The notes beneath the pieces are model-generated. The model saw nothing but the letters and a program-made list of their open reading frames with translations, made no database searches and was not told where the DNA came from. From Chlamydiota bacterium (GTDB lineage: Bacteria > Chlamydiota > Chlamydiia > Chlamydiales > 2-12-FULL-49-11): a DNA stretch of 62,645 nucleotides. The stretch is from positions 1 to 62,645 of the forward strand of contig CANJWO010000003.1 of assembly GCA_947478685.1 (NCBI GenBank). The letters are read 5' to 3'. Positions 1-62,645 of this stretch are shown piece after piece. Numbering within the stretch: the stretch's first letter is position 1; each line of letters opens with the position of its first letter. A program made the translations under genes and the position numbers.

Positions 1-147
1 AAGTTTACACAGTATGTGCCCTTGGGTTTCATTAGGCATTAGCCGGCGCTGAAGCAGGCCGTGTGTTTTCACACGAGCGATGCAAGCGAATGGAACCCAA
101 GGGATACAGACGCAGTAAAATTATCAATGCAAATTTAATTCGCTATA
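1..147 (+). mobile_element. MITE-like element family A, copy 1 (left 25 nt cut off by the window start)
   Basis: Bases 1-147 match 45446-45592 with one mismatch and 62524-62645 with one mismatch. Ends in the right terminal inverted repeat TATCAATGCAAATTTAATTCGCTATA (122-147). Confidence 0.8.
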
Positions 148-461
148 AATCCCATCTTGCCCGGCGAGCCGTGCAAAGCACTGTCCCACGATCCCCCACT
201 GGGAATCATGGAACCATCCCGCTGACCAACGTCCACCGGACGTTGGATCCAAGACGCGGGCCCCTCCTGCCGGACTCACAATATGTGATTTCTCTTTGCG
301 ATAATCTATTATTGAAGTGGTCATCGAGCGCTTATAAGATAAAATTTTAACCAGTATAAGGTTTTTAATTGCGAAGTTTTAAAGCTCTTATTATGCAGTT
401 TTATATATTAAGATATGGTAAAGTTATTGTCGAAAAATAATAATATACGAGGAGTTGTCAA

Positions 462-1262
462 ATGAATTCTTTAGAAAAAATGAATGGTACAGTCTATCAG
501 AAGGGTATTGAGTGGAAAACAGATAACAATGATGGATCTGTCTATATAAGCAATTGCAGTTTCGCAGATAGAGTAAAGGAAAATTTAGCTACACGGAAGT
601 GGCAAATTTTGGCTGGAGTGGCAATTATTGGAGTTTGTGCTGCTGTACTAGCGATAGCTATCCCGCTATTTTCCGCAACTATAGTACCTGACGTCGCTGT
701 TTTGGGTACAATTTTTGCAATAGATATACTAATAGTCGCTATTCCTTTTGTTCTAGCGAGAATATTTTCATTGCCAACTTCTTTAGCTAAGGTGCGTGCG
801 CCTGCTATGCTTGTTGAAATTCTAGGGCGCAAGGCAGTTGTGCCAGATCGGATTCTACGTAGAAAATCGACAGGACAGGGATTTACAGGATATGCATTTA
901 ACCTAAAATATAGGGTAACTTTAGGCAGAGAGTTTCCTGCTTCGGAAACACTAAAAATGAGATCTGAAATTGATTTAGGATATGAAAGTTCTAGAAAAGA
1001 GCAAAGTCAAATAGGGACAGAAAAGCAGCTTGCCGATTTCGGCAGATATATAAGAATTTCCGAGAGAGCTTTTACAAGACATCTAACTCCAGATCGAATT
1101 CATCAAATTCTCGATGAAACTAAGCTCAATTTTGAATTTGTCCGTAGTCGGATCAAACGTCTTATTGCAGGAGAGACAATTGGAATCTTAAATCCAAAAG
1201 GTGAAGAGCAGCCTGTTACTCCAGATTCGAAGATTCAACCCGGCTGGATTTTAAAGCAGTAG
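462..1262 (+). CDS. Inc-like membrane protein (bilobed hydrophobic domain), candidate type III secreted inclusion-membrane protein
   Basis: 266-aa ORF. Two adjacent hydrophobic segments (WQILAGVAIIGVCAAVLAIAIPLF and VAVLGTIFAIDILIVAIPFVLARIF) are separated by a 7-aa loop about 45 aa from the N-terminus; the rest is hydrophilic. GGAG sits 8 nt upstream of the ATG. No enzyme motif seen. Confidence 0.5.
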   Translation: MNSLEKMNGTVYQKGIEWKTDNNDGSVYISNCSFADRVKENLATRKWQILAGVAIIGVCAAVLAIAIPLFSATIVPDVAVLGTIFAIDILIVAIPFVLARIFSLPTSLAKVRAPAMLVEILGRKAVVPDRILRRKSTGQGFTGYAFNLKYRVTLGREFPASETLKMRSEIDLGYESSRKEQSQIGTEKQLADFGRYIRISERAFTRHLTPDRIHQILDETKLNFEFVRSRIKRLIAGETIGILNPKGEEQPVTPDSKIQPGWILKQ

Positions 1263-1302
1263 ATCAAAAGTCTGACCCCATTGGTTTAGTAATCATATTG
1301 AA

Positions 1303-2520
1303 TTAGGCGGTGCGGTGGCGATGGAAGAAGTAGATGAAGCAGAGGAGGATGAAGATGGAGCCGGTGAGGAGGGGGGCGTAGATGTTGATGGCGGCGAGGG
1401 GGCCGGCGACGAGGGGGGCGATGATTTGACCGATTGACCACATGGATCCGCTGGCTCCCATGGCACGGCCTTGGAGAGCGTCGGGTGTTTCAATGGAGAG
1501 GATAGTTCCTAGGTTGACCCAAGAGAGGGCGCCACCTATGAGGGCGATGGGGATGATAAACCAGAAGGGCCAGAGGGTGTTTGGGTAGACGAAGAGGGCG
1601 ACGCCAACGGAAGAGAGGATTGTCCCTGTGAGAATTAGTTTGTGGAGGGGGAATTTTGCGATGAGTTCCTTGTTTAGATACATGGCAACAAAAAACCAGA
1701 TAAGAGCTTGGTAGGCAAAGATATCGCCGATGGTGCCTGCACTTAGGTGAAATTTTTGGACAAGATAAGTGGGTGAGAAGATAAGAAAAAAGCCCCAGCC
1801 GATTGAGAAGAGAAGGAGGGCTGTAAGAATAATTCTTAATTTTTTCTGATGAAAGACGATCCGAATATCTTTAAACGTTGAGAGGAGGCTGATATGGGCC
1901 CCTTTTCTTTTCCACGTCTCAACAAAAAAGAAATAGACCATAAAAAAATTGATAAGGGCTGCTACAGCTGCAAAGATGAATGCGCCCGACCCAAAGAGCC
2001 AGTTAGGATTGGCAAGTTTTCCGCCTATCCAAGGGCCTGCTACAAATCCAAGACCACCAACTCCAATAAGTAAGCCAAATGCTCTGCTACGATGCTTGGT
2101 ATCAGTGAGATCGGCTGTTGCAGATTGTGCCAATGCAAAATTTCCAGAGCAAAAACCTGTTACCATTCGGCCGATAAATAACCATAAGAGACTTTGAGAA
2201 TAAACGCTTAAGGCCATCAAGGCATAACCAAAGATAGAGAGTCCGATCGTTGCTAAAAAGACTTTATACCGTCCATAATGATCGGCCATTGCTCCTGCAG
2301 CTGGGGCTCCAAAAAATTGGGTCACTCCAAATACAGCAAAAAGGAATCCGAGCATTGTTGTCCGAGTCAGTTCAGATGCATCATGTCCAAAAAAGGCAAG
2401 ATTGGGATTGAGCAAAAGGGGGGCTAAAACGGGGAATACAATTGAATATCCTACAAGATCAAGACCATAAGTAAGTAATATGGTTAAAAATGTCCGGTAA
2501 TCTCTGTCCGATCTAAACAT
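1303..2520 (-). CDS. MFS transporter (drug:H+ antiporter / TetA-like)
   Basis: 405 aa with a multi-TM profile. MFS motif A GAMADHYGRYKV follows TM2. Confidence 0.85.
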   Translation of the reverse strand: MFRSDRDYRTFLTILLTYGLDLVGYSIVFPVLAPLLLNPNLAFFGHDASELTRTTMLGFLFAVFGVTQFFGAPAAGAMADHYGRYKVFLATIGLSIFGYALMALSVYSQSLLWLFIGRMVTGFCSGNFALAQSATADLTDTKHRSRAFGLLIGVGGLGFVAGPWIGGKLANPNWLFGSGAFIFAAVAALINFFMVYFFFVETWKRKGAHISLLSTFKDIRIVFHQKKLRIILTALLLFSIGWGFFLIFSPTYLVQKFHLSAGTIGDIFAYQALIWFFVAMYLNKELIAKFPLHKLILTGTILSSVGVALFVYPNTLWPFWFIIPIALIGGALSWVNLGTILSIETPDALQGRAMGASGSMWSIGQIIAPLVAGPLAAINIYAPLLTGSIFILLCFIYFFHRHRTA

Positions 2521-2614
2521 ATAAATACTATTAATAAGAGATTTCTATTTATAACAAGAGATTTATCTATAGGTAACTGATGACGATGTAACATATTCGT
2601 AATAAGAGTTTTTC

Positions 2615-2695
2615 ACCACAGAGATCACAGAGGACACAGAGAAAAAAAAGTTTTTTTGCGCGTAGCGCCTCCGTGTTCTCTGTGATCTCTGTGGT
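2615..2695. repeat. Palindromic repeat family B, copy 1
   Basis: 27-nt arms ACCACAGAGATCACAGAGGACACAGAG (2615-2641) and CTCCGTGTTCTCTGTGATCTCTGTGGT (2669-2695) are reverse complements at 25/27, around a 27-nt spacer containing GCGCGTAGCGC. A related copy in the opposite orientation lies at 45604-45704. Confidence 0.8.
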
Positions 2696-2725
2696 AAAAA
2701 ATTTTCTATATTGTGGGATACGAGT

Positions 2726-2760
2726 GACAAAATGCACTGCTAGTTGGAGCTAGCAGTGCA
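2726..2760 (-). terminator. Intrinsic terminator downstream of the CPBP protease gene
   Basis: Perfect 11-bp stem TGCACTGCTAG / CTAGCAGTGCA (2733-2743 / 2750-2760) with a 6-nt loop, followed on the minus strand by TTTTG. Lies 14 nt after the stop at 2774. Confidence 0.7.
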
Positions 2761-2773
2761 ATGTTTCCTAGGC

Positions 2774-3748
2774 TTAGAATTCGAATGAGTATGCGAATTG
2801 CGGCTTCCCTACAACAGCAGTAGGGGCTGCAAGCGTGCCTGCCAAAAAGAGGGTGAAATCGTACCAAGCGTGAAGAGCTACGCTCGATTTTAGGGAACGA
2901 TTTTTATGGGTAAGCCATCCCATATAGCCGCCAAGTGAAGTGATAAGCGGGAGACTAAATGAGTAATAACGCCAGCGATCTTTTTCATCTAAGCCTTGAG
3001 CGTTTGGAATATGGACGGCACCAAATACTAATGAAGAGAGGACAATTGCTCCTGTTGGATTTAGACGTTCTGCAAGATACGATTGAAGGTAGCCCCTAAA
3101 AAAAGACTCCTCTCCAACACCAACTGAAAATGCAGCGAGAGGAAATATGTTTGATGATACGCTACAAGAGTTAATATGCATGTCTGTGAAAGCAAAATAG
3201 GAAACAGCGGTTCCGAGTGTGAGTGCGCCGAGTAATCCGCCCCAAACTTCAGGCTTTTTCATCACACTCCATCGAAACGGGGCTGTTGTTAAATCAGATA
3301 GACTATCCATCGGCATTCTATAAGTATAGCCACTTTGTCCATTATTAATTCGGACATCTCTGTAGGCTGCAAAAATACCATAAGACCACATATTTGAAGC
3401 TGTTATGATGCTTACGGCGTCGTGAGTAAAAGCGTTTGTTCCGATTAAAGCACTGGTTGAACCAAATAGGCTTGCCGCTGTCTTTAAGTCGCCTAGATAA
3501 ACATGGCCAAGTCCAGGTACTAAAAATGACAATCCGACAGTTAAGAAGGAGCTTCTCTGGTGTTTTGGCAGTACAGGAATTGTCCCAGTCAATTGCGTTT
3601 CGGGAAGAGTCGGATTTGTAAATGTAGGCTGTTCAAGCATGGTAACTTGTTCTACTACAGGCTCGTCAGAGGTGTCGGCAAATACTAAAGATGATGCAGA
3701 AAGAATAGCGATTAAAAATTTCATGAAGACTCCGATTGTATTTTGCAA
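2774..3748 (-). CDS. CPBP (CAAX protease/bacteriocin-processing, Abi) family intramembrane protease with N-terminal extension
   Basis: Carries the family motifs EESFFRGYL and FGAVH plus HAWYD in a multi-TM C-terminal half. The likely true start is the ATG at 3724 (MKFLIAILSASSLVFA signal peptide). Confidence 0.75.
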   Translation of the reverse strand: MQNTIGVFMKFLIAILSASSLVFADTSDEPVVEQVTMLEQPTFTNPTLPETQLTGTIPVLPKHQRSSFLTVGLSFLVPGLGHVYLGDLKTAASLFGSTSALIGTNAFTHDAVSIITASNMWSYGIFAAYRDVRINNGQSGYTYRMPMDSLSDLTTAPFRWSVMKKPEVWGGLLGALTLGTAVSYFAFTDMHINSCSVSSNIFPLAAFSVGVGEESFFRGYLQSYLAERLNPTGAIVLSSLVFGAVHIPNAQGLDEKDRWRYYSFSLPLITSLGGYMGWLTHKNRSLKSSVALHAWYDFTLFLAGTLAAPTAVVGKPQFAYSFEF

Positions 3749-3775
3749 AGATCTTACAGCTGATGTTGCTTTAAA

Positions 3776-4918
3776 TCAACAACATTGAATAATCTCTTCG
3801 CTTAAGCGAGGGGATTCTTCGACCAGTAATGATGCTTCGCACTTTGTCACAGAAGCGCCTGACTCCTCCCTCAAAGGGGAGGATTGCGGCGTTTCGTCTG
3901 GTGCAGCTGTCTCTTCTTTGATGGACATGGGGATAATTTCACAATTATGCCACGGATAATCTTCGATCATTTTTCGGATAACCTCAATGCTTGAGGCTCT
4001 GTTAATTGCTTCTCTGAGTGCTTTAGCACCATTAATGTTGCGCAAAAACCAACATCCGACTCTGCGTAAGTCGAGGTGAGCCTTTTCAGGGGTTTTATAA
4101 GCAACGATATGTTCTAAATGTTCTAGAAAGATGTCGCGTCCTTCGATTGGGGAGCGGGTTTTTGCTGGGACCCCTTCAAAATGGTTATAGATATCTTCGA
4201 TGAGCCAAGGTTGACCCATTGTCCCGCGGGCAAGTAGAAGAGCATCACAGCCTGTCTCTTTAAACATCCGCTCAGCGTTTGCTATATTGATAATATCGCC
4301 GTTGCCAATCACTTTGATGGTGGTGGCAGCTTCCTTTGCTATTTTAATATAGTCCCAGTTGGCGGGTCCTCTATATGCTTGAGCTCTTGTCCGGCCATGA
4401 ATACAAATAGCTTTTGCCCCTGCAGCTTCTACAATTCTTGTCACTTCAGGAGAGACGATACTTGTGGAATCCCAACCGGCACGAATTTTTACGGTCACAG
4501 GAATTTTAACTGCAGCAACCATATTAGAAACAATTTCACCAATCACTTCGGGATTTTTAAGTAACCCGGAACCGCTACCATCTTTGGTAACTTTGTCAAC
4601 GGGGCAGCCACAATTGAGATCGAGGACATCAAAACCTCGGTCTTCTATCATTCGGGCACACTCGGCTGCAATTTTCGGATTACTGCCACAGAGCTGGGCT
4701 CCAATTGGGTGAATGTCTGGATCTTTGTCTAATAGTGGAAAGGTTTTGAGTTGGTTATAGAGTAAGGCCTCCATTTTCACCATTTCGCAATACATTAGAC
4801 CAGGTTTATATTTAGAGAGCATTCTCCTAAACGGCAAGTCGGAGCATCCTGCAAGCGGTGCACATAAAATATTTGAAGGGAGCTTTAGCGAACCCAAGTA
4901 AAAAGATCGATTTAACAT
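3776..4918 (-). CDS. tRNA-dihydrouridine synthase (Dus family) with about 50-aa acidic/Ser-rich C-terminal tail ending in CC
   Basis: Shows a Dus/TIM-barrel signature: LAPLAGCSDLPFR, LNCGCPVDKV, IHGRTR. Start taken as the ATG at 4918 (the ORF track begins at an upstream TTG, 4930). Confidence 0.85.
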   Translation of the reverse strand: MLNRSFYLGSLKLPSNILCAPLAGCSDLPFRRMLSKYKPGLMYCEMVKMEALLYNQLKTFPLLDKDPDIHPIGAQLCGSNPKIAAECARMIEDRGFDVLDLNCGCPVDKVTKDGSGSGLLKNPEVIGEIVSNMVAAVKIPVTVKIRAGWDSTSIVSPEVTRIVEAAGAKAICIHGRTRAQAYRGPANWDYIKIAKEAATTIKVIGNGDIINIANAERMFKETGCDALLLARGTMGQPWLIEDIYNHFEGVPAKTRSPIEGRDIFLEHLEHIVAYKTPEKAHLDLRRVGCWFLRNINGAKALREAINRASSIEVIRKMIEDYPWHNCEIIPMSIKEETAAPDETPQSSPLREESGASVTKCEASLLVEESPRLSEEIIQCC

Positions 4919-6666
4919 AATTCTTCCCAAAGGATGTAAAGGTGTTCTATTTTAGTTTCAGCTAGTCCGATAGCTGTACAAATTTCATTTAGACCGGCAG
5001 TATCTTGAGCAAAAGAGGGGTCTTCAAGACTGCGCGTTAGCGTTTTAATCTCCTCTTCAAGTTTTAAGATTTTGCTCTCAATCTGTTTTTGCTCTTTATT
5101 AACCTGAGGCGCCTTTTGCTTTTTTACTTGAGGTGCTATTTCGGCTAGGGGTGCTTTTGCCGCTTCCCATTGAGCGTAGTTTGCATAGAGGTCGGTTCTT
5201 GAAGGATCACCAAGGCCTAAAAAGAGGTTACAAATGCGGTCAAGCATGCATCTGTCATGAGTGATAAGGACGACAGCGCCAGGGAAATCGATTAGACTAG
5301 CCTCTAAAGTTTCGAGTGTAGGGATGTCCAAATCGTTTGTCGGTTCATCGAGGAGGAGGAGGTCTGCCGGTTGTAACATGAGGTGGGCTATAGCGATTCG
5401 GGCTCTTTCGCCGCCAGAAAGAGTCGATAGAGGGAGATCTAAAAGATCTGGAGAGAAAAGAAATCTTTTGCACCAACCATTCACGTGGACAGGTGTCCCA
5501 TTGAATGTGACAAAGTCGCCTGTTGGTGAGAGGGCATCCCTTAATGTCATGGTTTCAGGTAGCTTATTTCTATGTTGATCAAAGTAGACTACTTTTAAAT
5601 TATCTGCCCTTTTGATTGTCCCTTGAGCTACAGTTAATTCATCTGCAAGAATTTTAAGTAGAGTGGTCTTTCCCGAACCATTTGGTCCCATAAGTCCAAT
5701 TCTAGTTCCAGGAGAGAGGGTGAAATCGATCCCTTCAAAAAGGGTCCTTTCGTTCATTTTGGCGCTGATATTGTGGGCAACAAGTAGTTTTCTCGTGCTT
5801 CTCTCACTTCCAATAAAATTGATGCCCGCCGTATGTTGCTGATTTCTCTTTTGCACATCTTTTAATGTATCTAATAGCTCATGAGCTTCATTAATACGTG
5901 CTGTCGATTTAGTCGTTCTCGCTTTTGCGTTCGAGCGAAGCCAATCCTGCTCTCGCCTAGCTTTTGATGCAATTGATCGTTCTTGCTGTAGCTGTCCCGT
6001 AAGAAATTCGGCTTTAAGTTCTAAAAAATGGGCATAGGAACCGTTTATGGCAAATAGTCCGTTTGGATGAGTTTTATCAATTTCTATGATTCGATTTGTA
6101 GCATGCTGAAGAAAATACCTGTCATGACTCACGAGGAGATAAGTAGGCGCTTCCTGTTTTAAAAATTTTTCTAACCAGACGATCCCTTCAAGATCCAAAT
6201 GGTTAGTGGGCTCATCAAGGAGGAGGAGTTCAGGTGAGGTGATCATCTCTTGAGCGAGCCTTAACCTTTTTTTCCATCCGCCTGAAAGCTTGGCAGCAGA
6301 TCCTTCAAGACCTGTAAAGCCCAGCTTACTTAGCCACAACTTAACAAGACGCTCTTTCTCATAATCAGGAGTTTGTAAATCATTTTTTAGAGAATTAAAT
6401 AAAACTATAGCAGGCTCTTCATCTTCAAATTCACAGGATTGGGGAAGATAGCCTATTTTTAACCCTCTTTTTAGGGATAAAGTCCCACTATCGGCCTTAT
6501 CAAGCCCTGCAATAATCTTTAATAGAGTCGATTTCCCCGATCCATTTTGTCCAATTAGCCCTATCCGATCACCTTCTAAGATGCTGATAGACAGTTCGTT
6601 AAATAATTCCTTGGTACCAAAAGATTTTGAGAGCGACTCTCCGTTTAATAAGATCATGAAAGGCAT
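4912..6666 (-). CDS. ABC-F family ATPase (Uup/YheS-like, two ATP-binding cassettes, no TM domain)
   Basis: Two Walker A motifs (GQNGSGKST, GPNGSGKTT), two LSGG signatures and a C-terminal coiled coil. Start chosen at the ATG at 6666, preceded by AGAGG; the ORF track start at 6693 is TTG. Confidence 0.85.
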   Translation of the reverse strand: MPFMILLNGESLSKSFGTKELFNELSISILEGDRIGLIGQNGSGKSTLLKIIAGLDKADSGTLSLKRGLKIGYLPQSCEFEDEEPAIVLFNSLKNDLQTPDYEKERLVKLWLSKLGFTGLEGSAAKLSGGWKKRLRLAQEMITSPELLLLDEPTNHLDLEGIVWLEKFLKQEAPTYLLVSHDRYFLQHATNRIIEIDKTHPNGLFAINGSYAHFLELKAEFLTGQLQQERSIASKARREQDWLRSNAKARTTKSTARINEAHELLDTLKDVQKRNQQHTAGINFIGSERSTRKLLVAHNISAKMNERTLFEGIDFTLSPGTRIGLMGPNGSGKTTLLKILADELTVAQGTIKRADNLKVVYFDQHRNKLPETMTLRDALSPTGDFVTFNGTPVHVNGWCKRFLFSPDLLDLPLSTLSGGERARIAIAHLMLQPADLLLLDEPTNDLDIPTLETLEASLIDFPGAVVLITHDRCMLDRICNLFLGLGDPSRTDLYANYAQWEAAKAPLAEIAPQVKKQKAPQVNKEQKQIESKILKLEEEIKTLTRSLEDPSFAQDTAGLNEICTAIGLAETKIEHLYILWEELC

Positions 6667-6774
6667 TATAGACCTCTTGCATAAAAACCGCAAGAATCCG
6701 TATCATTGACGGCGCAACGCGAAAGGGACTTCTATAAAGAGTGACTTTTCGAGAAACCATATAACGAGGTGACT

Positions 6775-7017
6775 ATGAGTAATGAAAGAGAAGAAGAGAT
6801 TGAGCTAAACGAGGCATTTCTTGCAGATTTAGAAAATCTTCTTGATAAACATGAAGATATGAATTCGGTAGAAGTAGTTGTTCAACTACTCTCTATGTCC
6901 TATTCAATTATGCACGAAACAGCTCCTTCTCTTGAAGAAGGTCACGAGTTTATGCAAAAAATGCTCGAAAAAATGTACGAAGCCGAAAGTGGCGTCGAAT
7001 TAATCGACGACGAATAA
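6775..7017 (+). CDS. Small acidic hypothetical protein (80 aa)
   Basis: ORF with GAGG 7 nt upstream of the ATG at 6775, followed by a clean terminator. Very acidic and predicted helical; no recognised family. Confidence 0.5.
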   Translation: MSNEREEEIELNEAFLADLENLLDKHEDMNSVEVVVQLLSMSYSIMHETAPSLEEGHEFMQKMLEKMYEAESGVELIDDE

Positions 7018-7043
7018 GCTGCTTATCTTTTTCTAAGTATTAT

Positions 7044-7073
7044 GACCCGCTCCCTAAAAGGTGCGGGTTTTTT
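7044..7073 (+). terminator. Intrinsic terminator
   Basis: ACCCGC (7045-7050) pairs with GCGGGT (7063-7068) and is followed by a T-run. Lies 27 nt after the stop at 7017. Confidence 0.7.
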
Positions 7074-7091
7074 ATTCCGTGAAAACTGAAG

Positions 7092-7619
7092 TTACCGAAG
7101 TAGCTTGAGCCGTTTCAATAGATAGATATTTTTTGGGTCACTAGTAAGAATTTCATGATCATAGCCAATATCAAAGAGTAGTTCTGCTTTTATGTAATCT
7201 TTTTGGTCAGTACTAAGGATTGAGCCAAAGCTTAGGTGTCCGAATTTCATCATCCGTCTTTCAAGATTGTAAACATACTGGGTGATTTCGCTGCCTGATA
7301 AATAGCCATTGAGAACAAACAATTTTGAGATAGCAGGAATGTTTAATTGCGAGAAGGGCGAGGAAGGGGGGTGATGCCAGGCTATTGTTGCATATGCAAC
7401 CATGTGACCATTTTTAGAAATCATGCTAAATTCATCTGGTAGAAATATGCGCTCTTTAAATAGTACTTGAGTGCGCTCTCTAATTGGTGTGGAATTTGTG
7501 CGCAAAGGGAGGCTGAAACCGATTATGGAGGAGGTTAAGGATGGAAGGGTTCTCATAGAATTTGTTAATGCATGCATAGAAGAAACACTATACTGAAAAG
7601 GGGTGTTTTTAAAAATCAA
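7092..7619 (-). CDS. Hypothetical protein (possibly a degenerate GNAT-like fold)
   Basis: 175-aa ORF with a TTG start, 2 nt downstream of the preceding gene. The segment LFVLNGYLSGSEITQYVYNLERRMMKFG ... AELLFDIGYDH loosely resembles the GNAT beta4-alpha3 and C-terminal motifs. This is a weak assignment. Confidence 0.4.
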   Translation of the reverse strand: MIFKNTPFQYSVSSMHALTNSMRTLPSLTSSIIGFSLPLRTNSTPIRERTQVLFKERIFLPDEFSMISKNGHMVAYATIAWHHPPSSPFSQLNIPAISKLFVLNGYLSGSEITQYVYNLERRMMKFGHLSFGSILSTDQKDYIKAELLFDIGYDHEILTSDPKNIYLLKRLKLLR

Positions 7620-7621
7620 AA

Positions 7622-8311
7622 TTAGTTCGGTTGTCTAAAAAATTCCCGTGTCAATTTGGAGACTTTTTTACTGTAGAAAATTGTTTTGTGGCCGCTTTTT
7701 ACTATGACAAGCTCGTGCGGCGAGAGGAGGAAGGTCTCTTTAACGGCAACGGTACCATCGTTTGCCTCTTTGAGGATTGGATTGAAGCCGAGACTACCTG
7801 CGATGACAAGGGTTTTTTCTATAGAACTTGGAAAGTCTCCATAGGTTTCTAAGTAATTGTTCATGGTCATCAGTTCTTTGCCGGAGTAATCTTTTAAGAT
7901 TCGCCGAGCAATTGCGAACCTGCCAAGCCACCGAGCCCAAGCCGATCCTTGTAATGGGGGCGCAATTAATACCATTCGTCCTATTTTTGCCTCGATTGGT
8001 GCATCCGGGTGATTAAGGGCTGCGAGTAAGACTAGACTTCCCATTGAATGGGTAACAAAGTGGATAGGCCTGCCTGGTTTCTCTTTGGCTAATAGGGTCA
8101 ATTGCTTCGCTAGGATTTCGCCATGATTTTTAATATAATCATCTGTGCTTGGATAGCCCCAATTGATCACACTCCAGCCGTCTTGTTTAAGGTTTTTTTC
8201 AAGAAATTTCATACACCAGGGACCTCCCATGATTCCGTGGATGCAGACAACAAAATCATCAGAGGCTAGTAGTTTTGTCGTTAATAGAATACAAATAAGC
8301 AGTTTTTTCAT
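7622..8311 (-). CDS. Secreted alpha/beta-hydrolase (lipase/esterase, PGAP1/DUF676-like)
   Basis: Signal peptide MKKLLICILLTTKLLAS and nucleophile elbow THSMGS. Candidate Asp (NDGTV) and His (SGHKT) complete a triad. Confidence 0.7.
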   Translation of the reverse strand: MKKLLICILLTTKLLASDDFVVCIHGIMGGPWCMKFLEKNLKQDGWSVINWGYPSTDDYIKNHGEILAKQLTLLAKEKPGRPIHFVTHSMGSLVLLAALNHPDAPIEAKIGRMVLIAPPLQGSAWARWLGRFAIARRILKDYSGKELMTMNNYLETYGDFPSSIEKTLVIAGSLGFNPILKEANDGTVAVKETFLLSPHELVIVKSGHKTIFYSKKVSKLTREFFRQPN

Positions 8312-8317
8312 AAAATA

Positions 8318-8869
8318 TTAATCGATAAGAATGTCGAGGCCGTCTAGGAGCGAGAGGACTTCGGGGCTTGAAAATTTAGCTTTGGTAAGTTTGTTTGAAG
8401 TGAGATTGATGGAATAGTTAATCGCTTCATGAAAGTTAGCTTTAGTCATATTTGTGTTATGAAACATGCTTCCCTTTAGATCGCAGCCTTGGAAGTTTGC
8501 TTGGATAAGAACGGTAGCTGTAAAATAGGTGTCACGAATAACCGATTTTAAGAATGAGGTGTTTCTTAAGTTGAGATCAGAAAAATTACAGGTGTCGATG
8601 AGGCAGTTTGTAAATTTTATGGAGATAAATGTAGGATCACATTTTGAAAAATTGGCCCCTACAAGTTTGGAATTTAAGAAATGGACATTTTGAAATCGAC
8701 ACGAATCAATTTTAACTAAACTTAGATTACATTTACTGAACGTGCAATCTATGAAAGTTGCATGGCTTAAGTTAGCTTGGTTAAGATCACAGTTTTCAAA
8801 AGTGATATCGGTAAAAGTTTTGTGATTGAGGTTTGCTCCAGCAAAGTTCTGTTTTTCTAAGAGAGTCAT
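8318..8869 (-). CDS. Pentapeptide-repeat protein
   Basis: 183 aa made almost entirely of A(D/N)LXX-type pentapeptide repeats (ANLNH, ANLSH, CNLSL, ANFSK, ANFQG, ANFHE ...). Confidence 0.85.
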   Translation of the reverse strand: MTLLEKQNFAGANLNHKTFTDITFENCDLNQANLSHATFIDCTFSKCNLSLVKIDSCRFQNVHFLNSKLVGANFSKCDPTFISIKFTNCLIDTCNFSDLNLRNTSFLKSVIRDTYFTATVLIQANFQGCDLKGSMFHNTNMTKANFHEAINYSINLTSNKLTKAKFSSPEVLSLLDGLDILID

Positions 8870-8872
8870 ATA

Positions 8873-10261
8873 TTAACGAGGCCTTTTTTTGGAGAATTTT
8901 TTGTAGAGGAAGAAGATAGAGAGAGGGGCTAGAACGATAACGTAACCTAAGGCAATAAGGAGAGCATATTTGGCTTTCGAGCCAAATTGGAGGGCTTCAG
9001 GGGCAAAAAAACTAATGATGATGGTAATGATGCAGCCAAAAATGCCTAAAATAGTTGTTGTCCACATTCCGATAGATCCACCCGGGATTTTGAAAACTTT
9101 TGGCCGATCAATATATTTGTGATGAAGAGTGATAGCAGCTAGAAACATTAGGATGTACATAAGCATATAAAGGCTTGTGCTTAATGCGGTTAGCAGCCAA
9201 TAAAAAGCATTTACGCTAGGAACTAGCAGATAGACAAAACAAAAAGCACTAACTAAGATTGCCTGTATAATAAGAATATTAGCAGGGGCGTCGAAACGAT
9301 TTTTTTTTGCAAAAAATGGGGGTAAGTAGCCAAATTCAGCGGCATGGAGAAAGCCCTTTGCAGGGGAGAGGAGCCAATTAATGATACTTCCGACCGTGCC
9401 GACAACGATTATAATTGGAATAACAGGTAAGAACCAAGATAGATTAAATGCATTTAGAAAAAGGGAGAAGACTTCTACAACTCCGGCAACTAGACTAATT
9501 TCATTTTGTGGAATTATGATTGCAATTGCGAGGGAGCCGAGTAGCATAGAAAAGAGTATAAAAAGGCTCGCTATACAAATGGCTCTTGGAAAATTTCTTT
9601 GCGGATTTTTAATTCCGGTAATATAGACCCCTGCAAGCTCCATTCCCAGAAAACCTGCCATGATTGAAATAAGCGATACCCAGGAAGAGGCCGTTTTAAA
9701 AGTTGGAAGTATAGTGGCTGCACTAAATTCGATTTGAATAGGATGTCCAGTATAGACCCAAACAGCACCGAGAATAATTAGCAAAATAAGGGGAAAAATA
9801 GTCCCTATTATACCGCATAACTCGCTTATTTTTGCTGAAGTTCTAAGGCCAAAGAGATTAAAAATAGTGAAAGCCCAGAAAAGGGCGATTACTGTTGAAA
9901 GAATATAAACTGGTGATGAAATGAGGCTAGGACTAATCAAATAGGCGATTGTACCTGCAATAAATGAGAGGATAGATGGATACCAGACTAATGTATTGGT
10001 CCATTGAAGCCAAATTGCAATCATAGCCATTTTATCACCAAATGCTCGATTCACCCAGTAGTAGACACCCCCCTTTTCAGGAAAGGTTGCAGAGAGTTCA
10101 GCAGCAACAAGGGCAGTCGGAATTAAAAATACAATTGCAGCGAATACAAAAAAGAAGATAAGGGAGCTGCCGAATAGGGCAGAAGAGGGGAGGTTTCGAA
10201 TGCTGTCGATTGTTGCAATGATGATGATAATGAGTGAGAACAATGGGATTTTTTTAGACAT
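8873..10261 (-). CDS. APC-superfamily amino-acid permease, GadC (glutamate:GABA antiporter)-like
   Basis: 462 aa with a roughly 12-TM profile. Several stretches align by eye with E. coli GadC from memory: PQNEISLVAGVVEVF vs PGNEINLSAGVMQTF, and FKIPGG vs FNIPGG. Confidence 0.75.
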   Translation of the reverse strand: MSKKIPLFSLIIIIIATIDSIRNLPSSALFGSSLIFFFVFAAIVFLIPTALVAAELSATFPEKGGVYYWVNRAFGDKMAMIAIWLQWTNTLVWYPSILSFIAGTIAYLISPSLISSPVYILSTVIALFWAFTIFNLFGLRTSAKISELCGIIGTIFPLILLIILGAVWVYTGHPIQIEFSAATILPTFKTASSWVSLISIMAGFLGMELAGVYITGIKNPQRNFPRAICIASLFILFSMLLGSLAIAIIIPQNEISLVAGVVEVFSLFLNAFNLSWFLPVIPIIIVVGTVGSIINWLLSPAKGFLHAAEFGYLPPFFAKKNRFDAPANILIIQAILVSAFCFVYLLVPSVNAFYWLLTALSTSLYMLMYILMFLAAITLHHKYIDRPKVFKIPGGSIGMWTTTILGIFGCIITIIISFFAPEALQFGSKAKYALLIALGYVIVLAPLSIFFLYKKFSKKRPR

Positions 10262-10270
10262 GTGTCAATT

Positions 10271-11161
10271 CTACACCAGTTTGGGTTTATTTCTCAAGCG
10301 ATCGAGGACCGGTTTTCCTATTAAAGTTACTGAGAGGCCTAAAAGAATCCAAAGACCTCCGATGAGCATTCTATACGAGAGGGGTTCGTTTAACCATATT
10401 ATAGATGTGAGTATTCCAAAAACAGGGATAAGCATGTTGAAAGGGGCTACCTTAGCAATTGCTTCGGTTCTCATTAGATACATGAGAATTCCGCCTGCAC
10501 CAAGCATGCTTGCCCAAGATGAGAAAAGAACGCTCGACCATCCAACAAGTGTTGCCTCGGTTATTGAAGTGAGAACTAGTTCACCGCCCTCAATCAAAAG
10601 AGAAGAGAGAGCTAAAAAGGGGGAGATCAAGAGGCTCATCCACATCGTTATAGGAAGAGCAGCTGTATTTGCTTTTTTTACAAGTGTATAACCAAGGCCC
10701 CACATGATTGCAGAGGTAAGGCAAAAACCAAGTGATATTAAAGTGCAAGAGAGGTTTTTTTCAGAAAAAATCAGGATAAGACCAATAGAACCTAAAGCGA
10801 TTCCTATAAAATCGTAGAGCGACGGTTTAGCCTTTAAAAGTAAATAGGCAAAAAAGATCGCAAAAAGAGATCCGCTTTGGATGATAAAGCTAGTGGTAGC
10901 AGCAGATGCCCCTAAATAAAGACCTATGTTGACAAGGGCGATGTGCAGGCCGCCAAGAGAGAGTGCAATTGAAATTAATAGACCCCAAGAGATTTTGGGA
11001 CGAGGGATGAAAAATGCTAAAGGAAATATAAAGGCAAACCTAAAGAAACTGAACAAAAGAGGGGGGAATTCGCCTAGTCCAATTTTGCTAAAAGTAGTAT
11101 TTGTTCCAATGATCGCCATCGCTAGTAGGGCTAATAAAATTTTATGTATCGGCATAAGCAA
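10271..11161 (-). CDS. EamA/DMT-superfamily transporter
   Basis: 296 aa with 10 hydrophobic segments arranged as two EamA-like halves. Confidence 0.75.
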   Translation of the reverse strand: MLMPIHKILLALLAMAIIGTNTTFSKIGLGEFPPLLFSFFRFAFIFPLAFFIPRPKISWGLLISIALSLGGLHIALVNIGLYLGASAATTSFIIQSGSLFAIFFAYLLLKAKPSLYDFIGIALGSIGLILIFSEKNLSCTLISLGFCLTSAIMWGLGYTLVKKANTAALPITMWMSLLISPFLALSSLLIEGGELVLTSITEATLVGWSSVLFSSWASMLGAGGILMYLMRTEAIAKVAPFNMLIPVFGILTSIIWLNEPLSYRMLIGGLWILLGLSVTLIGKPVLDRLRNKPKLV

Positions 11162-11228
11162 TCAGTATACAGTAAATCGGTTTTATTGTTAAAATCGTAT
11201 AAATTTTAAATGGGGAAAACTGATTTTT

Positions 11229-12272
11229 ATGACAGCATTTGTGTCGATGCATTCGCTTCCAGCTGAGCATTTTATGGTTTTTGAATCAGTTTTAAAGAAA
11301 AACAGCATTTCTACGCAGATGATTATGGGTGGGGTAGCAAAGAGAGCTTTAGGATCGAGAAAGCCTGACTTTGATATGGATATTTTGACAGGAATGGAAA
11401 TTAAAGAATTTTCTAATGAAGTTGCAAAGATTTGTGAATGTGTAAATATAATTTTTGTGGGTATGGGGCATCAATTTGCGGGTCATTTTTTAGAGGCCAT
11501 TACAAGACTTTATGGAGATACCAAGAGGGTGATTCTATATTACGAAAATCCTGAAATATTTGTTCCTGGGGGATATTCAGAGCTCGCACAAGCTGCTGTG
11601 TCTATAGGAAAACCACGTGAGATAGCTTTTGCCAATAAAAATCTTGCAAAAGAAGAAATTTCAGTTTGTGAGGGATTAGAAGGGGTCAAAAAATTGGGTC
11701 TTGGTTATTACCCCATGCATGATATTGAGATATTAAAGAAATTACGAACAGAAAGAGTAGTGGATGAAAAGAGAAGCTGGATTTATCTTGCTGGAGCTGA
11801 AATAAATATCGATTATATCAATAAGGCGCTTCCTAGCTTTATTAAAATGTTATCTGAAATCTCTTTTGAGGAAAATCCTACTACATTAGTTTTCAGGAAG
11901 CATCCCCGTTCTTCCGGATCTGATTGGAAAAGGGTCGAAGCTCTTGAAAGACCTGGGTTAACAATATTATTAGATGAGGATCCGATTCTGCTAAATACAT
12001 TATCTGCAGCTAATTATGCTTTTTACTACCAAACAAGCTTGTCGCCGCTATTAGTTCTTGGTGGGGTAAACCCGATTCAAGTAGGACATGAAGTCTATCA
12101 TGAAACTCTTGTTGATAAAGGGGTTATTCCGGTTGCTCTGAATGCAGTGGAATTGCAGGCGATTCTTGATTCGCCTAAAAAAGAGGTAGCAGAAGAGATC
12201 GTTTATGATGCAATTGGGTACGACCCCCTCTGGGAAAACAGACTTCTAGCAATAGTCCAGGGTGTTCTTTAA
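11229..12272 (+). CDS. Hypothetical protein (two Rossmann-like halves, possibly a GT-B-like fold)
   Basis: 347-aa ORF with coding-like composition and no diagnostic motif. Confidence 0.45.
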
Positions 12273-12481
12273 TTCATCATGGTTGGAGTAACATCAGGTG
12301 ATGTGGGCATCATCACCTGTGTGTGATAGAAGAGAGAGTAAATAAGCGAGACGATGAAAAGAATAAGAAAGATGATGAAAAGGACTTTTGCAATTTGGGC
12401 AGCTAGGCCTGAAACTCCATAAAATCCTAAGGCTCCTGCAACTATTGCAATGACTAAAAAAATGACAACCCACATGAGCAT
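12269..12481 (-). CDS. Small membrane protein, UPF0391/DUF1328 family
   Basis: [47 protein letters not shown] matches the DUF1328 pattern. Start taken at the internal ATG (12481). Confidence 0.65.
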
Positions 12482-12548
12482 ATAATAAATCTCCATTTAT
12501 ATAATTTCAGATATAGCAAGAAATTTTTTAAATGGAAGTTTTTTATTT

Positions 12549-13220
12549 TCAGAAAGGATTTAGAGCTTTTAAGCCATCGAGGGTTGTGTCAACTGGGTTA
12601 CTAATAGCATCTTGTGTCATTTTAAGAGGGATGTTAATGAGGTTTTTAATGTTAAAAATAACCTCCTTTAAAATTGCTTGTGTCAGGCGTCTTGTGAGTT
12701 CGCCTCCTTTAGTTTGGACGTTCAAAAGTGTCAGTTTAGGGATTTTTAGAGTTTTTAATTTACCATCTTTTCCTTCTATTCGGACGATTAAATTATTGAA
12801 TGTAAGTTTTTTAATCACTGCGTAGGAATCTGATTTATCATCATCGGTCTCTATATTATTCATCAGTGTCTCCCAATTGGTGACGTTATCTAAATAGTCA
12901 ACAGTAAGGGTAATATTAGTAAGTTCAATTCTATCGATACTAACCACTTTTTCTAAGTAATTTTTATAAGGAGCTTCAATTGCTATTGACCCAATTCTTA
13001 GGGCATAAGCAGTGGGGTAATCGATCGGATTTGCCAAGGTAAGATTCTCTAGCAAAATATCTTTCATTGGAGAGAGCTCGATATCTTCTATTCTGACGCT
13101 AGTTTTAAATTTCGTGGTAAGTATATGAGATAGAATGAGATCCAACTTAGTGTAAGCAATTGCACCTATTGCAGATAAGGTTAGAAGTAGAAAGAGGATG
13201 ATCCCAAGCAATCGTCTCAT
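12549..13220 (-). CDS. Membrane-anchored hypothetical protein
   Basis: 223 aa with an N-terminal signal anchor (RRLLGIILFLLLTLSAIGAIA) followed by a beta-rich soluble part. No motif recognised. Confidence 0.5.
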   Translation of the reverse strand: MRRLLGIILFLLLTLSAIGAIAYTKLDLILSHILTTKFKTSVRIEDIELSPMKDILLENLTLANPIDYPTAYALRIGSIAIEAPYKNYLEKVVSIDRIELTNITLTVDYLDNVTNWETLMNNIETDDDKSDSYAVIKKLTFNNLIVRIEGKDGKLKTLKIPKLTLLNVQTKGGELTRRLTQAILKEVIFNIKNLINIPLKMTQDAISNPVDTTLDGLKALNPF

Positions 13221-13235
13221 GAGATTATGGTTATA

Positions 13236-13275
13236 TTAAAAAAGAAAGGCGCGCAAGGAAAATTCGAGCGCGCCT
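13236..13275 (-). terminator. Intrinsic terminator of groES-groEL
   Basis: Perfect 8-bp GC stem AGGCGCGC (13247-13254) / GCGCGCCT (13268-13275), followed on the minus strand by TTCTTTTTT. Confidence 0.8.
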
Positions 13276-13291
13276 AAAAGAATACTTAAGA

Positions 13292-14929
<1,638 letters not shown>

Positions 14930-14955
14930 TTAAAATCTCCTAATAATTTAAATTT

Positions 14956-15264
14956 TTATTCAAGCGTAGCAATAATATCATCTGCTTTTACGATTACGAA
15001 ATCATCTTCGTCTTCAATTTTAACTTCGTTACCTGCGAACTTATCCCACATCACTTTATCGCCGATTTTTACGGGGATTTCCATCCGTTTGCCATCTTTA
15101 TCCAGTTTGCCAGGGCCTACTGCGATTACTTCGCCAAGTTCCTGTTTTTCTCTAGCTGTGTCAGGTAGAATGATTCCACCAGTTGTTCTCTCTTCGTGCT
15201 TAGAACGTTTTACTAGAACGCGATCAGCCAGAGGGCGGAGTTTTACTTTCGTTTCTGTTGCCAT
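14956..15264 (-). CDS. groES: Co-chaperonin GroES
   Basis: 102 aa. LRPLADRVLVKR ... GGIILPDTA mobile loop. Lies 29 nt upstream of groEL. Confidence 0.97.
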   Translation of the reverse strand: MATETKVKLRPLADRVLVKRSKHEERTTGGIILPDTAREKQELGEVIAVGPGKLDKDGKRMEIPVKIGDKVMWDKFAGNEVKIEDEDDFVIVKADDIIATLE

Positions 15265-15345
15265 GATTTCTTCTCCTTGTTAGGTTTAATTCTTGTTGAT
15301 ATCATAAGCAATTTAGATATATTTTTCAAGAGATCAGATAAAAAT

Positions 15346-15372
15346 TTGGCACTAATTTGCTGAAATTGCTAA
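15346..15372 (-). promoter_or_regulatory. Degenerate CIRCE-like operator (HrcA site) upstream of groES
   Basis: The minus strand reads TTAGCAATT-TCAGCAAAT-TAGTGCCAA, against the CIRCE consensus TTAGCACTC-N9-GAGTGCTAA. Lies 82-108 nt upstream of the groES ATG. Confidence 0.55.
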
Positions 15373-15398
15373 TTTTTTTAAAATAAGGTGGGGTAAAT

Positions 15399-17162
15399 AT
15401 GGCAATAAAAAGGGAAGAACAAGATGTATCAGTGACTTGGGACCTAAAAAAGATTTACCAAACACCTGAGGATTGGGAAAAAAATTATCAGGAAATTTTT
15501 AAAAAATCTGATTTAGGGTGGAAAGAAGTTCTAGAAGGTAAGGGAAAATTAGGTGAAGGCTCAAAAGCAGTAGAAAAAACTTTAGATGCATATTTTTTAA
15601 TTTCTCGTGAATTAGAAAAACTTTATACATATGCCCATCTTAATAAAGATGTAGATCTGTCTAATAATTTTTTTAAAGAAATGTATGATAAGATTGAAGC
15701 TCTTTTTCACGATTTTTCCCACAAGACTGCCTGGCTCGAATCTGAGCTTTTGCAGTTAGAAACAGTTTCAGTTCCTAAATACGACTTCTATCTTGAAAAG
15801 CTATTTGATCAAAAAGCCCACATACTAAGTACCGATAAAGAGGAAATATTGGCCCTTGCGGGACAAATTAAGAGTGTTCCACAAAAGGTCTTCTCTCTCT
15901 TTAATAATGCTGATCTCAGTTTTCCCGATGTTATTGATGAAAATGGGGAAAAACAGGAACTTACCCACGCCTCTTACCATAAATATATGAAAGGGCAAGA
16001 TCGGACTTTAAGAGAAAATGCCTTCAAAACACTTCATCAAACTTTCCATAAATTTGAAAATACAGTGACTGAACTTATCGCTGGACAAGTGCAGACTCAT
16101 ATATTTACACAGAAAGTACGGAAATATGATAACTGTTTAACGGCTGCTTTATCTCCACATCATATTCCTACTGAAGTCTATAAGACATTGATTGAGACTG
16201 TTCGGGAGAATCTTGCACCCCTTCATGAATATGTAAAAATGAGAAAAGAGATTCTTGGTGTCGATAAGCTTCATTATTGGGATTTGATGGTCCCATTAGT
16301 GAAGGATTGTGATAGGCTTTTTCCTTATGAAGAGGCTGTAGATATTGTTGTTGATTCGGTCGCTATTCTCGGGGAGGAGTACCAAGAGAAGTTAAGGGAA
16401 GGCTTAAAAAGAGATAGATGGGTCGATGTCTATGAGAATAAGGGGAAGCGCTCAGGGGCTTATTCAAGTGGATGTTTTGATTCGATGCCCTACATCTTAC
16501 TTAATTACCAAGGGACGATTACAGATTTATTAACTCTTTCGCACGAAGCGGGGCATAGTATGCACTCTTTATATAGCAATAAAGGGCAGCCTTACCACTA
16601 CGCGCACTATCCCATTTTTTTAGCAGAGATTGCTTCAACTTTTCATGAAAGGCTGACTTATGAGCATCTGCTCACTAAAATGACCTCAGAAAAAGAGAGG
16701 TCCTACCTCTTAAATCAACAAATAGAGGGAATACGGACAACATTTTTTAGACAGACTATGTTTGCTGAATTTGAACTGACTATTCATGAGCTTTTAGAAA
16801 AGCAAATTCCTCTGACACCAGATCGTCTCAAAGAGGAGTATAAAAAGCTAAATGTCGAATATTTTGGCCCCGATCTTATAATTGACGATGAACTTACATC
16901 TGAATATTTAAGGATTCCCCATTTTTATTACAATTTCTATGTCTATCAATATGCAACTGGAATTGCTGCAGCGTACACTCTAGTTGATAGGGTCAAGCTA
17001 GATGGTCCAAATAATTATTTAAGGTTTCTCTCTTCCGGTGGAAGTGATTATCCGGTAGACTTGTTGAAAAAAGCGGGGTTAGATATTACCAAGAAAGAAT
17101 CCCTAGTTGGGCTTTTGACATTTTGGAAAAATTTACTTTTAAAAAATCTCTCTAAAAAGTAA
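15399..17162 (+). CDS. pepF: Oligoendopeptidase F (M3B)
   Basis: 587 aa with the zinc motif HEAGHSMH and typical PepF length and layout. Confidence 0.9.
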   Translation: MAIKREEQDVSVTWDLKKIYQTPEDWEKNYQEIFKKSDLGWKEVLEGKGKLGEGSKAVEKTLDAYFLISRELEKLYTYAHLNKDVDLSNNFFKEMYDKIEALFHDFSHKTAWLESELLQLETVSVPKYDFYLEKLFDQKAHILSTDKEEILALAGQIKSVPQKVFSLFNNADLSFPDVIDENGEKQELTHASYHKYMKGQDRTLRENAFKTLHQTFHKFENTVTELIAGQVQTHIFTQKVRKYDNCLTAALSPHHIPTEVYKTLIETVRENLAPLHEYVKMRKEILGVDKLHYWDLMVPLVKDCDRLFPYEEAVDIVVDSVAILGEEYQEKLREGLKRDRWVDVYENKGKRSGAYSSGCFDSMPYILLNYQGTITDLLTLSHEAGHSMHSLYSNKGQPYHYAHYPIFLAEIASTFHERLTYEHLLTKMTSEKERSYLLNQQIEGIRTTFFRQTMFAEFELTIHELLEKQIPLTPDRLKEEYKKLNVEYFGPDLIIDDELTSEYLRIPHFYYNFYVYQYATGIAAAYTLVDRVKLDGPNNYLRFLSSGGSDYPVDLLKKAGLDITKKESLVGLLTFWKNLLLKNLSKK

Positions 17163-17163
17163 G

Positions 17164-17487
17164 ATGGCAACGGATTTGTCCATAATTAAGCTAGAGTTGG
17201 GTATGCTACAAAAAGTTAAGATAAAAGATACATTTGTTGTTATGAATGAGAAAGGGCTGCATACCCGTCCTGCAACGGAACTTGTTAAGTGTGTCTCTAA
17301 TTTTAAAGCCCAAGTGACCCTACATTATCAAAATCTCTCTGTAAATGCAAAATCGCTCCTTGGTATTCTCATGCTAGCTGCCGCCAGGGGCGCCAAAATT
17401 CGTATCGAAGCAGAAGGGGACGACGCTGAAGCTTGCGTCTCTTCCCTCATCGACCTAGCTAAGAATAAATTCCATATGAGTTATTGA
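17164..17487 (+). CDS. ptsH: Phosphocarrier protein HPr (with N-terminal extension)
   Basis: Active-site motif GLHTRPA and regulatory Ser region NAKSLLGIL. An alternative start is at 17203. Confidence 0.85.
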   Translation: MATDLSIIKLELGMLQKVKIKDTFVVMNEKGLHTRPATELVKCVSNFKAQVTLHYQNLSVNAKSLLGILMLAAARGAKIRIEAEGDDAEACVSSLIDLAKNKFHMSY

Positions 17488-17489
17488 GT

Positions 17490-18848
17490 TTAGACTAAGC
17501 GAGAGTAGTGATATTTTGCTATACTATGTCTCCTATCAAGTTCTGTGTAAGTAGCGTTTAGGGGACGAAATTGAGAAGCCCACGCAAAGTCTTTAAGGGA
17601 TTTATTATGAGTTTTTAGTTTGTCGCTACCGCCCATTGCATGCTTTAGTTCAATAAGGAGAGCTAGGAATATAAACCCTATTCTAGTAATAATTCCAATG
17701 GTAATGGAGAGTGGCAACAAAGCGTATTTCACTATTTTTAACCTGCGCATCATAACTGTTTTTCCTGTAGATTTTACTACATCTACCGTGGCTGGGTCCG
17801 AGAGAACACACTTAGTATGGCGGTCAGACAATGAAAGGGATGAACCGTCGGGGTGGAGTATGTGTTTTTCACCAAAAAATCGCTTATGTCCAATACCGTT
17901 ACCGATAATGTCACCTTTTACTGTACAAGTTCTCGAGGTAAATTTACCCTGACCAAGACCTTCATATTTGGCTAATTCAGCTTTTGTAACTCCTGGCGCA
18001 TTAAATGTGATAATCTCCTTTACAAAACGGGCATTGTCCCTATCTATTGCAAAGCTACTCGCTAGTTTTCCCCCAAGACTATGTCCGCCGATGACCACTC
18101 GACCATAAGTTTGATAAACAGAACGAAGGAGTTTTGCTATTTTTTCCCCATCTTTTTTTATAATACTTCTCCCTACATCTATTTGTGGAGAAATATCAGT
18201 AGTAAATATATGGGCAGTTAAAGCGGAAAAGCCAAGATCTGCGCGTAGTGAGCCGGATGCATTGACAGCGTCAGTCCCTCGAAATATTAAGATAGGTGAT
18301 ACTCCTGCTTCCAGTTCGACAGGACGAAAAAGATATGCCATATTTCCATCAGACAAAGGAATAGCAATGGGTGTAAATGAACGAAGTTCAAATGTTCTAA
18401 TGATTGCTCCATCGATTAATTTATCGATTAAAACAGGTATTCGAATAGGCTCGTTCGGATTGAGTAAATCGTAGGCGAGTACTTTTGAAAGTATTTCATG
18501 GATTATTAACTCGCCTCTAGGTCCGAAATCAGGATTACCAACTGATTTTTCAACGATATCTTCGAAGGTCTTTGCGATTTGCTCGAGAGCTTTAGGCCTG
18601 GGGGTCAATGGAGAGGTTTGTACTGAGCCATATTGTCCTGTTGGGACAGGGCTCTCAGGGATTCTTGCTAGATTGGAAGTGGTGCTTGCTGGGCTTCCCC
18701 GAAAAACGGAGCGATCAAAAACTGATCCTGTAGGGCTGAGCGTTGGGCTAACTTCTGGAGAAGTGGGAAGGGGGGAAGAGTCGGCTGAGGAGTTACAAAA
18801 GTAATTTAAAATACCAATTCCATCTAGGATAATCATTAAATACTCCAT
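17490..18848 (-). CDS. Class-3 lipase-domain protein with disordered SP/TP-rich N-terminus and C-terminal hydrophobic hairpin; candidate effector
   Basis: Nucleophile elbow VVIGGHSLGGKLA. The first ~90 aa are Ser/Pro/Thr-rich. The C-terminal stretch YALLPLSITIGIITRIGFIFLALLIEL is hydrophobic. Confidence 0.75.
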   Translation of the reverse strand: MEYLMIILDGIGILNYFCNSSADSSPLPTSPEVSPTLSPTGSVFDRSVFRGSPASTTSNLARIPESPVPTGQYGSVQTSPLTPRPKALEQIAKTFEDIVEKSVGNPDFGPRGELIIHEILSKVLAYDLLNPNEPIRIPVLIDKLIDGAIIRTFELRSFTPIAIPLSDGNMAYLFRPVELEAGVSPILIFRGTDAVNASGSLRADLGFSALTAHIFTTDISPQIDVGRSIIKKDGEKIAKLLRSVYQTYGRVVIGGHSLGGKLASSFAIDRDNARFVKEIITFNAPGVTKAELAKYEGLGQGKFTSRTCTVKGDIIGNGIGHKRFFGEKHILHPDGSSLSLSDRHTKCVLSDPATVDVVKSTGKTVMMRRLKIVKYALLPLSITIGIITRIGFIFLALLIELKHAMGGSDKLKTHNKSLKDFAWASQFRPLNATYTELDRRHSIAKYHYSRLV

Positions 18849-18870
18849 ACGTATAAATACATATAGTTAT

Positions 18871-18897
18871 ATTATAACATAATAAAATTATAATTAC
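18871..18897 (-). promoter_or_regulatory. Putative promoter with extended -10 (TGTTATAAT) for the lipase gene
   Basis: The minus strand reads GTAATTATAATTTTATTATGTTATAAT, ending 22 nt upstream of the ATG. It resembles the upstream motifs of the USP and CHAT-like genes. Confidence 0.4.
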
Positions 18898-18954
18898 TAT
18901 AGCTGAAAATAGCTAAGAAATCTTAACTAATTGGCTTTATGACAGTTGTGGTTT

Positions 18955-19368
18955 TTAGTCTTGATAGCTTTCGGCTTTGTCTAGAAGGGCCTGGGTAGAA
19001 TAGACGGGGAGATTATAGATTAAGGCTAGAGAAAGGCCGTCGGAAGGGCGTGTATCGATTTCAAGGATCTTTTGGTGATCGTTTGAGGGTTGAGTAAGAA
19101 AAAGCTTGCAATAGTAAATTGCCTCTGTGACGTCATGAATAACGAGCTGGAGAGGGGTGATTTCAAGGCCACCGCAGATGGATCCAAGGAGATCTAGCGT
19201 TTGGGGGCGAATGTAGGGTTTTCCTGTAAAAAGTCTTTGTACAAATTCCCCAGTAGTAGGGGTGGTATAGATGGCGAATTGCTTCTTCTTAGCTTCTAGG
19301 ATAAAGACAGTGTATTGGCTTGCGTGAATGATTTTTTGAAAAGTTGTGGGGAAAAGCATTTCGGTCAT
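18955..19368 (-). CDS. Bifunctional nuclease domain (DUF151/BFN) protein
   Basis: 137 aa. IDTRPSDGLSLAL and the preceding beta-rich core fit DUF151. Overlaps rpiA by 4 nt. Confidence 0.7.
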   Translation of the reverse strand: MTEMLFPTTFQKIIHASQYTVFILEAKKKQFAIYTTPTTGEFVQRLFTGKPYIRPQTLDLLGSICGGLEITPLQLVIHDVTEAIYYCKLFLTQPSNDHQKILEIDTRPSDGLSLALIYNLPVYSTQALLDKAESYQD

Positions 19369-20051
19369 GGTCTCTCCTTAATTTCAAATTTCCCATCGGG
19401 ATAGCCTATATAGACTTTAGTGGCAGTCTCTAGAAAAAAACCTGTTTCTATCACGCCTAATAAGTTTTTTAACCGAGAATGGTGTTTTTGGGGATCCTTT
19501 ATGGGGCCGTTAAAGACGATATCGAAGATATAATTGTCATTATCTGAAAGGACGGCTTTACCATCTTTGTGTCTAACATGGCCTGAATAGCCTAACTCGT
19601 TTATCCTTAACACAGTGGACTCGTAACCAAAGCGGACAATTTCAATAGCAACTGGAAAGCCCTCAAGGGGAGATGCGAGCTTAGAGCTATCGACTAGAAC
19701 TATATTTTGTTTCGACCTCGCTGCAACGATTTTTTCACGAAGAAGGGCTCCGCCACCCCCCTTAATCAGATGAAAAGTCTTTAGGTCGATAAGATCGGCT
19801 CCATCAAAAGTGATATCAATTTCATTACGTAACGACTCTTCAATTAGTGGGATAAAGCCGGTTACAAGCTCTTTAGACAGGAGAGAGGTTGCGACGCATG
19901 AAATGTTAAGTGATTCATTTTGAATACGTTCCTTTAATGCTTTAATAAAAAATGCAGAGGTTGACCCTGAGCCAAGTCCTATGATCATTCCTGATTTTAT
20001 TAACTTAACCGCTTCTTCAGCAACAAGTTGCTTCTCTTTCTCGTATGACAT
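19365..20051 (-). CDS. rpiA: Ribose-5-phosphate isomerase A
   Basis: GLGSGSTS, DGADLID, KGGGGAL. The start at 20051 (MSYEKEKQ...) aligns in length with E. coli RpiA; the ORF track start is 20075. Confidence 0.9.
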   Translation of the reverse strand: MSYEKEKQLVAEEAVKLIKSGMIIGLGSGSTSAFFIKALKERIQNESLNISCVATSLLSKELVTGFIPLIEESLRNEIDITFDGADLIDLKTFHLIKGGGGALLREKIVAARSKQNIVLVDSSKLASPLEGFPVAIEIVRFGYESTVLRINELGYSGHVRHKDGKAVLSDNDNYIFDIVFNGPIKDPQKHHSRLKNLLGVIETGFFLETATKVYIGYPDGKFEIKERP

Positions 20052-20150
20052 GGGTGCCCTCGTCTTAACTTTCATAATGGAAGAACATATTTTTCATAGC
20101 AACTAAAACAAACCTAGATTAGACTGGGTAGAAATTAGTTGAGGAGAGCG

Positions 20151-20447
20151 ATGAAACATAGAGGCGGGGCTACGATCCCATTAGCAGACGAGAGCGATAA
20201 AACAAAAAAGGCTAGAGCGAAGCTGAAAAAGCGCCTATTCGAGCTGGAAAAAAAAGTCACTGTCCAAGCGCTTGAGCGAAAAAACATGGAAATTCATCGG
20301 TGGATAGCAAGGCATGCACCTCAAAGAATAGTGCTCCGCACAAAAAATATTTCACTATTTGATGAGAATAAAAATACGGCGGAGATTAGCTCGAGAATTT
20401 CAAAAGTTGCAATGCAACTTAGGACGGAGATTGAAAGTCCTAAATGA
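20151..20447 (+). CDS. Small basic coiled-coil hypothetical protein, translationally coupled to tyrS
   Basis: 98 aa. GAGGAG lies upstream of the ATG at 20151, and the stop overlaps the tyrS ATG (ATGA). Confidence 0.5.
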   Translation: MKHRGGATIPLADESDKTKKARAKLKKRLFELEKKVTVQALERKNMEIHRWIARHAPQRIVLRTKNISLFDENKNTAEISSRISKVAMQLRTEIESPK

Positions 20448-21706
20448 AAACAGTGTTTGATTGGTTTACAGAGAGAAATTTTGTAGAACAATATACGAGC
20501 GAGGAGCTTAGGGAGATCTTAAAAAAACCGACTCCTTTCTATTTTGGGATTGATCCTACAGCTTCTAGTCCCCATTTAGGGAATTGGGTAGGGATCATTG
20601 CTTCGATGAAGCTTCAAAGTTTTGGGCATAGACCTATAATTTTAGTTGGTGGCGCGACGGGACTTATTGGAGATCCTTCGGGTAAAGATCTTGAGAGGCC
20701 CTTGCTCTCTACGAAAGAGATCGGGGAAAATGTCGAATCCCTTACTAATGTCTTAAAAAAATTTTTAGATTTTAATCATCCGACCGCTGCACCTCTAATA
20801 GTAAATAATTTTGACTGGTTTTCCAAAATGAATGTGATCGAATTTTTGCGCGATGTAGGAAAACAGTTTCGTCTTGGGCCGATGCTTGCTAAGGAAAGTG
20901 TAAAAAATCGAGTGAACAGCGAAGAGGGGATGAGTTTTACTGAGTTTAGCTATCAGATTTTACAAGGGTATGACTTCAATTATTTAGCCGAAAAGCATGG
21001 CGTAATGCTTCAGATTGGAGGAAGTGATCAGTATGGAAATATCACTGCAGGTATCGATCTCACAAGAAGACTTTTGAAGAAGAGTGTTTACGGCCTTACA
21101 TTTCCTCTTTTAGTAAGATCAGATGGGAAGAAATTTGGAAAGAGCGAGCGCGGGGCTGTCTGGTTAAAACAAGAGCTCACGTCGCCGTTTGAGATGTACC
21201 AATATCTGGTGAGAGTTGCTGATAGTGATGTAATTCGAATGTTACAGATGTTAACACTTCTAGAAATGGATGAGATTCGATTTATTGAAAAAGAGATGGG
21301 CTCAGCTCCTAACTTTGCACAAAAGAGACTTGCAGAAGAAGTGACTAGACTGGTTCATGGGGAGACAGGATTAAAAGAGGCTCTTGTGGCAACGCATGCG
21401 ATTACTCCGGGGAAGGTTAGTTTTCGCGAGGAAGAACTTGAGTGTGCGGCAGAGAATATACCCAATATTGAGTTGGCTTCAGAGGAAGTAATAGATCAAA
21501 CTTATGTCGATGTTGTATTAAAAGCAGGGCTCCTTAATTCGAAAGGTGAGGTGAGAAGGTTGATTCAAAATCAGGGCGCTTACCTAAATGGAAAAAAAAT
21601 TATTGATCCAAATTTTGTGATTACAAAAGATTCATTATTACAGGGAAATCTTTGTGTACTGAGCTCCGGGAAGAAAAAATCGATCCTCATCAGAGTAAAA
21701 TTCTAA
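20444..21706 (+). CDS. tyrS: Tyrosine--tRNA ligase
   Basis: HIGH-type motif PHLGN, KMSKS-type motif KFGKS, and a C-terminal S4-like domain. Confidence 0.95.
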   Translation: MKTVFDWFTERNFVEQYTSEELREILKKPTPFYFGIDPTASSPHLGNWVGIIASMKLQSFGHRPIILVGGATGLIGDPSGKDLERPLLSTKEIGENVESLTNVLKKFLDFNHPTAAPLIVNNFDWFSKMNVIEFLRDVGKQFRLGPMLAKESVKNRVNSEEGMSFTEFSYQILQGYDFNYLAEKHGVMLQIGGSDQYGNITAGIDLTRRLLKKSVYGLTFPLLVRSDGKKFGKSERGAVWLKQELTSPFEMYQYLVRVADSDVIRMLQMLTLLEMDEIRFIEKEMGSAPNFAQKRLAEEVTRLVHGETGLKEALVATHAITPGKVSFREEELECAAENIPNIELASEEVIDQTYVDVVLKAGLLNSKGEVRRLIQNQGAYLNGKKIIDPNFVITKDSLLQGNLCVLSSGKKKSILIRVKF

Positions 21707-21722
21707 TAGTTTTTTAACTATT
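21705..21722 (+). terminator. Weak AT-rich hairpin after tyrS
   Basis: AATAGTT-TTTT-AACTATT forms a 7-bp stem overlapping the stop codon. There is no strong T-tract. Confidence 0.25.
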
Positions 21723-21883
21723 CTCTTGAAAAAATGTATTGGAAAGTTTCTAATAGGATGAATGAGAATGGAATATGAAAAGCATTGTTTATTTAAAAAA
21801 ACAACTTGTCTGAAAATCAACAACCTAGAACAATGTGTTCTAAACTATTTAATTTTTTTAACATACCTTAACAAGGAGTCAAT

Positions 21884-22201
21884 ATGGCAACTAGGACAAA
21901 AAAACAGCTGATATCTAAAATAGCAACAAAAACAAATCATCACCCAAATGAGGTGCGTGTAATTGTGCAATCATTTCTTGATGCAATTACTGAAAGTCTT
22001 TCAACAGGGGATCGTTTAGAGTTTAGAGATTTTGGTGTGTTTGAAGTTGTTACTCGTAAGCAAAAAATTGGAAGAAACCCAAAAAACGCTTCTGTAGCGA
22101 TTATTATTCCACAAAGACAAGCTGTTAAATTTACAGCAGGAAAAAAGATGCGTCACATTATTGAAAGTATCAATAAAAAATTAGCGGCTTCTTCTCGATA
22201 A
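21884..22201 (+). CDS. HU/IHF-family DNA-binding protein
   Basis: FRDFGVFEVVTRKQKIGRNPKN matches the HU/IHF arm signature. AGGAG lies upstream of the ATG. Confidence 0.9.
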   Translation: MATRTKKQLISKIATKTNHHPNEVRVIVQSFLDAITESLSTGDRLEFRDFGVFEVVTRKQKIGRNPKNASVAIIIPQRQAVKFTAGKKMRHIIESINKKLAASSR

Positions 22202-22247
22202 AAATCAATAGTTCAGTTAGCATGGGGGTGCTTTAATAGGTGCCTCT

Positions 22248-22856
22248 ATGAATCTCACGACACACAAATTAAAAAATATCACAGTTAGTTATCTAGGAGA
22301 CCACACAGGTCTTGGGTCAATTGATTTTGGATCGATAGCGGTCGTATCGATGGGGCCACACTATTTTCCATTAGGAGAACTCTCTAGATATGGAATTTAT
22401 CGAGAAAGGGAAGACCTTGACGATATTGAAGAGAGTGGGACAGCAATTTCTAGTTGGACTAAATTAATCGCAGGTGATAGATCATTTGGCTCAGGAGCAA
22501 CATGGATTTATTTCAGAGCTATGAAAGAGCAAAATGAGATTAAAATCTCTGCAGCCTTCGAAAATGGAAAAGGGGAAGACCCATTTGCATTTGTTTTTTT
22601 TGTAAAAGCAGAAGAAATAAAAGTTTCTGAAAAAAGATATCTAAAAGGAAGTCTAGCTAGTTATCAAGGGATGAATGCACCTTTGGAATTGATTTCTGAA
22701 AAAGAAAAAGTTGTTTTAACTCCTCAATTTAAAGGGCCTATTCAAATCATTCCATTAGCAGGAGGGGACTATTTCTGGGGTGCAGATTTCCTAATTGCTT
22801 TTGAGATTCACGATTTGGATCTTAAATACAGATGGTCGTTAATAAAAAGTGATTGA
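22248..22856 (+). CDS. Hypothetical protein
   Basis: 202-aa ORF with coding-like composition and no recognised motif. Confidence 0.5.
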   Translation: MNLTTHKLKNITVSYLGDHTGLGSIDFGSIAVVSMGPHYFPLGELSRYGIYREREDLDDIEESGTAISSWTKLIAGDRSFGSGATWIYFRAMKEQNEIKISAAFENGKGEDPFAFVFFVKAEEIKVSEKRYLKGSLASYQGMNAPLELISEKEKVVLTPQFKGPIQIIPLAGGDYFWGADFLIAFEIHDLDLKYRWSLIKSD

Positions 22857-22911
22857 TTTTGCTTGAACTCTCTTTTATATTGAAGAAAGTTGATAAATTA
22901 GGAATTGTGCT

Positions 22912-23898
22912 TTGTCATTTCGTAGGGTGTTTATAGCGATTACAGTGTTACTCTTTGCTGGGATTATGATTGCAGGTGGATTAAAGAAGAATCCTGTTTC
23001 AATTGAGAGTAAAGAGAATGTAGTTGTGATAGCTCCACCTAAACCAAAAGCCATCATTGAACAGCCGAAAGTGAAAGTTGAGGAGGCTGTTCAAAGAGAC
23101 AGACCGAGTAAAGAAGTCGATCGCATTAGAAGACTTTTTTCAAAAGGGATGGATAAGCTCCCTATTGTTGAAACAATTACTTACTCAAGTAGAGTCTCCT
23201 GGCTGAAGGGTAGACCGGCATGGATTGCCGATTATGCTACTCATTTTCAGACTTCGAGGCATTTTATTGCGAGAAGCCTTAATGGAAAACCTGACTATAT
23301 TACACAAAACATTACTCCAGGTGAGAAATTTAATGTTTTTCGAGAAGATAAACAGATACAATTTTATTTAATTGTTGATTTAAGTGATTGCACGATGGAT
23401 TTTTATTATCTAGACTTAGATAGTAATGAAAGAGTTTTTTTGAAAACCTATTTAGTAGGAGCAGGAAGGCTTGATCCATCATCCCCATCAGGAAGTTTGA
23501 CTCCTACAGGCAAGTATATGTTAGGCAGCAAAATTGCTGTCTATAAGCCGGGTCTTGAACATTTTTTTCAAAATCGCAAAACTCAGATGATAGAAATTTT
23601 TGGAACTAGGTGGCTTCCCTTCGAGTTAGAGCTCGAAAATTGCACAGATAGTGCCAAAGGCTATGGAATTCATGGGGTTCCCTGCAAGTACGACCTAGAA
23701 AAAAATCTTTTAATCGAGGAAGAAAATGGCGTTGGTTGCTATAATAGTGACGGATGTTTGAGGCTTAAGTTGTGTGACATAGAAGAAATTTTTTCAATTG
23801 TCGTCACTAAGCCTACAATCGTAGAGATTGTCAAAAACAAACATGACGTTGTTTTACCAATGTTAAAAGAGAATTTTTTAGGCGATGACAAATCTTAA
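22912..23898 (+). CDS. L,D-transpeptidase (YkuD) domain protein with N-terminal membrane anchor
   Basis: Catalytic motif GIHGVP ... NSDGCLRL, which is the HG ... (S/T)xGC(I/L)R pattern. N-terminal TM segment [21 protein letters not shown] start. Confidence 0.75.
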
Positions 23899-24718
23899 TT
23901 TTAAAGAAGGTAAGTATTCGGCGTGGGAGAGGGTCCAGATTTCTAGGCACCCATTACGGCCGCATACAAGCGATTTTATCCAAAATATGTGTGACGGCTT
24001 TGTTGAGCTTCATGGCGATCGGCTTTTTGCTGATGATGGGGCAATTATTGGCGGAATCGGCTATATAGATGGTGAAAGATGTATGATTATTGGTCAGGAG
24101 AAGGGTAAGGACACGGAATCTAGGTTAAAGCGCAATTTTGGTATGCCTCATCCAGAAGGGTATCGTAAAGCTCTTCGTTTAATGAAACTTGCAGAAAAAT
24201 TTGAATTACCAATTGTTACATTTATTGATACGGCAGGGGCCTTTCCCGGGCTTGCAGCTGAAGAGCGAGGACAGGGATCTGCTATTGCTCACAATTTATG
24301 TGCAATGGCTCAAATTAGAGTTCCTATTATTTGCGTATTGATCGGAGAGGGTTGTTCCGGCGGTGCACTTGGAATTGGTGTCGGTGATGTAATTGGAATG
24401 TTAGAGCACTCGTATTACTCGGTAATTTCTCCTGAAGGTTGTGCCTCTATTCTTTGGAAAGATGCAAAAATGAATGAGCACGCAGCTGAAGTCTTGAAAA
24501 TTCATGCAGAAGATTTGATTGAATTTGGAGTAATTGATGAAATTATAAAAGAGCCAGTCGGCGGAGCTCATCTCGATTCAGCCTTCACCTTTAAGGCAGT
24601 AAAAGAGTTTATCCACAGAAATATCAAATCACTTTCAGCTAATTCACCATATGAGCTTCTTGAAAATCGGTATCATAAGTTCCGCGAAATAGGAAAATAT
24701 GATACGATTCCGCAATGA
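23885..24718 (+). CDS. accA: Acetyl-CoA carboxylase carboxyltransferase alpha subunit (N-terminally short)
   Basis: Aligns by eye with E. coli AccA from RHPLRP onward ([41 protein letters not shown]). Lacks the first ~50 aa of the E. coli protein. Confidence 0.9.
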
Positions 24719-26514
24719 TAATGTTACTAAAAGCTGCTTTTAGATCTGGAAGACATTTTAAATGGCTTCTACTCTCCTTTATAACTCTGATTGGTGTAAC
24801 GATAGCAAATCAGCTTGAGATGCTTACTATTGGCATGATTATTAACAATGCTAGTAATATTTCGAGCTCTGGCACGGATAGTGCTCACTATCCAATTCAC
24901 CATTTTTTAGATCAGATTAAAGCCTATTTTCAATTTGGCGAGCATAAGATCCAAAAAGTGGCGGTAGCATTGATGCTTGTTGCTACCTTTAAGGCTCTCT
25001 TCCTCTTTTGGAGTCGATATACAACGAGAATATTAGCGATAAAAATAAGTCGGGACTTAAGACAGCAATACTTTGAACATATTCAGCATCTCTCGATGAA
25101 ATTCTATCAAAAGTACAATATTGGCTCTCTTTCAACTCGTGTGGTTGGCGACGCTAGTCAGATAGCATTGTCAATTAATGCATGGATCACTAATTACCTT
25201 CACACTCCATTTACAGTTTGCACAACCCTCTCAATCTGTTTTTATCTCTCGTGGAAGCTCTCGTTAATTATTTTTGTTGGAGTGCCTCTTATAATTTTTC
25301 CAGTGCGGCTTATTACGCGAAGGGTTAAAAAAATCACAAGGACGCTGCAAAAAAATCAGGAAAAATTTGCTTCTGTATTAATAGACTTTTTAGCAGGGAT
25401 CCAGACGGTAAAAATCTTCTCGATGGAGAAATATACATGCAAGAAGTATCAAGAGCAAAATGATGATATGGAGCGCTTAGAGACAAAAACAACTCGATAT
25501 GACCTCATGACACGGCCGATACTCCATTTTGTGACTACCTTTTGCTTAGTGATAATATTATTTATTGGGCTCTATTGGATGAAGATCGAGCTTGCAGAGC
25601 TAGTAGTTTTTTGCGGTCTCTTGCATCTTTTTTATGAGCCAATCCGCAAGTTTGCCGATGAAAATGCGTGCGTTCAAAGAGGGGTTGTTGCAGCTGAAAG
25701 ACTATTTGAAGTCCTCAACATAGAGCCAGAAATTATTGATGAGAAGGATGCAATTGAAATAGCCGAATTTGAAAATGAACTTGTTTTTGATAATGTTTGG
25801 TTTCGATATGAAAATGAGTGGGTTTTAAAAGGGGTCAGCTTTACTGTAAAAAGGGGGGAGACTATTGCTATAGTAGGTGCAACAGGATCTGGAAAATCGA
25901 CCATTCTTCAGCTCATTCCAAGACTGTATGAAGTAGAAAAGGGACAAATTCTCATTGATGGTAAGCCTCTTCAAAGATATACGCAAAAATCGTTGAGAGC
26001 CTTAATTTCCTATGTCCCGCAGAAGCCCTTCCTATTTAACGATACAATTCGCGATAACATTGTCTATGGAAAGGAAGTTTCCGATGATGAGCTTATAGCA
26101 GCCTCGATAAAGGCATACGCTCACGAATTTATCAAAGAGCTTCCCCTTAAATATGAAACTCATATTGACGATATGGGTAAAAATCTCTCTGGTGGTCAAC
26201 AACAGCGCGTCGCCATCGCCCGTGCTCTTGTTAAAAAGTCGCCTATCTTAATACTTGATGAAGCAACCTCGTCACTCGATGCCGTATCAGAACAAAGGAT
26301 TAAGAAGGCAGTTGTTGGGTTGCAAGGTGAGATGACTCAAATCATCGTTGCTCATAGACTTTCAACTATAGAGCATGCCGATAAAATCATCTTTATTGAT
26401 AGGGGACTTAAACTTGGTGAGGGTGCAAGAGACGAACTCATAAAAACTTGTCCTGCATTTAGAGCTATGTGGGAAGCCTCTTCTCTTGAAATATTCGAAG
26501 GATCTGTGGTATAG
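24715..26514 (+). CDS. ABC exporter, fused TMD-NBD (MsbA/lipid A flippase-like)
   Basis: 6-TM N-terminal half, Walker [10 protein letters not shown], signature LSGGQQQR, Walker [10 protein letters not shown]. Confidence 0.85.
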
Positions 26515-26538
26515 TTTTTTTTAAAACTCTATTTGTAG

Positions 26539-26871
26539 GTGTCTATGGTTACAAGTGTATATTTCAGAATAAATAGTACGACTATTACGAGCGTTGAAGT
26601 GTGCTCACACAGCTCGTTTGCAAACATAAAAGATGATATCCTTGATAAAGCTGGCAGTATTGATCCGACCATTCTCCAAAGCTCGCTGATTTTTTTATAT
26701 GAGGAGCCTTTACGATTACGAGAGATTAGGCATATAAGCCAGGAAGATATTGATTCTGAATTTTTTATGCCTACAATAATCAAAACTGAAACATTGGTAA
26801 CTCTTAGAATAGCTTATCCGAATGCTGGGATGGAAACTTCCCCATTTATAATAGGTAGACTTATTAGGTGA
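26539..26871 (+). CDS. Hypothetical protein (GTG start), uncertain
   Basis: 110-aa ORF that fills an otherwise empty 350-bp gap. No motif recognised. Overlaps the convergent exonuclease gene by 8 nt. Confidence 0.3.
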   Translation: MSMVTSVYFRINSTTITSVEVCSHSSFANIKDDILDKAGSIDPTILQSSLIFLYEEPLRLREIRHISQEDIDSEFFMPTIIKTETLVTLRIAYPNAGMETSPFIIGRLIR

Positions 26872-27568
26872 GGAGGCCGAGTTTCTCTAAGCTCTCTTTA
26901 AGCTGCTCATTTTCTGGTTTGTCAAAGACTCCACTTTCCCCTAACCATTTTAGGTAGTGTTTGGGGAGTGCTTCTAGAAGAACGCCGCGGTGTTTGCCGA
27001 AGGGCATTTGGCGAACAACCGAACTTGATTGATTGTTATATATTAGGTTATAGACTTCATCTATTGGTAGGTCTTCGATCATTTGAGAGAAGATTTTGTA
27101 GAGGACCATGACGTCGTCAAGGGCTCTATGTGCATTGCCTGCTTCAATACCATAGATTTCACGAAGATACTGAAGTGGATGCTTAGGAAGGTCTGGGCGA
27201 TATTTTCTAGCCCATTTAAGTGTGTCAATATAGGTAAAGTTAGGCATGATTAAGCCTGATCTTTTTGCTTCGTGGACAAGAAAATGTTTATCGAAAGCAT
27301 CGTTATTATGAGCGATCAAAATAATATCACCGCTACAAAAGTCAAAAAATTCTTTTCCTACAATTGAAAAATTAGGGGCGTCTTTGACCATCTCATCTGT
27401 AATCCCTGTAATTTGAGTCACTTCTGGTGGAATTGGCATTCCTGGGTTAACGAACTTGCAAAATGAGAGATTTCGGACAGGGTCAAAAGCTGCAATTTCA
27501 GTGATCCGATCTTTATCAGGTTTTACCCCTGTTGTTTCGGTATCGTAATATATTGGGCGGGGGCTCAT
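26864..27568 (-). CDS. DnaQ-like 3'-5' exonuclease (DNA polymerase III epsilon family) with C-terminal DUF3820-like tail
   Basis: Exo motifs YDTETTG, HNNDAFDKHFL and HRALDD, with the C-terminal stretch MPFGKHRGVLLEALPKHYLKWL. Confidence 0.85.
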   Translation of the reverse strand: MSPRPIYYDTETTGVKPDKDRITEIAAFDPVRNLSFCKFVNPGMPIPPEVTQITGITDEMVKDAPNFSIVGKEFFDFCSGDIILIAHNNDAFDKHFLVHEAKRSGLIMPNFTYIDTLKWARKYRPDLPKHPLQYLREIYGIEAGNAHRALDDVMVLYKIFSQMIEDLPIDEVYNLIYNNQSSSVVRQMPFGKHRGVLLEALPKHYLKWLGESGVFDKPENEQLKESLEKLGLLT

Positions 27569-27662
27569 AGTTTTCTCCAGTAAGAAAAAAAGGTTAGCAA
27601 AAGAAGTTATTTGATGGTATCTAAAAAATGGGGTAAAGTAGATATACTTTTTGGGTGTTCCT

Positions 27663-28679
27663 ATGACTTGTTCTATAACTTATAATTTTTCTAAGGGGGA
27701 TCCTGAAAAGGTCTTGGCTTTACTTGGTAAGGAAAAGGCATTGGCTGCATTGGATGAAATGCTTCTTATTCGCAATTTTGAGCAGAGAGGGGAGCAAGCA
27801 TATCAGGCAGGTAAAGTGTGGGGTTTTTATCATGCATATATAGGACAAGAGGCAATTCAGACAGCAGCTATGTATGCGATGGGTCGTAAAGAGCATTTAT
27901 GGACAACGACTTATAGATGTCATGCGCTAGCTCTCCTTTTAGGAATGACTCCAAAAGAGGGTCTTTGTGAGTTATATGGTAAGGCCAATGGTAATGCAAA
28001 AGGGCGTGGAGGTTCAATGCACATGTATACTGACAATATGTTTGGTGGAGATGGAATTGTTGGTGGACAATGGGGTGTTGGAGCAGGCTTGGCGTTTAGT
28101 TTGAAGTATAGAGATTTAAAAGACCGAATTGCAGTCTGTTTTGGTGGCGATGGTTCAGTTGCTCAAGGGACCTTTCATGAGTCGATGAATTTGGCAATGC
28201 TTTGGAAACTTCCATTGATGGTAGTAATTGAAAATAATCAACTTGGGATGGGAACGCAAATTCATAGAGCGATAGCCAACCTTCCAATTGGTGAGAATCT
28301 AGCAAAAGCCTATGGTATAAAAAGTTATACGGTAGATGGGATGAATTTTATTGATTGCTTTTCGGTTTTTAAAGAGGGTTTTGAGTGGATTAAGAAAACT
28401 GGCGAACCTGTAATTATTGAAGCTGTAGGGCATAGATTTCGTGGGCATTCTATTTCTGATGCGGCTCATTATCGAACGAAAGAGGAATTGCAGAAGATTA
28501 TTGAACAGGATCCGATTGTTAGTTTTGTAGAGTATTTAAAGGGAAAAAGTTGGATTACTCCAGAAGAATTTGAAGAGAGAAAAAAACTGAGAAGAGATGA
28601 AATTTTAGAGGCGATGAAATTTGCAGATGAGAGCCCTTTTCCTGATATTAACACTTTGGAAGAGGGTGTAATAGTTTGA
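27663..28679 (+). CDS. pdhA: Pyruvate dehydrogenase E1 alpha subunit
   Basis: TPP-binding motif GGDGSVAQGTFHESMNLA ... ENNQLGMGT. Start taken at the ATG at 27663; the ORF track starts at TTG 27651. Confidence 0.9.
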   Translation: MTCSITYNFSKGDPEKVLALLGKEKALAALDEMLLIRNFEQRGEQAYQAGKVWGFYHAYIGQEAIQTAAMYAMGRKEHLWTTTYRCHALALLLGMTPKEGLCELYGKANGNAKGRGGSMHMYTDNMFGGDGIVGGQWGVGAGLAFSLKYRDLKDRIAVCFGGDGSVAQGTFHESMNLAMLWKLPLMVVIENNQLGMGTQIHRAIANLPIGENLAKAYGIKSYTVDGMNFIDCFSVFKEGFEWIKKTGEPVIIEAVGHRFRGHSISDAAHYRTKEELQKIIEQDPIVSFVEYLKGKSWITPEEFEERKKLRRDEILEAMKFADESPFPDINTLEEGVIV

Positions 28680-29662
28680 GTAATCAAGAGATAGATATTA
28701 GAGAGGCCCTGCGTCAGGCAATTGACGAGGAGATGGAGCGCGACCAGAACGTCTTTGTCATAGGCGAAGAGGTTGCCGAATATGATGGCGCTTATAAAAT
28801 TACTAAAGGTCTATGGAAAAAGTGGGGAGATAAAAGGGTAATCGATACTCCCATTTCAGAATCAGGTTTTTCAGGACTTGCAATTGGGGCAGCAATTACT
28901 GGATTAAGACCGATCGTAGAGTTTATGAGCTTTAATTTTTCATTTGTTGCTTTTGATCAGATTGCAAGTAGAGCCTGTAAGCTTCACTATATGTCCGGAG
29001 GAAGATTTAAAGTTCCCATTGTTTTTAGAGGGCCAAATGGAGCCGCAGCAAGGGTCTCTTGTCAGCATTCACATAATGTGGAGTCGCTTTATGGACAATT
29101 TCCAGGGTTAAAAATAGTGGCGCCTGCGTGTGCCTATGATGCTAAGGGACTTTTAAAATCTGCCATTCGTGATGACAATCCGATCCTCTTTCTTGAGAAT
29201 GAGCTCATGTATAATATAAAAGAGGTAATACCTACTGAAGAGTTTCTAGTTCCAATTGGTAAGGGAAAGATTTTAAGAGAGGGTAGAGATGTTACTTTAA
29301 TTTCTCATAGTAGAATGCTCCTTTTTTGTTTAGAGGCAGCAGATGTGATGGCAAAACGGGGGATTAAAGTTGAAGTCCTTGATTTGCGCACGATTAAGCC
29401 ATTAGATGTTGGACTTATTGCAACATCTGTAAGAAAAACGGGAAGGGCTGTTATTGTTGAAGAGGGACATAGATTCGGAGGAATTGCAGCAGAAGTTGGC
29501 GCTGAAATTATGGAACACTGCTTTGATTATCTTGATGCACCTATAAAAAGAGTGTGTCAAATGGAGACCCCACTCCCTTATTCACCTCCTCTTGAAGAGT
29601 GGACAATACCAAACACAAAGCGTATACTTAGAGCACTTGAAGAGGTATTGGAGGGAAGATGA
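28676..29662 (+). CDS. pdhB: Pyruvate dehydrogenase E1 beta subunit
   Basis: Transketolase-like Pyr and C-terminal domains (VIDTPISESGF, FRGPNGAA). TTG start overlapping the pdhA stop. Confidence 0.9.
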   Translation: MSNQEIDIREALRQAIDEEMERDQNVFVIGEEVAEYDGAYKITKGLWKKWGDKRVIDTPISESGFSGLAIGAAITGLRPIVEFMSFNFSFVAFDQIASRACKLHYMSGGRFKVPIVFRGPNGAAARVSCQHSHNVESLYGQFPGLKIVAPACAYDAKGLLKSAIRDDNPILFLENELMYNIKEVIPTEEFLVPIGKGKILREGRDVTLISHSRMLLFCLEAADVMAKRGIKVEVLDLRTIKPLDVGLIATSVRKTGRAVIVEEGHRFGGIAAEVGAEIMEHCFDYLDAPIKRVCQMETPLPYSPPLEEWTIPNTKRILRALEEVLEGR

Positions 29663-30924
29663 TTATAGAGATTGCGATGCCAAAACTTTCCCCCACGATG
29701 AATGAGGGGAAAATCGTCAAATGGTACAAAAAAGAGGGCGATCCTATTGCTGAAGAAGAGGTTCTTTGTGAGATTGCAACCGATAAATCGACAATGGAAT
29801 TTACTTCGATAGAAAAAGGGCATATTCGAAAAATCTTTTTTAAAGAGGGGGATGTAGTCCCTGTTGGAGAGATTCTACTACTACATACAGAGACAAAAGA
29901 TGAAGATATCTCCGGCTATAAGCCGAAAAAGGCCGAAGGTAAAAAAGTTGAAGCTAAAACGGAAGAGACTAAAGTAGAAATTATTAAGTCTAGCGGTTCA
30001 ATTGCTTTGCCAACGTTTAGTCCATCACCACCTAGAACTAATTACGAATTTGAGACAAAAGATGAGCTAGGAAAAATAGCTGCATCCCCCCTTGCAAAAA
30101 AAATAGCTATAGAAAAGGGGCTTGATCTTACTTCTATTAAAGGGTCTGGACCAAATGGGCGTATCATCGCTAAAGATTTGGAATTTGCCCAAAGCTCAGG
30201 TCCAATCTCATTAAACCAAGTGGCTCCCACAATTCCACCCGGAACATATGTTGAGATCCCCCTGACACCCATTCGGAAAGTAATTGGTGATCGCTTACAA
30301 GCATCTAAGATGACAATTCCCCACTATTACATTACCGATGAAGTTCGCGCTGACAAAATGATTGATCTAAGAAACCAGCTTAAAGAGGCCGGTTTAAAGG
30401 TAACTTATAATGATTTTGTCATTAGAGCATGTGCCCTCGCACTTAAAAAACACCCTGAAATCAATTCAGGATATAACTCACAAAATCAGACTATTATCCG
30501 CTTTAAGACCGTAGATATTTCTCTCGCAGTAAGCATTCCAGATGGTCTAATTACCCCAATCCTTTGTCATGCAGACTATAAAGACATCTTCACCCTGTCA
30601 GAAGAGGCTAAGCGTTTAGCAAAACGGGCCAAAGAAAATAGCCTTAAACCAGAAGAGTACCAAGGGGGCTCATTTACTATCTCAAACCTCGGAATGTTTG
30701 GCATCAAATCATTTGACGCCGTCCTCAATCCGCCCCAAGCAGCCATCCTGGCCGTAGGGGGCATCCTCGAAAGGGTCTTCCTTGAAAATGGCCAGCCAAT
30801 CCTCGGCCACGTCATGAACCTCACCCTCTCCCTCGATCACCGCGTCATCGACGGTGCCGACGGCGCCAAATTCCTCAACACACTCAAACTCTTCCTCACA
30901 AACCCAGCTATGCTCTTGGTCTAA
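29659..30924 (+). CDS. pdhC: Dihydrolipoamide acetyltransferase (E2)
   Basis: Lipoyl motif EIATDKSTMEF, an E3-binding domain (ASPLAKKIAIEKGLDL) and catalytic DHRVIDGA. ATGA overlap with pdhB. Confidence 0.93.
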   Translation: MIIEIAMPKLSPTMNEGKIVKWYKKEGDPIAEEEVLCEIATDKSTMEFTSIEKGHIRKIFFKEGDVVPVGEILLLHTETKDEDISGYKPKKAEGKKVEAKTEETKVEIIKSSGSIALPTFSPSPPRTNYEFETKDELGKIAASPLAKKIAIEKGLDLTSIKGSGPNGRIIAKDLEFAQSSGPISLNQVAPTIPPGTYVEIPLTPIRKVIGDRLQASKMTIPHYYITDEVRADKMIDLRNQLKEAGLKVTYNDFVIRACALALKKHPEINSGYNSQNQTIIRFKTVDISLAVSIPDGLITPILCHADYKDIFTLSEEAKRLAKRAKENSLKPEEYQGGSFTISNLGMFGIKSFDAVLNPPQAAILAVGGILERVFLENGQPILGHVMNLTLSLDHRVIDGADGAKFLNTLKLFLTNPAMLLV

Positions 30925-30928
30925 AGCT

Positions 30929-31852
30929 TTAGATCCATTTGCGGCGGCGGAAGAAGGCGAGGGTGATGACGATGACGACGAAGACAAAGCCCATGATGAT
31001 GTAGAAAGCGTGGGGACTGCGTTGGAAGGGCATGGGGACGTTCATGCCATAGATGCTGGAGATTACGGTGGGGAAGGTGAGGACGATTGTAAGGGCTGTT
31101 AGGAGCCGGATGGTTTTATTAAACTGATTTGTTATGATGACTTGTACTGAATTGCGAAGACTTGAGATGATGCGAAGGCTGAGGCGGCACATCTCTTCTG
31201 CTTGTTCTGTTGCGAGGAGGAGATCTTCTAGGAGATCTTGGTCTTTTTCATAGAGGATTGTAAACTTTCCAGAGAGGATTTCTTCAATTACCTCTTTCAG
31301 AGGTTGGAGAGAGTTTTGGCACTGATTGAGATTTTCCTCTTTTCTTGTTAGTTCAGTAATTTCTTTGTCACTTACTGTGCTGATATCTTTTTCTTGATTG
31401 ATCACCTCTGCTCTGATCCGTCTAATTACTTTTGTATATTCCTGAACAATGCGTAAAAGAATGTGAATAAGGAGCTTTGTCCGCATGCTGGTGGCGGTTG
31501 TCGATTTTTCTGATAAAATTCTCTCGATAATATGACAAGTAGCTGGACAGATTGTGACAAGATGCTCCTTTGTGACAACTATTGTAAGTGTCGCTGTATA
31601 AAGGCCTACCTCTTGCAGATAGGGGAATCGGACATAAACTACAAAGGAGTCGTTTTCAAGTCGTTCAATACGAGCGATTTCCATCATATCGAGGGCGTCT
31701 TTAATATCGTCGGAGTCTATTTTTAGAATCTTAGAAAGGTTCTCAATATCTTCGAGCGTAGCATTTCCTGCATGGATCCAACTGTTGGATATTGGAGCCG
31801 GAATGATATGAAAACGCTCATCAGCTGTTTCTTTTAAGTAGTTTGTGTACAT
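30929..31852 (-). CDS. CorA-family divalent cation transporter
   Basis: YGMNV (the GMN motif) lies between two C-terminal TM helices. 307 aa. Confidence 0.8.
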   Translation of the reverse strand: MYTNYLKETADERFHIIPAPISNSWIHAGNATLEDIENLSKILKIDSDDIKDALDMMEIARIERLENDSFVVYVRFPYLQEVGLYTATLTIVVTKEHLVTICPATCHIIERILSEKSTTATSMRTKLLIHILLRIVQEYTKVIRRIRAEVINQEKDISTVSDKEITELTRKEENLNQCQNSLQPLKEVIEEILSGKFTILYEKDQDLLEDLLLATEQAEEMCRLSLRIISSLRNSVQVIITNQFNKTIRLLTALTIVLTFPTVISSIYGMNVPMPFQRSPHAFYIIMGFVFVVIVITLAFFRRRKWI

Positions 31853-31899
31853 GAAACCTCTTTCACCCTATGTTCTTAAGCTAATTTAGCTAACCCTTC

Positions 31900-32943
31900 T
31901 TAGCAAGGGGAAACGACTGCTAACTCTATTTTTTTCTCAAGAGCTGCCAATCGGGCCGCATAGCGACTAAGTCTTTTAGCGTGAATAATTTGCTCGTGGT
32001 ATTCTTTTATTGGCAAGGCAGGAGCGCCTCCGTAAGCACCACTTTCTGTAATGGATTTTGAAAAGGCACCTCTTGCCATCAGGATTACACCATCAGCAAC
32101 TTCGATATGTCCAACTAGTCCTGCCTGGGCAGCTAGAATTACCCTTTTTCCTGTTTTTGCAGAGCCTGCAACGCCAGTTTGAGCGATAATTAAATTGTCT
32201 TCACCAATAGTAACATTATGGGCAATCATGACAAGATTGTCGATCTTGGACCCTTTTTTTATACGAGTCTCTTTAAATCTTGCTCGATCAATAGTTGTAT
32301 TAGAACCGATCTCTACATCATCTTCGAGGACTACAATTCCGAAATGTTTGACTTTTTTATGCTTTCCTCTCTCGTCTGTAATATAGCCAAAGCCACAGCC
32401 GCCAATTACCGAGCCCGACTGTAAAATAACCCCTGAACCAATTTTTGAACCTTCTCGGATTGTTACGTTAGAATAGATGATAGAGTTTTGCCCAATAGTT
32501 ACTTCGGGGTTGATTGAAACGTTAGGTGCAATTCTTGTCCCGTCACCTATGATACAATCTCTATCAATAACTACAAGTGGTCCAATTTGTACATTATTGC
32601 CGATTTGTACAGATGAATGGATTACTGCTGTTGGATGAATGCCGCTAAAACCACTTACATCTGCATTGTGAACAAAGAGGGGGACAAGCTTCTGAAAAGC
32701 AAGTGATGGATTATCTGAAATAAGATAATTCCTCCCTTCTATTAAGGGAGTCTTGTGATCAACACAAACTGCTCCTGCACTTGTCTTTTTAAGAAGTTCT
32801 CGATATTTAATATTAGAAAAAAAGGAGATCTCATCAGGGGTTGCGCTTTCTAATTCGTCAACCCCATGAATTAAGTAGTCTGGATTGCCTATAAGTTCGG
32901 ACCCGGTGAGCTGAGAAAGCTCTTTCAAAGTTCGTTTAGACAT
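31900..32943 (-). CDS. lpxD: UDP-3-O-acylglucosamine N-acyltransferase
   Basis: Left-handed beta-helix hexapeptide repeats. The N-terminal domain aligns in length with E. coli LpxD. Positioned after skp and bamA. Confidence 0.9.
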   Translation of the reverse strand: MSKRTLKELSQLTGSELIGNPDYLIHGVDELESATPDEISFFSNIKYRELLKKTSAGAVCVDHKTPLIEGRNYLISDNPSLAFQKLVPLFVHNADVSGFSGIHPTAVIHSSVQIGNNVQIGPLVVIDRDCIIGDGTRIAPNVSINPEVTIGQNSIIYSNVTIREGSKIGSGVILQSGSVIGGCGFGYITDERGKHKKVKHFGIVVLEDDVEIGSNTTIDRARFKETRIKKGSKIDNLVMIAHNVTIGEDNLIIAQTGVAGSAKTGKRVILAAQAGLVGHIEVADGVILMARGAFSKSITESGAYGGAPALPIKEYHEQIIHAKRLSRYAARLAALEKKIELAVVSPC

Positions 32944-32953
32944 ACCCATTCCA

Positions 32954-33520
32954 CTATTTTTTTACTGGTTGTTGATTGATTTCGAGAGTTTTTCCCTCTT
33001 TCTCAAATTTCTTATCCAGTTCAACAATTACTTCGTCAGTAATATCTAATGTATCAACATAATGAAAAGCTGCATCTTTATTGAGAACAAGTGAAAGATG
33101 GGCTTTTTTTGCAACATTTCCAGAAGCTTCATTGATGAGTTCAGCAACAGTATGCATAAGCTTCATGTTTGCTTGCTGCATAATCTGATAGTATTGTGAT
33201 TGGTAGCGTTGTAACTCTTCTCCAAGCTGTTGGAATTTATTTTTTAATTCAGTTTCAGCTTCAGGGCTTAAAGAGTCGATAAAATCCTTATCCTGTAATT
33301 TTGTTGCTGACGCATTTAATTGCTCATCAAGATCTTGTATAGCTTTTTGCATTTGAACTCTCATTGTTTCAAATTGCTTTTGCTCAAATTGACCATATTT
33401 GGAAGTTTCAATGCACTTACCAAAATTTACAATTCCAATATTTAATCCTTTTTCGGCAGCTTTTAAAGCACCAAAAGGTACTAAAAGTGCTAAACAACAT
33501 CCTACTACAAAACGATTCAT
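32954..33520 (-). CDS. skp: Periplasmic chaperone Skp (OmpH)
   Basis: 188 aa with a signal peptide and coiled-coil-rich sequence, sitting between bamA and lpxD. Confidence 0.8.
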   Translation of the reverse strand: MNRFVVGCCLALLVPFGALKAAEKGLNIGIVNFGKCIETSKYGQFEQKQFETMRVQMQKAIQDLDEQLNASATKLQDKDFIDSLSPEAETELKNKFQQLGEELQRYQSQYYQIMQQANMKLMHTVAELINEASGNVAKKAHLSLVLNKDAAFHYVDTLDITDEVIVELDKKFEKEGKTLEINQQPVKK

Positions 33521-33535
33521 TGTTAAATACTCCTG

Positions 33536-35920
33536 TTAAAATTGACCAGCCATACTGAAGAAGAATACTTGATCTCTATGCTCGGCTTTAAATTGTGCAT
33601 AACCATCTTTGCTCAATCCAAGGGGGAGACCGAAACCAAATACAAAGGGAAGGCGCTTCCCTATATCAATACGGGCACCCATGCCATAAGTGGCAACTGC
33701 GTTAGGTAGACTCCAATTGTTCAAGGAGACTGCACCGGCATCAATGAAAGCAAAAAGGTCTAAAGGTTTTATAATATTCTGTAAATACTCGAAAGATAGA
33801 AGTCCCGAGGACATACCACCCTGCGGGTCATTTGAATTGGCATAAAGAGGGCCTATTTTACCAGGTGCATAACCCCTCACTGTCCCTTCACCACCAAGGA
33901 AAAAGCGTTCAGCTAAAGGAAAGTCGCCACCATTTCCGCCTGAAAGGGGCTGTGTGAATTTAAAGTCACCGCGAAGTTTAAAAGTCCCTTTTCGCCACAC
34001 AGGATAGTAGTAAGAATTAAGGTAGCCAAATCGGAGGAAGGGGATGTCGTTTGCTGTAGAATCGCGTCTTACAAGACCGCCAAATTCAGTTTCAAAATTA
34101 GATCTGAAACCTCTATGCGGCTTAAATGTACTATCGGTTGAGTCGTAACCGACAGTTGTTGCAAGAGCTGATACAATACCATTATTCTCTTTTTGAGCAT
34201 ATTCTTTAGGACTCTTTTCCTCTTCTTTTCCTGAAACAGAGGTTACAGAATTTTTAACACGAAAGCGGAATCCATAGGTAAAATAGGCTGATACCGGATA
34301 AGAGGTATTAATGGTTGTTCCAATAGTGTTAAGTCTATAGTTGCTTGTCAAAATGGTGCTCGTGCTATATTGAAGATCTATTCCTAGTCTCCAGAGAGAA
34401 TCATTAAAATAGGGCTCAAGCCATGAGATGTTTACATCGCTCTCTTTTACCCCAATAGTCCCTTTAACTTGAAGGAATTGGCCTCCGCCACGGAAGGCAG
34501 TAGGTCCCTTAAACCAAACATTTCTAAATCCAGCGATGCTAAAGTTGTTCTCGGTAAAGTCGATACCTCCAAACACATTGTCAGTTGAGCTAAATCCTGC
34601 AAATAGGCTGGCATTTCCTGTCTGAGCTTCATTGACTTCAACCATTACATCGCAATACTCTGAGGCGCCATATTGATGCTCATCTGATTTTACAGGGTAG
34701 ACGTTGACGTTTTTAAAGTAGCCGGTTGATTGCAATCTATCTTGAGTCGATTTTATCTTTCGTGAATCAAACACTTCGCCAGGCTCAATATCAATATTGT
34801 TATAAACAACATTTTTTGAAGTGCAGTAGTTGCCAGAAACCATTACTAGACCAACACGATATTTTTGTGACTCTTCAACATTAAAATTGATGTCATATTC
34901 AGGAGTAGTAGAAAGTAAATCTAATCTGTAATCAATGCTTGTGTGTAGATAACCTTCCGCGGTGTAAACTTCACGTACTTTCTCTTGGGCAGCTCTGATC
35001 TTATCAATTGAGAATGTTTCGCCTGGTTGTAGAAGAGATGCTTTTTTTAATTCTTCTTCATTTTTTAGTGTGGATCCTGAGAATGTGATATTGTGAATGG
35101 AATACTTAGGTCCGCGATTTAATACAAAGACTAATCCAAGCTTATTTTTTGGAAGATCTTCTAATTTCATAGTCACATGAGCATCAACAAAACCGTTGTT
35201 CTGCATGTGATGAACAATTGCTTGAATATCGGGCTCGAGTTCCTCTTCTTTAATAGTTCCAGACCCGGTAAGCCAGCTTGTTAAAACACTAAATTTACGA
35301 ACTCTAATAAGTTCTAGAAGCTCTTTTTCCTCTTCCTTTGTAAATCCTTCAAATAAAATTTGATTGATTCGACCTGTAGGGCCTTCATTTATCGTCAGAT
35401 GAATGGTGATTTCGTTATTGTTTGGAGTGTTTTCTACTTTGTAAGAGATCTCTGCTTTAAAGAAACCTTTTTTGACTAGAAAATCACGAATTTTTTGTAT
35501 CGATTTATAGAACTCTTCTTGATTATAGGACATTCCCTTTGTAAGTTCGGCTTCGCTTAAGATTTTTTTGTCCTTGAAAGAGGATCCTTCTATCACAAAA
35601 CTCGTGATAATCGGCCTTTTTTTCAATAATATGGAAATTAAAACCTGGCCATTTTCAACTTTGACGCCCGGGTCTACCCACTCATACTCATCAGATAGCA
35701 CTTTTAAATCACGATCAAATACCTCTTGATCAAATGGATCACCCATTTTTGTGTGCATCTTATAGATCACTGAAGCCTCTTCATCAACTTCATCAGGGGC
35801 TTGGTTTTCGACATTAATAGTGATCTTGCGAACCGGTAAACCTTCATAAGGTTCAGTCGGCGGAGGTGTGGCTCCAAAAAGTTGAAGCAAAGAAAATAGG
35901 AATACAAAAAGTAGTTTCAT
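33536..35920 (-). CDS. bamA: Outer-membrane protein assembly factor BamA (Omp85)
   Basis: 794 aa with a signal peptide, POTRA-like repeats, a C-terminal beta-barrel and a terminal Phe (MAGQF). Confidence 0.93.
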   Translation of the reverse strand: MKLLFVFLFSLLQLFGATPPPTEPYEGLPVRKITINVENQAPDEVDEEASVIYKMHTKMGDPFDQEVFDRDLKVLSDEYEWVDPGVKVENGQVLISILLKKRPIITSFVIEGSSFKDKKILSEAELTKGMSYNQEEFYKSIQKIRDFLVKKGFFKAEISYKVENTPNNNEITIHLTINEGPTGRINQILFEGFTKEEEKELLELIRVRKFSVLTSWLTGSGTIKEEELEPDIQAIVHHMQNNGFVDAHVTMKLEDLPKNKLGLVFVLNRGPKYSIHNITFSGSTLKNEEELKKASLLQPGETFSIDKIRAAQEKVREVYTAEGYLHTSIDYRLDLLSTTPEYDINFNVEESQKYRVGLVMVSGNYCTSKNVVYNNIDIEPGEVFDSRKIKSTQDRLQSTGYFKNVNVYPVKSDEHQYGASEYCDVMVEVNEAQTGNASLFAGFSSTDNVFGGIDFTENNFSIAGFRNVWFKGPTAFRGGGQFLQVKGTIGVKESDVNISWLEPYFNDSLWRLGIDLQYSTSTILTSNYRLNTIGTTINTSYPVSAYFTYGFRFRVKNSVTSVSGKEEEKSPKEYAQKENNGIVSALATTVGYDSTDSTFKPHRGFRSNFETEFGGLVRRDSTANDIPFLRFGYLNSYYYPVWRKGTFKLRGDFKFTQPLSGGNGGDFPLAERFFLGGEGTVRGYAPGKIGPLYANSNDPQGGMSSGLLSFEYLQNIIKPLDLFAFIDAGAVSLNNWSLPNAVATYGMGARIDIGKRLPFVFGFGLPLGLSKDGYAQFKAEHRDQVFFFSMAGQF

Positions 35921-35972
35921 ACAGGAAAAAATCTACCACAATCGAATTTTTATCTAAAGAAAAAAACACTAA

Positions 35973-36569
35973 TTAGACGGGGAGTCTTGAGGAGAAGGCT
36001 CGAGTGAGGGTCCCTTCGTCGAGAAAGTCAAGGCTTGAGCCGAGGGGCATGCCCATGGCGAGGCGGGAGACTCTGATTCCGGCCGGCTCGAGCTCTTTTT
36101 TTAGGAAGAGTGCGGTGGCATCCCCTTCGATAGTTGAATCGAGGGCCAGGATGACCTCTTTAGTCTCGTGGCGGCTTAAGCGTTCTTTCAGTTCATTGAA
36201 GTGTAGATCGCTTGGGCCAAAGTGGTCCACGGGGGAGAGGAGGCCTGGAATGGCATGATAAAGGCCGTTATAGATGCCGGTTGCCTCTAAAGTAAAGATG
36301 TCTTTGGGGGAGGCAACAACGCATAGGAGGTTCGAATCACGAATGTCAAGGTCGCAGAAGGGGCAGCGAGCCTTGTCGTAGAGGGCTTTGCAGGTGGAGC
36401 ATGTAATTAAATCTTTTTTTATACTCTTTAGAAGCTCGGCAAAGGCTGTAAGATCGAGATCTTTCCAATAAATTATTTGAAAAGCGAACCGCTCGGCCGT
36501 TTTTTTCCCAACGCCAGGGAACTTTCTTAAGAATGAAATCAATTTTTGAAGTGCGAGAGGATAGCTCAT
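35973..36569 (-). CDS. recR: Recombination protein RecR
   Basis: HhH segment (FPGVGKKTAERFAF), C4 zinc finger CSTC...CPFC, and a Toprim domain. Confidence 0.93.
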   Translation of the reverse strand: MSYPLALQKLISFLRKFPGVGKKTAERFAFQIIYWKDLDLTAFAELLKSIKKDLITCSTCKALYDKARCPFCDLDIRDSNLLCVVASPKDIFTLEATGIYNGLYHAIPGLLSPVDHFGPSDLHFNELKERLSRHETKEVILALDSTIEGDATALFLKKELEPAGIRVSRLAMGMPLGSSLDFLDEGTLTRAFSSRLPV

Positions 36570-36642
36570 AAAGACCGGATTTTAGCTGCTCTCAAGATAA
36601 AAAGCACTAGGTTTATTAAAATGGGTTAGGGTAAAATGGTTC

Positions 36643-37650
36643 ATGATGACAATGCATAAAGCCTATATAACAGCCGTGGGAACCTATTTGCCAGAGAAGA
36701 TTCTCTCAAATCTTGATTTGGAAAAGTTAGTTGACACATCAGATGAGTGGATCATTTCCAGGACGGGAATGAGAGAGCGCCATATTGCTAGAGATGATGA
36801 ATTTACTTCCGATATGGGGGCTAATGCCGCCAGGGTTGCTTTAGATCGAGCAGGGATGAAAGTTGATGATATTGATGTAATAATAGTGGCGACACTCTCA
36901 CCAGATTATGCATTTCCAAGCACAGCCTGCCTGATTCAGTCGACTCTTGGAGCTAAAAATGCGGCCGCGTTTGATATTCAAGCAGCCTGTACAGGGATGG
37001 TTTATGCAATGGCTGTCGCTAAATCTTTTATTGAATCTGGAATGTATAAAAATATTTTGATTGTTGCATCCGAGAAGCTTTCCTCAATTACCGATTACCA
37101 GGATCGCAATACTTGTATCCTCTTTGGAGATGGGGCTGCGGCCTGTATAGTTCAAGGTGAGGGTCCTGGACTTGAAATTGGAAAGGTCTCTTTAGGTGCA
37201 GATGGGGATCAGAGCACCCTTTTATTACTGCCGGCAGGTGGGTGTAGAAATCCAGCGACTAAAGAGACAGTTGAAAAGCGAATGCATTATTTGAAAATGG
37301 ACGGTAAAGAGATTTTTCGTCACGCCGTCCGGAGAATGGAGTCTGCAGCTATTGAGTGCATTCATCAATCGGGCCTTAAAGAGACAGATATAGCCTATTT
37401 AGTCCCCCATCAAGCAAATCTCAGAATTATTGATGCTATTGCAAAGAGGTGCAAAATTGATGATGATCGTGTGATAAAAGTGGTAGAGTTATATGGAAAT
37501 ACTTCTGCTTCATCAATTGGGCTTGCTCTAGAGAAGCTAGTAGTTGAAAATAGGATAAAAGATAAGGATCATCTGCTACTTGTTGCTTTTGGCGCAGGGC
37601 TCACTTGGGGATCTCTTATTTTAACTGCACGAGGAGATTTTACGTTATGA
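36643..37650 (+). CDS. fabH: 3-oxoacyl-ACP synthase III
   Basis: Catalytic Cys in AACTGMVYA, His in PHQAN, Asn in GNTSAS. Confidence 0.95.
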   Translation: MMTMHKAYITAVGTYLPEKILSNLDLEKLVDTSDEWIISRTGMRERHIARDDEFTSDMGANAARVALDRAGMKVDDIDVIIVATLSPDYAFPSTACLIQSTLGAKNAAAFDIQAACTGMVYAMAVAKSFIESGMYKNILIVASEKLSSITDYQDRNTCILFGDGAAACIVQGEGPGLEIGKVSLGADGDQSTLLLLPAGGCRNPATKETVEKRMHYLKMDGKEIFRHAVRRMESAAIECIHQSGLKETDIAYLVPHQANLRIIDAIAKRCKIDDDRVIKVVELYGNTSASSIGLALEKLVVENRIKDKDHLLLVAFGAGLTWGSLILTARGDFTL

Positions 37651-38567
37651 CGCTTCAGCCGAAGAATGCCTTTATATTCCCTGGACAAGGGGCTCAGGCG
37701 CCCGGAATGGGAAAAGATTTTTATGACACTTTTTTGGAAGCAAAAGAGGTTTTTCAGCAGGCCGATGATATTCTCTCGCTCGGATTATCTAAGATCATAT
37801 TTAATGGGCCAATGGAAAAATTGACCGAAACAAGATACAGCCAACCTGCGATTTTTGTTACAAGTGTTGCGATTTTACATACATTAAGAAAACAATTTCC
37901 TGATTTAAAACCTGCAATGACAGGTGGGCTTAGTTTAGGTGAATATACGGCTATATATGCTTCAAATAAACTTGATTTTGCATCTTGCTTGAAACTTGTA
38001 GCTGCGCGAGGTCAGTTTATGCAAGAGGCATGCGAGAGCGAGCCAGGCGTCATGCTTGTTGTAATGGGACTAGATGAGGGTGAGATTGCAAAAAGTGGGG
38101 CATGGATTGCAAATGTCAACTGTCCTGGACAAATTGTTGTTGCTTGCCGTAAAGAAAAAGTGGATAGTATCACGAAAGATTTGCAAGAGCGGGGAGCAAA
38201 AAGAGTACTTCCTCTAGCTGTTTCAGGCGCCTTTCATAGCCCTTTAATGGCAGTAGCAAAAGAAAAATTAACTCCATTGATAGAAGAGATGAGTTTCCAA
38301 AATAGTGATATTTTGCTCAGCATGAATGTTGTTGGTGACTTTGTCAGTGATGTAGATATAATGAAATCTTGCTTAATAGAACAGGTGGCATCTCCAACAA
38401 GATGGATGCAGTGCGTTCAATCGATGATGAGAGAAGAGAGTACCCATTTTTACGAAATAGGGCCTTCACAATTAGTATCGATGAATCGAAAAATTGGAGT
38501 TTCGGCACAGAGTATAAGTGTAAATAAAACCAGTGACTTGGAGCGTGTTCATGAAACGACTTTCTAA
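37647..38567 (+). CDS. fabD: Malonyl-CoA:ACP transacylase
   Basis: FPGQGAQ, active-site GLSLGEY, GAFHSPLM. The ATG at 37647 overlaps the fabH stop (ATGA). Confidence 0.93.
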   Translation: MTLQPKNAFIFPGQGAQAPGMGKDFYDTFLEAKEVFQQADDILSLGLSKIIFNGPMEKLTETRYSQPAIFVTSVAILHTLRKQFPDLKPAMTGGLSLGEYTAIYASNKLDFASCLKLVAARGQFMQEACESEPGVMLVVMGLDEGEIAKSGAWIANVNCPGQIVVACRKEKVDSITKDLQERGAKRVLPLAVSGAFHSPLMAVAKEKLTPLIEEMSFQNSDILLSMNVVGDFVSDVDIMKSCLIEQVASPTRWMQCVQSMMREESTHFYEIGPSQLVSMNRKIGVSAQSISVNKTSDLERVHETTF

Positions 38568-39306
38568 CAAAAATGTCATTATTACAGGTGGCACTAGAGG
38601 AATTGGAAAGGGGATTGCGTCTCTATTTGTAAAAGAGGGGGCAAATGTTGCTATTCTTGGTACAAATGACGAAAGTGGACAGTTAGCAGTGCTTGAACTT
38701 AAAAATTTAATTAGCGACCCGAATCAAAAGGTTGAATTTTATAAAGTGGATGTCTCTAAAACAGGAGAAGTAGATCTTTTTTCAGAACAATTTTTAAAAA
38801 ATTGGGAGAAAATTGATGTCTTAATCAACAACGCTGGAGTCACAAGAGATCAGCTATTGATGAAAATGAAAGAGGAAGATTGGGATACAGTTCTCGATAC
38901 AAATTTAAAATCAGTGTACAATATGACTCACTCATTTGTACGAAGCATGATTAAAGCAAGATATGGTAGAGTTATTAATATTTCCTCAGTTGTAGGAATA
39001 AAGGGGAATCCGGGCCAAGCAAATTATGCGGCATCTAAAGCGGGTATGATCGGATTTACCAAATCCCTTGCGATAGAGATAGCTTCTCGAAATATTACAG
39101 TTAATTGCATTGCTCCGGGTGGTATTGGAACAGATATGCTTGGGCAACTAACAGATGCTCAAAAAGAACTTTTACTAAAAGAGGTGCCCATGGGAAGATT
39201 TGGGCTATCTGAAGACATAGCAAATGCAGCCCTCTTTTTAGCAAGCAATGAAGCTAGCTACATTACAGGGCAAGTTTTAGCAGTCGACGGTGGAATGACT
39301 GCATAA
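38551..39306 (+). CDS. fabG: 3-oxoacyl-ACP reductase
   Basis: SDR motifs TGGTRGIG, NNAG and YAASKAG. Start taken at the ATG at 38551. Confidence 0.93.
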   Translation: MKRLSNKNVIITGGTRGIGKGIASLFVKEGANVAILGTNDESGQLAVLELKNLISDPNQKVEFYKVDVSKTGEVDLFSEQFLKNWEKIDVLINNAGVTRDQLLMKMKEEDWDTVLDTNLKSVYNMTHSFVRSMIKARYGRVINISSVVGIKGNPGQANYAASKAGMIGFTKSLAIEIASRNITVNCIAPGGIGTDMLGQLTDAQKELLLKEVPMGRFGLSEDIANAALFLASNEASYITGQVLAVDGGMTA

Positions 39307-39354
39307 GGCTTAATTATAAGTTACTAAACAAAAACCATATAGGACAATTAAGGT

Positions 39355-39603
39355 ATGGACGAAATTGAAAAAGAAGTAATAGACATCGTTGTTGAACAGC
39401 TTGGGGTTGATCCTGAGGAAGTTACATCAGAGAAGTCTTTTGTTGAACATCTTAATGCTGATTCGCTCGATCAAACAGAGCTAATCATGACATTTGAAGA
39501 GAGACTTGATCTTGAGATTTCTGAACAAGAAGCTGCAACGCTCCAAACAGTTGGCGACGTAGTAGCTTTTATTAAGAAAAAAAAAGCTGAAGTAAATATC
39601 TAA
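39355..39603 (+). CDS. acpP: Acyl carrier protein
   Basis: Phosphopantetheine attachment site [13 protein letters not shown]. 82 aa. Confidence 0.93.
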
Positions 39604-39613
39604 GTCTTATTTC

Positions 39614-39635
39614 GAGGGGCCTTTAATGGCTCCTC
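39614..39635. terminator. Hairpin between convergent acpP and potD (possible bidirectional terminator)
   Basis: GAGGGGCC-TTTAAT-GGCTCCTC, with 7 of 8 positions paired. T-tracts are weak. Confidence 0.4.
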
Positions 39636-39641
39636 TCTTAT

Positions 39642-40703
39642 CTATGATTTTATTTCAACCCAGGTGGGGCGAATGCGCTCTCTAGGTATTACGTAGTGGG
39701 TGAAGAAGAAGTCGTTTCTGCTTTGGACTTCAGTAAAGATTTCGTGATAACGGGGGATGTTTACAAAGGAGGCGAGAGGAAGAGCATCCTGGCATGCAGG
39801 AAAGAGAGGGCTAAGGTCTAATTGAGCAGCCATGATTTCAGGTTTATAGACAAAATTGATGAATTTATAAGCGGCATCTACATGTTCTGATTCGGCAGAG
39901 AGGGCAACATTTTCGATAGTTGTGAACAGTCCTTCTTTAGGGAGATAGATTTGAAGGTGAGAAAATTCTGGGTAGTTTTTCCAAAAAAATGAGACTCTTA
40001 GGATGGCTACTGGGCAATCTTCGGTGGAGATCATGTATTGGACTCTATCATCAGTGTACGCTTCGACCCGCTTTTTTTGCTCTTTTAGAAGCTTGATCAC
40101 GTTGTATTCTTCACTTGTGGAAAGGGTGTTTCTGAAACCGTAGAGATAATGGGAAGCAAAATCTAGGGCTTCTACTGGGTCGGCTGTCATGACTACTCTA
40201 GAGTTACCTTCAAAGAGGACTGAAAGAGAAGGTGTGAATGGTGTGTAGAGCTTCTTTTTTTCAAGGGCGAGGCCATAAACTTCCCAGAAATAGGGGATAG
40301 AGAATTGATTTTTTGGGTCGAAGTCTCTGTCCAATAGATAGGGTTCGATACGGTGTAAGAAGTCTAGCTTTTTCTTGTCTAATGGTTTAAGTAGTCCTTT
40401 CTCTCTAAGTTCGGTAACACCATAGTCAGATGGAAAGACAAGATCATAGCCAATCCCTTTAGTATTTTCGAGTTTTAAGATGAGCTCTTCATTGCTTGTG
40501 TAATGATTGACGATCAGTTTGATTCCTGTCTTCTCTTCAAATTTGCGAAAAGTCTCTTCAGGAAAAAAATCGCCCCAGACAAAAATATTGAGTATGTTTT
40601 TATCCTCGGTTTTAGCACAGCTGTAACTTGTAAAATAGGTGGCTAAAAAGAGAGAGAGTGTAATTCCTAGGATATAAAGAGAGCGTACAAAAAATTTCAT
40701 CAA
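39642..40703 (-). CDS. potD: Spermidine/putrescine ABC transporter substrate-binding protein
   Basis: 353 aa with a signal anchor and a PotD/PotF-type periplasmic binding fold. Last gene of the potABCD order. Confidence 0.85.
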   Translation of the reverse strand: MMKFFVRSLYILGITLSLFLATYFTSYSCAKTEDKNILNIFVWGDFFPEETFRKFEEKTGIKLIVNHYTSNEELILKLENTKGIGYDLVFPSDYGVTELREKGLLKPLDKKKLDFLHRIEPYLLDRDFDPKNQFSIPYFWEVYGLALEKKKLYTPFTPSLSVLFEGNSRVVMTADPVEALDFASHYLYGFRNTLSTSEEYNVIKLLKEQKKRVEAYTDDRVQYMISTEDCPVAILRVSFFWKNYPEFSHLQIYLPKEGLFTTIENVALSAESEHVDAAYKFINFVYKPEIMAAQLDLSPLFPACQDALPLASFVNIPRYHEIFTEVQSRNDFFFTHYVIPRERIRPTWVEIKS

Positions 40704-41467
40704 AATAACCTCGCCTCTTTTTTAAAGGAGAAAAAGAGAGCTGCTAATAGAACAATTAAAATCAGTAGGATAGAGGCAAAAGCGTTGACAACAGGAGAGA
40801 TTCCAAACCTGATAGATGCAACTAAAAATAGTGAAAGGGTTTGAGACGAAGTTCCTGAGCAAAAATAGGATAAGACAAAATCATCAAACGAGATGATAAA
40901 AATCATGAGCCCAGCTGCAAAGAGTGTCGGTCTCATTAAAGGGAGAGCCACTTTAAAAAATGTTTGAGATGAGCTTGCTCCTAAAACTCTAGAGGCTTCG
41001 AAAATACGGTGGTCTATCTCAGAAAAACGGATAAAGAGAATGGGTGTTGAAAAACCGAGTCCTAAAACTGTATGGGCGATGATAATAGTCGGAAGTCCAA
41101 GGGGAATATTTGCAAGCGTAAAATAGCTTAAAAGACCTACGCCAAGGACGGTTTCAGGGATGATAAGATTTCCATAGAAAAGAGTGGGCCAATTTCCAAG
41201 GGTTCTAACCCGTGATAAGAGGTAGAGGAGAAACATTGTGAGAATGATGCAGAGGAGTGTTGAAGTTGATGCGACGATAAATGAATTGAAAAAAGATTCC
41301 CAAAGCTCCTGAGATTCGAAAAGCTCTTTGTACCATCTAAGGGTAAAGTTGCCCCAGGGTGCGGGAAATGATTTTGTATTAAATGAAAATGCAATGAGAA
41401 CAAAGAGGGGTAAATAGAGAAATCCAAATACGGTAAATAAGAATAGATTAGGAATGAATCGTTTTAT
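40700..41467 (-). CDS. potC: Spermidine/putrescine ABC transporter permease PotC (no canonical start codon; putative ATA start overlapping the potB stop)
   Basis: The frame is open and PotC-like for 77 codons upstream of the first ATG at 41236 (SIKRFIPNLFLFTVFGFLYLPLFVLIAFSFN...). That stretch contains no ATG, GTG or TTG. The junction with potB reads ATAA. Confidence 0.7.
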   Translation of the reverse strand: MKRFIPNLFLFTVFGFLYLPLFVLIAFSFNTKSFPAPWGNFTLRWYKELFESQELWESFFNSFIVASTSTLLCIILTMFLLYLLSRVRTLGNWPTLFYGNLIIPETVLGVGLLSYFTLANIPLGLPTIIIAHTVLGLGFSTPILFIRFSEIDHRIFEASRVLGASSSQTFFKVALPLMRPTLFAAGLMIFIISFDDFVLSYFCSGTSSQTLSLFLVASIRFGISPVVNAFASILLILIVLLAALFFSFKKEARLF

Positions 41468-42405
41468 GCTCTTCTCGATTTTAGACCCCCAACAAGAATT
41501 TGAGTGATTTTTCCTAAAGCCAGATGTAGAACAACTAAGGAAAGGAGGAGGGCTGTTACGCTGATAACTGTAAAGGCGATGCCGAGCGGGGCTGTATGAT
41601 GATCCATTACGAAAAGAGAGATGACGTTGCCAATAAATAAATCTTTAGATCCGCCCATCAGTTCGGGTATAACGAATTCTCCAAATGCAGGGATGAATAC
41701 TAGATAAATCCCTGAACGTATTGCATTCATGCTTACTGGAATAAGAATTCTTCGAAGGGTCTGGCTCTTATTTGCCCCAAGATCGTAAGAGGCTTCCATG
41801 AGAGAGTTATCAAACCGCTCAAGGGAGGCAAAGATGGGGAGGACCATAAATGGGAGATAAAAATAGACCATCATCAATAGGATTGAAAAGTGGGTGTTTA
41901 AGAAGTGAATTGGATGGGTGATACAGCCAAATTGGATGAGTAGATTGTTTATAAAGCCATGTTTTTCCAATACGAAAAACCAGGCATAAATGTGGAGGAT
42001 GAAGTTTGTCCAGAACGGGATAATGAGGAGAAAGAGGAGGAGATTTTTGAGTCTTCCACTGTGAAATACGATTGAGTAGGCTAGAGGGAACCCAATAAAA
42101 AGACAAATAACTGTTGTGATGAAGCCAAGGGAGAGCGAATTTCTAATCACGCCGAAATAGGTAGGTGTCAGGACAGCTTTAAAATGGTCAATTGTAAACG
42201 ACTCAAAATGTCCCGTTTTTGACAATTTAATAAAGCTAGAAGTAACTAATATTAAAAGGGGGAGATAGAAGAAAAAAAATTGCCAAACAAAAGGGGTCAC
42301 TCCGATAGCAAAGGGGAATTCTTTTTTCAGACGTTTCCAAAAAGCGCTCTTTTTTTTCTCGCTTTTTATGAGTGCGCCAAATTTTTTTTCTACAGCCCCT
42401 GTCAT
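41464..42405 (-). CDS. potB: Spermidine/putrescine ABC transporter permease PotB
   Basis: 313 aa, 6-TM binding-protein-dependent permease with an EAA-like loop (EASYDLGANKSQTLRRILIP). Confidence 0.88.
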   Translation of the reverse strand: MTGAVEKKFGALIKSEKKKSAFWKRLKKEFPFAIGVTPFVWQFFFFYLPLLILVTSSFIKLSKTGHFESFTIDHFKAVLTPTYFGVIRNSLSLGFITTVICLFIGFPLAYSIVFHSGRLKNLLLFLLIIPFWTNFILHIYAWFFVLEKHGFINNLLIQFGCITHPIHFLNTHFSILLMMVYFYLPFMVLPIFASLERFDNSLMEASYDLGANKSQTLRRILIPVSMNAIRSGIYLVFIPAFGEFVIPELMGGSKDLFIGNVISLFVMDHHTAPLGIAFTVISVTALLLSLVVLHLALGKITQILVGGLKSRRA

Positions 42406-42406
42406 T

Positions 42407-43495
42407 TTATCCCTCTAGCAAAATAACGTTTTCTTTTTGCCAAGAGAGGTAGACTTGATCATCATAGTCGATCGTCTCTTGGGGAAAATGCTCCTCATTC
42501 TGTTCAAATACTTGGAGCTTCATTCGATTGTTTAAAATTACTTCGTAGAGTGTCGATCTTCCCGTATAGACAATTGATGAAACAATGCCAGTTAAGGTGT
42601 TTGAGAAATTTTCTACTGGCTTTTTAGATATAAAGATCTTTTCTGGGCGGATGCTCATGATCGCTTCATTTAGTGAGGCTATACGACTATTTTGTGGGTG
42701 AACTATAGTAAAAGTCCCTAAACCTTCAACTTCGAACTTTGCGTCACTCTCTTCGAGAAGTAATTTGCCATCAAAAATATTTGTATTTCCAACAAATTGG
42801 GCAACAAAAGTCGAGTTTGGAAATTCATATATTTGTTTAGGCGTCCCAATTTGAGCAAGCTTGCCATTGGGATTCATAATAGCCATATGGTCAGCTACAG
42901 TAAGAGCCTCAAATTGATCGTGGGTAACGTAGACAAAAGTTGTTAGTAATTTGTCTTGAAGATCGATCAGTTCTATTAGAAGCTTTTCGCGAAGTTTAAA
43001 GTCGAGGGCAGCTAAAGGTTCGTCAAGAAGAAGAACTTCGGGTTCGCTGATGATCGCTCTTGCAATTGCGACCCTTTGTTGTTGCCCGCCTGAAAGCTCT
43101 GAAGGCCTTTTGTTAACATGCTGTTCAAGGTGGAAAGCCTTTAAAAGCTTATAGACCTTATAAGAAATATCTTCTTTATCCCTTTTTTGGATAGTGAGAC
43201 TGTAGGCTACGTTATCAAACACAGAAAGGTGGGGGAATAGGGCATAGTTTTGAAAAACTACATTGATTTTTCTTTTATGGACGGGTTCATTCGTAATATC
43301 GATATTTCCTAGAAAAATTCTCCCAGAATCTACTTTTTCAAGGCCTGCAATCAATCTGAGTAGAGTAGTCTTTCCACAACCTGAGGGACCAAGTAAAGCA
43401 AAAAATTCACCAGAAGGAATTTCTAAAGAAATATTATCAAAAATTACGTTGCCATTCTTTATTTTAGATACATTTTTTAGACAAATATTCCTCAC
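42407..43495 (-). CDS. potA: Spermidine/putrescine ABC transporter ATPase PotA
   Basis: Walker [24 protein letters not shown], and a C-terminal TOBE-like domain. GTG start preceded by GGAGG. Confidence 0.9.
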   Translation of the reverse strand: MRNICLKNVSKIKNGNVIFDNISLEIPSGEFFALLGPSGCGKTTLLRLIAGLEKVDSGRIFLGNIDITNEPVHKRKINVVFQNYALFPHLSVFDNVAYSLTIQKRDKEDISYKVYKLLKAFHLEQHVNKRPSELSGGQQQRVAIARAIISEPEVLLLDEPLAALDFKLREKLLIELIDLQDKLLTTFVYVTHDQFEALTVADHMAIMNPNGKLAQIGTPKQIYEFPNSTFVAQFVGNTNIFDGKLLLEESDAKFEVEGLGTFTIVHPQNSRIASLNEAIMSIRPEKIFISKKPVENFSNTLTGIVSSIVYTGRSTLYEVILNNRMKLQVFEQNEEHFPQETIDYDDQVYLSWQKENVILLEG

Positions 43496-43650
43496 GTAAC
43501 CCCGTACCTCCCTGGTTTCTGAGTTGATTCAATCTATAGCGATTAAGAGCTGCTATTTTCGCGTAATGGAAGCTATTTCCACAATAACTTTTATTGCTTT
43601 TATGGTCTTTTTTCATGATAATTCATTATTTCAAGGTATGTGAGGGATAG

Positions 43651-44622
43651 ATGGATGTTAAACATGTAGTGATTATCGGGTCGGGACCGGCTGCCTGGAC
43701 GGCTGCGCTTTATGCAGCAAGGGCAGAATTAAAACCTATAATATTTACAGGCGTAAATCGCGGAGGCCAGAGAGGGGGGCAGCTTACAACAACTTTTGAA
43801 GTTGAAAACTTTCCGGGCTTTCCTCTTGGCGTGACTGGGCCTGAATTAATTAGGCTAATGGAAGAGCAGGCAAGAAGATTCGACGTAGTTGTTTTTGAAG
43901 AGGATGTTATCGAGATCGATTCTACAAATTCCCCATTTATTGTGAAGGGATCTAGTAACAGTATATTGGCTATGTCAATCATCTTAGCTACAGGGGCTTA
44001 TGCTAAAAAAATGGACGTGCCAGGGAATAAAGAGTTTTGGAATAGGGGGATTAGTGCTTGTGCCGTCTGCGATGGGGCCCTTCCGTTTTTTAGAAATCAA
44101 CCCCTTGCAGTAATTGGAGGTGGAGACTCGGCTTGTGAAGAGGCCCATTTTTTGACAAAGTATGCAAGTCAGGTATATCTAATTGTCCGTAAAGATAAGT
44201 TTAGAGCTTCAAAAATTATGCAAGAGAGGGTGAAATCTCATCCTAAGATTAAAGTTATTTTTAATCATACTTTGGAAGAGGCTATGGGGGCTACCGCTTT
44301 AGAGGCCATTGAAATTGAAGATGTAAATACAGGGGTAAAGCAGACTTTATCTGTAAGAGGTCTTTTTTATGCTATCGGGCATCAACCAAATACTGAAATT
44401 GTTCAGGGAATCATCAATCTTGATAAGGTCGGTTATGCAAAAGTAAAGACTGGCACGACTCACACCTCTTTTCCTGGAATTTTTGCTGCAGGAGATGTAA
44501 GTGATAAGAGATATCGTCAAGCAATCACAGCAGCTGGAATGGGCTGTATGGCTGCTTTAGACGCGGAGAAATGGATTACCGAGAACTCGGAGAAATGGCT
44601 TACACAACAAAATCAAAAATAG
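43651..44622 (+). CDS. trxB: Thioredoxin reductase
   Basis: GSGPAA FAD motif, redox-active CAVCDG, GGGDSA NADPH motif. Confidence 0.93.
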   Translation: MDVKHVVIIGSGPAAWTAALYAARAELKPIIFTGVNRGGQRGGQLTTTFEVENFPGFPLGVTGPELIRLMEEQARRFDVVVFEEDVIEIDSTNSPFIVKGSSNSILAMSIILATGAYAKKMDVPGNKEFWNRGISACAVCDGALPFFRNQPLAVIGGGDSACEEAHFLTKYASQVYLIVRKDKFRASKIMQERVKSHPKIKVIFNHTLEEAMGATALEAIEIEDVNTGVKQTLSVRGLFYAIGHQPNTEIVQGIINLDKVGYAKVKTGTTHTSFPGIFAAGDVSDKRYRQAITAAGMGCMAALDAEKWITENSEKWLTQQNQK

Positions 44623-45419
44623 TAGCCCTTTTTTTAGGAATGGCCGTTCAAGTTTGTGCACTCGAGGAACAACCTTGGTTTCATCCACCGTTTAATTTTC
44701 ATGGAAAGGGGGCAGTGGATGGGAGCTTCTTTACCAATGTAAATAATGGATATAATCCCATTGATTATCATTCTACAAATATTCAGGTGATAGCAGGTCT
44801 CTTAGCTCCTGTCTCGCCTCGCTGGGATGCAGAGATTGAAATTGAGCTCGAAAGCACATCTAAATATAATTTTGGATTCGAAAGCGCGGCTTTCCAAATA
44901 AGAAGGCTTTTTTTGAACGATATTGTAGAAGATTTTGTCAGCTTTGATATCGGCGTTAACGTTCGAGCTGTTCCGGCGCAACGTCTTCACGATGTCGCCG
45001 TTCCCTACCACGATCTTTGGAATTTTGAACTCACAAGCGCCTTAGGTAAGGAGTTTACACAGGAAAATGAATGGCTCTGGAGGACATTTGTCTCTGCAGC
45101 TCTTGGTCAAGCTAACCGCGGCTATCCATGGGTGAAAGCAAATTTTGATATTCGTGCAAAAGCCTTTAAAGATTATATGTTCACAGCCTTTCTAAGAAGT
45201 TATTTTGGTTTGGGTAATCGTACCCTTATCAATGTAAGAGATTTTGATGGCTATGCGTTCTACCGCCACCAAAGCATCGATGTAGGCGCCACATTTACCA
45301 TCTTCTTTAATGCAAGAGGATCACTCACCCTCAGTTATCTGCACCGCTTTCTAGCCAGATCATTCCCCGAAGACTACAACAGCTTCAGACTCACGTACGA
45401 CCTCCCTTTCTCTTTCTAA
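44595..45419 (+). CDS. Putative outer-membrane beta-barrel protein
   Basis: Signal peptide MAYTTKSKIVALFLGMAVQVCA. Alternating beta-strand pattern with a C-terminal ...LPFSF. Start taken at 44595. Confidence 0.55.
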   Translation: MAYTTKSKIVALFLGMAVQVCALEEQPWFHPPFNFHGKGAVDGSFFTNVNNGYNPIDYHSTNIQVIAGLLAPVSPRWDAEIEIELESTSKYNFGFESAAFQIRRLFLNDIVEDFVSFDIGVNVRAVPAQRLHDVAVPYHDLWNFELTSALGKEFTQENEWLWRTFVSAALGQANRGYPWVKANFDIRAKAFKDYMFTAFLRSYFGLGNRTLINVRDFDGYAFYRHQSIDVGATFTIFFNARGSLTLSYLHRFLARSFPEDYNSFRLTYDLPFSF

Positions 45420-45420
45420 A

Positions 45421-45592
45421 TATAGTGAATTAAATTTACATTGATAAGTTTACACAGTATGTGCCCTTGGGTTTCATTAGGCATTAGCCGGCGCTAAAGC
45501 AGGCCGTGTGTTTTCACACGAGCGATGCAAGCGAATGGAACCCAAGGGATACAGACGCAGTAAAATTATCAATGCAAATTTAATTCGCTATA
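45421..45592 (+). mobile_element. MITE-like element family A, copy 2 (complete, 172 bp)
   Basis: 26-bp terminal inverted repeats TATAGTGAATTAAATTTACATTGATA (45421-45446) and TATCAATGCAAATTTAATTCGCTATA (45567-45592), complementary at 24/26. Internal 15-bp stem CCCTTGGGTTTCATT (45464-45478) / AATGGAACCCAAGGG (45534-45548). No coding capacity. Confidence 0.85.
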
Positions 45593-45603
45593 TAAATAAG
45601 AAT

Positions 45604-45704
45604 TTTTACCACAGAGAACACAGAGGCGCTACGCGCAAAGAATTTGTTGTTTTTTCTCCGTGTCCTCTGTGCTCTCTAGAGAGCGCAGCGAACGGGTGGT
45701 TAAA
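45604..45704. repeat. Palindromic repeat family B, copy 2 (inverted relative to copy 1, more degenerate)
   Basis: ACCACAGAGAACACAGAGGCGCTACGCGCAAA ... TCTCCGTGTCCTCTGTGCTCTCT matches the reverse complement of 2615-2695. It lies 11 nt after MITE copy 2. Confidence 0.7.
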
Positions 45705-45729
45705 ATATTTTTCTTATTTTTTATTGGAG

Positions 45730-46110
45730 CTATTGCCCTTTTAGGGCGATGACTGTGGCAGTTGCATAGTGCTTGCAGTGAGATAGGGAGATGTGAAAGG
45801 TTGGATTACCAAAATGGGCAGAGGCTTTTGGACTTAGTTTGACTGTAGGTTTCCCTAAAGGGTCGTTTAGGATTTCGATATCGAGGAAGGCTATATCCTT
45901 TCCAAAGCCAACTCCTAGGGCTTTTACAATAGCCTCTTTGGCGCAAAATCTAACGGTGTAGCGGCTTGAGGGGTCTGAGTAGCGAAGGCAGTACTCTTGC
46001 TCATTTTTTGTGAAGAGTTTGTCGAGAAACTTTTGGCCGTGCTCTTTTAGAACATTCTTGAAACGTTCAATTTCAAGAATGTCAGTGCCAATTCCTGATA
46101 TATTAGTCAT
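45730..46110 (-). CDS. acpS: Holo-ACP synthase
   Basis: GIGTDILEIERF motif. Start taken at 46110 (MTNISGIG...). Confidence 0.88.
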   Translation of the reverse strand: MTNISGIGTDILEIERFKNVLKEHGQKFLDKLFTKNEQEYCLRYSDPSSRYTVRFCAKEAIVKALGVGFGKDIAFLDIEILNDPLGKPTVKLSPKASAHFGNPTFHISLSHCKHYATATVIALKGQ

Positions 46111-47182
46111 GGCTGTCGTAGGCCGGTTGTGGCTCATAAAGAGGTGATCCCTCTTCTACAAGGGCATTAGTAAAGATAATGCGTCCTGCAGAGGTCTGTT
46201 TGACAGAAATTACTTGAGTGTCGATTACTTCACCAATGTAGTCTCCGCCATTATTCACAACAACCATCGTTCCGTCTTCTAAATAGCCAACACCTTGCTT
46301 TGGTTCTTTCCCATAACGCTGAATTTTTATAGTGATTGTGTCGCCTGGAGGGGTAAGTGGTTTAAGAGTGTTAGAGAGAGCGTAAAAATTGATGAATAGA
46401 ATCTCATCATTTGAGGGAGTGTGAGTACGATTTGCGTCAGAAGTCAAAACGTTAGCCTCTAAAAGTCTTGCTAACCGGATCAGTTTCTGCGTGAGGTCTC
46501 TTGTTTCAGGGAAATCGGTCTCACTATACCTTAAGTTAAGGGAAGGCATAGTCTCTAGTTTTTTAAGAATTTCTAGTGATCTTTTAGATCTCGTTTTAAT
46601 TCCTTCATCAGCGCACTCAAAATTGGATTGAAGTTCTTTAATAAGGAATCTTGGGACGATGAGTTGATTATTTAAAATTCCATGAGAACAGAAGTCAATA
46701 ATTCGAGCGTCGGACAGGACAGCAGCATCTAGTAATAAATCTTTTTTTCGGTGGACTGAATGGGAAAATTTAATAAAGGGAATGGTGATATGAAATTCGT
46801 CTGAAAATCTGAAAGCTAAAAGTGTGCCAAGATAGAGGCTGATAAGATAGAAAGAGATTTTTAAAATTTCTACTACCGGTGCATTCAAAGTGAGACTTAG
46901 TGAAGTTGATTGAACAACGGTATCAAAGATTAAAACAAAAGCTTTTCCTAATAAGTATCCAGAAAATAGCCCCACAGTTGCAATATTAAACATTCGCAAA
47001 CTGCATCTTTTAAAAAACATTTCAATTGCTATCAGCAAAAGGGTGAAAGTTCCCCCCAAGCAAAGGCCTGTTAATATCTTCATTGTTAATGAACCAACAG
47101 GATAATGAATCATGTAAGTTGTCATGAAGAACAAGCTGAGAATACTAAATAAGATTCGTGTAAAGACAATTGCTAAGTGCAT
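46103..47182 (-). CDS. PIN/TRAM-domain membrane protein (YacL-like)
   Basis: Four N-terminal TM helices, a PIN-like domain (LLLDAAVLSDARIIDF) and a C-terminal TRAM-like beta domain (ITIKIQRYGKEPKQGVGYLEDGTMVVV). Confidence 0.75.
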   Translation of the reverse strand: MHLAIVFTRILFSILSLFFMTTYMIHYPVGSLTMKILTGLCLGGTFTLLLIAIEMFFKRCSLRMFNIATVGLFSGYLLGKAFVLIFDTVVQSTSLSLTLNAPVVEILKISFYLISLYLGTLLAFRFSDEFHITIPFIKFSHSVHRKKDLLLDAAVLSDARIIDFCSHGILNNQLIVPRFLIKELQSNFECADEGIKTRSKRSLEILKKLETMPSLNLRYSETDFPETRDLTQKLIRLARLLEANVLTSDANRTHTPSNDEILFINFYALSNTLKPLTPPGDTITIKIQRYGKEPKQGVGYLEDGTMVVVNNGGDYIGEVIDTQVISVKQTSAGRIIFTNALVEEGSPLYEPQPAYDSHD

Positions 47183-47234
47183 TTTTACCCCCCTTACGCA
47201 ATATTAAGATTGTAAGAGTAGTAAAGTTATTTGT

Positions 47235-47624
47235 CTATTTATGATATGCAGAACCTTTGAAAATTTCAAAACCTCTATAAATTTGTTCAAGCAAAATAAG
47301 GCGGACCAGTTGATGGGTAAAGGTGAGAGGGGATAGACTAAATTTGAAAGAGGCATTATCAGAAATATTTTTAGGGGGGCCTTCAGGACCACCAATAACA
47401 AAAATATGCCCAGGTTTTGACATTAAAAAAGTTGAAAACTCTTCACTGCTTAGATACTTCCCTTTAACATCGAGGAGGGAATAGTTTTCGTCTTTAACAC
47501 TAAGTTCTTTAGGAAAAACCCACTCTAATTTAGCATCCCGTGTTAAGCGCTTCTCGTATTCAGCAAGGGCGCTCAATAACCAAGGCTCTTTGTGTTTTCC
47601 AGGAGAAATAATCTTGATGCGCAT
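47235..47624 (-). CDS. rlmH: 23S rRNA (pseudouridine1915-N3)-methyltransferase RlmH
   Basis: SPOUT fold with IGGPEGPP and LSPLTFTHQLVRL. Start taken at MRIKIISPGK. Confidence 0.85.
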   Translation of the reverse strand: MRIKIISPGKHKEPWLLSALAEYEKRLTRDAKLEWVFPKELSVKDENYSLLDVKGKYLSSEEFSTFLMSKPGHIFVIGGPEGPPKNISDNASFKFSLSPLTFTHQLVRLILLEQIYRGFEIFKGSAYHK

Positions 47625-47672
47625 CATGACTATCATTATAGTAAGAGAGGAATATTCTTGGTAGGTATAGAT

Positions 47673-48515
47673 ATGTTAGGGTGGATTTTTTGGGATCCGA
47701 GTAGTGAGTTTGTAATCATTCCTTTTGTGAATATCCCTATCACTTGGTACGGGCTGTTGTTCGCTACAGGCTTTTGGCTTGGGTTTCATATGTTTACATA
47801 CATGTTAAAAAATAGACTTGGTTCAAAAGATGCAAATGCTTTTTCAGAAAGGCTCTTGCTCTATATAATTGTAGCGACAATCATCGGTGCACGACTTGGG
47901 CATATCTTTTTCTACGAACATCCGATGGAATACCTAGCCAATCCTATTTCAATTTTTAAAACCTGGGAAGGGGGATTAGCAAGTCACGGCGCCGTCCTTG
48001 CGATTGTATTGGCGGTCCTCATTTTTTCTATTAGAATTAGAAAAGAGTTCCCCGAATTTACCTTTTGGAAAATCCTAGATTACCTCTCAGTTCCTGCAAT
48101 GCTTCTAAGCACTTTGATCCGTGTCGGTAATTTCTTTAATCAAGAAATTTTAGGTGTTTCTACAGATAAGCCATGGGGAATTATCTTTGGCCACCCCGCG
48201 GATGGCGGACTTATTACCCCAAGACACCCAGCTCAGCTCTATGAGGCTGCCTTCTATTTTGCCCTCTTTCTCCTCCTCGCCCATATCTGGTACAGAAAAA
48301 GGGACGAGCTTCTTCCAGGCCGCCTTGCCGGCATCACTCTAGTAAGTGCATTTCTCTTTAGATTTCTCGTCGAATTCATAAAAACAGAGCAAAGCGCCTG
48401 GTTTGACCAGCCTAACGGCTCTCTTCTTATGGGTCAGGTCCTGAGTCTTCCTATTATCGCAATTGGCCTCTATCTCCTAGTCAGAAAAGATAAGAAGTTT
48501 ATTCAATCACACTAG
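47673..48515 (+). CDS. lgt: Prolipoprotein diacylglyceryl transferase
   Basis: YGLLFATGF, GGLASHG, GNFFNQE, HPAQLYEA. Start taken at the ATG at 47673. Confidence 0.9.
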   Translation: MLGWIFWDPSSEFVIIPFVNIPITWYGLLFATGFWLGFHMFTYMLKNRLGSKDANAFSERLLLYIIVATIIGARLGHIFFYEHPMEYLANPISIFKTWEGGLASHGAVLAIVLAVLIFSIRIRKEFPEFTFWKILDYLSVPAMLLSTLIRVGNFFNQEILGVSTDKPWGIIFGHPADGGLITPRHPAQLYEAAFYFALFLLLAHIWYRKRDELLPGRLAGITLVSAFLFRFLVEFIKTEQSAWFDQPNGSLLMGQVLSLPIIAIGLYLLVRKDKKFIQSH

Positions 48516-58268: not shown

Positions 58269-58440
58269 ATTAAAAACCTCTATGTTGGTGATGCTTTCTG
58301 GCGTAGATTATAAAGGAATTATAAAAATAGAACAATTATATTGGGTGATTTAGTGTAATAGCAGAATGAATAAAATTTTAATTGAATGATTAAAATTTTC
58401 TATATAGACGAAATCGGGGAATTTGGGGTAGTCTGGGGAT

Positions 58441-59394
58441 ATGCTGCAAAAGATTGTTTTATCAACTATTTTTTTTAGTTTTATAGGATGGGGCTCGCTT
58501 CTAGGGTTTCATGTGACTGCAGAGTCAGAAAAGGTCTTTGCTTTTGAGGTCGGTTATTGTGGTCTTTGGCGCTCGCCACTGAAAGATATGAGTTTTATAA
58601 CTGGGGGGGAGAATGGGGAAGCTCCTTTTGAAAAAGTTAAATTTAACTATGTTTCTGGGGTTAGAGCTCTAGTTGAAATGAATCTCGGACAGAAAAATTC
58701 TATTGAGGCAGTTTACACAGGTCTATTTAATTGGAATAATCATGGATCAGCAACAGACTCTACCTATACTTTTAGTGTTCCAACTTCCCCATATTTAAAT
58801 GAAGATTGGACCGATTTTTACTATTTTCACTATCACTATAGATCACAGCTTAATTCGGGGGAATTGTCGTATTGGAGGCATGTCACGCCACGTTACGTCA
58901 ATTATTTTTCATTTTCCTGGATGATCGGCTTAAGATATATTGACTTTCGAGATAGTATCCATATGAACAATGGAACAGGTCAAGTTGGCGATACAGCTAG
59001 TGTAAAAGCGATCAATCGAATGGGTGGAGCTCAAGTAGGCTTAGAACTTCAGTGTAATTCATCAAAAAGATTTACATGGGCTATTCAAGTTAAGGGGGGC
59101 GGCTATGCCGATTTTGTTTCTAGGAAAACAATATTTAATGATCTTGGAAATACCGAGCTAATTGTCAATTCAGAGCAAAGCAGAGTGAAAAAAGATTTCA
59201 CTTTAGAATTGATTCCCTACATTATGTATAGAATAAATCCGATCTATTTGCGCCTCGCATATGACAGAGTAATCCTCTTTAATCCCGTATTTGCCCCAAG
59301 GCAGCTTTCAGCTGCAAAATTTGTGGATGAGGTCTACACCCACAATTACGTCAATTTTCAAGCCGTCTACGCCAGCATCGGCTTCTACTGGTAA
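58441..59394 (+). CDS. Putative outer-membrane beta-barrel protein/porin
   Basis: Signal peptide, alternating aromatic beta-strand pattern, and C-terminal ...ASIGFYW. Confidence 0.6.
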   Translation: MLQKIVLSTIFFSFIGWGSLLGFHVTAESEKVFAFEVGYCGLWRSPLKDMSFITGGENGEAPFEKVKFNYVSGVRALVEMNLGQKNSIEAVYTGLFNWNNHGSATDSTYTFSVPTSPYLNEDWTDFYYFHYHYRSQLNSGELSYWRHVTPRYVNYFSFSWMIGLRYIDFRDSIHMNNGTGQVGDTASVKAINRMGGAQVGLELQCNSSKRFTWAIQVKGGGYADFVSRKTIFNDLGNTELIVNSEQSRVKKDFTLELIPYIMYRINPIYLRLAYDRVILFNPVFAPRQLSAAKFVDEVYTHNYVNFQAVYASIGFYW

Positions 59395-59395
59395 T

Positions 59396-60892
59396 TTAGA
59401 GAATTCTGTGAAGGGCTGAGGGGTCGATATATGCCTCTTTTAAGAAGAGCTGGTAGAAAGCTTCTTCGTTGTGCTCGATAAGGTCAAGAGTCTGTAGAGC
59501 TGATTTGCTCTCTTCAAGTTCGTAAGAGAGACCAAACATTCTGGCAGCACCATTGAGCGAACCGTGTTTCATTAGGATAAATCCAATTGTATATAAAGCT
59601 ATTAGATTTTTTTCTTGTGCAGCACTATCGAAAAGGGACTTGGCAGCTTTAGGATCGCTGTTTGACGTAAAGAGATGATAATAGAGGGCCATTTGAGCGG
59701 TCTCATTGAATTCAGCGAGGTGGGTTAATTGAGCATAGTGAGGGGAGAGGGCAACAAATGAGAGAAGTTCACATGTTATTTGGATAGGGTATGTATAGCC
59801 TTCTGCTAGAGTTGCGATAAAAAAATCAGCCAATTCCCTTGGATCAAATATTCGGGATTGATTAGAAATAATGTAGGTTATGTAAGCTATTTTGGCGTGG
59901 TGATTACCCTCTCTTGCTAGAGTAAGAAGCTCAGTTCTGCTAAGACCTTCCTCGAGAGCACAAATTTCTTCATAGCCTTTATAATCGCCCCTTTTGAGGG
60001 TTTCAATGACATAGCGTTTGCTTTCTGCAAATTTTCTGTTAGTAATTAGAGCGATGGCAACAGGTGCAGGACTTCCACCAGTTTCATAGGTAGCTTTTAA
60101 CAAGTCTATTTTCTCTGGTAGTGTAAGAATTTGTGATGTAAAGGCGTCCCCGACTCTAGCAAGATTCATTAAACATAAGTCGATCCCATCATCAATAGAA
60201 GTGGTTTGTAAAATGGTAGCAAGATCGGTGTGGCATTTCATAGTAGAAGTAATTGGAATAGGGATAAGACTTGGTGGCGTAATGCCATGAGCTTCTACAG
60301 GAAGTATTTCAGGTCTGCCTGGGATGATTTCTTGTGCCATTAAAAGGGGGTACCTCTCTCCAGGAAAGAAAAAATAGCCGGGAGATCTAATGCAGCTTTT
60401 AGATCCATAAACATGCGCGTCAGGTAAGGCTTCGTGAAAGGCTGGGACAATAGAGACGCCTGCTTCGCAAGCAATAAAATAGATGTGAGCAGTTGCTATA
60501 AGATGGCTTGTAAGAGGTAGTTTTGCAACATCTTTAGGATAGAGCACTCCTTCTTCATTATCCCCAAAGCAAAGCCCTATTTCAGAGCTAGTTTTATCTC
60601 CATGACAAAAGACAAAAAGATGACTAATTTTATCACGTAAAGCCAATGAAGAAAAAACAGAACCTAAATCTGCACTCTCAGTCTCGCAAAAATATAGATT
60701 ATAGACTGAGGCAGCTTTTTTTATTAAGTTGGTAAAAGCGAACCTTTCGACAGCGAGAGCGCCATTGTGGTCGTCTTTTGCTTTGATCATGACTGCAATA
60801 GGTGTGTCTATAGCATGGCGGGCCCTGGATTTCTCAAGATAGCTCGGTATTTCGCTTTTAGTTAATATAAGTTGATTCTCTATACTTTCCAT
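59396..60892 (-). CDS. Caspase-fold (clan CD, CHAT-like) cysteine protease domain fused to Sel1/TPR-like helical repeats; candidate effector
   Basis: His-Gly at the end of a hydrophobic strand (HLFVFCHGD), then Ala-Cys at the end of another strand 45 aa later (HIYFIACEAG). The C-terminal half has Sel1-like repeats (e.g. AQMALYYHLF...DPKAAKSLFDSAAQEKNLIALYTIGFILMKHG). Confidence 0.5.
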   Translation of the reverse strand: MESIENQLILTKSEIPSYLEKSRARHAIDTPIAVMIKAKDDHNGALAVERFAFTNLIKKAASVYNLYFCETESADLGSVFSSLALRDKISHLFVFCHGDKTSSEIGLCFGDNEEGVLYPKDVAKLPLTSHLIATAHIYFIACEAGVSIVPAFHEALPDAHVYGSKSCIRSPGYFFFPGERYPLLMAQEIIPGRPEILPVEAHGITPPSLIPIPITSTMKCHTDLATILQTTSIDDGIDLCLMNLARVGDAFTSQILTLPEKIDLLKATYETGGSPAPVAIALITNRKFAESKRYVIETLKRGDYKGYEEICALEEGLSRTELLTLAREGNHHAKIAYITYIISNQSRIFDPRELADFFIATLAEGYTYPIQITCELLSFVALSPHYAQLTHLAEFNETAQMALYYHLFTSNSDPKAAKSLFDSAAQEKNLIALYTIGFILMKHGSLNGAARMFGLSYELEESKSALQTLDLIEHNEEAFYQLFLKEAYIDPSALHRIL

Positions 60893-60923
60893 AATCGCTC
60901 ATAATTAAAGTATCGCAATACTT

Positions 60924-60956
60924 ATTATATCACATAATTATTTTAAAATACATAAG
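60924..60956 (-). promoter_or_regulatory. Putative promoter with extended -10 (TGATATAAT) for the CHAT-like gene
   Basis: The minus strand reads TTATGTATTTTAAAATAATTATGTGATATAAT, ending 31 nt upstream of the ATG. Confidence 0.5.
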
Positions 60957-61066
60957 ACAACTAGGTTGAGACAAGCTAGTGTTCATAAGTGGCTTATTAT
61001 GAGTGTGAAGAGATTTAACTATAGAGAGGGGTATTTAGCCCCTCTTAGGACCAAGATAGATTTGGC

Positions 61067-61501
61067 TTATTTTGCTAGGGTTCTTACTGGGGAATGGGGA
61101 GATTGATCCACTGGAGAAGGGCAAGGAGGTGTTAATCTAGGTGTCAACCGCAACGTAGGTGAACTCGAGCTGCTGCGTATAAGAGATCCAAAATGAGAGG
61201 CATATATATCAGAACCAATTTCAGCCTTTATACTTCCCGCATCACACAAAGCTATATTCCTTTGTGCTGCTATGTATAATTCCTCGATCTGGTCTAGCCC
61301 ATTTTCAATTCGCTCAAAAGGTGGACATATGCAGGTTTGTCTTAATTGTTCTATTTTGCTTAGTAAATCTGTTGGGAATGTCTGTGGAGGATTCTTAAGA
61401 AATATTATAAATGGGGCAGAGTCTTCTGTGAAAGGAACTTGATCTAACAGTATTTTCTGGGAGGGTGTTAAAAAATTAAACGTTTTTGAAATAGATTCCA
61501 T
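61067..61501 (-). CDS. Hypothetical protein with SP/TP-rich C-terminus
   Basis: 144-aa ORF with the C-terminal tail SSSSSPTLRLTPRLTPPCPSPVDQSPHSPV. No family recognised. Confidence 0.45.
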   Translation of the reverse strand: MESISKTFNFLTPSQKILLDQVPFTEDSAPFIIFLKNPPQTFPTDLLSKIEQLRQTCICPPFERIENGLDQIEELYIAAQRNIALCDAGSIKAEIGSDIYASHFGSLIRSSSSSPTLRLTPRLTPPCPSPVDQSPHSPVRTLAK

Positions 61502-61676
61502 GATTTTCCTTTTATTTTTATCAAAGTTGGCGAGAGGATATATGAAATAAATTTAATTATCAATACATTATGATTAATAGTTCTTGATCGCCAACTCATT
61601 ATAAAATTTGATTCAGAATAAAGGGGGAAATATATAGAATCTTTCGTTCTGGTTAATTTTTTAAGATGAGGGAAGA

Positions 61677-62522
61677 ATGTCTGTTAGTGGAACTGGTAGT
61701 TTTAGTTTTTGTGATCATTTTAAGTATTCAGTAAGGTCTTCTTTTCAGGTTCCTTGTAAGGTAGCTAAAGAAAAAGGGTGTTCTGATGCAGCTAAGAAGG
61801 TGGCTATAGCAGTATCTACTGTTTTTTTAGTTGGGTTTCTTTGGCATGCTGGATCAGCATCTTATAATAAGTATAAATTCCGAGAAGAAGGAAGATTGTT
61901 TGTCCACGATAATGATGCATATATAAGAACTCACAGAATAGATCTTGAGCGGAACCCTAATATATTGGGTGGGTGGATTGGATGCTATGGGATCAAACAT
62001 GCAGGCGATCGATTAGTTCTCTCTACCGTGGTTAAATCTACGCCATCAGCTCAAACATTAACAGTTGCTCTTATGTATGAAGATAATGGGTGTATCAGGA
62101 TAGCAAATCAAAAATATGGGGTTGCTTTTGGAGATTCTATATGCAGTGAATTGTATGATGTGGTTTTATTTAGAGATCCTGTGCAAGTAGCTGACTATAT
62201 AGCTACTAAACCACTTGTCTGGGAGTGTGAGCCCTTTAAATTCAGGGGCAGAGTCCCATCACCTGCATTAAATATGGGAAAATTAAATGATTTGTTCATT
62301 ACTTTTCCAGTATCTCCTAGGTGCCCTGCTGGTAGAATTGCAAGAAAAGTTGACGATAATCGGGGCGATCAAACTGTTGAAATTCTTACTATAGATCAAT
62401 TAAAGGGGGAATATCGAGTTAAGCCTTCAGTTGTTATGAAAGCCTTTATAGATCTTTGGGATCAAAAATTAGTTCAGGTTGCAACTCTTCACAAAGCTTA
62501 TAGTGAATTAAATTTACATTGA
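61677..62522 (+). CDS. Hypothetical single-pass membrane protein whose last 7 codons and stop come from the MITE
   Basis: 281-aa ORF with a TM segment VAIAVSTVFLVGFLW. The C-terminal YSELNLH-stop is encoded by the MITE left repeat (62499-62522). Confidence 0.5.
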   Translation: MSVSGTGSFSFCDHFKYSVRSSFQVPCKVAKEKGCSDAAKKVAIAVSTVFLVGFLWHAGSASYNKYKFREEGRLFVHDNDAYIRTHRIDLERNPNILGGWIGCYGIKHAGDRLVLSTVVKSTPSAQTLTVALMYEDNGCIRIANQKYGVAFGDSICSELYDVVLFRDPVQVADYIATKPLVWECEPFKFRGRVPSPALNMGKLNDLFITFPVSPRCPAGRIARKVDDNRGDQTVEILTIDQLKGEYRVKPSVVMKAFIDLWDQKLVQVATLHKAYSELNLH

Positions 62523-62645
62523 TAAGTTTACACAGTATGTGCCCTTGGGTTTCATTAAGCATTAGCCGGCGCTGAAGCAGGCCGTGTGTTTTCACACGAG
62601 CGATGCAAGCGAATGGAACCCAAGGGATACAGACGCAGTAAAATT
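62499..62645 (+). mobile_element. MITE-like element family A, copy 3 (right 25 nt cut off by the window end)
   Basis: Starts with the left repeat TATAGTGAATTAAATTTACATTGATA. Matches 45421-45567 with two mismatches. Confidence 0.8.

Follow-up and report, generated by a model that had tools for sequence, protein, structure and literature searches.

C-ending codon tails at transcription-unit ends in an uncultured chlamydia: a putative Rho loading signal inside coding sequence

The stretch of DNA analysed here (62,645 nt, referred to as the window) has a GC content of 40% and comes from an uncultured Rhabdochlamydiaceae-like chlamydia of lake and freshwater metagenomes. Near its start, an MFS transporter gene on the minus strand and a hypothetical membrane protein gene on the plus strand converge across a short spacer, and the last codons of the MFS gene end in C (C3) almost without exception. 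The features of this locus are the following.

462..1262, plus strand: convergent partner of the MFS gene, a hypothetical "Inc-like" membrane protein whose long hydrophobic stretch is bilobed; C3 0.12
1263..1302, no strand: AT-rich spacer of 40 nt between the convergent genes, no terminator-like hairpin
1303..1305, minus strand: TAA stop codon of the MFS gene, at which the C enrichment ends
1303..2520, minus strand: MFS transporter gene (DHA1-like; PF07690 MFS_1), 405 aa, final gene of its transcription unit
1306..1425, minus strand: saturated C3 tail, codons 366-405 of the MFS gene, 39 NNC and 1 CAT
1426..1923, minus strand: graded zone, codons ~200-365 of the MFS gene, C3 rising from ~0.25 to 0.5-0.65

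Counting the minus-strand codons directly confirmed that 39 of the final 40 MFS codons are NNC, with a single CAT, and that neither G nor A occurs at a third position of this tail (G3 = 0, A3 = 0). Its 120 nt comprise 64 C, 14 G, 27 T and 15 A (53% C, 12% G, 76% pyrimidine), with 47 YC dinucleotides. Baseline C3 in the window is ~0.12 for plus-strand and ~0.22 for minus-strand genes. The probability of finding at least 39 NNC codons in 40 is 7e-25 when the minus-strand value of 0.22 is taken as baseline, and still 3e-15 with the C3 of the MFS gene itself (0.39). The richest 78 nt of the tail (1341-1418; 45 C, 9 G and 35 YC on the sense strand) rank first for C minus G among the 125,136 segments counted on both strands. 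The RNA of the tail is predicted to be nearly free of pairs in both the MFE and the centroid structure, and a 191-nt sense fold (-21.7 kcal/mol, shuffle mean -24.6, z +0.99) was not more stable than its shuffles.

The sequence-only reading from which this work started had described the rest of the MFS gene as using the usual A/T-ending codons. This part of the description has to be replaced by a gradient, since C3 is raised from about codon 200. Counted backwards from the stop in bins of 40 codons, the numbers of C-ending codons are 39, 19, 26, 15, 14, 11, 6, 11, 5 and 9, which places the start of the enrichment at around codon 200-286; the climb is thus confined to approximately the last half of the gene and is strong over its final 120 codons. 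The protein sequence follows the nucleotides. No Lys, Glu, Gln, Met or Trp is encoded in the tail, while orthologues have Lys-rich C-termini and an aligned Trp and Met; His or Arg is found in the tail where the C-termini of the orthologues are Lys-rich.

Seen from the plus strand, 1306-1425 consists of strictly repeated GNN and contains runs of G5-G6; this periodicity had already been pointed out and holds, and the locus of the tail is locally 59% GC in a window of 40% GC. An antisense frame of 54 codons (1276-1440) is open and would give an acidic peptide rich in Gly, Glu and Asp. This open GNN frame is an automatic result of C at the third positions, and the same is seen in unrelated genes. 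Moreover, C at all third positions means that no stop is possible in either alternative sense frame, giving ORFs 1286..1441 and 1293..1493; the latter, reported before as a spurious Ser/Pro-rich ORF, is indeed in the ORF list, on the minus strand. The GC anomaly and the open antisense frame might bring to mind an error of assembly, a high-GC segment gained by horizontal transfer or an opposite-strand gene that imposes GNN, but these explanations are hardly tenable and can be regarded as effectively refuted. The MFS gene is identical in DNA sequence in four independent assemblies (L008-L011), and several independent runs contain the same DNA, so that an assembly artefact was ruled out by both assemblies and read support. 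The MFS protein aligns with its orthologues throughout the tail, and an imported high-GC segment does not account for a rise of C alone with a fall of G. A single antisense gene would not account for a pattern that is also found in unrelated genes, and no plus-strand ORF of at least 50 aa with a start codon lies over the tail.

The C richness does not extend past the stop codon: the first 30 nt of the spacer on the sense strand contain 5 C and 5 G. Scanning 1263-1302 and its vicinity on the minus strand for an intrinsic terminator (GC-rich hairpin followed by a T run) found none. Thus, according to both the terminator scan and the fold, the MFS gene does converge on the Inc-like gene across a 40-nt spacer free of hairpins, as had been read from the sequence. 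The Inc-like gene has neither a C tail nor a hairpin of its own.

The MFS tail had further been regarded as the most extreme case of a phenomenon seen at 30700-31111. This connection proved sound: C3-rich tails in the last 40 codons were found in nine genes of the window, on both strands, with the highest C3 (0.97) in the MFS gene. The tails of the eight other genes are listed below.

30700..30921, plus strand: tail of the E2 acyltransferase gene, 29/40, C3 0.72; final gene of the E1alpha-E1beta-E2 operon
30932..31111, minus strand: CorA tail, 30/40, C3 0.75; convergent with E2, 4-nt spacer
35976..36095, minus strand: recR tail, 24/40, C3 0.60; next come an AT-rich spacer of 52 nt and bamA
39645..39764, minus strand: moderate tail of the solute-binding protein gene, 19/40, C3 0.47; final gene of an ABC transporter operon
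45297..45416, plus strand: tail of a hypothetical gene of 282 aa, 22/40, C3 0.55; a high-copy repeat element directly follows
49698..49861, minus strand: tail of a hypothetical gene of 612 aa (49695..51533), 24/40, C3 0.60; followed by a 77-nt AT-rich spacer
59272..59391, plus strand: moderate tail of a porin-like gene, 19/40, C3 0.47; convergent neighbour, 1-nt spacer
59399..59518, minus strand: weak tail of the 498-aa partner of the porin-like gene, 15/40, C3 0.38

The nine tailed genes have unrelated functions and do not all encode membrane proteins; CorA is positioned at the end of a bamA-skp-lpxD string. A codon effect of membrane proteins or transmembrane helices was therefore ruled out by the tails of E2 acyltransferase, RecR and the solute-binding protein, and is also contradicted by the rise of C3 in the MFS gene only from about codon 200. 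The tails share a common anatomy. They are ~120-360 nt long, they end at the stop codon, and the spacers that follow are AT-rich and C-poor. Leu is written as CTC and Arg as CGC. Genes on either DNA strand have the enrichment on their sense strand without exception, so it follows transcription and not replication. Replication skew, which the gene bodies in the window mainly follow, was ruled out as the cause on the same ground. All three other bases are replaced in tails, transversions included, and G is the most depleted (four-fold sites: C 147, A 35, T 31, G 7). Codons that are unable to end in C make up 17% of the tails versus 25% of the gene bodies (p = 7e-4). Over the nine tails, the gain in C3 is 0.70 after a pyrimidine and 0.73 after a purine at codon position 2; being equal in both contexts, it does not specifically favor the YC dinucleotide. 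The whole window gave no match to a known RNA family of Rfam at gathering thresholds.

We then considered where tailed genes lie in their transcription units, which were inferred from gene order only. A gene was called operon-internal when a co-directional gene follows within 30 nt, and unit-terminal when a convergent gene or a longer spacer comes next; a tail was called strong when its C3 exceeded that of the gene body by 0.25 or more, and the pool consisted of 15 loci of the organism and its relatives. Strong tails were found in 17 of 145 unit-terminal ORFs versus 0 of 84 operon-internal ORFs (Fisher p = 4e-4), or 17/90 versus 0/57 (p = 3e-4) when only tail-positive genomes are taken into account. 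The exclusive occurrence of strong tails in unit-terminal genes supports what the initial description had implied, namely a gene-end feature that is not accidental. The MFS tail is part of a coherent class tied to transcription-unit ends and is not a single accident. Matches to a hairpin followed by T residues are no commoner in the window than in shuffles, and the clear canonical terminators are located after GroEL and after 2774..3748, both of them tail-less genes. Within the window, tail strength was not significantly correlated with the energy of the downstream hairpin (rho -0.25) or with spacer length (rho -0.27).

Since the enrichment keeps to the codon phase, grows as the stop codon is approached and ends there, codon selection at the level of translation near the frame end has to be weighed, either as a gradient of accuracy or processivity or as a cluster of rare slow codons before termination. 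Intragenic gradients of codon bias have already been described (PMC2941156), and tails with C3 throughout leave the alternative sense frames free of stops. This explanation nevertheless appears very improbable to us. GroEL has a low C3 of ~0.16-0.17 (0.17 in the window, 0.155 in L007) with T3 and A3 dominant, indicating that C-ending codons are not those preferred in this organism; a run of preferred codons was ruled out in the same way. Operon-internal genes are equally translated, and none of the 84 has a strong tail. The size of the effect and the loss of Lys, Glu, Gln, Met and Trp indicate moreover that nucleotide content, and not decoding, is at stake.

Comparison with relatives showed both how stable and how restricted the tail is. 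In L007, which has a methyltransferase at the place of the Inc-like gene (462..1262), the MFS protein is 95% identical in amino acids and 36 of the last 40 codons end in C. Synonymous codon divergence from the window gene is 28% overall; yet 4 of the 108 synonymous codon differences fall in the last 40 codons (Fisher p = 0.018). With L001 as outgroup, codons 200-365 underwent 12 C>T changes on the L007 branch and the last 40 codons none. The MFS tail is weaker (19/40) in a relative more distant than L007. L001 (82% identity) has half-strength tails on both the MFS gene and its convergent partner, and the tails of L012 are also of half strength. MFS orthologues at 73-80% identity have no tail, even at overlapping or 13-nt convergent junctions, and the MFS genes of L004 and L005 are tail-less at tight convergent junctions. 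The MFS tail is thus lineage-specific and not a conserved property of the gene. Conservation of C at synonymous sites, the lack of which, together with RNA 3' ends that do not cluster near or after the tail, would according to the sequence-only reading have made a local mutational accident more likely, was found in L007 (36/40; 4 of 108 differences in the tail) and was not found in the 73-80% orthologues. Synonymous conservation alone is also compatible with a mutational bias, as two lineages at the same C-rich equilibrium would look conserved.

The MFS gene is both tailed and convergent, with a spacer of 40-45 nt, in the window, L007 and L001. L002/L015, which represent one tail-positive genome, have tails on E2 and CorA, while their MFS gene, with a co-directional neighbour downstream, is tail-less. 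The tail of CorA is of greater age: lineages with as little as 64% amino acid identity have C3-rich CorA ends, and AT-richer lineages have almost none. The 4-nt E2/CorA junction of the window is also present in L014, which has no tails at all, and E2 is tailed in L012/L015 with a co-directional gene downstream. Genes recently inserted at the junctions are tail-less (the Inc-like gene, the methyltransferase of L007 and a gene of 210-233 aa in L012 and L015). The spacers past the tails are not homologous between lineages, and the contig of another strain diverges from the window exactly at base 1303, suggesting that the DNA after the stop is young. No variants were found within the MFS tail in the DNA runs compared with the MFS gene; a second strain haplotype has five third-position differences at 1477-1705, four of them sense T/C.

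These observations bear on an explanation without function, in which a strand-asymmetric bias of mutation or repair, acting where RNA polymerases stall or terminate, would over long times increase the C content of the sense strand. A candidate process is transcription-coupled repair, with repeated synthesis on the template strand, by which unit-end DNA of long residence would become saturated. Such a bias would fit a trait that is graded and lineage-specific, strong in the window and L007, half as strong in L001 and L012 and absent in AT-richer or remoter relatives. It would also fit a saturation beyond any plausible functional need that drags the amino acid composition along (17% vs 25%) and turns Lys-rich C-termini into His and Arg, the absence of tails from recently inserted partner genes, the clustered T/C differences of the second strain and the lack of a YC-specific preference. 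The sharp C boundary at the stop codon, given the young DNA that follows, is compatible with mutation as well. We nevertheless consider this explanation unlikely, because the local equilibrium would have to shift about 100-fold toward C within 120-360 nt and in some genes only, and because the four-fold sites reveal replacement of all three other bases, transversions included. Coding strands become poor in C through C>T deamination of the non-template strand, so that the required direction is opposite to the established transcription-associated C>T asymmetry. The branch of L007 shows C>T decay upstream and none in the last 40 codons. A mutational asymmetry caused by antisense read-through could not produce reciprocal tails, and it was ruled out by the convergent pairs in which both members are tailed (E2/CorA, 58441/59396, and the MFS gene of L001 with its partner).

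The frequent location of tails at convergent junctions with spacers of 1-40 nt raises the question of whether the antisense strand is what matters. Its G-rich, purine-rich sequence, the non-template strand for a polymerase that enters the gene at the 3' end, might act as a roadblock (an R-loop or a G-rich blockage), or provide converging transcripts with a 3' end resistant to Rho or exonucleases, so that the tailed gene would be shielded from antisense read-through. The strict GNN repeat with its G5-G6 runs on the plus strand and a partner (462..1262) without a tail or hairpin of its own are in line with this. We judge it improbable: tails also precede co-directional genes (recR, 49695..51533, and E2 in L012/L015), a situation in which no polymerase should converge on the tail. 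Moreover, the G runs are too widely spaced for a canonical quadruplex, and the plus-strand RNA is no more structured than its shuffles (z +1.48).

The explanation that we find best, and that we put forward tentatively as falling a little short of an even chance, is that the tails are loading (rut) sites for Rho, placed inside coding sequence where the spacers are too short for a terminator. Unit-terminal genes with little intergenic room would carry C at nearly every free position of their last 40-120 codons and would shun G and the amino acids that have no C-ending codon. The 3' end of the mRNA would then be a long, unstructured, C-rich and G-poor stretch, the composition to which the Rho helicase binds at rut sites. 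Once free of ribosomes, the tail would be loaded with Rho, which would translocate 5' to 3' and release RNA polymerase within the AT-rich spacer, the putative release zone, or shortly after it, and read-through into the neighbouring, often convergent, gene would be reduced. We infer that Rho would be the reader, that transcription would terminate at the tails and that selection rather than mutation bias would maintain them.

Several observations are in agreement with this proposal. Rut sites are characterized by a large excess of C over G across ~70-80 nt or more, by little stable secondary structure and by a place at or before the end of the transcription unit. Correspondingly, the MFS tail has 45 C and 9 G in 78 nt and little structure in the predicted fold, and strong tails occur in 17/145 unit-terminal versus 0/84 operon-internal ORFs. 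The proposal is further favored by the restriction of the enrichment to the sense strand, by tail lengths of 120 nt or more, by the clear hairpin terminators that follow tail-less genes, by the MFS gene of L002, tail-less before a co-directional gene, and by the persistence of tails in relatives (36/40 in L007 against C>T decay upstream, CorA down to 64% identity). C-rich, pyrimidine-rich RNA is described in the literature as a substrate of Rho. Intragenic rut sites are documented, with genome-wide Rut maps in B. subtilis (PMC12350095), and synonymous recoding of a gene toward pyrimidines induced Rho termination (PMC13323073).

Other observations speak against a reading by Rho. The 49 ORFs scanned in the 62.6-kb window contain no Rho domain; Chlamydiae generally encode rho. 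The whole MFS tail is translated sequence, which ribosomes should mask, and Rho would gain access only if transcription were uncoupled from translation or if the last ribosome left a gap behind it. The 39/40 saturation and the amino acid replacements far exceed the needs of known rut sites; if the reading by Rho is true, selection per site must be unusually strong for an intracellular bacterium. The spacers past the stop, which are unconstrained, are not C-rich, and tails do not specifically prefer YC, although the primary site of Rho binds YC. Relatives with the same tight junctions manage without tails (L014 for E2/CorA, L004 and L005 for MFS), newly acquired partner genes at these junctions are tail-less, and tail strength is not significantly tied to hairpin strength or spacer length. 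A broader version, possible but doubtful in our view, is that of a clade-wide terminator code within coding sequence, in which a directional force would act on the last 40-120 codons of operon-terminal genes, the force being either selection for a Rho of high C specificity or an as yet undescribed repair bias coupled to termination. Every free position would be driven to C, G would be purged, and Lys, Glu, Gln, Met and Trp would be replaced, so that the C-terminus of the protein and the transcription stop signal would share the same nucleotides.

Classical terminators with rut sites include lambda tR1 and trp t'. Like Rho-dependent terminators, the tails provide at least 80 nt of C-rich, G-poor, unstructured RNA upstream of the unit end. 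Unlike known rut sites, they lie wholly in translated sequence, are locked to codon position 3, approach saturation (39/40), alter amino acid usage, stop at the stop codon and show no additional preference for YC, and the role of Rho is here predicted from sequence. The tails might be candidate members of this family with a new aspect, that is, a rut-like signal of Rho type that is locked to the codon phase, is nearly saturated and does not extend beyond the reading frame.

In bacteria with runaway transcription, whole genes have been found to be purine-rich so as to escape Rho (PMC13323073). Here too, synonymous sites would encode whether Rho acts, but the bias has the opposite direction and concerns only the last 40-120 codons of unit-terminal genes. 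Gradients of codon bias within genes, attributed to selection against nonsense and frameshift errors, likewise consist of a gradual change in codon usage as the 3' end of the frame is approached; they are slight, occur genome-wide and favor preferred codons (PMC2941156), in contrast to tails that are extreme, restricted to unit-terminal genes and composed of codons that GroEL does not prefer. A further parallel concerns strand asymmetry of G and C at gene ends. R-loop-prone skew is that of a G-rich non-template strand. In the bacterium studied here, the non-template (sense) strand is C-rich, a skew of opposite sign to that at the 3' ends of human genes, which is linked to R-loops and, as proposed for the tails, to termination (PMC3787257). 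A search of the full-text literature on Chlamydiae or other bacteria found no account of gene ends with tails of C-ending codons.

If Rho does load on the tails, they would be an unusually clean natural case of dual coding, with a signal on synonymous sites that reshapes protein C-termini, in a compact genome where matches to hairpin terminators are no commoner than chance. Operon ends of uncultured chlamydiae would then be predictable from sequence alone, and a part of codon usage would be driven by termination, as a mirror image of the Rho-avoidance purine bias of Bacilli. If they are instead a by-product of mutation, a strong, localised and strand-specific process, so far undescribed, would operate at unit ends. 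Under either reading, the tails are a source of spurious ORFs and of local anomalies in GC content, by which gene callers and searches for horizontally transferred DNA can be misled. Two RNA runs contain the organism, with only ~5% of the sampled words of either the MFS or the GroEL region, and one metatranscriptome contig of 151 nt lies inside the MFS gene.

The DNA 3' of the stop codon of the MFS transporter gene (1303..2520, minus strand) differs among strains. One contig of the sequencing run X8 departs from the window precisely at base 1303, and the locus of the closest relative, L007, carries a methyltransferase (11219-11980) in place of the window's Inc-like gene. A second strain haplotype is present in runs X8 and X10, with five third-codon-position differences (1477, 1669, 1678, 1702 and 1705) that cluster within 229 nt, in the zone of the MFS gene where C at third codon positions (C3) is graded. 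At four of the five, the sense strand reads T in the window and C in the second strain; over the other 690 nt of the gene, the same second-haplotype contig matches the window throughout.

The window has a strong skew of G over C on its plus strand (13,991 G vs 11,049 C), and G3 exceeds C3 in plus-strand genes while C3 exceeds G3 in minus-strand genes. The whole window therefore probably lies inside one replichore.

Further observations bear on the C tail, the run of C-rich third codon positions at the 3' ends of some genes that close a transcription unit. The amino-acid permease gene (8873..10261, minus strand) is the sole clear case in the window of a C3-rich 5' end, with 20 of its first 40 codons ending in C (10142-10261). 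A gene for a eukaryote-like ubiquitin C-terminal hydrolase (PF00443) is convergent with lgt (48499-49617 and 47592-48515; 17-nt overlap) and, since both genes are without a C tail, this junction is a counter-example to the simple rule that tight convergent junctions have tails. In L012, the locus of another relative, the gene inserted between CorA and E2 (11232-11933, minus strand) shows the opposite pattern, with a C3 of 0.31 in its body but a single C-ending codon among the last 40. GroEL (13292..14926) is also without a C tail and its C3 is low (0.16-0.17); 3' of it stands a canonical terminator, a GC-rich hairpin followed by a T-run (13220-13291), and the hairpin terminator is kept in L007 (526-600).

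A repeat of ~170 nt is found in three copies in the window, with 99% identity:
1-147, copy 1
45421-45592, copy 2
62499-62645, copy 3

Both window ends fall within copies of this repeat, for which no significant Rfam match was found, and two copies begin directly past, or spanning, the stop codon of a gene. Because read depth over positions 1-268 is ~17-60x that of the flanks, the repeat is present at high copy number, either within the genome or across the community. A second high-copy element at 2547-2814 (depth ~7-36x flanks) holds a long inverted repeat (~2617-2697), and a related inverted copy adjoins the ~170-nt repeat at 45610-45652. Many contigs from other runs end inside this second element.

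Follow-up and report, generated by a model that had tools for sequence, protein, structure and literature searches.

Runs of C-ending codons at the ends of transcription-unit-terminal genes in a lineage of environmental chlamydiae: candidate Rho-loading sites within coding sequence

Gene ends rich in C-ending codons

The window analysed here is a whole stretch of 62,645 nucleotides from a Chlamydiota bacterium, an organism known from metagenomes only. Near its middle, pdhC on the plus strand and a corA-like gene on the minus strand converge on stop codons that lie 4 nt apart (30922-30924 and 30929-30931). In these two and some other genes that end a transcription unit, the last 40-125 codons are switched almost wholly to C-ending synonyms; C3 and G3 below are the fractions of codons ending in C and in G. 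The tails, and two hairpins that serve as comparators, are:

30730..30921, plus strand: C-rich tail of pdhC (E2), last 64 sense codons, C3 0.62, G3 0.12
30922..30931, unstranded: pdhC/corA junction, with the pdhC stop TAA, the 4-nt spacer AGCT and the minus-strand corA stop
30932..31144, minus strand: C-rich tail of corA, last 71 codons, C3 0.66, G3 0.08
1306..1680, minus strand: tail of an MFS transporter gene, the strongest, C3-rich over the last ~125 codons (375 nt)
17365..17484, plus strand: tail of ptsH (HPr), last 40 codons, C3 0.38 vs 0.10 in the body
45258..45416, plus strand: tail of a 282-aa gene (44571-45419), last 53 codons, C3 ~0.54, G3 ~0.05
49698..49862, minus strand: tail of a 612-aa ORF, last 55 codons, C3 0.56
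59257..59391, plus strand: tail of a porin-like gene (58441-59394), last 40 codons, C3 0.47 vs 0.14 in the body
35976..36131, minus strand: recR, a weaker case, last 52 codons, C3 0.56, in a structured stretch
39651..39788, minus strand: weak tail of a potD-like binding-protein gene, C3 ~0.50, G3 0-0.05
2733..2760, minus strand: comparator hairpin of 11-12 pairs with a T-run, after 2774-3748(-), a unit end without a strong tail
39614..39635, plus strand: comparator hairpin terminator after acpP (39355-39603), at the end of the fabH-fabD-fabG-acpP unit

The C3 of the last 40 codons of each gene was compared with that of the same gene's body in a binomial test with a cut-off of p<1e-4, and 7 of the 59 genes in the window had a tail well above their own body, while none of the 59 had a significantly C3-rich head. 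The top seven 40-codon C3 windows in any gene of the window all sit at a relative position of at least 0.96. No tails were found among about 270 genes in loci of more distant chlamydiae, and 2 were found among 772 genes in non-chlamydial loci. The original prediction had drawn attention to these gene ends through six hand counts of C-ending codons, and a recount returned exactly the same figures: 36 of the last 54 against 7 of the first 54 codons in pdhC, 44 of the last 60 in corA, 39 of the last 40 in the MFS gene, 24 of 42 in recR, 31 of 56 in the gene ending at 45419, and 31 of 54 in the 612-aa ORF. Chance or miscounting is ruled out by the binomial test, the recount, the positions of the patches and the rate in the non-chlamydial loci.

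At the pdhC/corA junction, C3 in the last 40 codons rises from 0.21 in the body to 0.72 in pdhC, and from 0.29 to 0.75 in corA (p<1e-4 for both). Counted over all codon positions, the last 64 codons of pdhC contain C at 0.39 and G at 0.20, and the best 78-nt C/G ratio in the corA tail is 4.1. The plus strand flips from C-rich to G-rich at the junction, as had been described, and the two spurious ORFs said to go with this flip, 30709..30987(-) and 30854..31102(+), are present; they are of low complexity and rich in acidic and small residues, which is expected since GNN codons lie antisense to NNC. A further statement, that the junction has no hairpin, stands as far as an intrinsic terminator is concerned and falls short in that a long pairing of the C-rich arm with the G-rich arm is predicted across it. 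This pairing barely beats shuffled sequences (z = -1.66) and a G-rich partner is lacking for the other tails, so a large bidirectional hairpin was rejected. An overlapping antisense gene was rejected as well, because third-base identity of the pdhC tail to its orthologs in the related loci L002 and L003 is no higher than that of the body, and the antisense ORFs are low-complexity GNN runs.

The most extreme tail is that of the MFS gene (1303-2520, minus strand; last-40-codon C3 0.97 vs 0.32 in the body, p<1e-4), which closes with 36 NNC codons in a row, one codon ending in T, five further NNC codons and the stop. Its best C/G ratio is 6.1, its convergent neighbour (462-1262, plus strand) is 40 nt away, and the tail aligns with orthologs until a short C-terminal extension that is missing from the window protein. 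On the G-rich plus strand, the tail of the 282-aa gene (0.55 vs 0.21, p<1e-4) and one other region are the only sense-strand stretches with a CG skew as high as 0.4; the 282-aa gene had been called an outer-membrane protein gene, and its product has no Pfam match. The 612-aa ORF (49695-51533, minus strand; 0.60 vs 0.24, p<1e-4) bears the sole strong tail that is followed by a codirectional gene, across a 77-nt, AT-rich spacer with promoter-like and RBS-like sequences. Among the tails first noticed by eye, those of the HPr gene (17164-17487, plus strand) and of the porin-like gene, which has a weak BBP7 match, are significant (p<1e-4 for both), and their convergent neighbours lie 2 nt and 1 nt away. 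The by-eye tail of potD is present but weak (last-40-codon C3 0.47 vs 0.31, p=0.02), recR is C3-rich from codon 51 onwards and not in its tail alone, and the tails suspected in lgt and the CHAT-like gene of 1449 aa did not materialise (0.30 vs 0.24 and 0.23 vs 0.19); the C3 patch of lgt stops 57 codons before its stop codon. Just beyond the window, an additional strong tail (C3 0.70, G3 0) ends the last gene of a four-gene operon (L091, 8798-9502).

Composition and position of the tails

The signal is specific for C and is not plain GC-richness. In four-fold boxes, C reaches 0.57 in plus-strand tails and 0.77 in minus-strand tails against 0.16 and 0.25 in the respective bodies, and G falls to 0.07 and 0.02 from 0.16 and 0.08. 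Among Lys, Glu and Gln codons, the G-ending share is 0.24 in tails vs 0.31 in bodies, and 58 of the 59 Leu codons in tails are CTN. C takes the place of A, T and G alike, and does so solely on the sense strand. A GC-rich patch, horizontal transfer or GC-biased conversion was rejected on these grounds, as G drops while C climbs and Lys, Glu and Gln show no move towards G-ending codons. The amino-acid composition of membrane segments cannot account for third positions, and the soluble proteins PdhC and HPr are tailed too. Repeated elements, a shared motif and mobile elements were dismissed because the tails share just chance matches of 12 nt or less, and a variable region of a diversity-generating retroelement (DGR) because the pdhC tail aligns with orthologs to the final residue and no sequence is shared between tails. 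No Rfam families or tRNAs were detected across the entire window, and a reading of the tails as RNA genes was rejected.

At the RNA level, NNC codons place a C every 3 nt, and YC dinucleotides are 2-3 times as dense in the tails as in the background (29-66 in 210 nt, where the background values are 17 and 24). The best 78-nt C/G ratios of the seven strong tails, 1.9-6.1, fall within the top 0.1-1.4% of sense windows on the same strand. By minimum free energy of the last 120 nt, the MFS, 612-aa ORF and 44571 tails are among the least-structured 1-5%, pdhC, corA and potD are average to low, and HPr and recR rank above 94-97% of windows in structure. C-richness halts at the stop codon, even where a spacer of 52-310 nt lies beyond, and the spacers are AT-rich. 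A raw CG-skew scan was discarded since it is confounded by replication skew: much minus-strand sense RNA already attains a CG skew of 0.4, so composition alone cannot be the whole signal.

Position was assessed by gene arrangement. Strong tails occupy 6 of 20 convergent ends vs 1 of 38 codirectional ends (Fisher p=0.005), and the impression that operon-internal genes are free of tails was borne out, with 0 of 25 internal genes in the window. On average, C3 in the tail exceeds that in the body by 0.16 at convergent ends, by 0.07 where the next gene is codirectional and at least 45 nt away, and by 0.015 in internal genes. Terminal and internal genes differ in the window (MWU p=0.001), and the difference is repeated in loci of close relatives, some of them orthologous to window genes (p=1e-4). 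These comparisons tie the tails to the ends of transcription units. At most such ends in the window, tail, hairpin and C-rich downstream RNA are all absent, and the idea of a rut site at every unit end, in the tail or downstream of it, was given up because tail-less ends are not C-rich downstream.

No intrinsic terminator, that is, a G+C-rich hairpin followed by a U-tract, was found at the tail-bearing ends. The only credible hairpin terminators in the window are the two comparators at 2733-2760 and 39614-39635, both after units without a strong tail; fabG, within the second of these units, has no C tail. Hairpin-terminator-like sites are no more frequent across the window than in shuffled sequences.

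A translational role, in which NNC codons in the last 40-60 codons would change elongation or termination kinetics and make the ribosome faster or slower before release, would account for a pattern that is codon-phased and ends exactly at the stop codon, and the run of 36 NNC codons in the MFS gene suggests codon-by-codon selection. Tails are nevertheless missing from operon-internal genes and from groEL, groES and HU, which are presumably highly expressed, and groEL avoids C in its four-fold boxes (0.12 vs 0.25 for its strand), which weakens the suggestion that the last codons are chosen to be fast. The near-exclusive use of CTN for Leu and a depletion of Lys, Glu and Gln indicate nucleotide content and not decoding, and the tailed proteins are of unrelated kinds. 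A codon-optimisation cluster would draw on the codons of highly expressed genes at any operon position, and the tails do neither. Taken together, a translational role appears improbable. As a separate observation, groEL, HU, ssb, acpP and skp, all presumably highly expressed, are C-poor at four-fold sites.

Conservation and turnover among related chlamydiae

The C-rich tails of pdhC and corA are kept in three of four sister lineages, and the comparison of orthologous tails that had been proposed as a check came out in favour of conserved composition, with the C carried by different codons. The pdhC tails in L001, L002 and L003 have a C3 of 0.47-0.48. Third-base identity of L002 and L003 to the window pdhC is 0.42-0.54 in the tail and 0.47-0.49 in the body, and among codons with a changed amino acid, those ending in C in both species number 6/13 and 7/15 in the tail against 3/79 in the body. 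Lys, Glu and Gln together make up 9-12% of the pdhC tails vs 12.5-19% of the corresponding part of tail-less chlamydial orthologs, and the gene bodies are alike. Tail composition is thus maintained while individual sites turn over, across a synonymous divergence that is near saturation.

In the fourth sister lineage, L097/L099, the pdhC tail is absent and corA has only a trace, and the more distant chlamydiae have no tails in the loci compared. Genome GC is 0.40 in the tail-bearing lineages and 0.355-0.369 in L097/L099. In the tail-bearing clade no hairpin follows pdhC, unlike in several outgroup chlamydiae: a hairpin comes next in L007, L012 and L019 (the first two with a detected T-run), and strong hairpins follow pdhC in L010, L016, L021 and L022.

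That the tails are labile between sister lineages and track genome GC, and that the extreme MFS tail arose quickly, is what would be expected from a lineage-specific mutational or repair bias acting locally at transcription-unit ends, with purifying selection leaving only synonymous sites to change. Such a bias fits poorly, because A, T and G all give way to C, solely on the sense strand, and because the change does not extend past the stop codon, although transcription goes on into the AT-rich spacers. Known transcription-associated biases, such as deamination of the non-template strand, reduce C on the sense strand. Amino-acid replacements run in the same direction as the synonymous changes, and the tails survive near-saturated synonymous divergence. 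I consider a mutational origin very unlikely.

It is likewise quite unlikely that the functional strand is the antisense one, where G-rich (GNN)n RNA or DNA would impede polymerases arriving from the convergent neighbour and so shield the gene itself, with pausing or highly stable rG:dC hybrids (R-loops) as possible means. Of the seven strong tails, six do lie at convergent junctions, and with pdhC and corA both tailed, each read-through RNA would pass from C-rich to G-rich sequence. Against this, the 612-aa ORF has its tail without a facing convergent gene, and the pdhC tail is kept in L002 and L003 despite a codirectional gene of 210-233 aa that separates it from corA. The antisense strand contains no G-tract (G4) motifs, so that G-quadruplexes were rejected, and the fold at the junction is hardly better than shuffles. 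The tailed partner would usually be expected to be the more highly expressed one (porin-like gene, HPr, pdh operon), which may fit the stopping of its own transcript better.

Rho loading as the candidate function

With moderate confidence, and judging from composition and context, the tails are best explained as embedded Rho-loading (rut) sites. Of the original form of this proposal, the association with transcription-unit ends, the YC-rich composition with C up and G down, and the hairpins in outgroups speak in its favour, and the clause that such sites replace terminators where genes are tightly packed fails, since the pdhC tail persists in L001, L002 and L003, where a spacer of 41-105 nt and a further gene come next, and is absent at the tight L097/L099 junction (4 nt in L097, 11 nt in L099).

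A preference for NNC codons, with Leu encoded by CTN and Arg by CGN, together with the replacement of some Lys, Glu and Gln, would make the mRNA 3' end C-rich, G-poor and YC-rich, with the signal occupying synonymous sites over the final 120-375 nt of transcription-unit-terminal genes and most such ends probably being weakly structured. The tail may become free for Rho once the first ribosome has left the mRNA at the stop codon, where translation is sparse, or where RNA polymerase outruns the ribosomes, and Rho would then remove the polymerase within the following 100-200 nt. The outcome would be less antisense transcription into a convergent neighbour, or less read-through into the next promoter.

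Classical rut sites are untranslated, ribosome-free RNA, and the tails lie wholly within translated reading frames. Intragenic Rut sites are nevertheless documented, as in the polarity sites of E. coli, dprA and kinB of B. subtilis, and the Rut peaks in coding sequences of M. tuberculosis (PMC12350095, PMC13650167, PMC12360218). In the terminal gene dprA they yield Rho-dependent 3' ends (PMC12350095), and when synonymous codons of a B. subtilis gene were shifted towards C/T, this was enough for Rho termination (PMC13323073). The C/G ratios and YC counts of the tails also fall within what RhoTermPredict, the predictor named in the suggested checks, asks of a rut site (PMC6407284). Rho is a core family among 37 Chlamydiales genomes (PMC3899948, Appendix Table 1); a tblastn search with an approximate E. 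coli Rho query gave no match to rho in the window or in any of the loci compared.

Several observations sit less easily with Rho. The MFS (375 nt) and recR (about 440 nt) tails, if exposed as rut sites, should terminate transcription inside the gene, and this counts against the Rho reading, as does the above-average structure of the HPr and recR tails. The halt of C-richness at the stop codon despite a spacer is awkward for a pure RNA signal, which has no need to stop there, and the 36 straight NNC codons suggest a pressure that acts on each site and not through a threshold for the composition as a whole. The many unit ends that have neither tail nor hairpin nor downstream C-richness, and the tight L097/L099 junction that does without a pdhC tail, also speak against the Rho reading.

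Nothing in the data is specific to Rho, and a strand-specific, compositional signal at the mRNA 3' end could also serve as a platform for another RNA-binding protein, or in 3'-end trimming or mRNA stability. No other bacterial reader of C-rich, G-poor RNA is known. An exonuclease barrier within the coding sequence would yield stop-less mRNAs. Rho has exactly this preference for C-rich, G-poor RNA (PMC12360218, PMC6407284), and a function of the RNA other than Rho loading seems unlikely. I infer that Rho is the reader of the tails and that termination ensues.

The tails resemble Rho-dependent terminators in having at least 78 nt of C-rich, G-poor and YC-rich RNA upstream of the expected transcript end; their structure ranges from very weak to above average. 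As candidate sites they differ from the known intragenic Rut sites in several ways: they occur only in the last 40-125 codons of genes that end a transcription unit, they are built almost wholly from C at third positions, with as many as 36 successive NNC codons, and end at the stop, and they are a lineage-wide habit and not a single locus. With intrinsic terminators, such as several outgroup chlamydiae have after pdhC, they share position and presumed job, but they have no hairpin or U-tract and are placed within the coding sequence. Gradients of codon usage (the 5' ramp and 3' enrichment of optimal codons) are likewise position-dependent synonymous choices; the tail effect is far bigger (C3 from 0.2 to 0.6-0.97), occurs only in transcription-unit-terminal genes, uses codons that groEL avoids, and is specific to strand and nucleotide and not to tRNA. 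The purine bias of coding strands, explained as avoidance of Rho under runaway transcription (PMC13323073), follows a like logic in which sense-strand C and G set exposure to Rho, with the difference that it avoids Rho signals within genes, whereas the tails would place them deliberately at the gene end. The literature searched contained no account of gene ends with such NNC tails.

On a practical level, the tails produce long spurious antisense ORFs and may misdirect gene calling and those tests for horizontal transfer that rely on codons. The tailed and tail-less sister lineages offer a natural experiment on the replacement of one terminator type by another. If the tails are Rho-loading sites, they would be a natural counterpart to coding strands that avoid C to escape Rho (PMC13323073), termination signals would be overlaid on coding sequence as a systematic genome habit that goes beyond isolated intragenic sites, and synonymous sites near the stop could face strong selection unconnected with translation. 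Tentatively, then, a genus-level lineage of environmental chlamydiae may encode terminators in its proteins, with the synonymous sites, and in part the amino acids, of the last 40-125 codons of operon-terminal genes being selected as Rho-loading sites that replace the hairpins of several relatives. Operon ends would then be predictable from codon usage alone in hairpin-poor genomes, and the borders of transcription units could be read from the codons used at gene ends.

C-ending codons at the ends of genes

All six hand counts behind the predicted switch to C-ending (NNC) codons near gene ends proved exact on recount. With an ORF cut-off of 100 aa, the fraction of codons with C at the third position (C3) in the last 40 codons was far above that of the gene's own body in 7 of the window's 59 genes (binomial p 6e-6 to 1.5e-18), none of the 59 had a comparable C3-rich head, and in a sliding 40-codon scan of each gene the seven top C3 peaks all fell at relative position 0.96-1.00. 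The MFS gene was the most extreme, with 36 NNC codons in a row, one NNT and five more NNC before the stop. Strong tails were found in:

1303-2520, minus strand, MFS transporter gene
17164-17487, plus strand, HPr gene (ptsH)
converging at 30922-30931, plus strand, pdhC
converging at 30922-30931, minus strand, corA-like gene
44571-45419, plus strand, "44571 gene"
49695-51533, minus strand, 612-aa ORF
58441-59394, plus strand, gene with strong tail

Among examples first picked by eye, lgt and the 1449-aa CHAT-like gene lacked a terminal tail and that of potD was marginal; the recR count stood, but its C3 enrichment covers three quarters of the gene rather than the tail alone. A 10-kb leftward extension of the window (L091, from a 99.6-kb ENA scaffold of the same genome) held an additional strong tail at 8798-9502 (C3 0.70, third-position G 0.00), in the gene that closes a four-gene operon. 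Below the cut-off, an 80-82 aa ORF at 6775-7017 (+) (L091 16308-16556), convergent with 7092-7619, had a last-40-codon C3 of 0.28 vs 0.05. No tails occurred among ~270 genes from loci of more distant chlamydiae and only two doubtful ones in 772 genes of non-chlamydial phyla; the pattern is essentially absent outside this lineage. Three C3-rich patches away from gene ends may represent Rho sites within genes or attenuators, or no more than the upper extreme of the distribution:

10133-10255, minus strand, opening 43 codons of an amino-acid permease gene, immediately following the stop codon of the EamA gene
41953-42084, minus strand, within a pot permease gene
48246-48341, plus strand, in lgt, 57 codons before the stop

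The signal is specific to C and to the sense strand, and distinct from GC-richness. C in four-fold boxes rose from body to tail (0.16 to 0.57 in plus-strand and 0.25 to 0.77 in minus-strand genes) while G fell (0.16 to 0.07 and 0.08 to 0.02), and Lys, Glu and Gln codons of tails showed no move to G (0.24 vs 0.31 elsewhere). Leucine was CTN in 58 of 59 tail codons vs 67% elsewhere, and C was raised and G lowered at first codon positions too. The enrichment ends at the stop codon; the spacers downstream of the 44571 gene, the 612-aa ORF and recR are AT-rich, not C-rich. Comparing the tails with one another revealed no common sequence, and the strand opposite them carried no G-tract motifs. Local mutational bias fits poorly and is very unlikely. 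The 310-nt spacer 45420-45729 after the 44571 gene is partly G+C-rich, with no convincing ORF, Rfam match or tRNA; a small RNA not yet described may lie in it.

Presumably well-expressed genes are C-poor here: groEL uses C in 12% of four-fold codons vs 25% for its strand, and HU, ssb, acpP and skp are likewise C-poor, matching the idea that such genes avoid C-rich RNA (PMC13323073). NNC is thus not the preferred codon set, which argues against the earlier alternative that NNC codons speed the last elongation steps; a translational effect fits poorly and is highly improbable.

Position in the transcription unit and hairpin terminators

Convergent junctions account for six of the seven strong tails, and the remaining one is followed by a 77-nt spacer containing promoter-like sequence; none of the seven genes has a codirectional neighbour within 45 nt downstream. 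The mean excess of tail over body C3 was +0.16 where genes converge, +0.07 where a codirectional gene follows after a gap and +0.015 for internal genes, and the claim that operon-internal genes lack tails was borne out (terminal vs internal, Mann-Whitney p=0.001 in the window; p=0.02 without the seven strong cases). Close relatives' loci, some orthologous to window genes and so not fully independent, gave the same contrast (p=1e-4), which was not found in loci of more distant chlamydiae. An antisense-strand function, in which G-rich RNA or R-loops block convergent polymerases, would account for the preference for convergent ends but does not fit tails with a codirectional neighbour, and is quite unlikely.

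Hairpin-plus-T sites were no commoner in the window than in shuffled sequence. The two convincing hairpin terminators, after 2774-3748 and after the fab operon ending in acpP (39355-39603), follow units without a strong tail. In tail-less outgroup chlamydiae pdhC also has a hairpin after it (L007 and L012, both with a detected T-run, and L019; those of L010, L016, L021 and L022 are strong), so that pdhC appears to end a transcription unit in several chlamydial lineages, whereas tail-bearing orthologs had none. The tail would thus seem to substitute for the hairpin, on a count too small for significance. The perfect 14-nt palindrome TCTAAAGCTTTAGA at 30919-30932, formed by the two facing stop codons and their 4-nt spacer, is too short and AT-rich for a terminator and probably incidental.

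Source, gene content and turnover among sister lineages

The source of the window is an uncultured member of Chlamydiota. Its best PdhC match in the genome collection (L001) is 90% identical, those of L002 and L003 are 77% identical, and those of Rhabdochlamydiaceae and Simkaniaceae ~50%. Pfam confirmed the gene names pdhABC, corA, MFS transporter, ptsH, recR, fabHDG, potABCD-like, groES/EL, HU, lgt and tyrS. Cumulative GC skew climbs almost monotonically, with the plus strand G-rich throughout, so the window apparently lies within one replichore; the C-rich strand carries 34 of the 59 genes, its sense RNA already moderately C-rich. A UCH (ubiquitin C-terminal hydrolase) domain protein at 48499-49617 (-) is a eukaryote-like deubiquitinase, as expected of a host-directed chlamydial effector; its gene converges with lgt, their 3' ends overlapping by 17 nt, both without a C tail. 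Two BPD_transp_1 permease ORFs (178 and 313 aa) lie 227 nt apart within 40700-42405 (-); one may have another start or be interrupted, and the L099 counterpart of one encodes 259 aa, cut by the locus end. In one assembly a group II intron reverse transcriptase (RVT_1 + GIIM; L090 1646-2968) directly follows the window's last gene, just past the right edge, and the other assemblies shown break off only a few bases from where that gene stops, suggesting a repeated mobile element there.

The genus-level clade comprises four roughly equidistant sublineages (PdhC identity 73-78%). Three (window/L001, L002/L100 and L003) have tails on pdhC or corA, and on both wherever both were recovered (L100 holds corA only). 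The check across orthologous tails, run for pdhC, found the C-rich composition kept: tail C3 is steady at 0.47-0.48 in L001, L002 and L003, while third-base identity of the window to L002 and L003 is no higher in the tail (0.42-0.54) than in the body (0.47-0.49). The composition therefore persists while single sites change, the behaviour expected of a degenerate signal. Codons with a changed amino acid ended in C in both species in 6/13 and 7/15 tail cases, against 3/79 in the body. Lys, Glu and Gln make up 9-12% of these tails vs 12.5-19% in tail-less chlamydial orthologs, with gene bodies alike, and the window's MFS protein has lost a short C-terminal extension present in its relatives, where Lys, Asn or His mostly abound in it.

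The fourth sublineage (L097/L099, GC 0.355-0.369) has pdhC/corA junctions of 4 and 11 nt, pdhC without a tail (C3 0.06 and 0.18) and only a trace on corA (0.24 and 0.32 vs 0.15 and 0.17). In L001, L002 and L003 the tailed pdhC is followed by a 41-105 nt spacer, promoter-like by eye in L002 and L003, and a lineage-specific small gene. Tight packing, originally proposed as the setting in which tails replace intrinsic terminators, thus neither requires nor explains them. The junction is a hot spot for such genes, those of L002 and L003 at least being unrelated sequences with hydrophobic stretches; the window and L097 have a 4-nt spacer instead.

Small genes between pdhC and corA
L001, 1529-1786
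L002, 11299-11931
L003, 11315-12016
L100, 1304-1591

Rho as the candidate reader

The composition, position, context and evolutionary maintenance of the tails, all observed here, are best read, at even confidence, as Rho-loading sites embedded in coding sequence; I infer Rho as their reader. Placed in a gene's final 120-375 nt, such a signal would stop transcription close to the stop codon or a little beyond it. Rho prefers unstructured, C-rich, G-poor RNA of at least 70-80 nt with regularly spaced C (PMC6407284, PMC12360218). The best 78-nt C/G ratios of the tails are 1.9-6.1, which ranks the seven strong ones within the highest 0.1-1.4% of sense windows on their strand (recR at the 89th and potD at the 98th percentile), and YC dinucleotides reach two to three times background. 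Few stretches of coding RNA are as weakly structured as the tails of the MFS gene, the 612-aa ORF and the 44571 gene; this does not hold for HPr and recR.

Against a Rho-loading role, the tails are translated and end at the stop codon even where a spacer is available, most unit ends in the window have neither a tail nor C-rich RNA downstream, one sister lineage manages without tails, and replication skew already renders much minus-strand sense RNA moderately C-rich; the very long MFS and recR tails, if exposed, should terminate transcription prematurely. Another RNA-binding reader, or a function in stability, is unlikely.

Rho is a core gene of Chlamydiales (PMC3899948), intragenic Rut sites are common, B. 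subtilis dprA, a terminal gene, being one example (PMC12350095, PMC13650167), and synonymous recoding towards pyrimidines suffices for Rho termination (PMC13323073). A full-text literature search turned up no account of gene ends with NNC tails, in line with the original prediction, which knew of none. Rho as reader and rut as signal type are already known; what is new is that the signal is placed systematically within the final codons of operon-terminal genes, and gained and lost at the level of lineages.

Follow-up and report, generated by a model that had tools for sequence, protein, structure and literature searches.

A 172-bp non-coding repeat with Correia-type tips, probably a recently multiplied MITE family, in an uncultured freshwater chlamydia

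What kind of sequence stands three times, nearly unchanged, in a single chlamydial contig and also occupies both of the contig's ends? The stretch analysed here, hereafter the window, is a contig of 62,645 nt from a Chlamydiota bacterium, an origin with which the genes next to the repeat are consistent. It contains one complete copy of a 172-nt repeat (copy 2, positions 45421 to 45592, plus strand, counting the TA at each end; TATAGTG...CGCTATA), together with two copies that are cut by the contig ends, copy 1 at positions 1 to 147 (plus strand; element positions 26-172) and copy 3 at positions 62499 to 62645 (plus strand; element positions 1-147). A first, sequence-only reading had proposed a MITE-like element in three copies of about 99% identity, all in the same orientation and with one or two unique bases in each end copy, and the comparison of the copies agrees with this in every part. 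Copy 1 differs from the complete copy at a single site, element position 76 (window position 45496), where copy 2 has a private A and the family consensus has G, and copy 3 differs at two sites, having in addition a base of its own at element position 60.

The anatomy of the complete copy is that of a small, inverted-repeat-bounded element. The left terminal inverted repeat (45421 to 45447, plus strand; TATAGTGAATTAAATTTACATTGATAA) opens with 18 nt that are identical to a variant of the Correia repeat, and the right terminal inverted repeat (45566 to 45592, minus strand) has the reverse complement TATAGCGAATTAAATTTGCATTGATAA. As had been claimed from the letters, the two are complementary at 24 of 26 positions, the exceptions being positions 6 and 18; extension gives 31 of 33. 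The terminal inverted repeats (TIRs) measure about 27 bp. A 25-nt pattern of the TIR occurs in the window only at the four element ends, with 0 expected in shuffles. Between arms of 26% G+C lies a G+C-rich core (45464 to 45548, plus strand; 55% G+C), which is closed by a 15-bp stem (45464-45478 with 45534-45548; 14 Watson-Crick pairs and one G-U pair) and which contains the hairpin CGTGTG-TTTT-CACACG at 45505-45520, one pair longer than first described. Folded end to end, the whole element reaches -83.9 kcal/mol when treated as RNA (z -13.2); treated as DNA, it reaches -51.8 kcal/mol (z -12.3). It is a near-palindrome with about 71% identity to its own reverse complement. All six reading frames contain stops, the longest open stretch being 37 codons, and in every frame a stop is reached within 2-8 codons of either element end. 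The element is thus well below the size of about 500 bp that bounds MITEs in general, and, as the sequence-only reading had it, without coding capacity.

The window begins and ends 147 nt into a copy, and the suspicion that this marks an assembly break is supported from outside the window. Public assemblies made independently from this organism break off inside these same three copies, and the overhang into the repeat rises with the word size of the assembler, from 27-29 nt in Logan contigs (k=31) and 52-54 nt in ENA scaffolds to 139 nt in a k141 contig and 147 nt in this window; the window ends are therefore read as repeat-induced breaks. Specifically, a 99.6-kb ENA scaffold (L013/L054) passes through copy 1, which is intact there (L013:3515-3686), and stops within copy 2. 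A walk of 10 kb to the left of copy 1 met no further copy. A circular form of the window was considered and rejected; where its ends overlap, over 121 nt, there is one mismatch, and scaffolds L013 and L012 lead into different DNA. In run X12, a 252-nt contig with a depth of 3.1 covers positions 45356-45607, that is, the whole element and both of its flanks, with no mismatch. The rest of the region is unassembled in that run, and the contig probably stems from one read pair whose mates overlap, the coverage being very low. A diverged member of the family, with 9 differences in 72 nt, occurs in this run as well.

The number of copies was derived from Logan contigs of lake metagenomes aligned to window positions 45000-46000. 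In runs X1, X2, X3, and X5, the single-copy flanks have depths of 11.5, 5.6, 21, and 4.9, and an exact 127-nt core unitig has depths of 359, 227, 719, and 134, respectively, giving core-to-flank ratios of 27-41 over the four runs. In these four runs, that one exact unitig takes up at least 97% of the depth of the core, and the window's A at 45496 accounts for one genome-equivalent of depth only. Contigs running over the element ends number 49 in X1 and 50 in X3, which corresponds to about 25 two-sided copies. Taken together, these values indicate about 25-40 near-identical copies per genome. The copies share sharp boundaries. At least 11 left flanks and at least 10 right flanks, drawn from the window, L013, L019, L020, and single-contig loose ends, differ from one another starting directly outside TATAGTG...CGCTATA. 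The further copies on which a reading as a mobile element depends are consequently present, about 30 of them near-identical and dispersed over more than 20 distinct and unrelated flanking contexts.

The family is nevertheless structured. One subfamily, of about 6-8 copies, has an extra A after 45573, and short forms exist, such as the 42-bp TATAGTGAATTAAATTTACATTGATAAGTTTAATTCACTATA, which is comparable to solo Correia repeats. The 42-bp form was seen within long single-copy contigs, and loose ends occur at 45452 (X1, X2, X3, X5, and X11). Other contigs of run X3 share just the 18-nt tip and then differ (at 45438 and 45575); such contigs may belong to further families or represent the termini of a longer partner element.

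[quoted passage not shown] Likewise, the 281-aa ORF at copy 3 extends into the repeat and ends ...KAYSELNLH, and the ortholog in L057 keeps its own C-terminus (...WDQKSRLGRIV) with no element after it. The element is absent from the relatives' locus in every case fetched, L005, L006, L022, L023, and L057 included. The spacers and C-termini of these five are too diverged to align, and they offer no empty site at the level of single bases. In the lake populations, all eight runs examined at copy 2, and all four examined at each end copy, carry the element, and among these runs there is neither a joint that skips it nor a loose end of an empty site.

TA stands at both ends of every intact copy, with no longer duplication. 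Where both flanks of a copy are available (four copies; TTTGA and AATCC, CTAAA and TAAAT, GTCAT and AAGAA, TGCGT and TGGCA), nothing beyond the terminal TA is duplicated. Whether that TA belongs to the repeat or is a duplicated target was indistinguishable in the sequence-only reading and is still so, since TA is found at all intact ends and an alignable empty site is lacking among the runs and relatives examined; a TA target duplication is therefore proposed by analogy.

Diverged members of the family occur elsewhere. A copy in L020 is 96.5% identical and has other flanks, and a decayed copy of 88% identity lies in L021, a chlamydial metagenome-assembled genome in GTDB, with AA rather than TA at one end. 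Conservation among these diverged members is highest in the terminal repeats and the right arm. The 15-bp stem of L020 shows one compensatory G:C to T:A change and one uncompensated change, and L021 has many uncompensated ones; a covariation check thus comes to one compensatory change and several disruptive changes among few diverged copies. An exact 22-mer of the core matched nothing in the GTDB representative genomes or the JGI metagenomes, and a degenerate 25-mer of the TIR matched the one decayed copy (L021) in the GTDB representatives and nothing in the JGI metagenomes. Proteins that start inside the element form two clusters only, and these led to the full copies in L019 and L020. Matches in a plasmid collection were discarded as chance similarities of A+T-rich sequence, including one in Arsenophonus that lacks the TATAGTG tip.

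The reading that best fits these observations, at a probability of roughly 0.8, is that of a MITE, a 172-bp non-coding element moved in trans and recently multiplied to about 25-40 copies, with Correia-type tips and yet a family of its own, given that its interior is unrelated to that of Correia elements. Copies in more than 20 contexts, the lack of coding capacity, and the absence from orthologous sites all support the MITE identity that was first suspected. The resemblance to Correia elements, the number of copies, and the diverged copies in other chlamydial assemblies go beyond that first reading. Under this reading, a transposase encoded elsewhere would bind the terminal repeats of about 27 bp, excise the element, and insert it at a TA dinucleotide, and the element proper would measure 170 bp if one TA is target-derived. 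The recent multiplication would have taken place in the uncultured freshwater chlamydia, with older, diverged copies left in other chlamydial assemblies. The element may still be active today, and it may influence the expression of its neighbours.

Uniformity of this kind had been ascribed to either recent mobilisation or gene conversion, and it is the former that is favoured, because four runs agree in one exact, shared core and the flanks around it are unrelated throughout. Were gene conversion at work instead, old copies would be kept identical by concerted evolution, and the element would be a fossil without an active transposase. It is true that no transposase was found in the sequences searched, that copy 2 shows no insertion polymorphism among eight lake metagenomes, and that, according to the literature, over 100 Correia copies are likewise kept in Neisseria, for which no transposase is known. 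However, some 30 dispersed copies with an exact 127-nt core have flanks that are unrelated from the first outside base, a relative with 95% amino-acid identity has no copy between the same genes, and subfamilies, both the one with the extra A and the short forms, would be unexpected under strong homogenisation; the gene-conversion account is accordingly judged unlikely.

If the MITE was mobilised recently, the nature of its mover becomes the next point. The sequence-only reading had seen TA followed by (T/C)AGTG in the tips, and an IS630/Tc1-like assignment on this basis remains a best guess by analogy, to which the close match between the tips and those of Correia elements lends indirect support. 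Tc1 and Tc3 have the tip TA/CAGTG, which the tip of the present element, TA/TAGTG, resembles. The transposase is probably of the IS630/Tc1 type. An element combining these ends with a transposase gene was searched for with exact tip patterns and was found neither in the window nor in about 476 kb of fetched loci, the GTDB representatives, the JGI metagenomes, and IMG/VR, and the tip scan of IMG/VR gave no inverted tip pair of IS size.

A mover other than a DDE transposase, such as a HUH/RAYT-type enzyme as for REP/REPIN sequences or a small nuclease acting on a cruciform or hairpin, would suit the near-palindromic build of the element, its strong fold as single-stranded DNA, and the one compensatory stem change in L020. 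The combination of long TIRs with conserved tips and a TA at either end is nonetheless the signature of DDE/IS630 elements, the GTAG or CGTC head of REPs is absent, and conservation is highest in the terminal repeats and in the right arm rather than in the stems, with an uncompensated stem change in L020 and many in L021. A mover of this other kind is therefore considered very unlikely, and a DDE transposase acting in trans is retained as the preferred agent.

The location relative to genes was determined for five copies. Copy 1 starts 12 nt past the stop of a 222-aa gene (as seen in L013), copy 2 starts 2 nt past the stop of a 282-aa gene, and the 281-aa ORF at 61677 to 62522 takes its last seven codons and its stop (YSELNLH) from the left repeat of copy 3, in accordance with the early remark that all three sit at or just after gene 3' ends. 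The L020 copy lies 46 nt past an open frame and ahead of a convergent gene, and the L021 copy lies 6 nt past the stop of a gene reading into its left end. All five placed copies therefore follow a stop by 0-46 nt, with the left end facing the gene that ends there. This uniform orientation relative to the adjoining gene is suggestive (n = 5), and although the number is small, it is not predicted for a purely neutral MITE. Copies may persist mainly just past stop codons or between convergent genes, where an insertion would be least harmful.

Insertion has several by-products: a copy brings in stop codons for all frames, would give the 3' untranslated RNA a hairpin of great stability, and may create outward-facing promoter-like sites at its junctions. 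Each arm contains TTATCA, followed after 17 nt by a hexamer at the junction; in the right arm TTATCA occupies 45566-45571, and the junction hexamer is TATATA here and TATAAT where the flank begins with AT. A promoter scan flagged the left junction and found two weak promoter-like sites in total, and by analogy with Correia elements the right-arm junction may form an outward promoter-like site. The repeat also gives rise to open reading frames in public annotations. A minus-strand 66-aa ORF at window positions 124-324 owes its last seven codons and stop (YSELNLH) to the right repeat of copy 1, and the called "proteins" P0022 and P0023 begin at GTG inside other element copies; all three are annotation artefacts made by the repeat.

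That the element was a functional RNA or regulatory module first (an RNase III site, stabiliser, terminator, or small-RNA gene), spread and kept by selection, is most improbable. In its favour, five of five placed copies share one orientation behind a stop codon, the stability of the hairpin is very high, and Correia hairpins are RNase III substrates. Against it, Rfam returned noise only (best MIR841, with 25.7 bits where the gathering score is 200), which answers the earlier caveat that the repeat might belong to a known structured RNA family, a scan for intrinsic terminators found none, none of the RNA runs searched contains the sequence, the copies are too alike for covariation and the diverged ones decay in their stems, and any function would be secondary to mobility.

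Other repeats share the surroundings of the element. A second family, a G+C-containing palindrome of CACAGAG/CTCTGTG units, occurs at window positions 45606-45690 and 2609-2711 and at L019:300-375. It lies 14-25 nt downstream of the MITE at two unrelated loci (window and L019), in opposite orientations, and is present in multiple copies in the metagenomes, inside many long contigs; it is missing from the same spacer in the relative L005. One contig of run X3 skips 45593-45650. A different, perfectly palindromic repeat (CCCCCTATGTCAGCGTAGTTGTCGCA...TGCGACAACTACGCTGACATAGGGGG) is found at L022:838-930, just past the ortholog of the 222-aa gene. Within this clade, several unrelated hairpin repeats have gathered at the 3' ends of genes.

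One copy of the MITE has itself become a target. In L012, a group II intron (992-3044; Rfam RF02001 and RF00029) with a 440-aa reverse transcriptase/maturase ORF interrupts a MITE copy just past the central hairpin, between ...CACACGAGCGATG and GTGTGCCCAG, a junction that corresponds to window positions 45527/45528. The same 5' intron junction is present in run X9. The 3' exon of L012 is not MITE sequence, so the multi-copy intron has probably led to a chimeric scaffold here. Structural variants also occur upstream of the Inc-like gene at 462 to 1262 (window 148-545; L018:1-128). Scaffold L018 departs from the window at position 336, and a contig of run X11 links the end of the 222-aa gene (...GCCTAATTCAC) straight to window position 545. 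In these two variants, the region with copy 1 and a C-rich tract has been replaced or deleted.

The element as such is ordinary, as MITEs are common. In the literature searched, there was no report of MITEs in Chlamydiota, and both a 2024 review and a survey of 183,000 genomes make no mention of the phylum. About 30 near-identical copies would imply that transposition was recently active in an obligate intracellular lineage. The repeat and the second palindromic family fragment every short-read assembly of this organism, and knowledge of the repeat permits scaffolding. Beyond this, the enzyme that mobilises Correia elements has been unknown since 1988, and a remote second host with a fresh burst of copies narrows the search. 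It is tempting, if rather doubtful, to suggest that the chlamydial family, the Correia elements of Neisseriaceae, and other TATAGTG-tipped MITEs are all substrates of one widespread transposase lineage; should that be true, then, with copies so nearly identical that they must have multiplied very recently, an intact partner element would be expected in the genome of this chlamydia or of a co-resident organism, and the chlamydia would offer a place to identify the Correia transposase.

Among known systems, several can be set beside the present element. MITEs derived from IS630, such as RUP of Streptococcus pneumoniae (with IS630-Spn1) and ERIC/MITEEc1, likewise have TA at their termini, which is what duplication of a TA target would lead one to expect, short TIRs, A+T-rich arms, and no coding capacity. 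For RUP, however, a parent IS with matching ends is known, whereas no such IS630-family element was found in the sequences searched here. REP/REPIN sequences are likewise dispersed, extragenic, hairpin-forming, and numerous. REPs, however, are palindromes of 20-40 bp that have a GTAG or CGTC head and lack long TIRs and TA ends (PMC3733652). In contrast to the short headed palindromes that go with RAYT, the chlamydial element has 27-bp TIRs, TATAGTG tips, and no such head. Rickettsia palindromic elements differ in another way; these are inserted in frame and translated within genes, whereas the present element has stops everywhere, and copy 3 truncates its ORF and is not read through.

The closest counterpart is the Correia element (CREE, NEMIS). 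Its termini are listed as tatagtggattaaatttaaatcaggacaa and variants, beginning tatagtggattaaattta... (PMC5039591), and the terminal sequence that it shares with the present element is TATAGTG(G/A)ATTAAATTTA. The left tip of the chlamydial element is identical to the Correia variant of L027/L049 at 18 of 18 and 21 of 22 positions, and to the classical meningococcal/gonococcal form at 17 of 18 and 19 of 22. Compared with the end definition tatagtggattaa(caaaaa/atttaaa)..., the first 18-22 nt match and divergence sets in from about position 22, with 20-23 of 28 positions identical. A scan of IMG/VR with the 18-nt tip recovered genuine Correia elements of 69-157 bp, in addition to chance or coding matches. 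Most of these Correia elements are in prophage loci bearing the Neisseria DNA uptake sequence, and one is in a locus with an uptake sequence that we take to be of the Kingella type. Since the element's tips, TATAGTGAATTAAATTTA, are those of Correia elements, mobilisation by the same, probably IS630/Tc1-mariner-like, transposase lineage appears most likely.

Behind the tips, the resemblance ends. Local alignment of the interior with Correia sequences is no better than that of shuffles (of 300 shuffles, 29-211 do equally well), the interior motifs of Correia elements are absent, and the only sequence shared with the region of their IHF site is the 9-mer GCTGAAGCA, for which the chance probability is about 0.1. 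With the interior at the level of shuffles, the shared tip could in principle be a convergence. The lengths differ as well (classes of 104-108 and 153-157 bp in Correia elements, 172 bp here), as do the hosts (Neisseria/Neisseriaceae against a freshwater member of the Chlamydiota) and the preferred sites, most gonococcal copies lying 5' of genes and the present copies at gene 3' ends. Core, length, and host thus set the element apart from Correia elements in the strict sense.

In their general design, the two are nonetheless alike. Both carry a TA at each end and inverted repeats of about 26 bp, belong to the size class of 100-200 bp, occur in tens to hundreds of copies, fold as a whole into a hairpin, and can form an outward -10 hexamer at a junction; for neither is a cognate transposase known. 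According to the Correia literature, these elements are regarded as IS630-derived, with the transposase unknown; promoters and an IHF site are among their features, and their hairpins are substrates of RNase III. Their insertion duplicates the target, filled and empty sites differing by 105 bp for a 107-bp repeat; this TA duplication is published for Correia elements, whereas in the chlamydial element it is proposed by analogy. Taken as a whole, the chlamydial element probably works like a Correia element, and it is read as a new, Correia-like family of MITEs that is separate from Correia itself.
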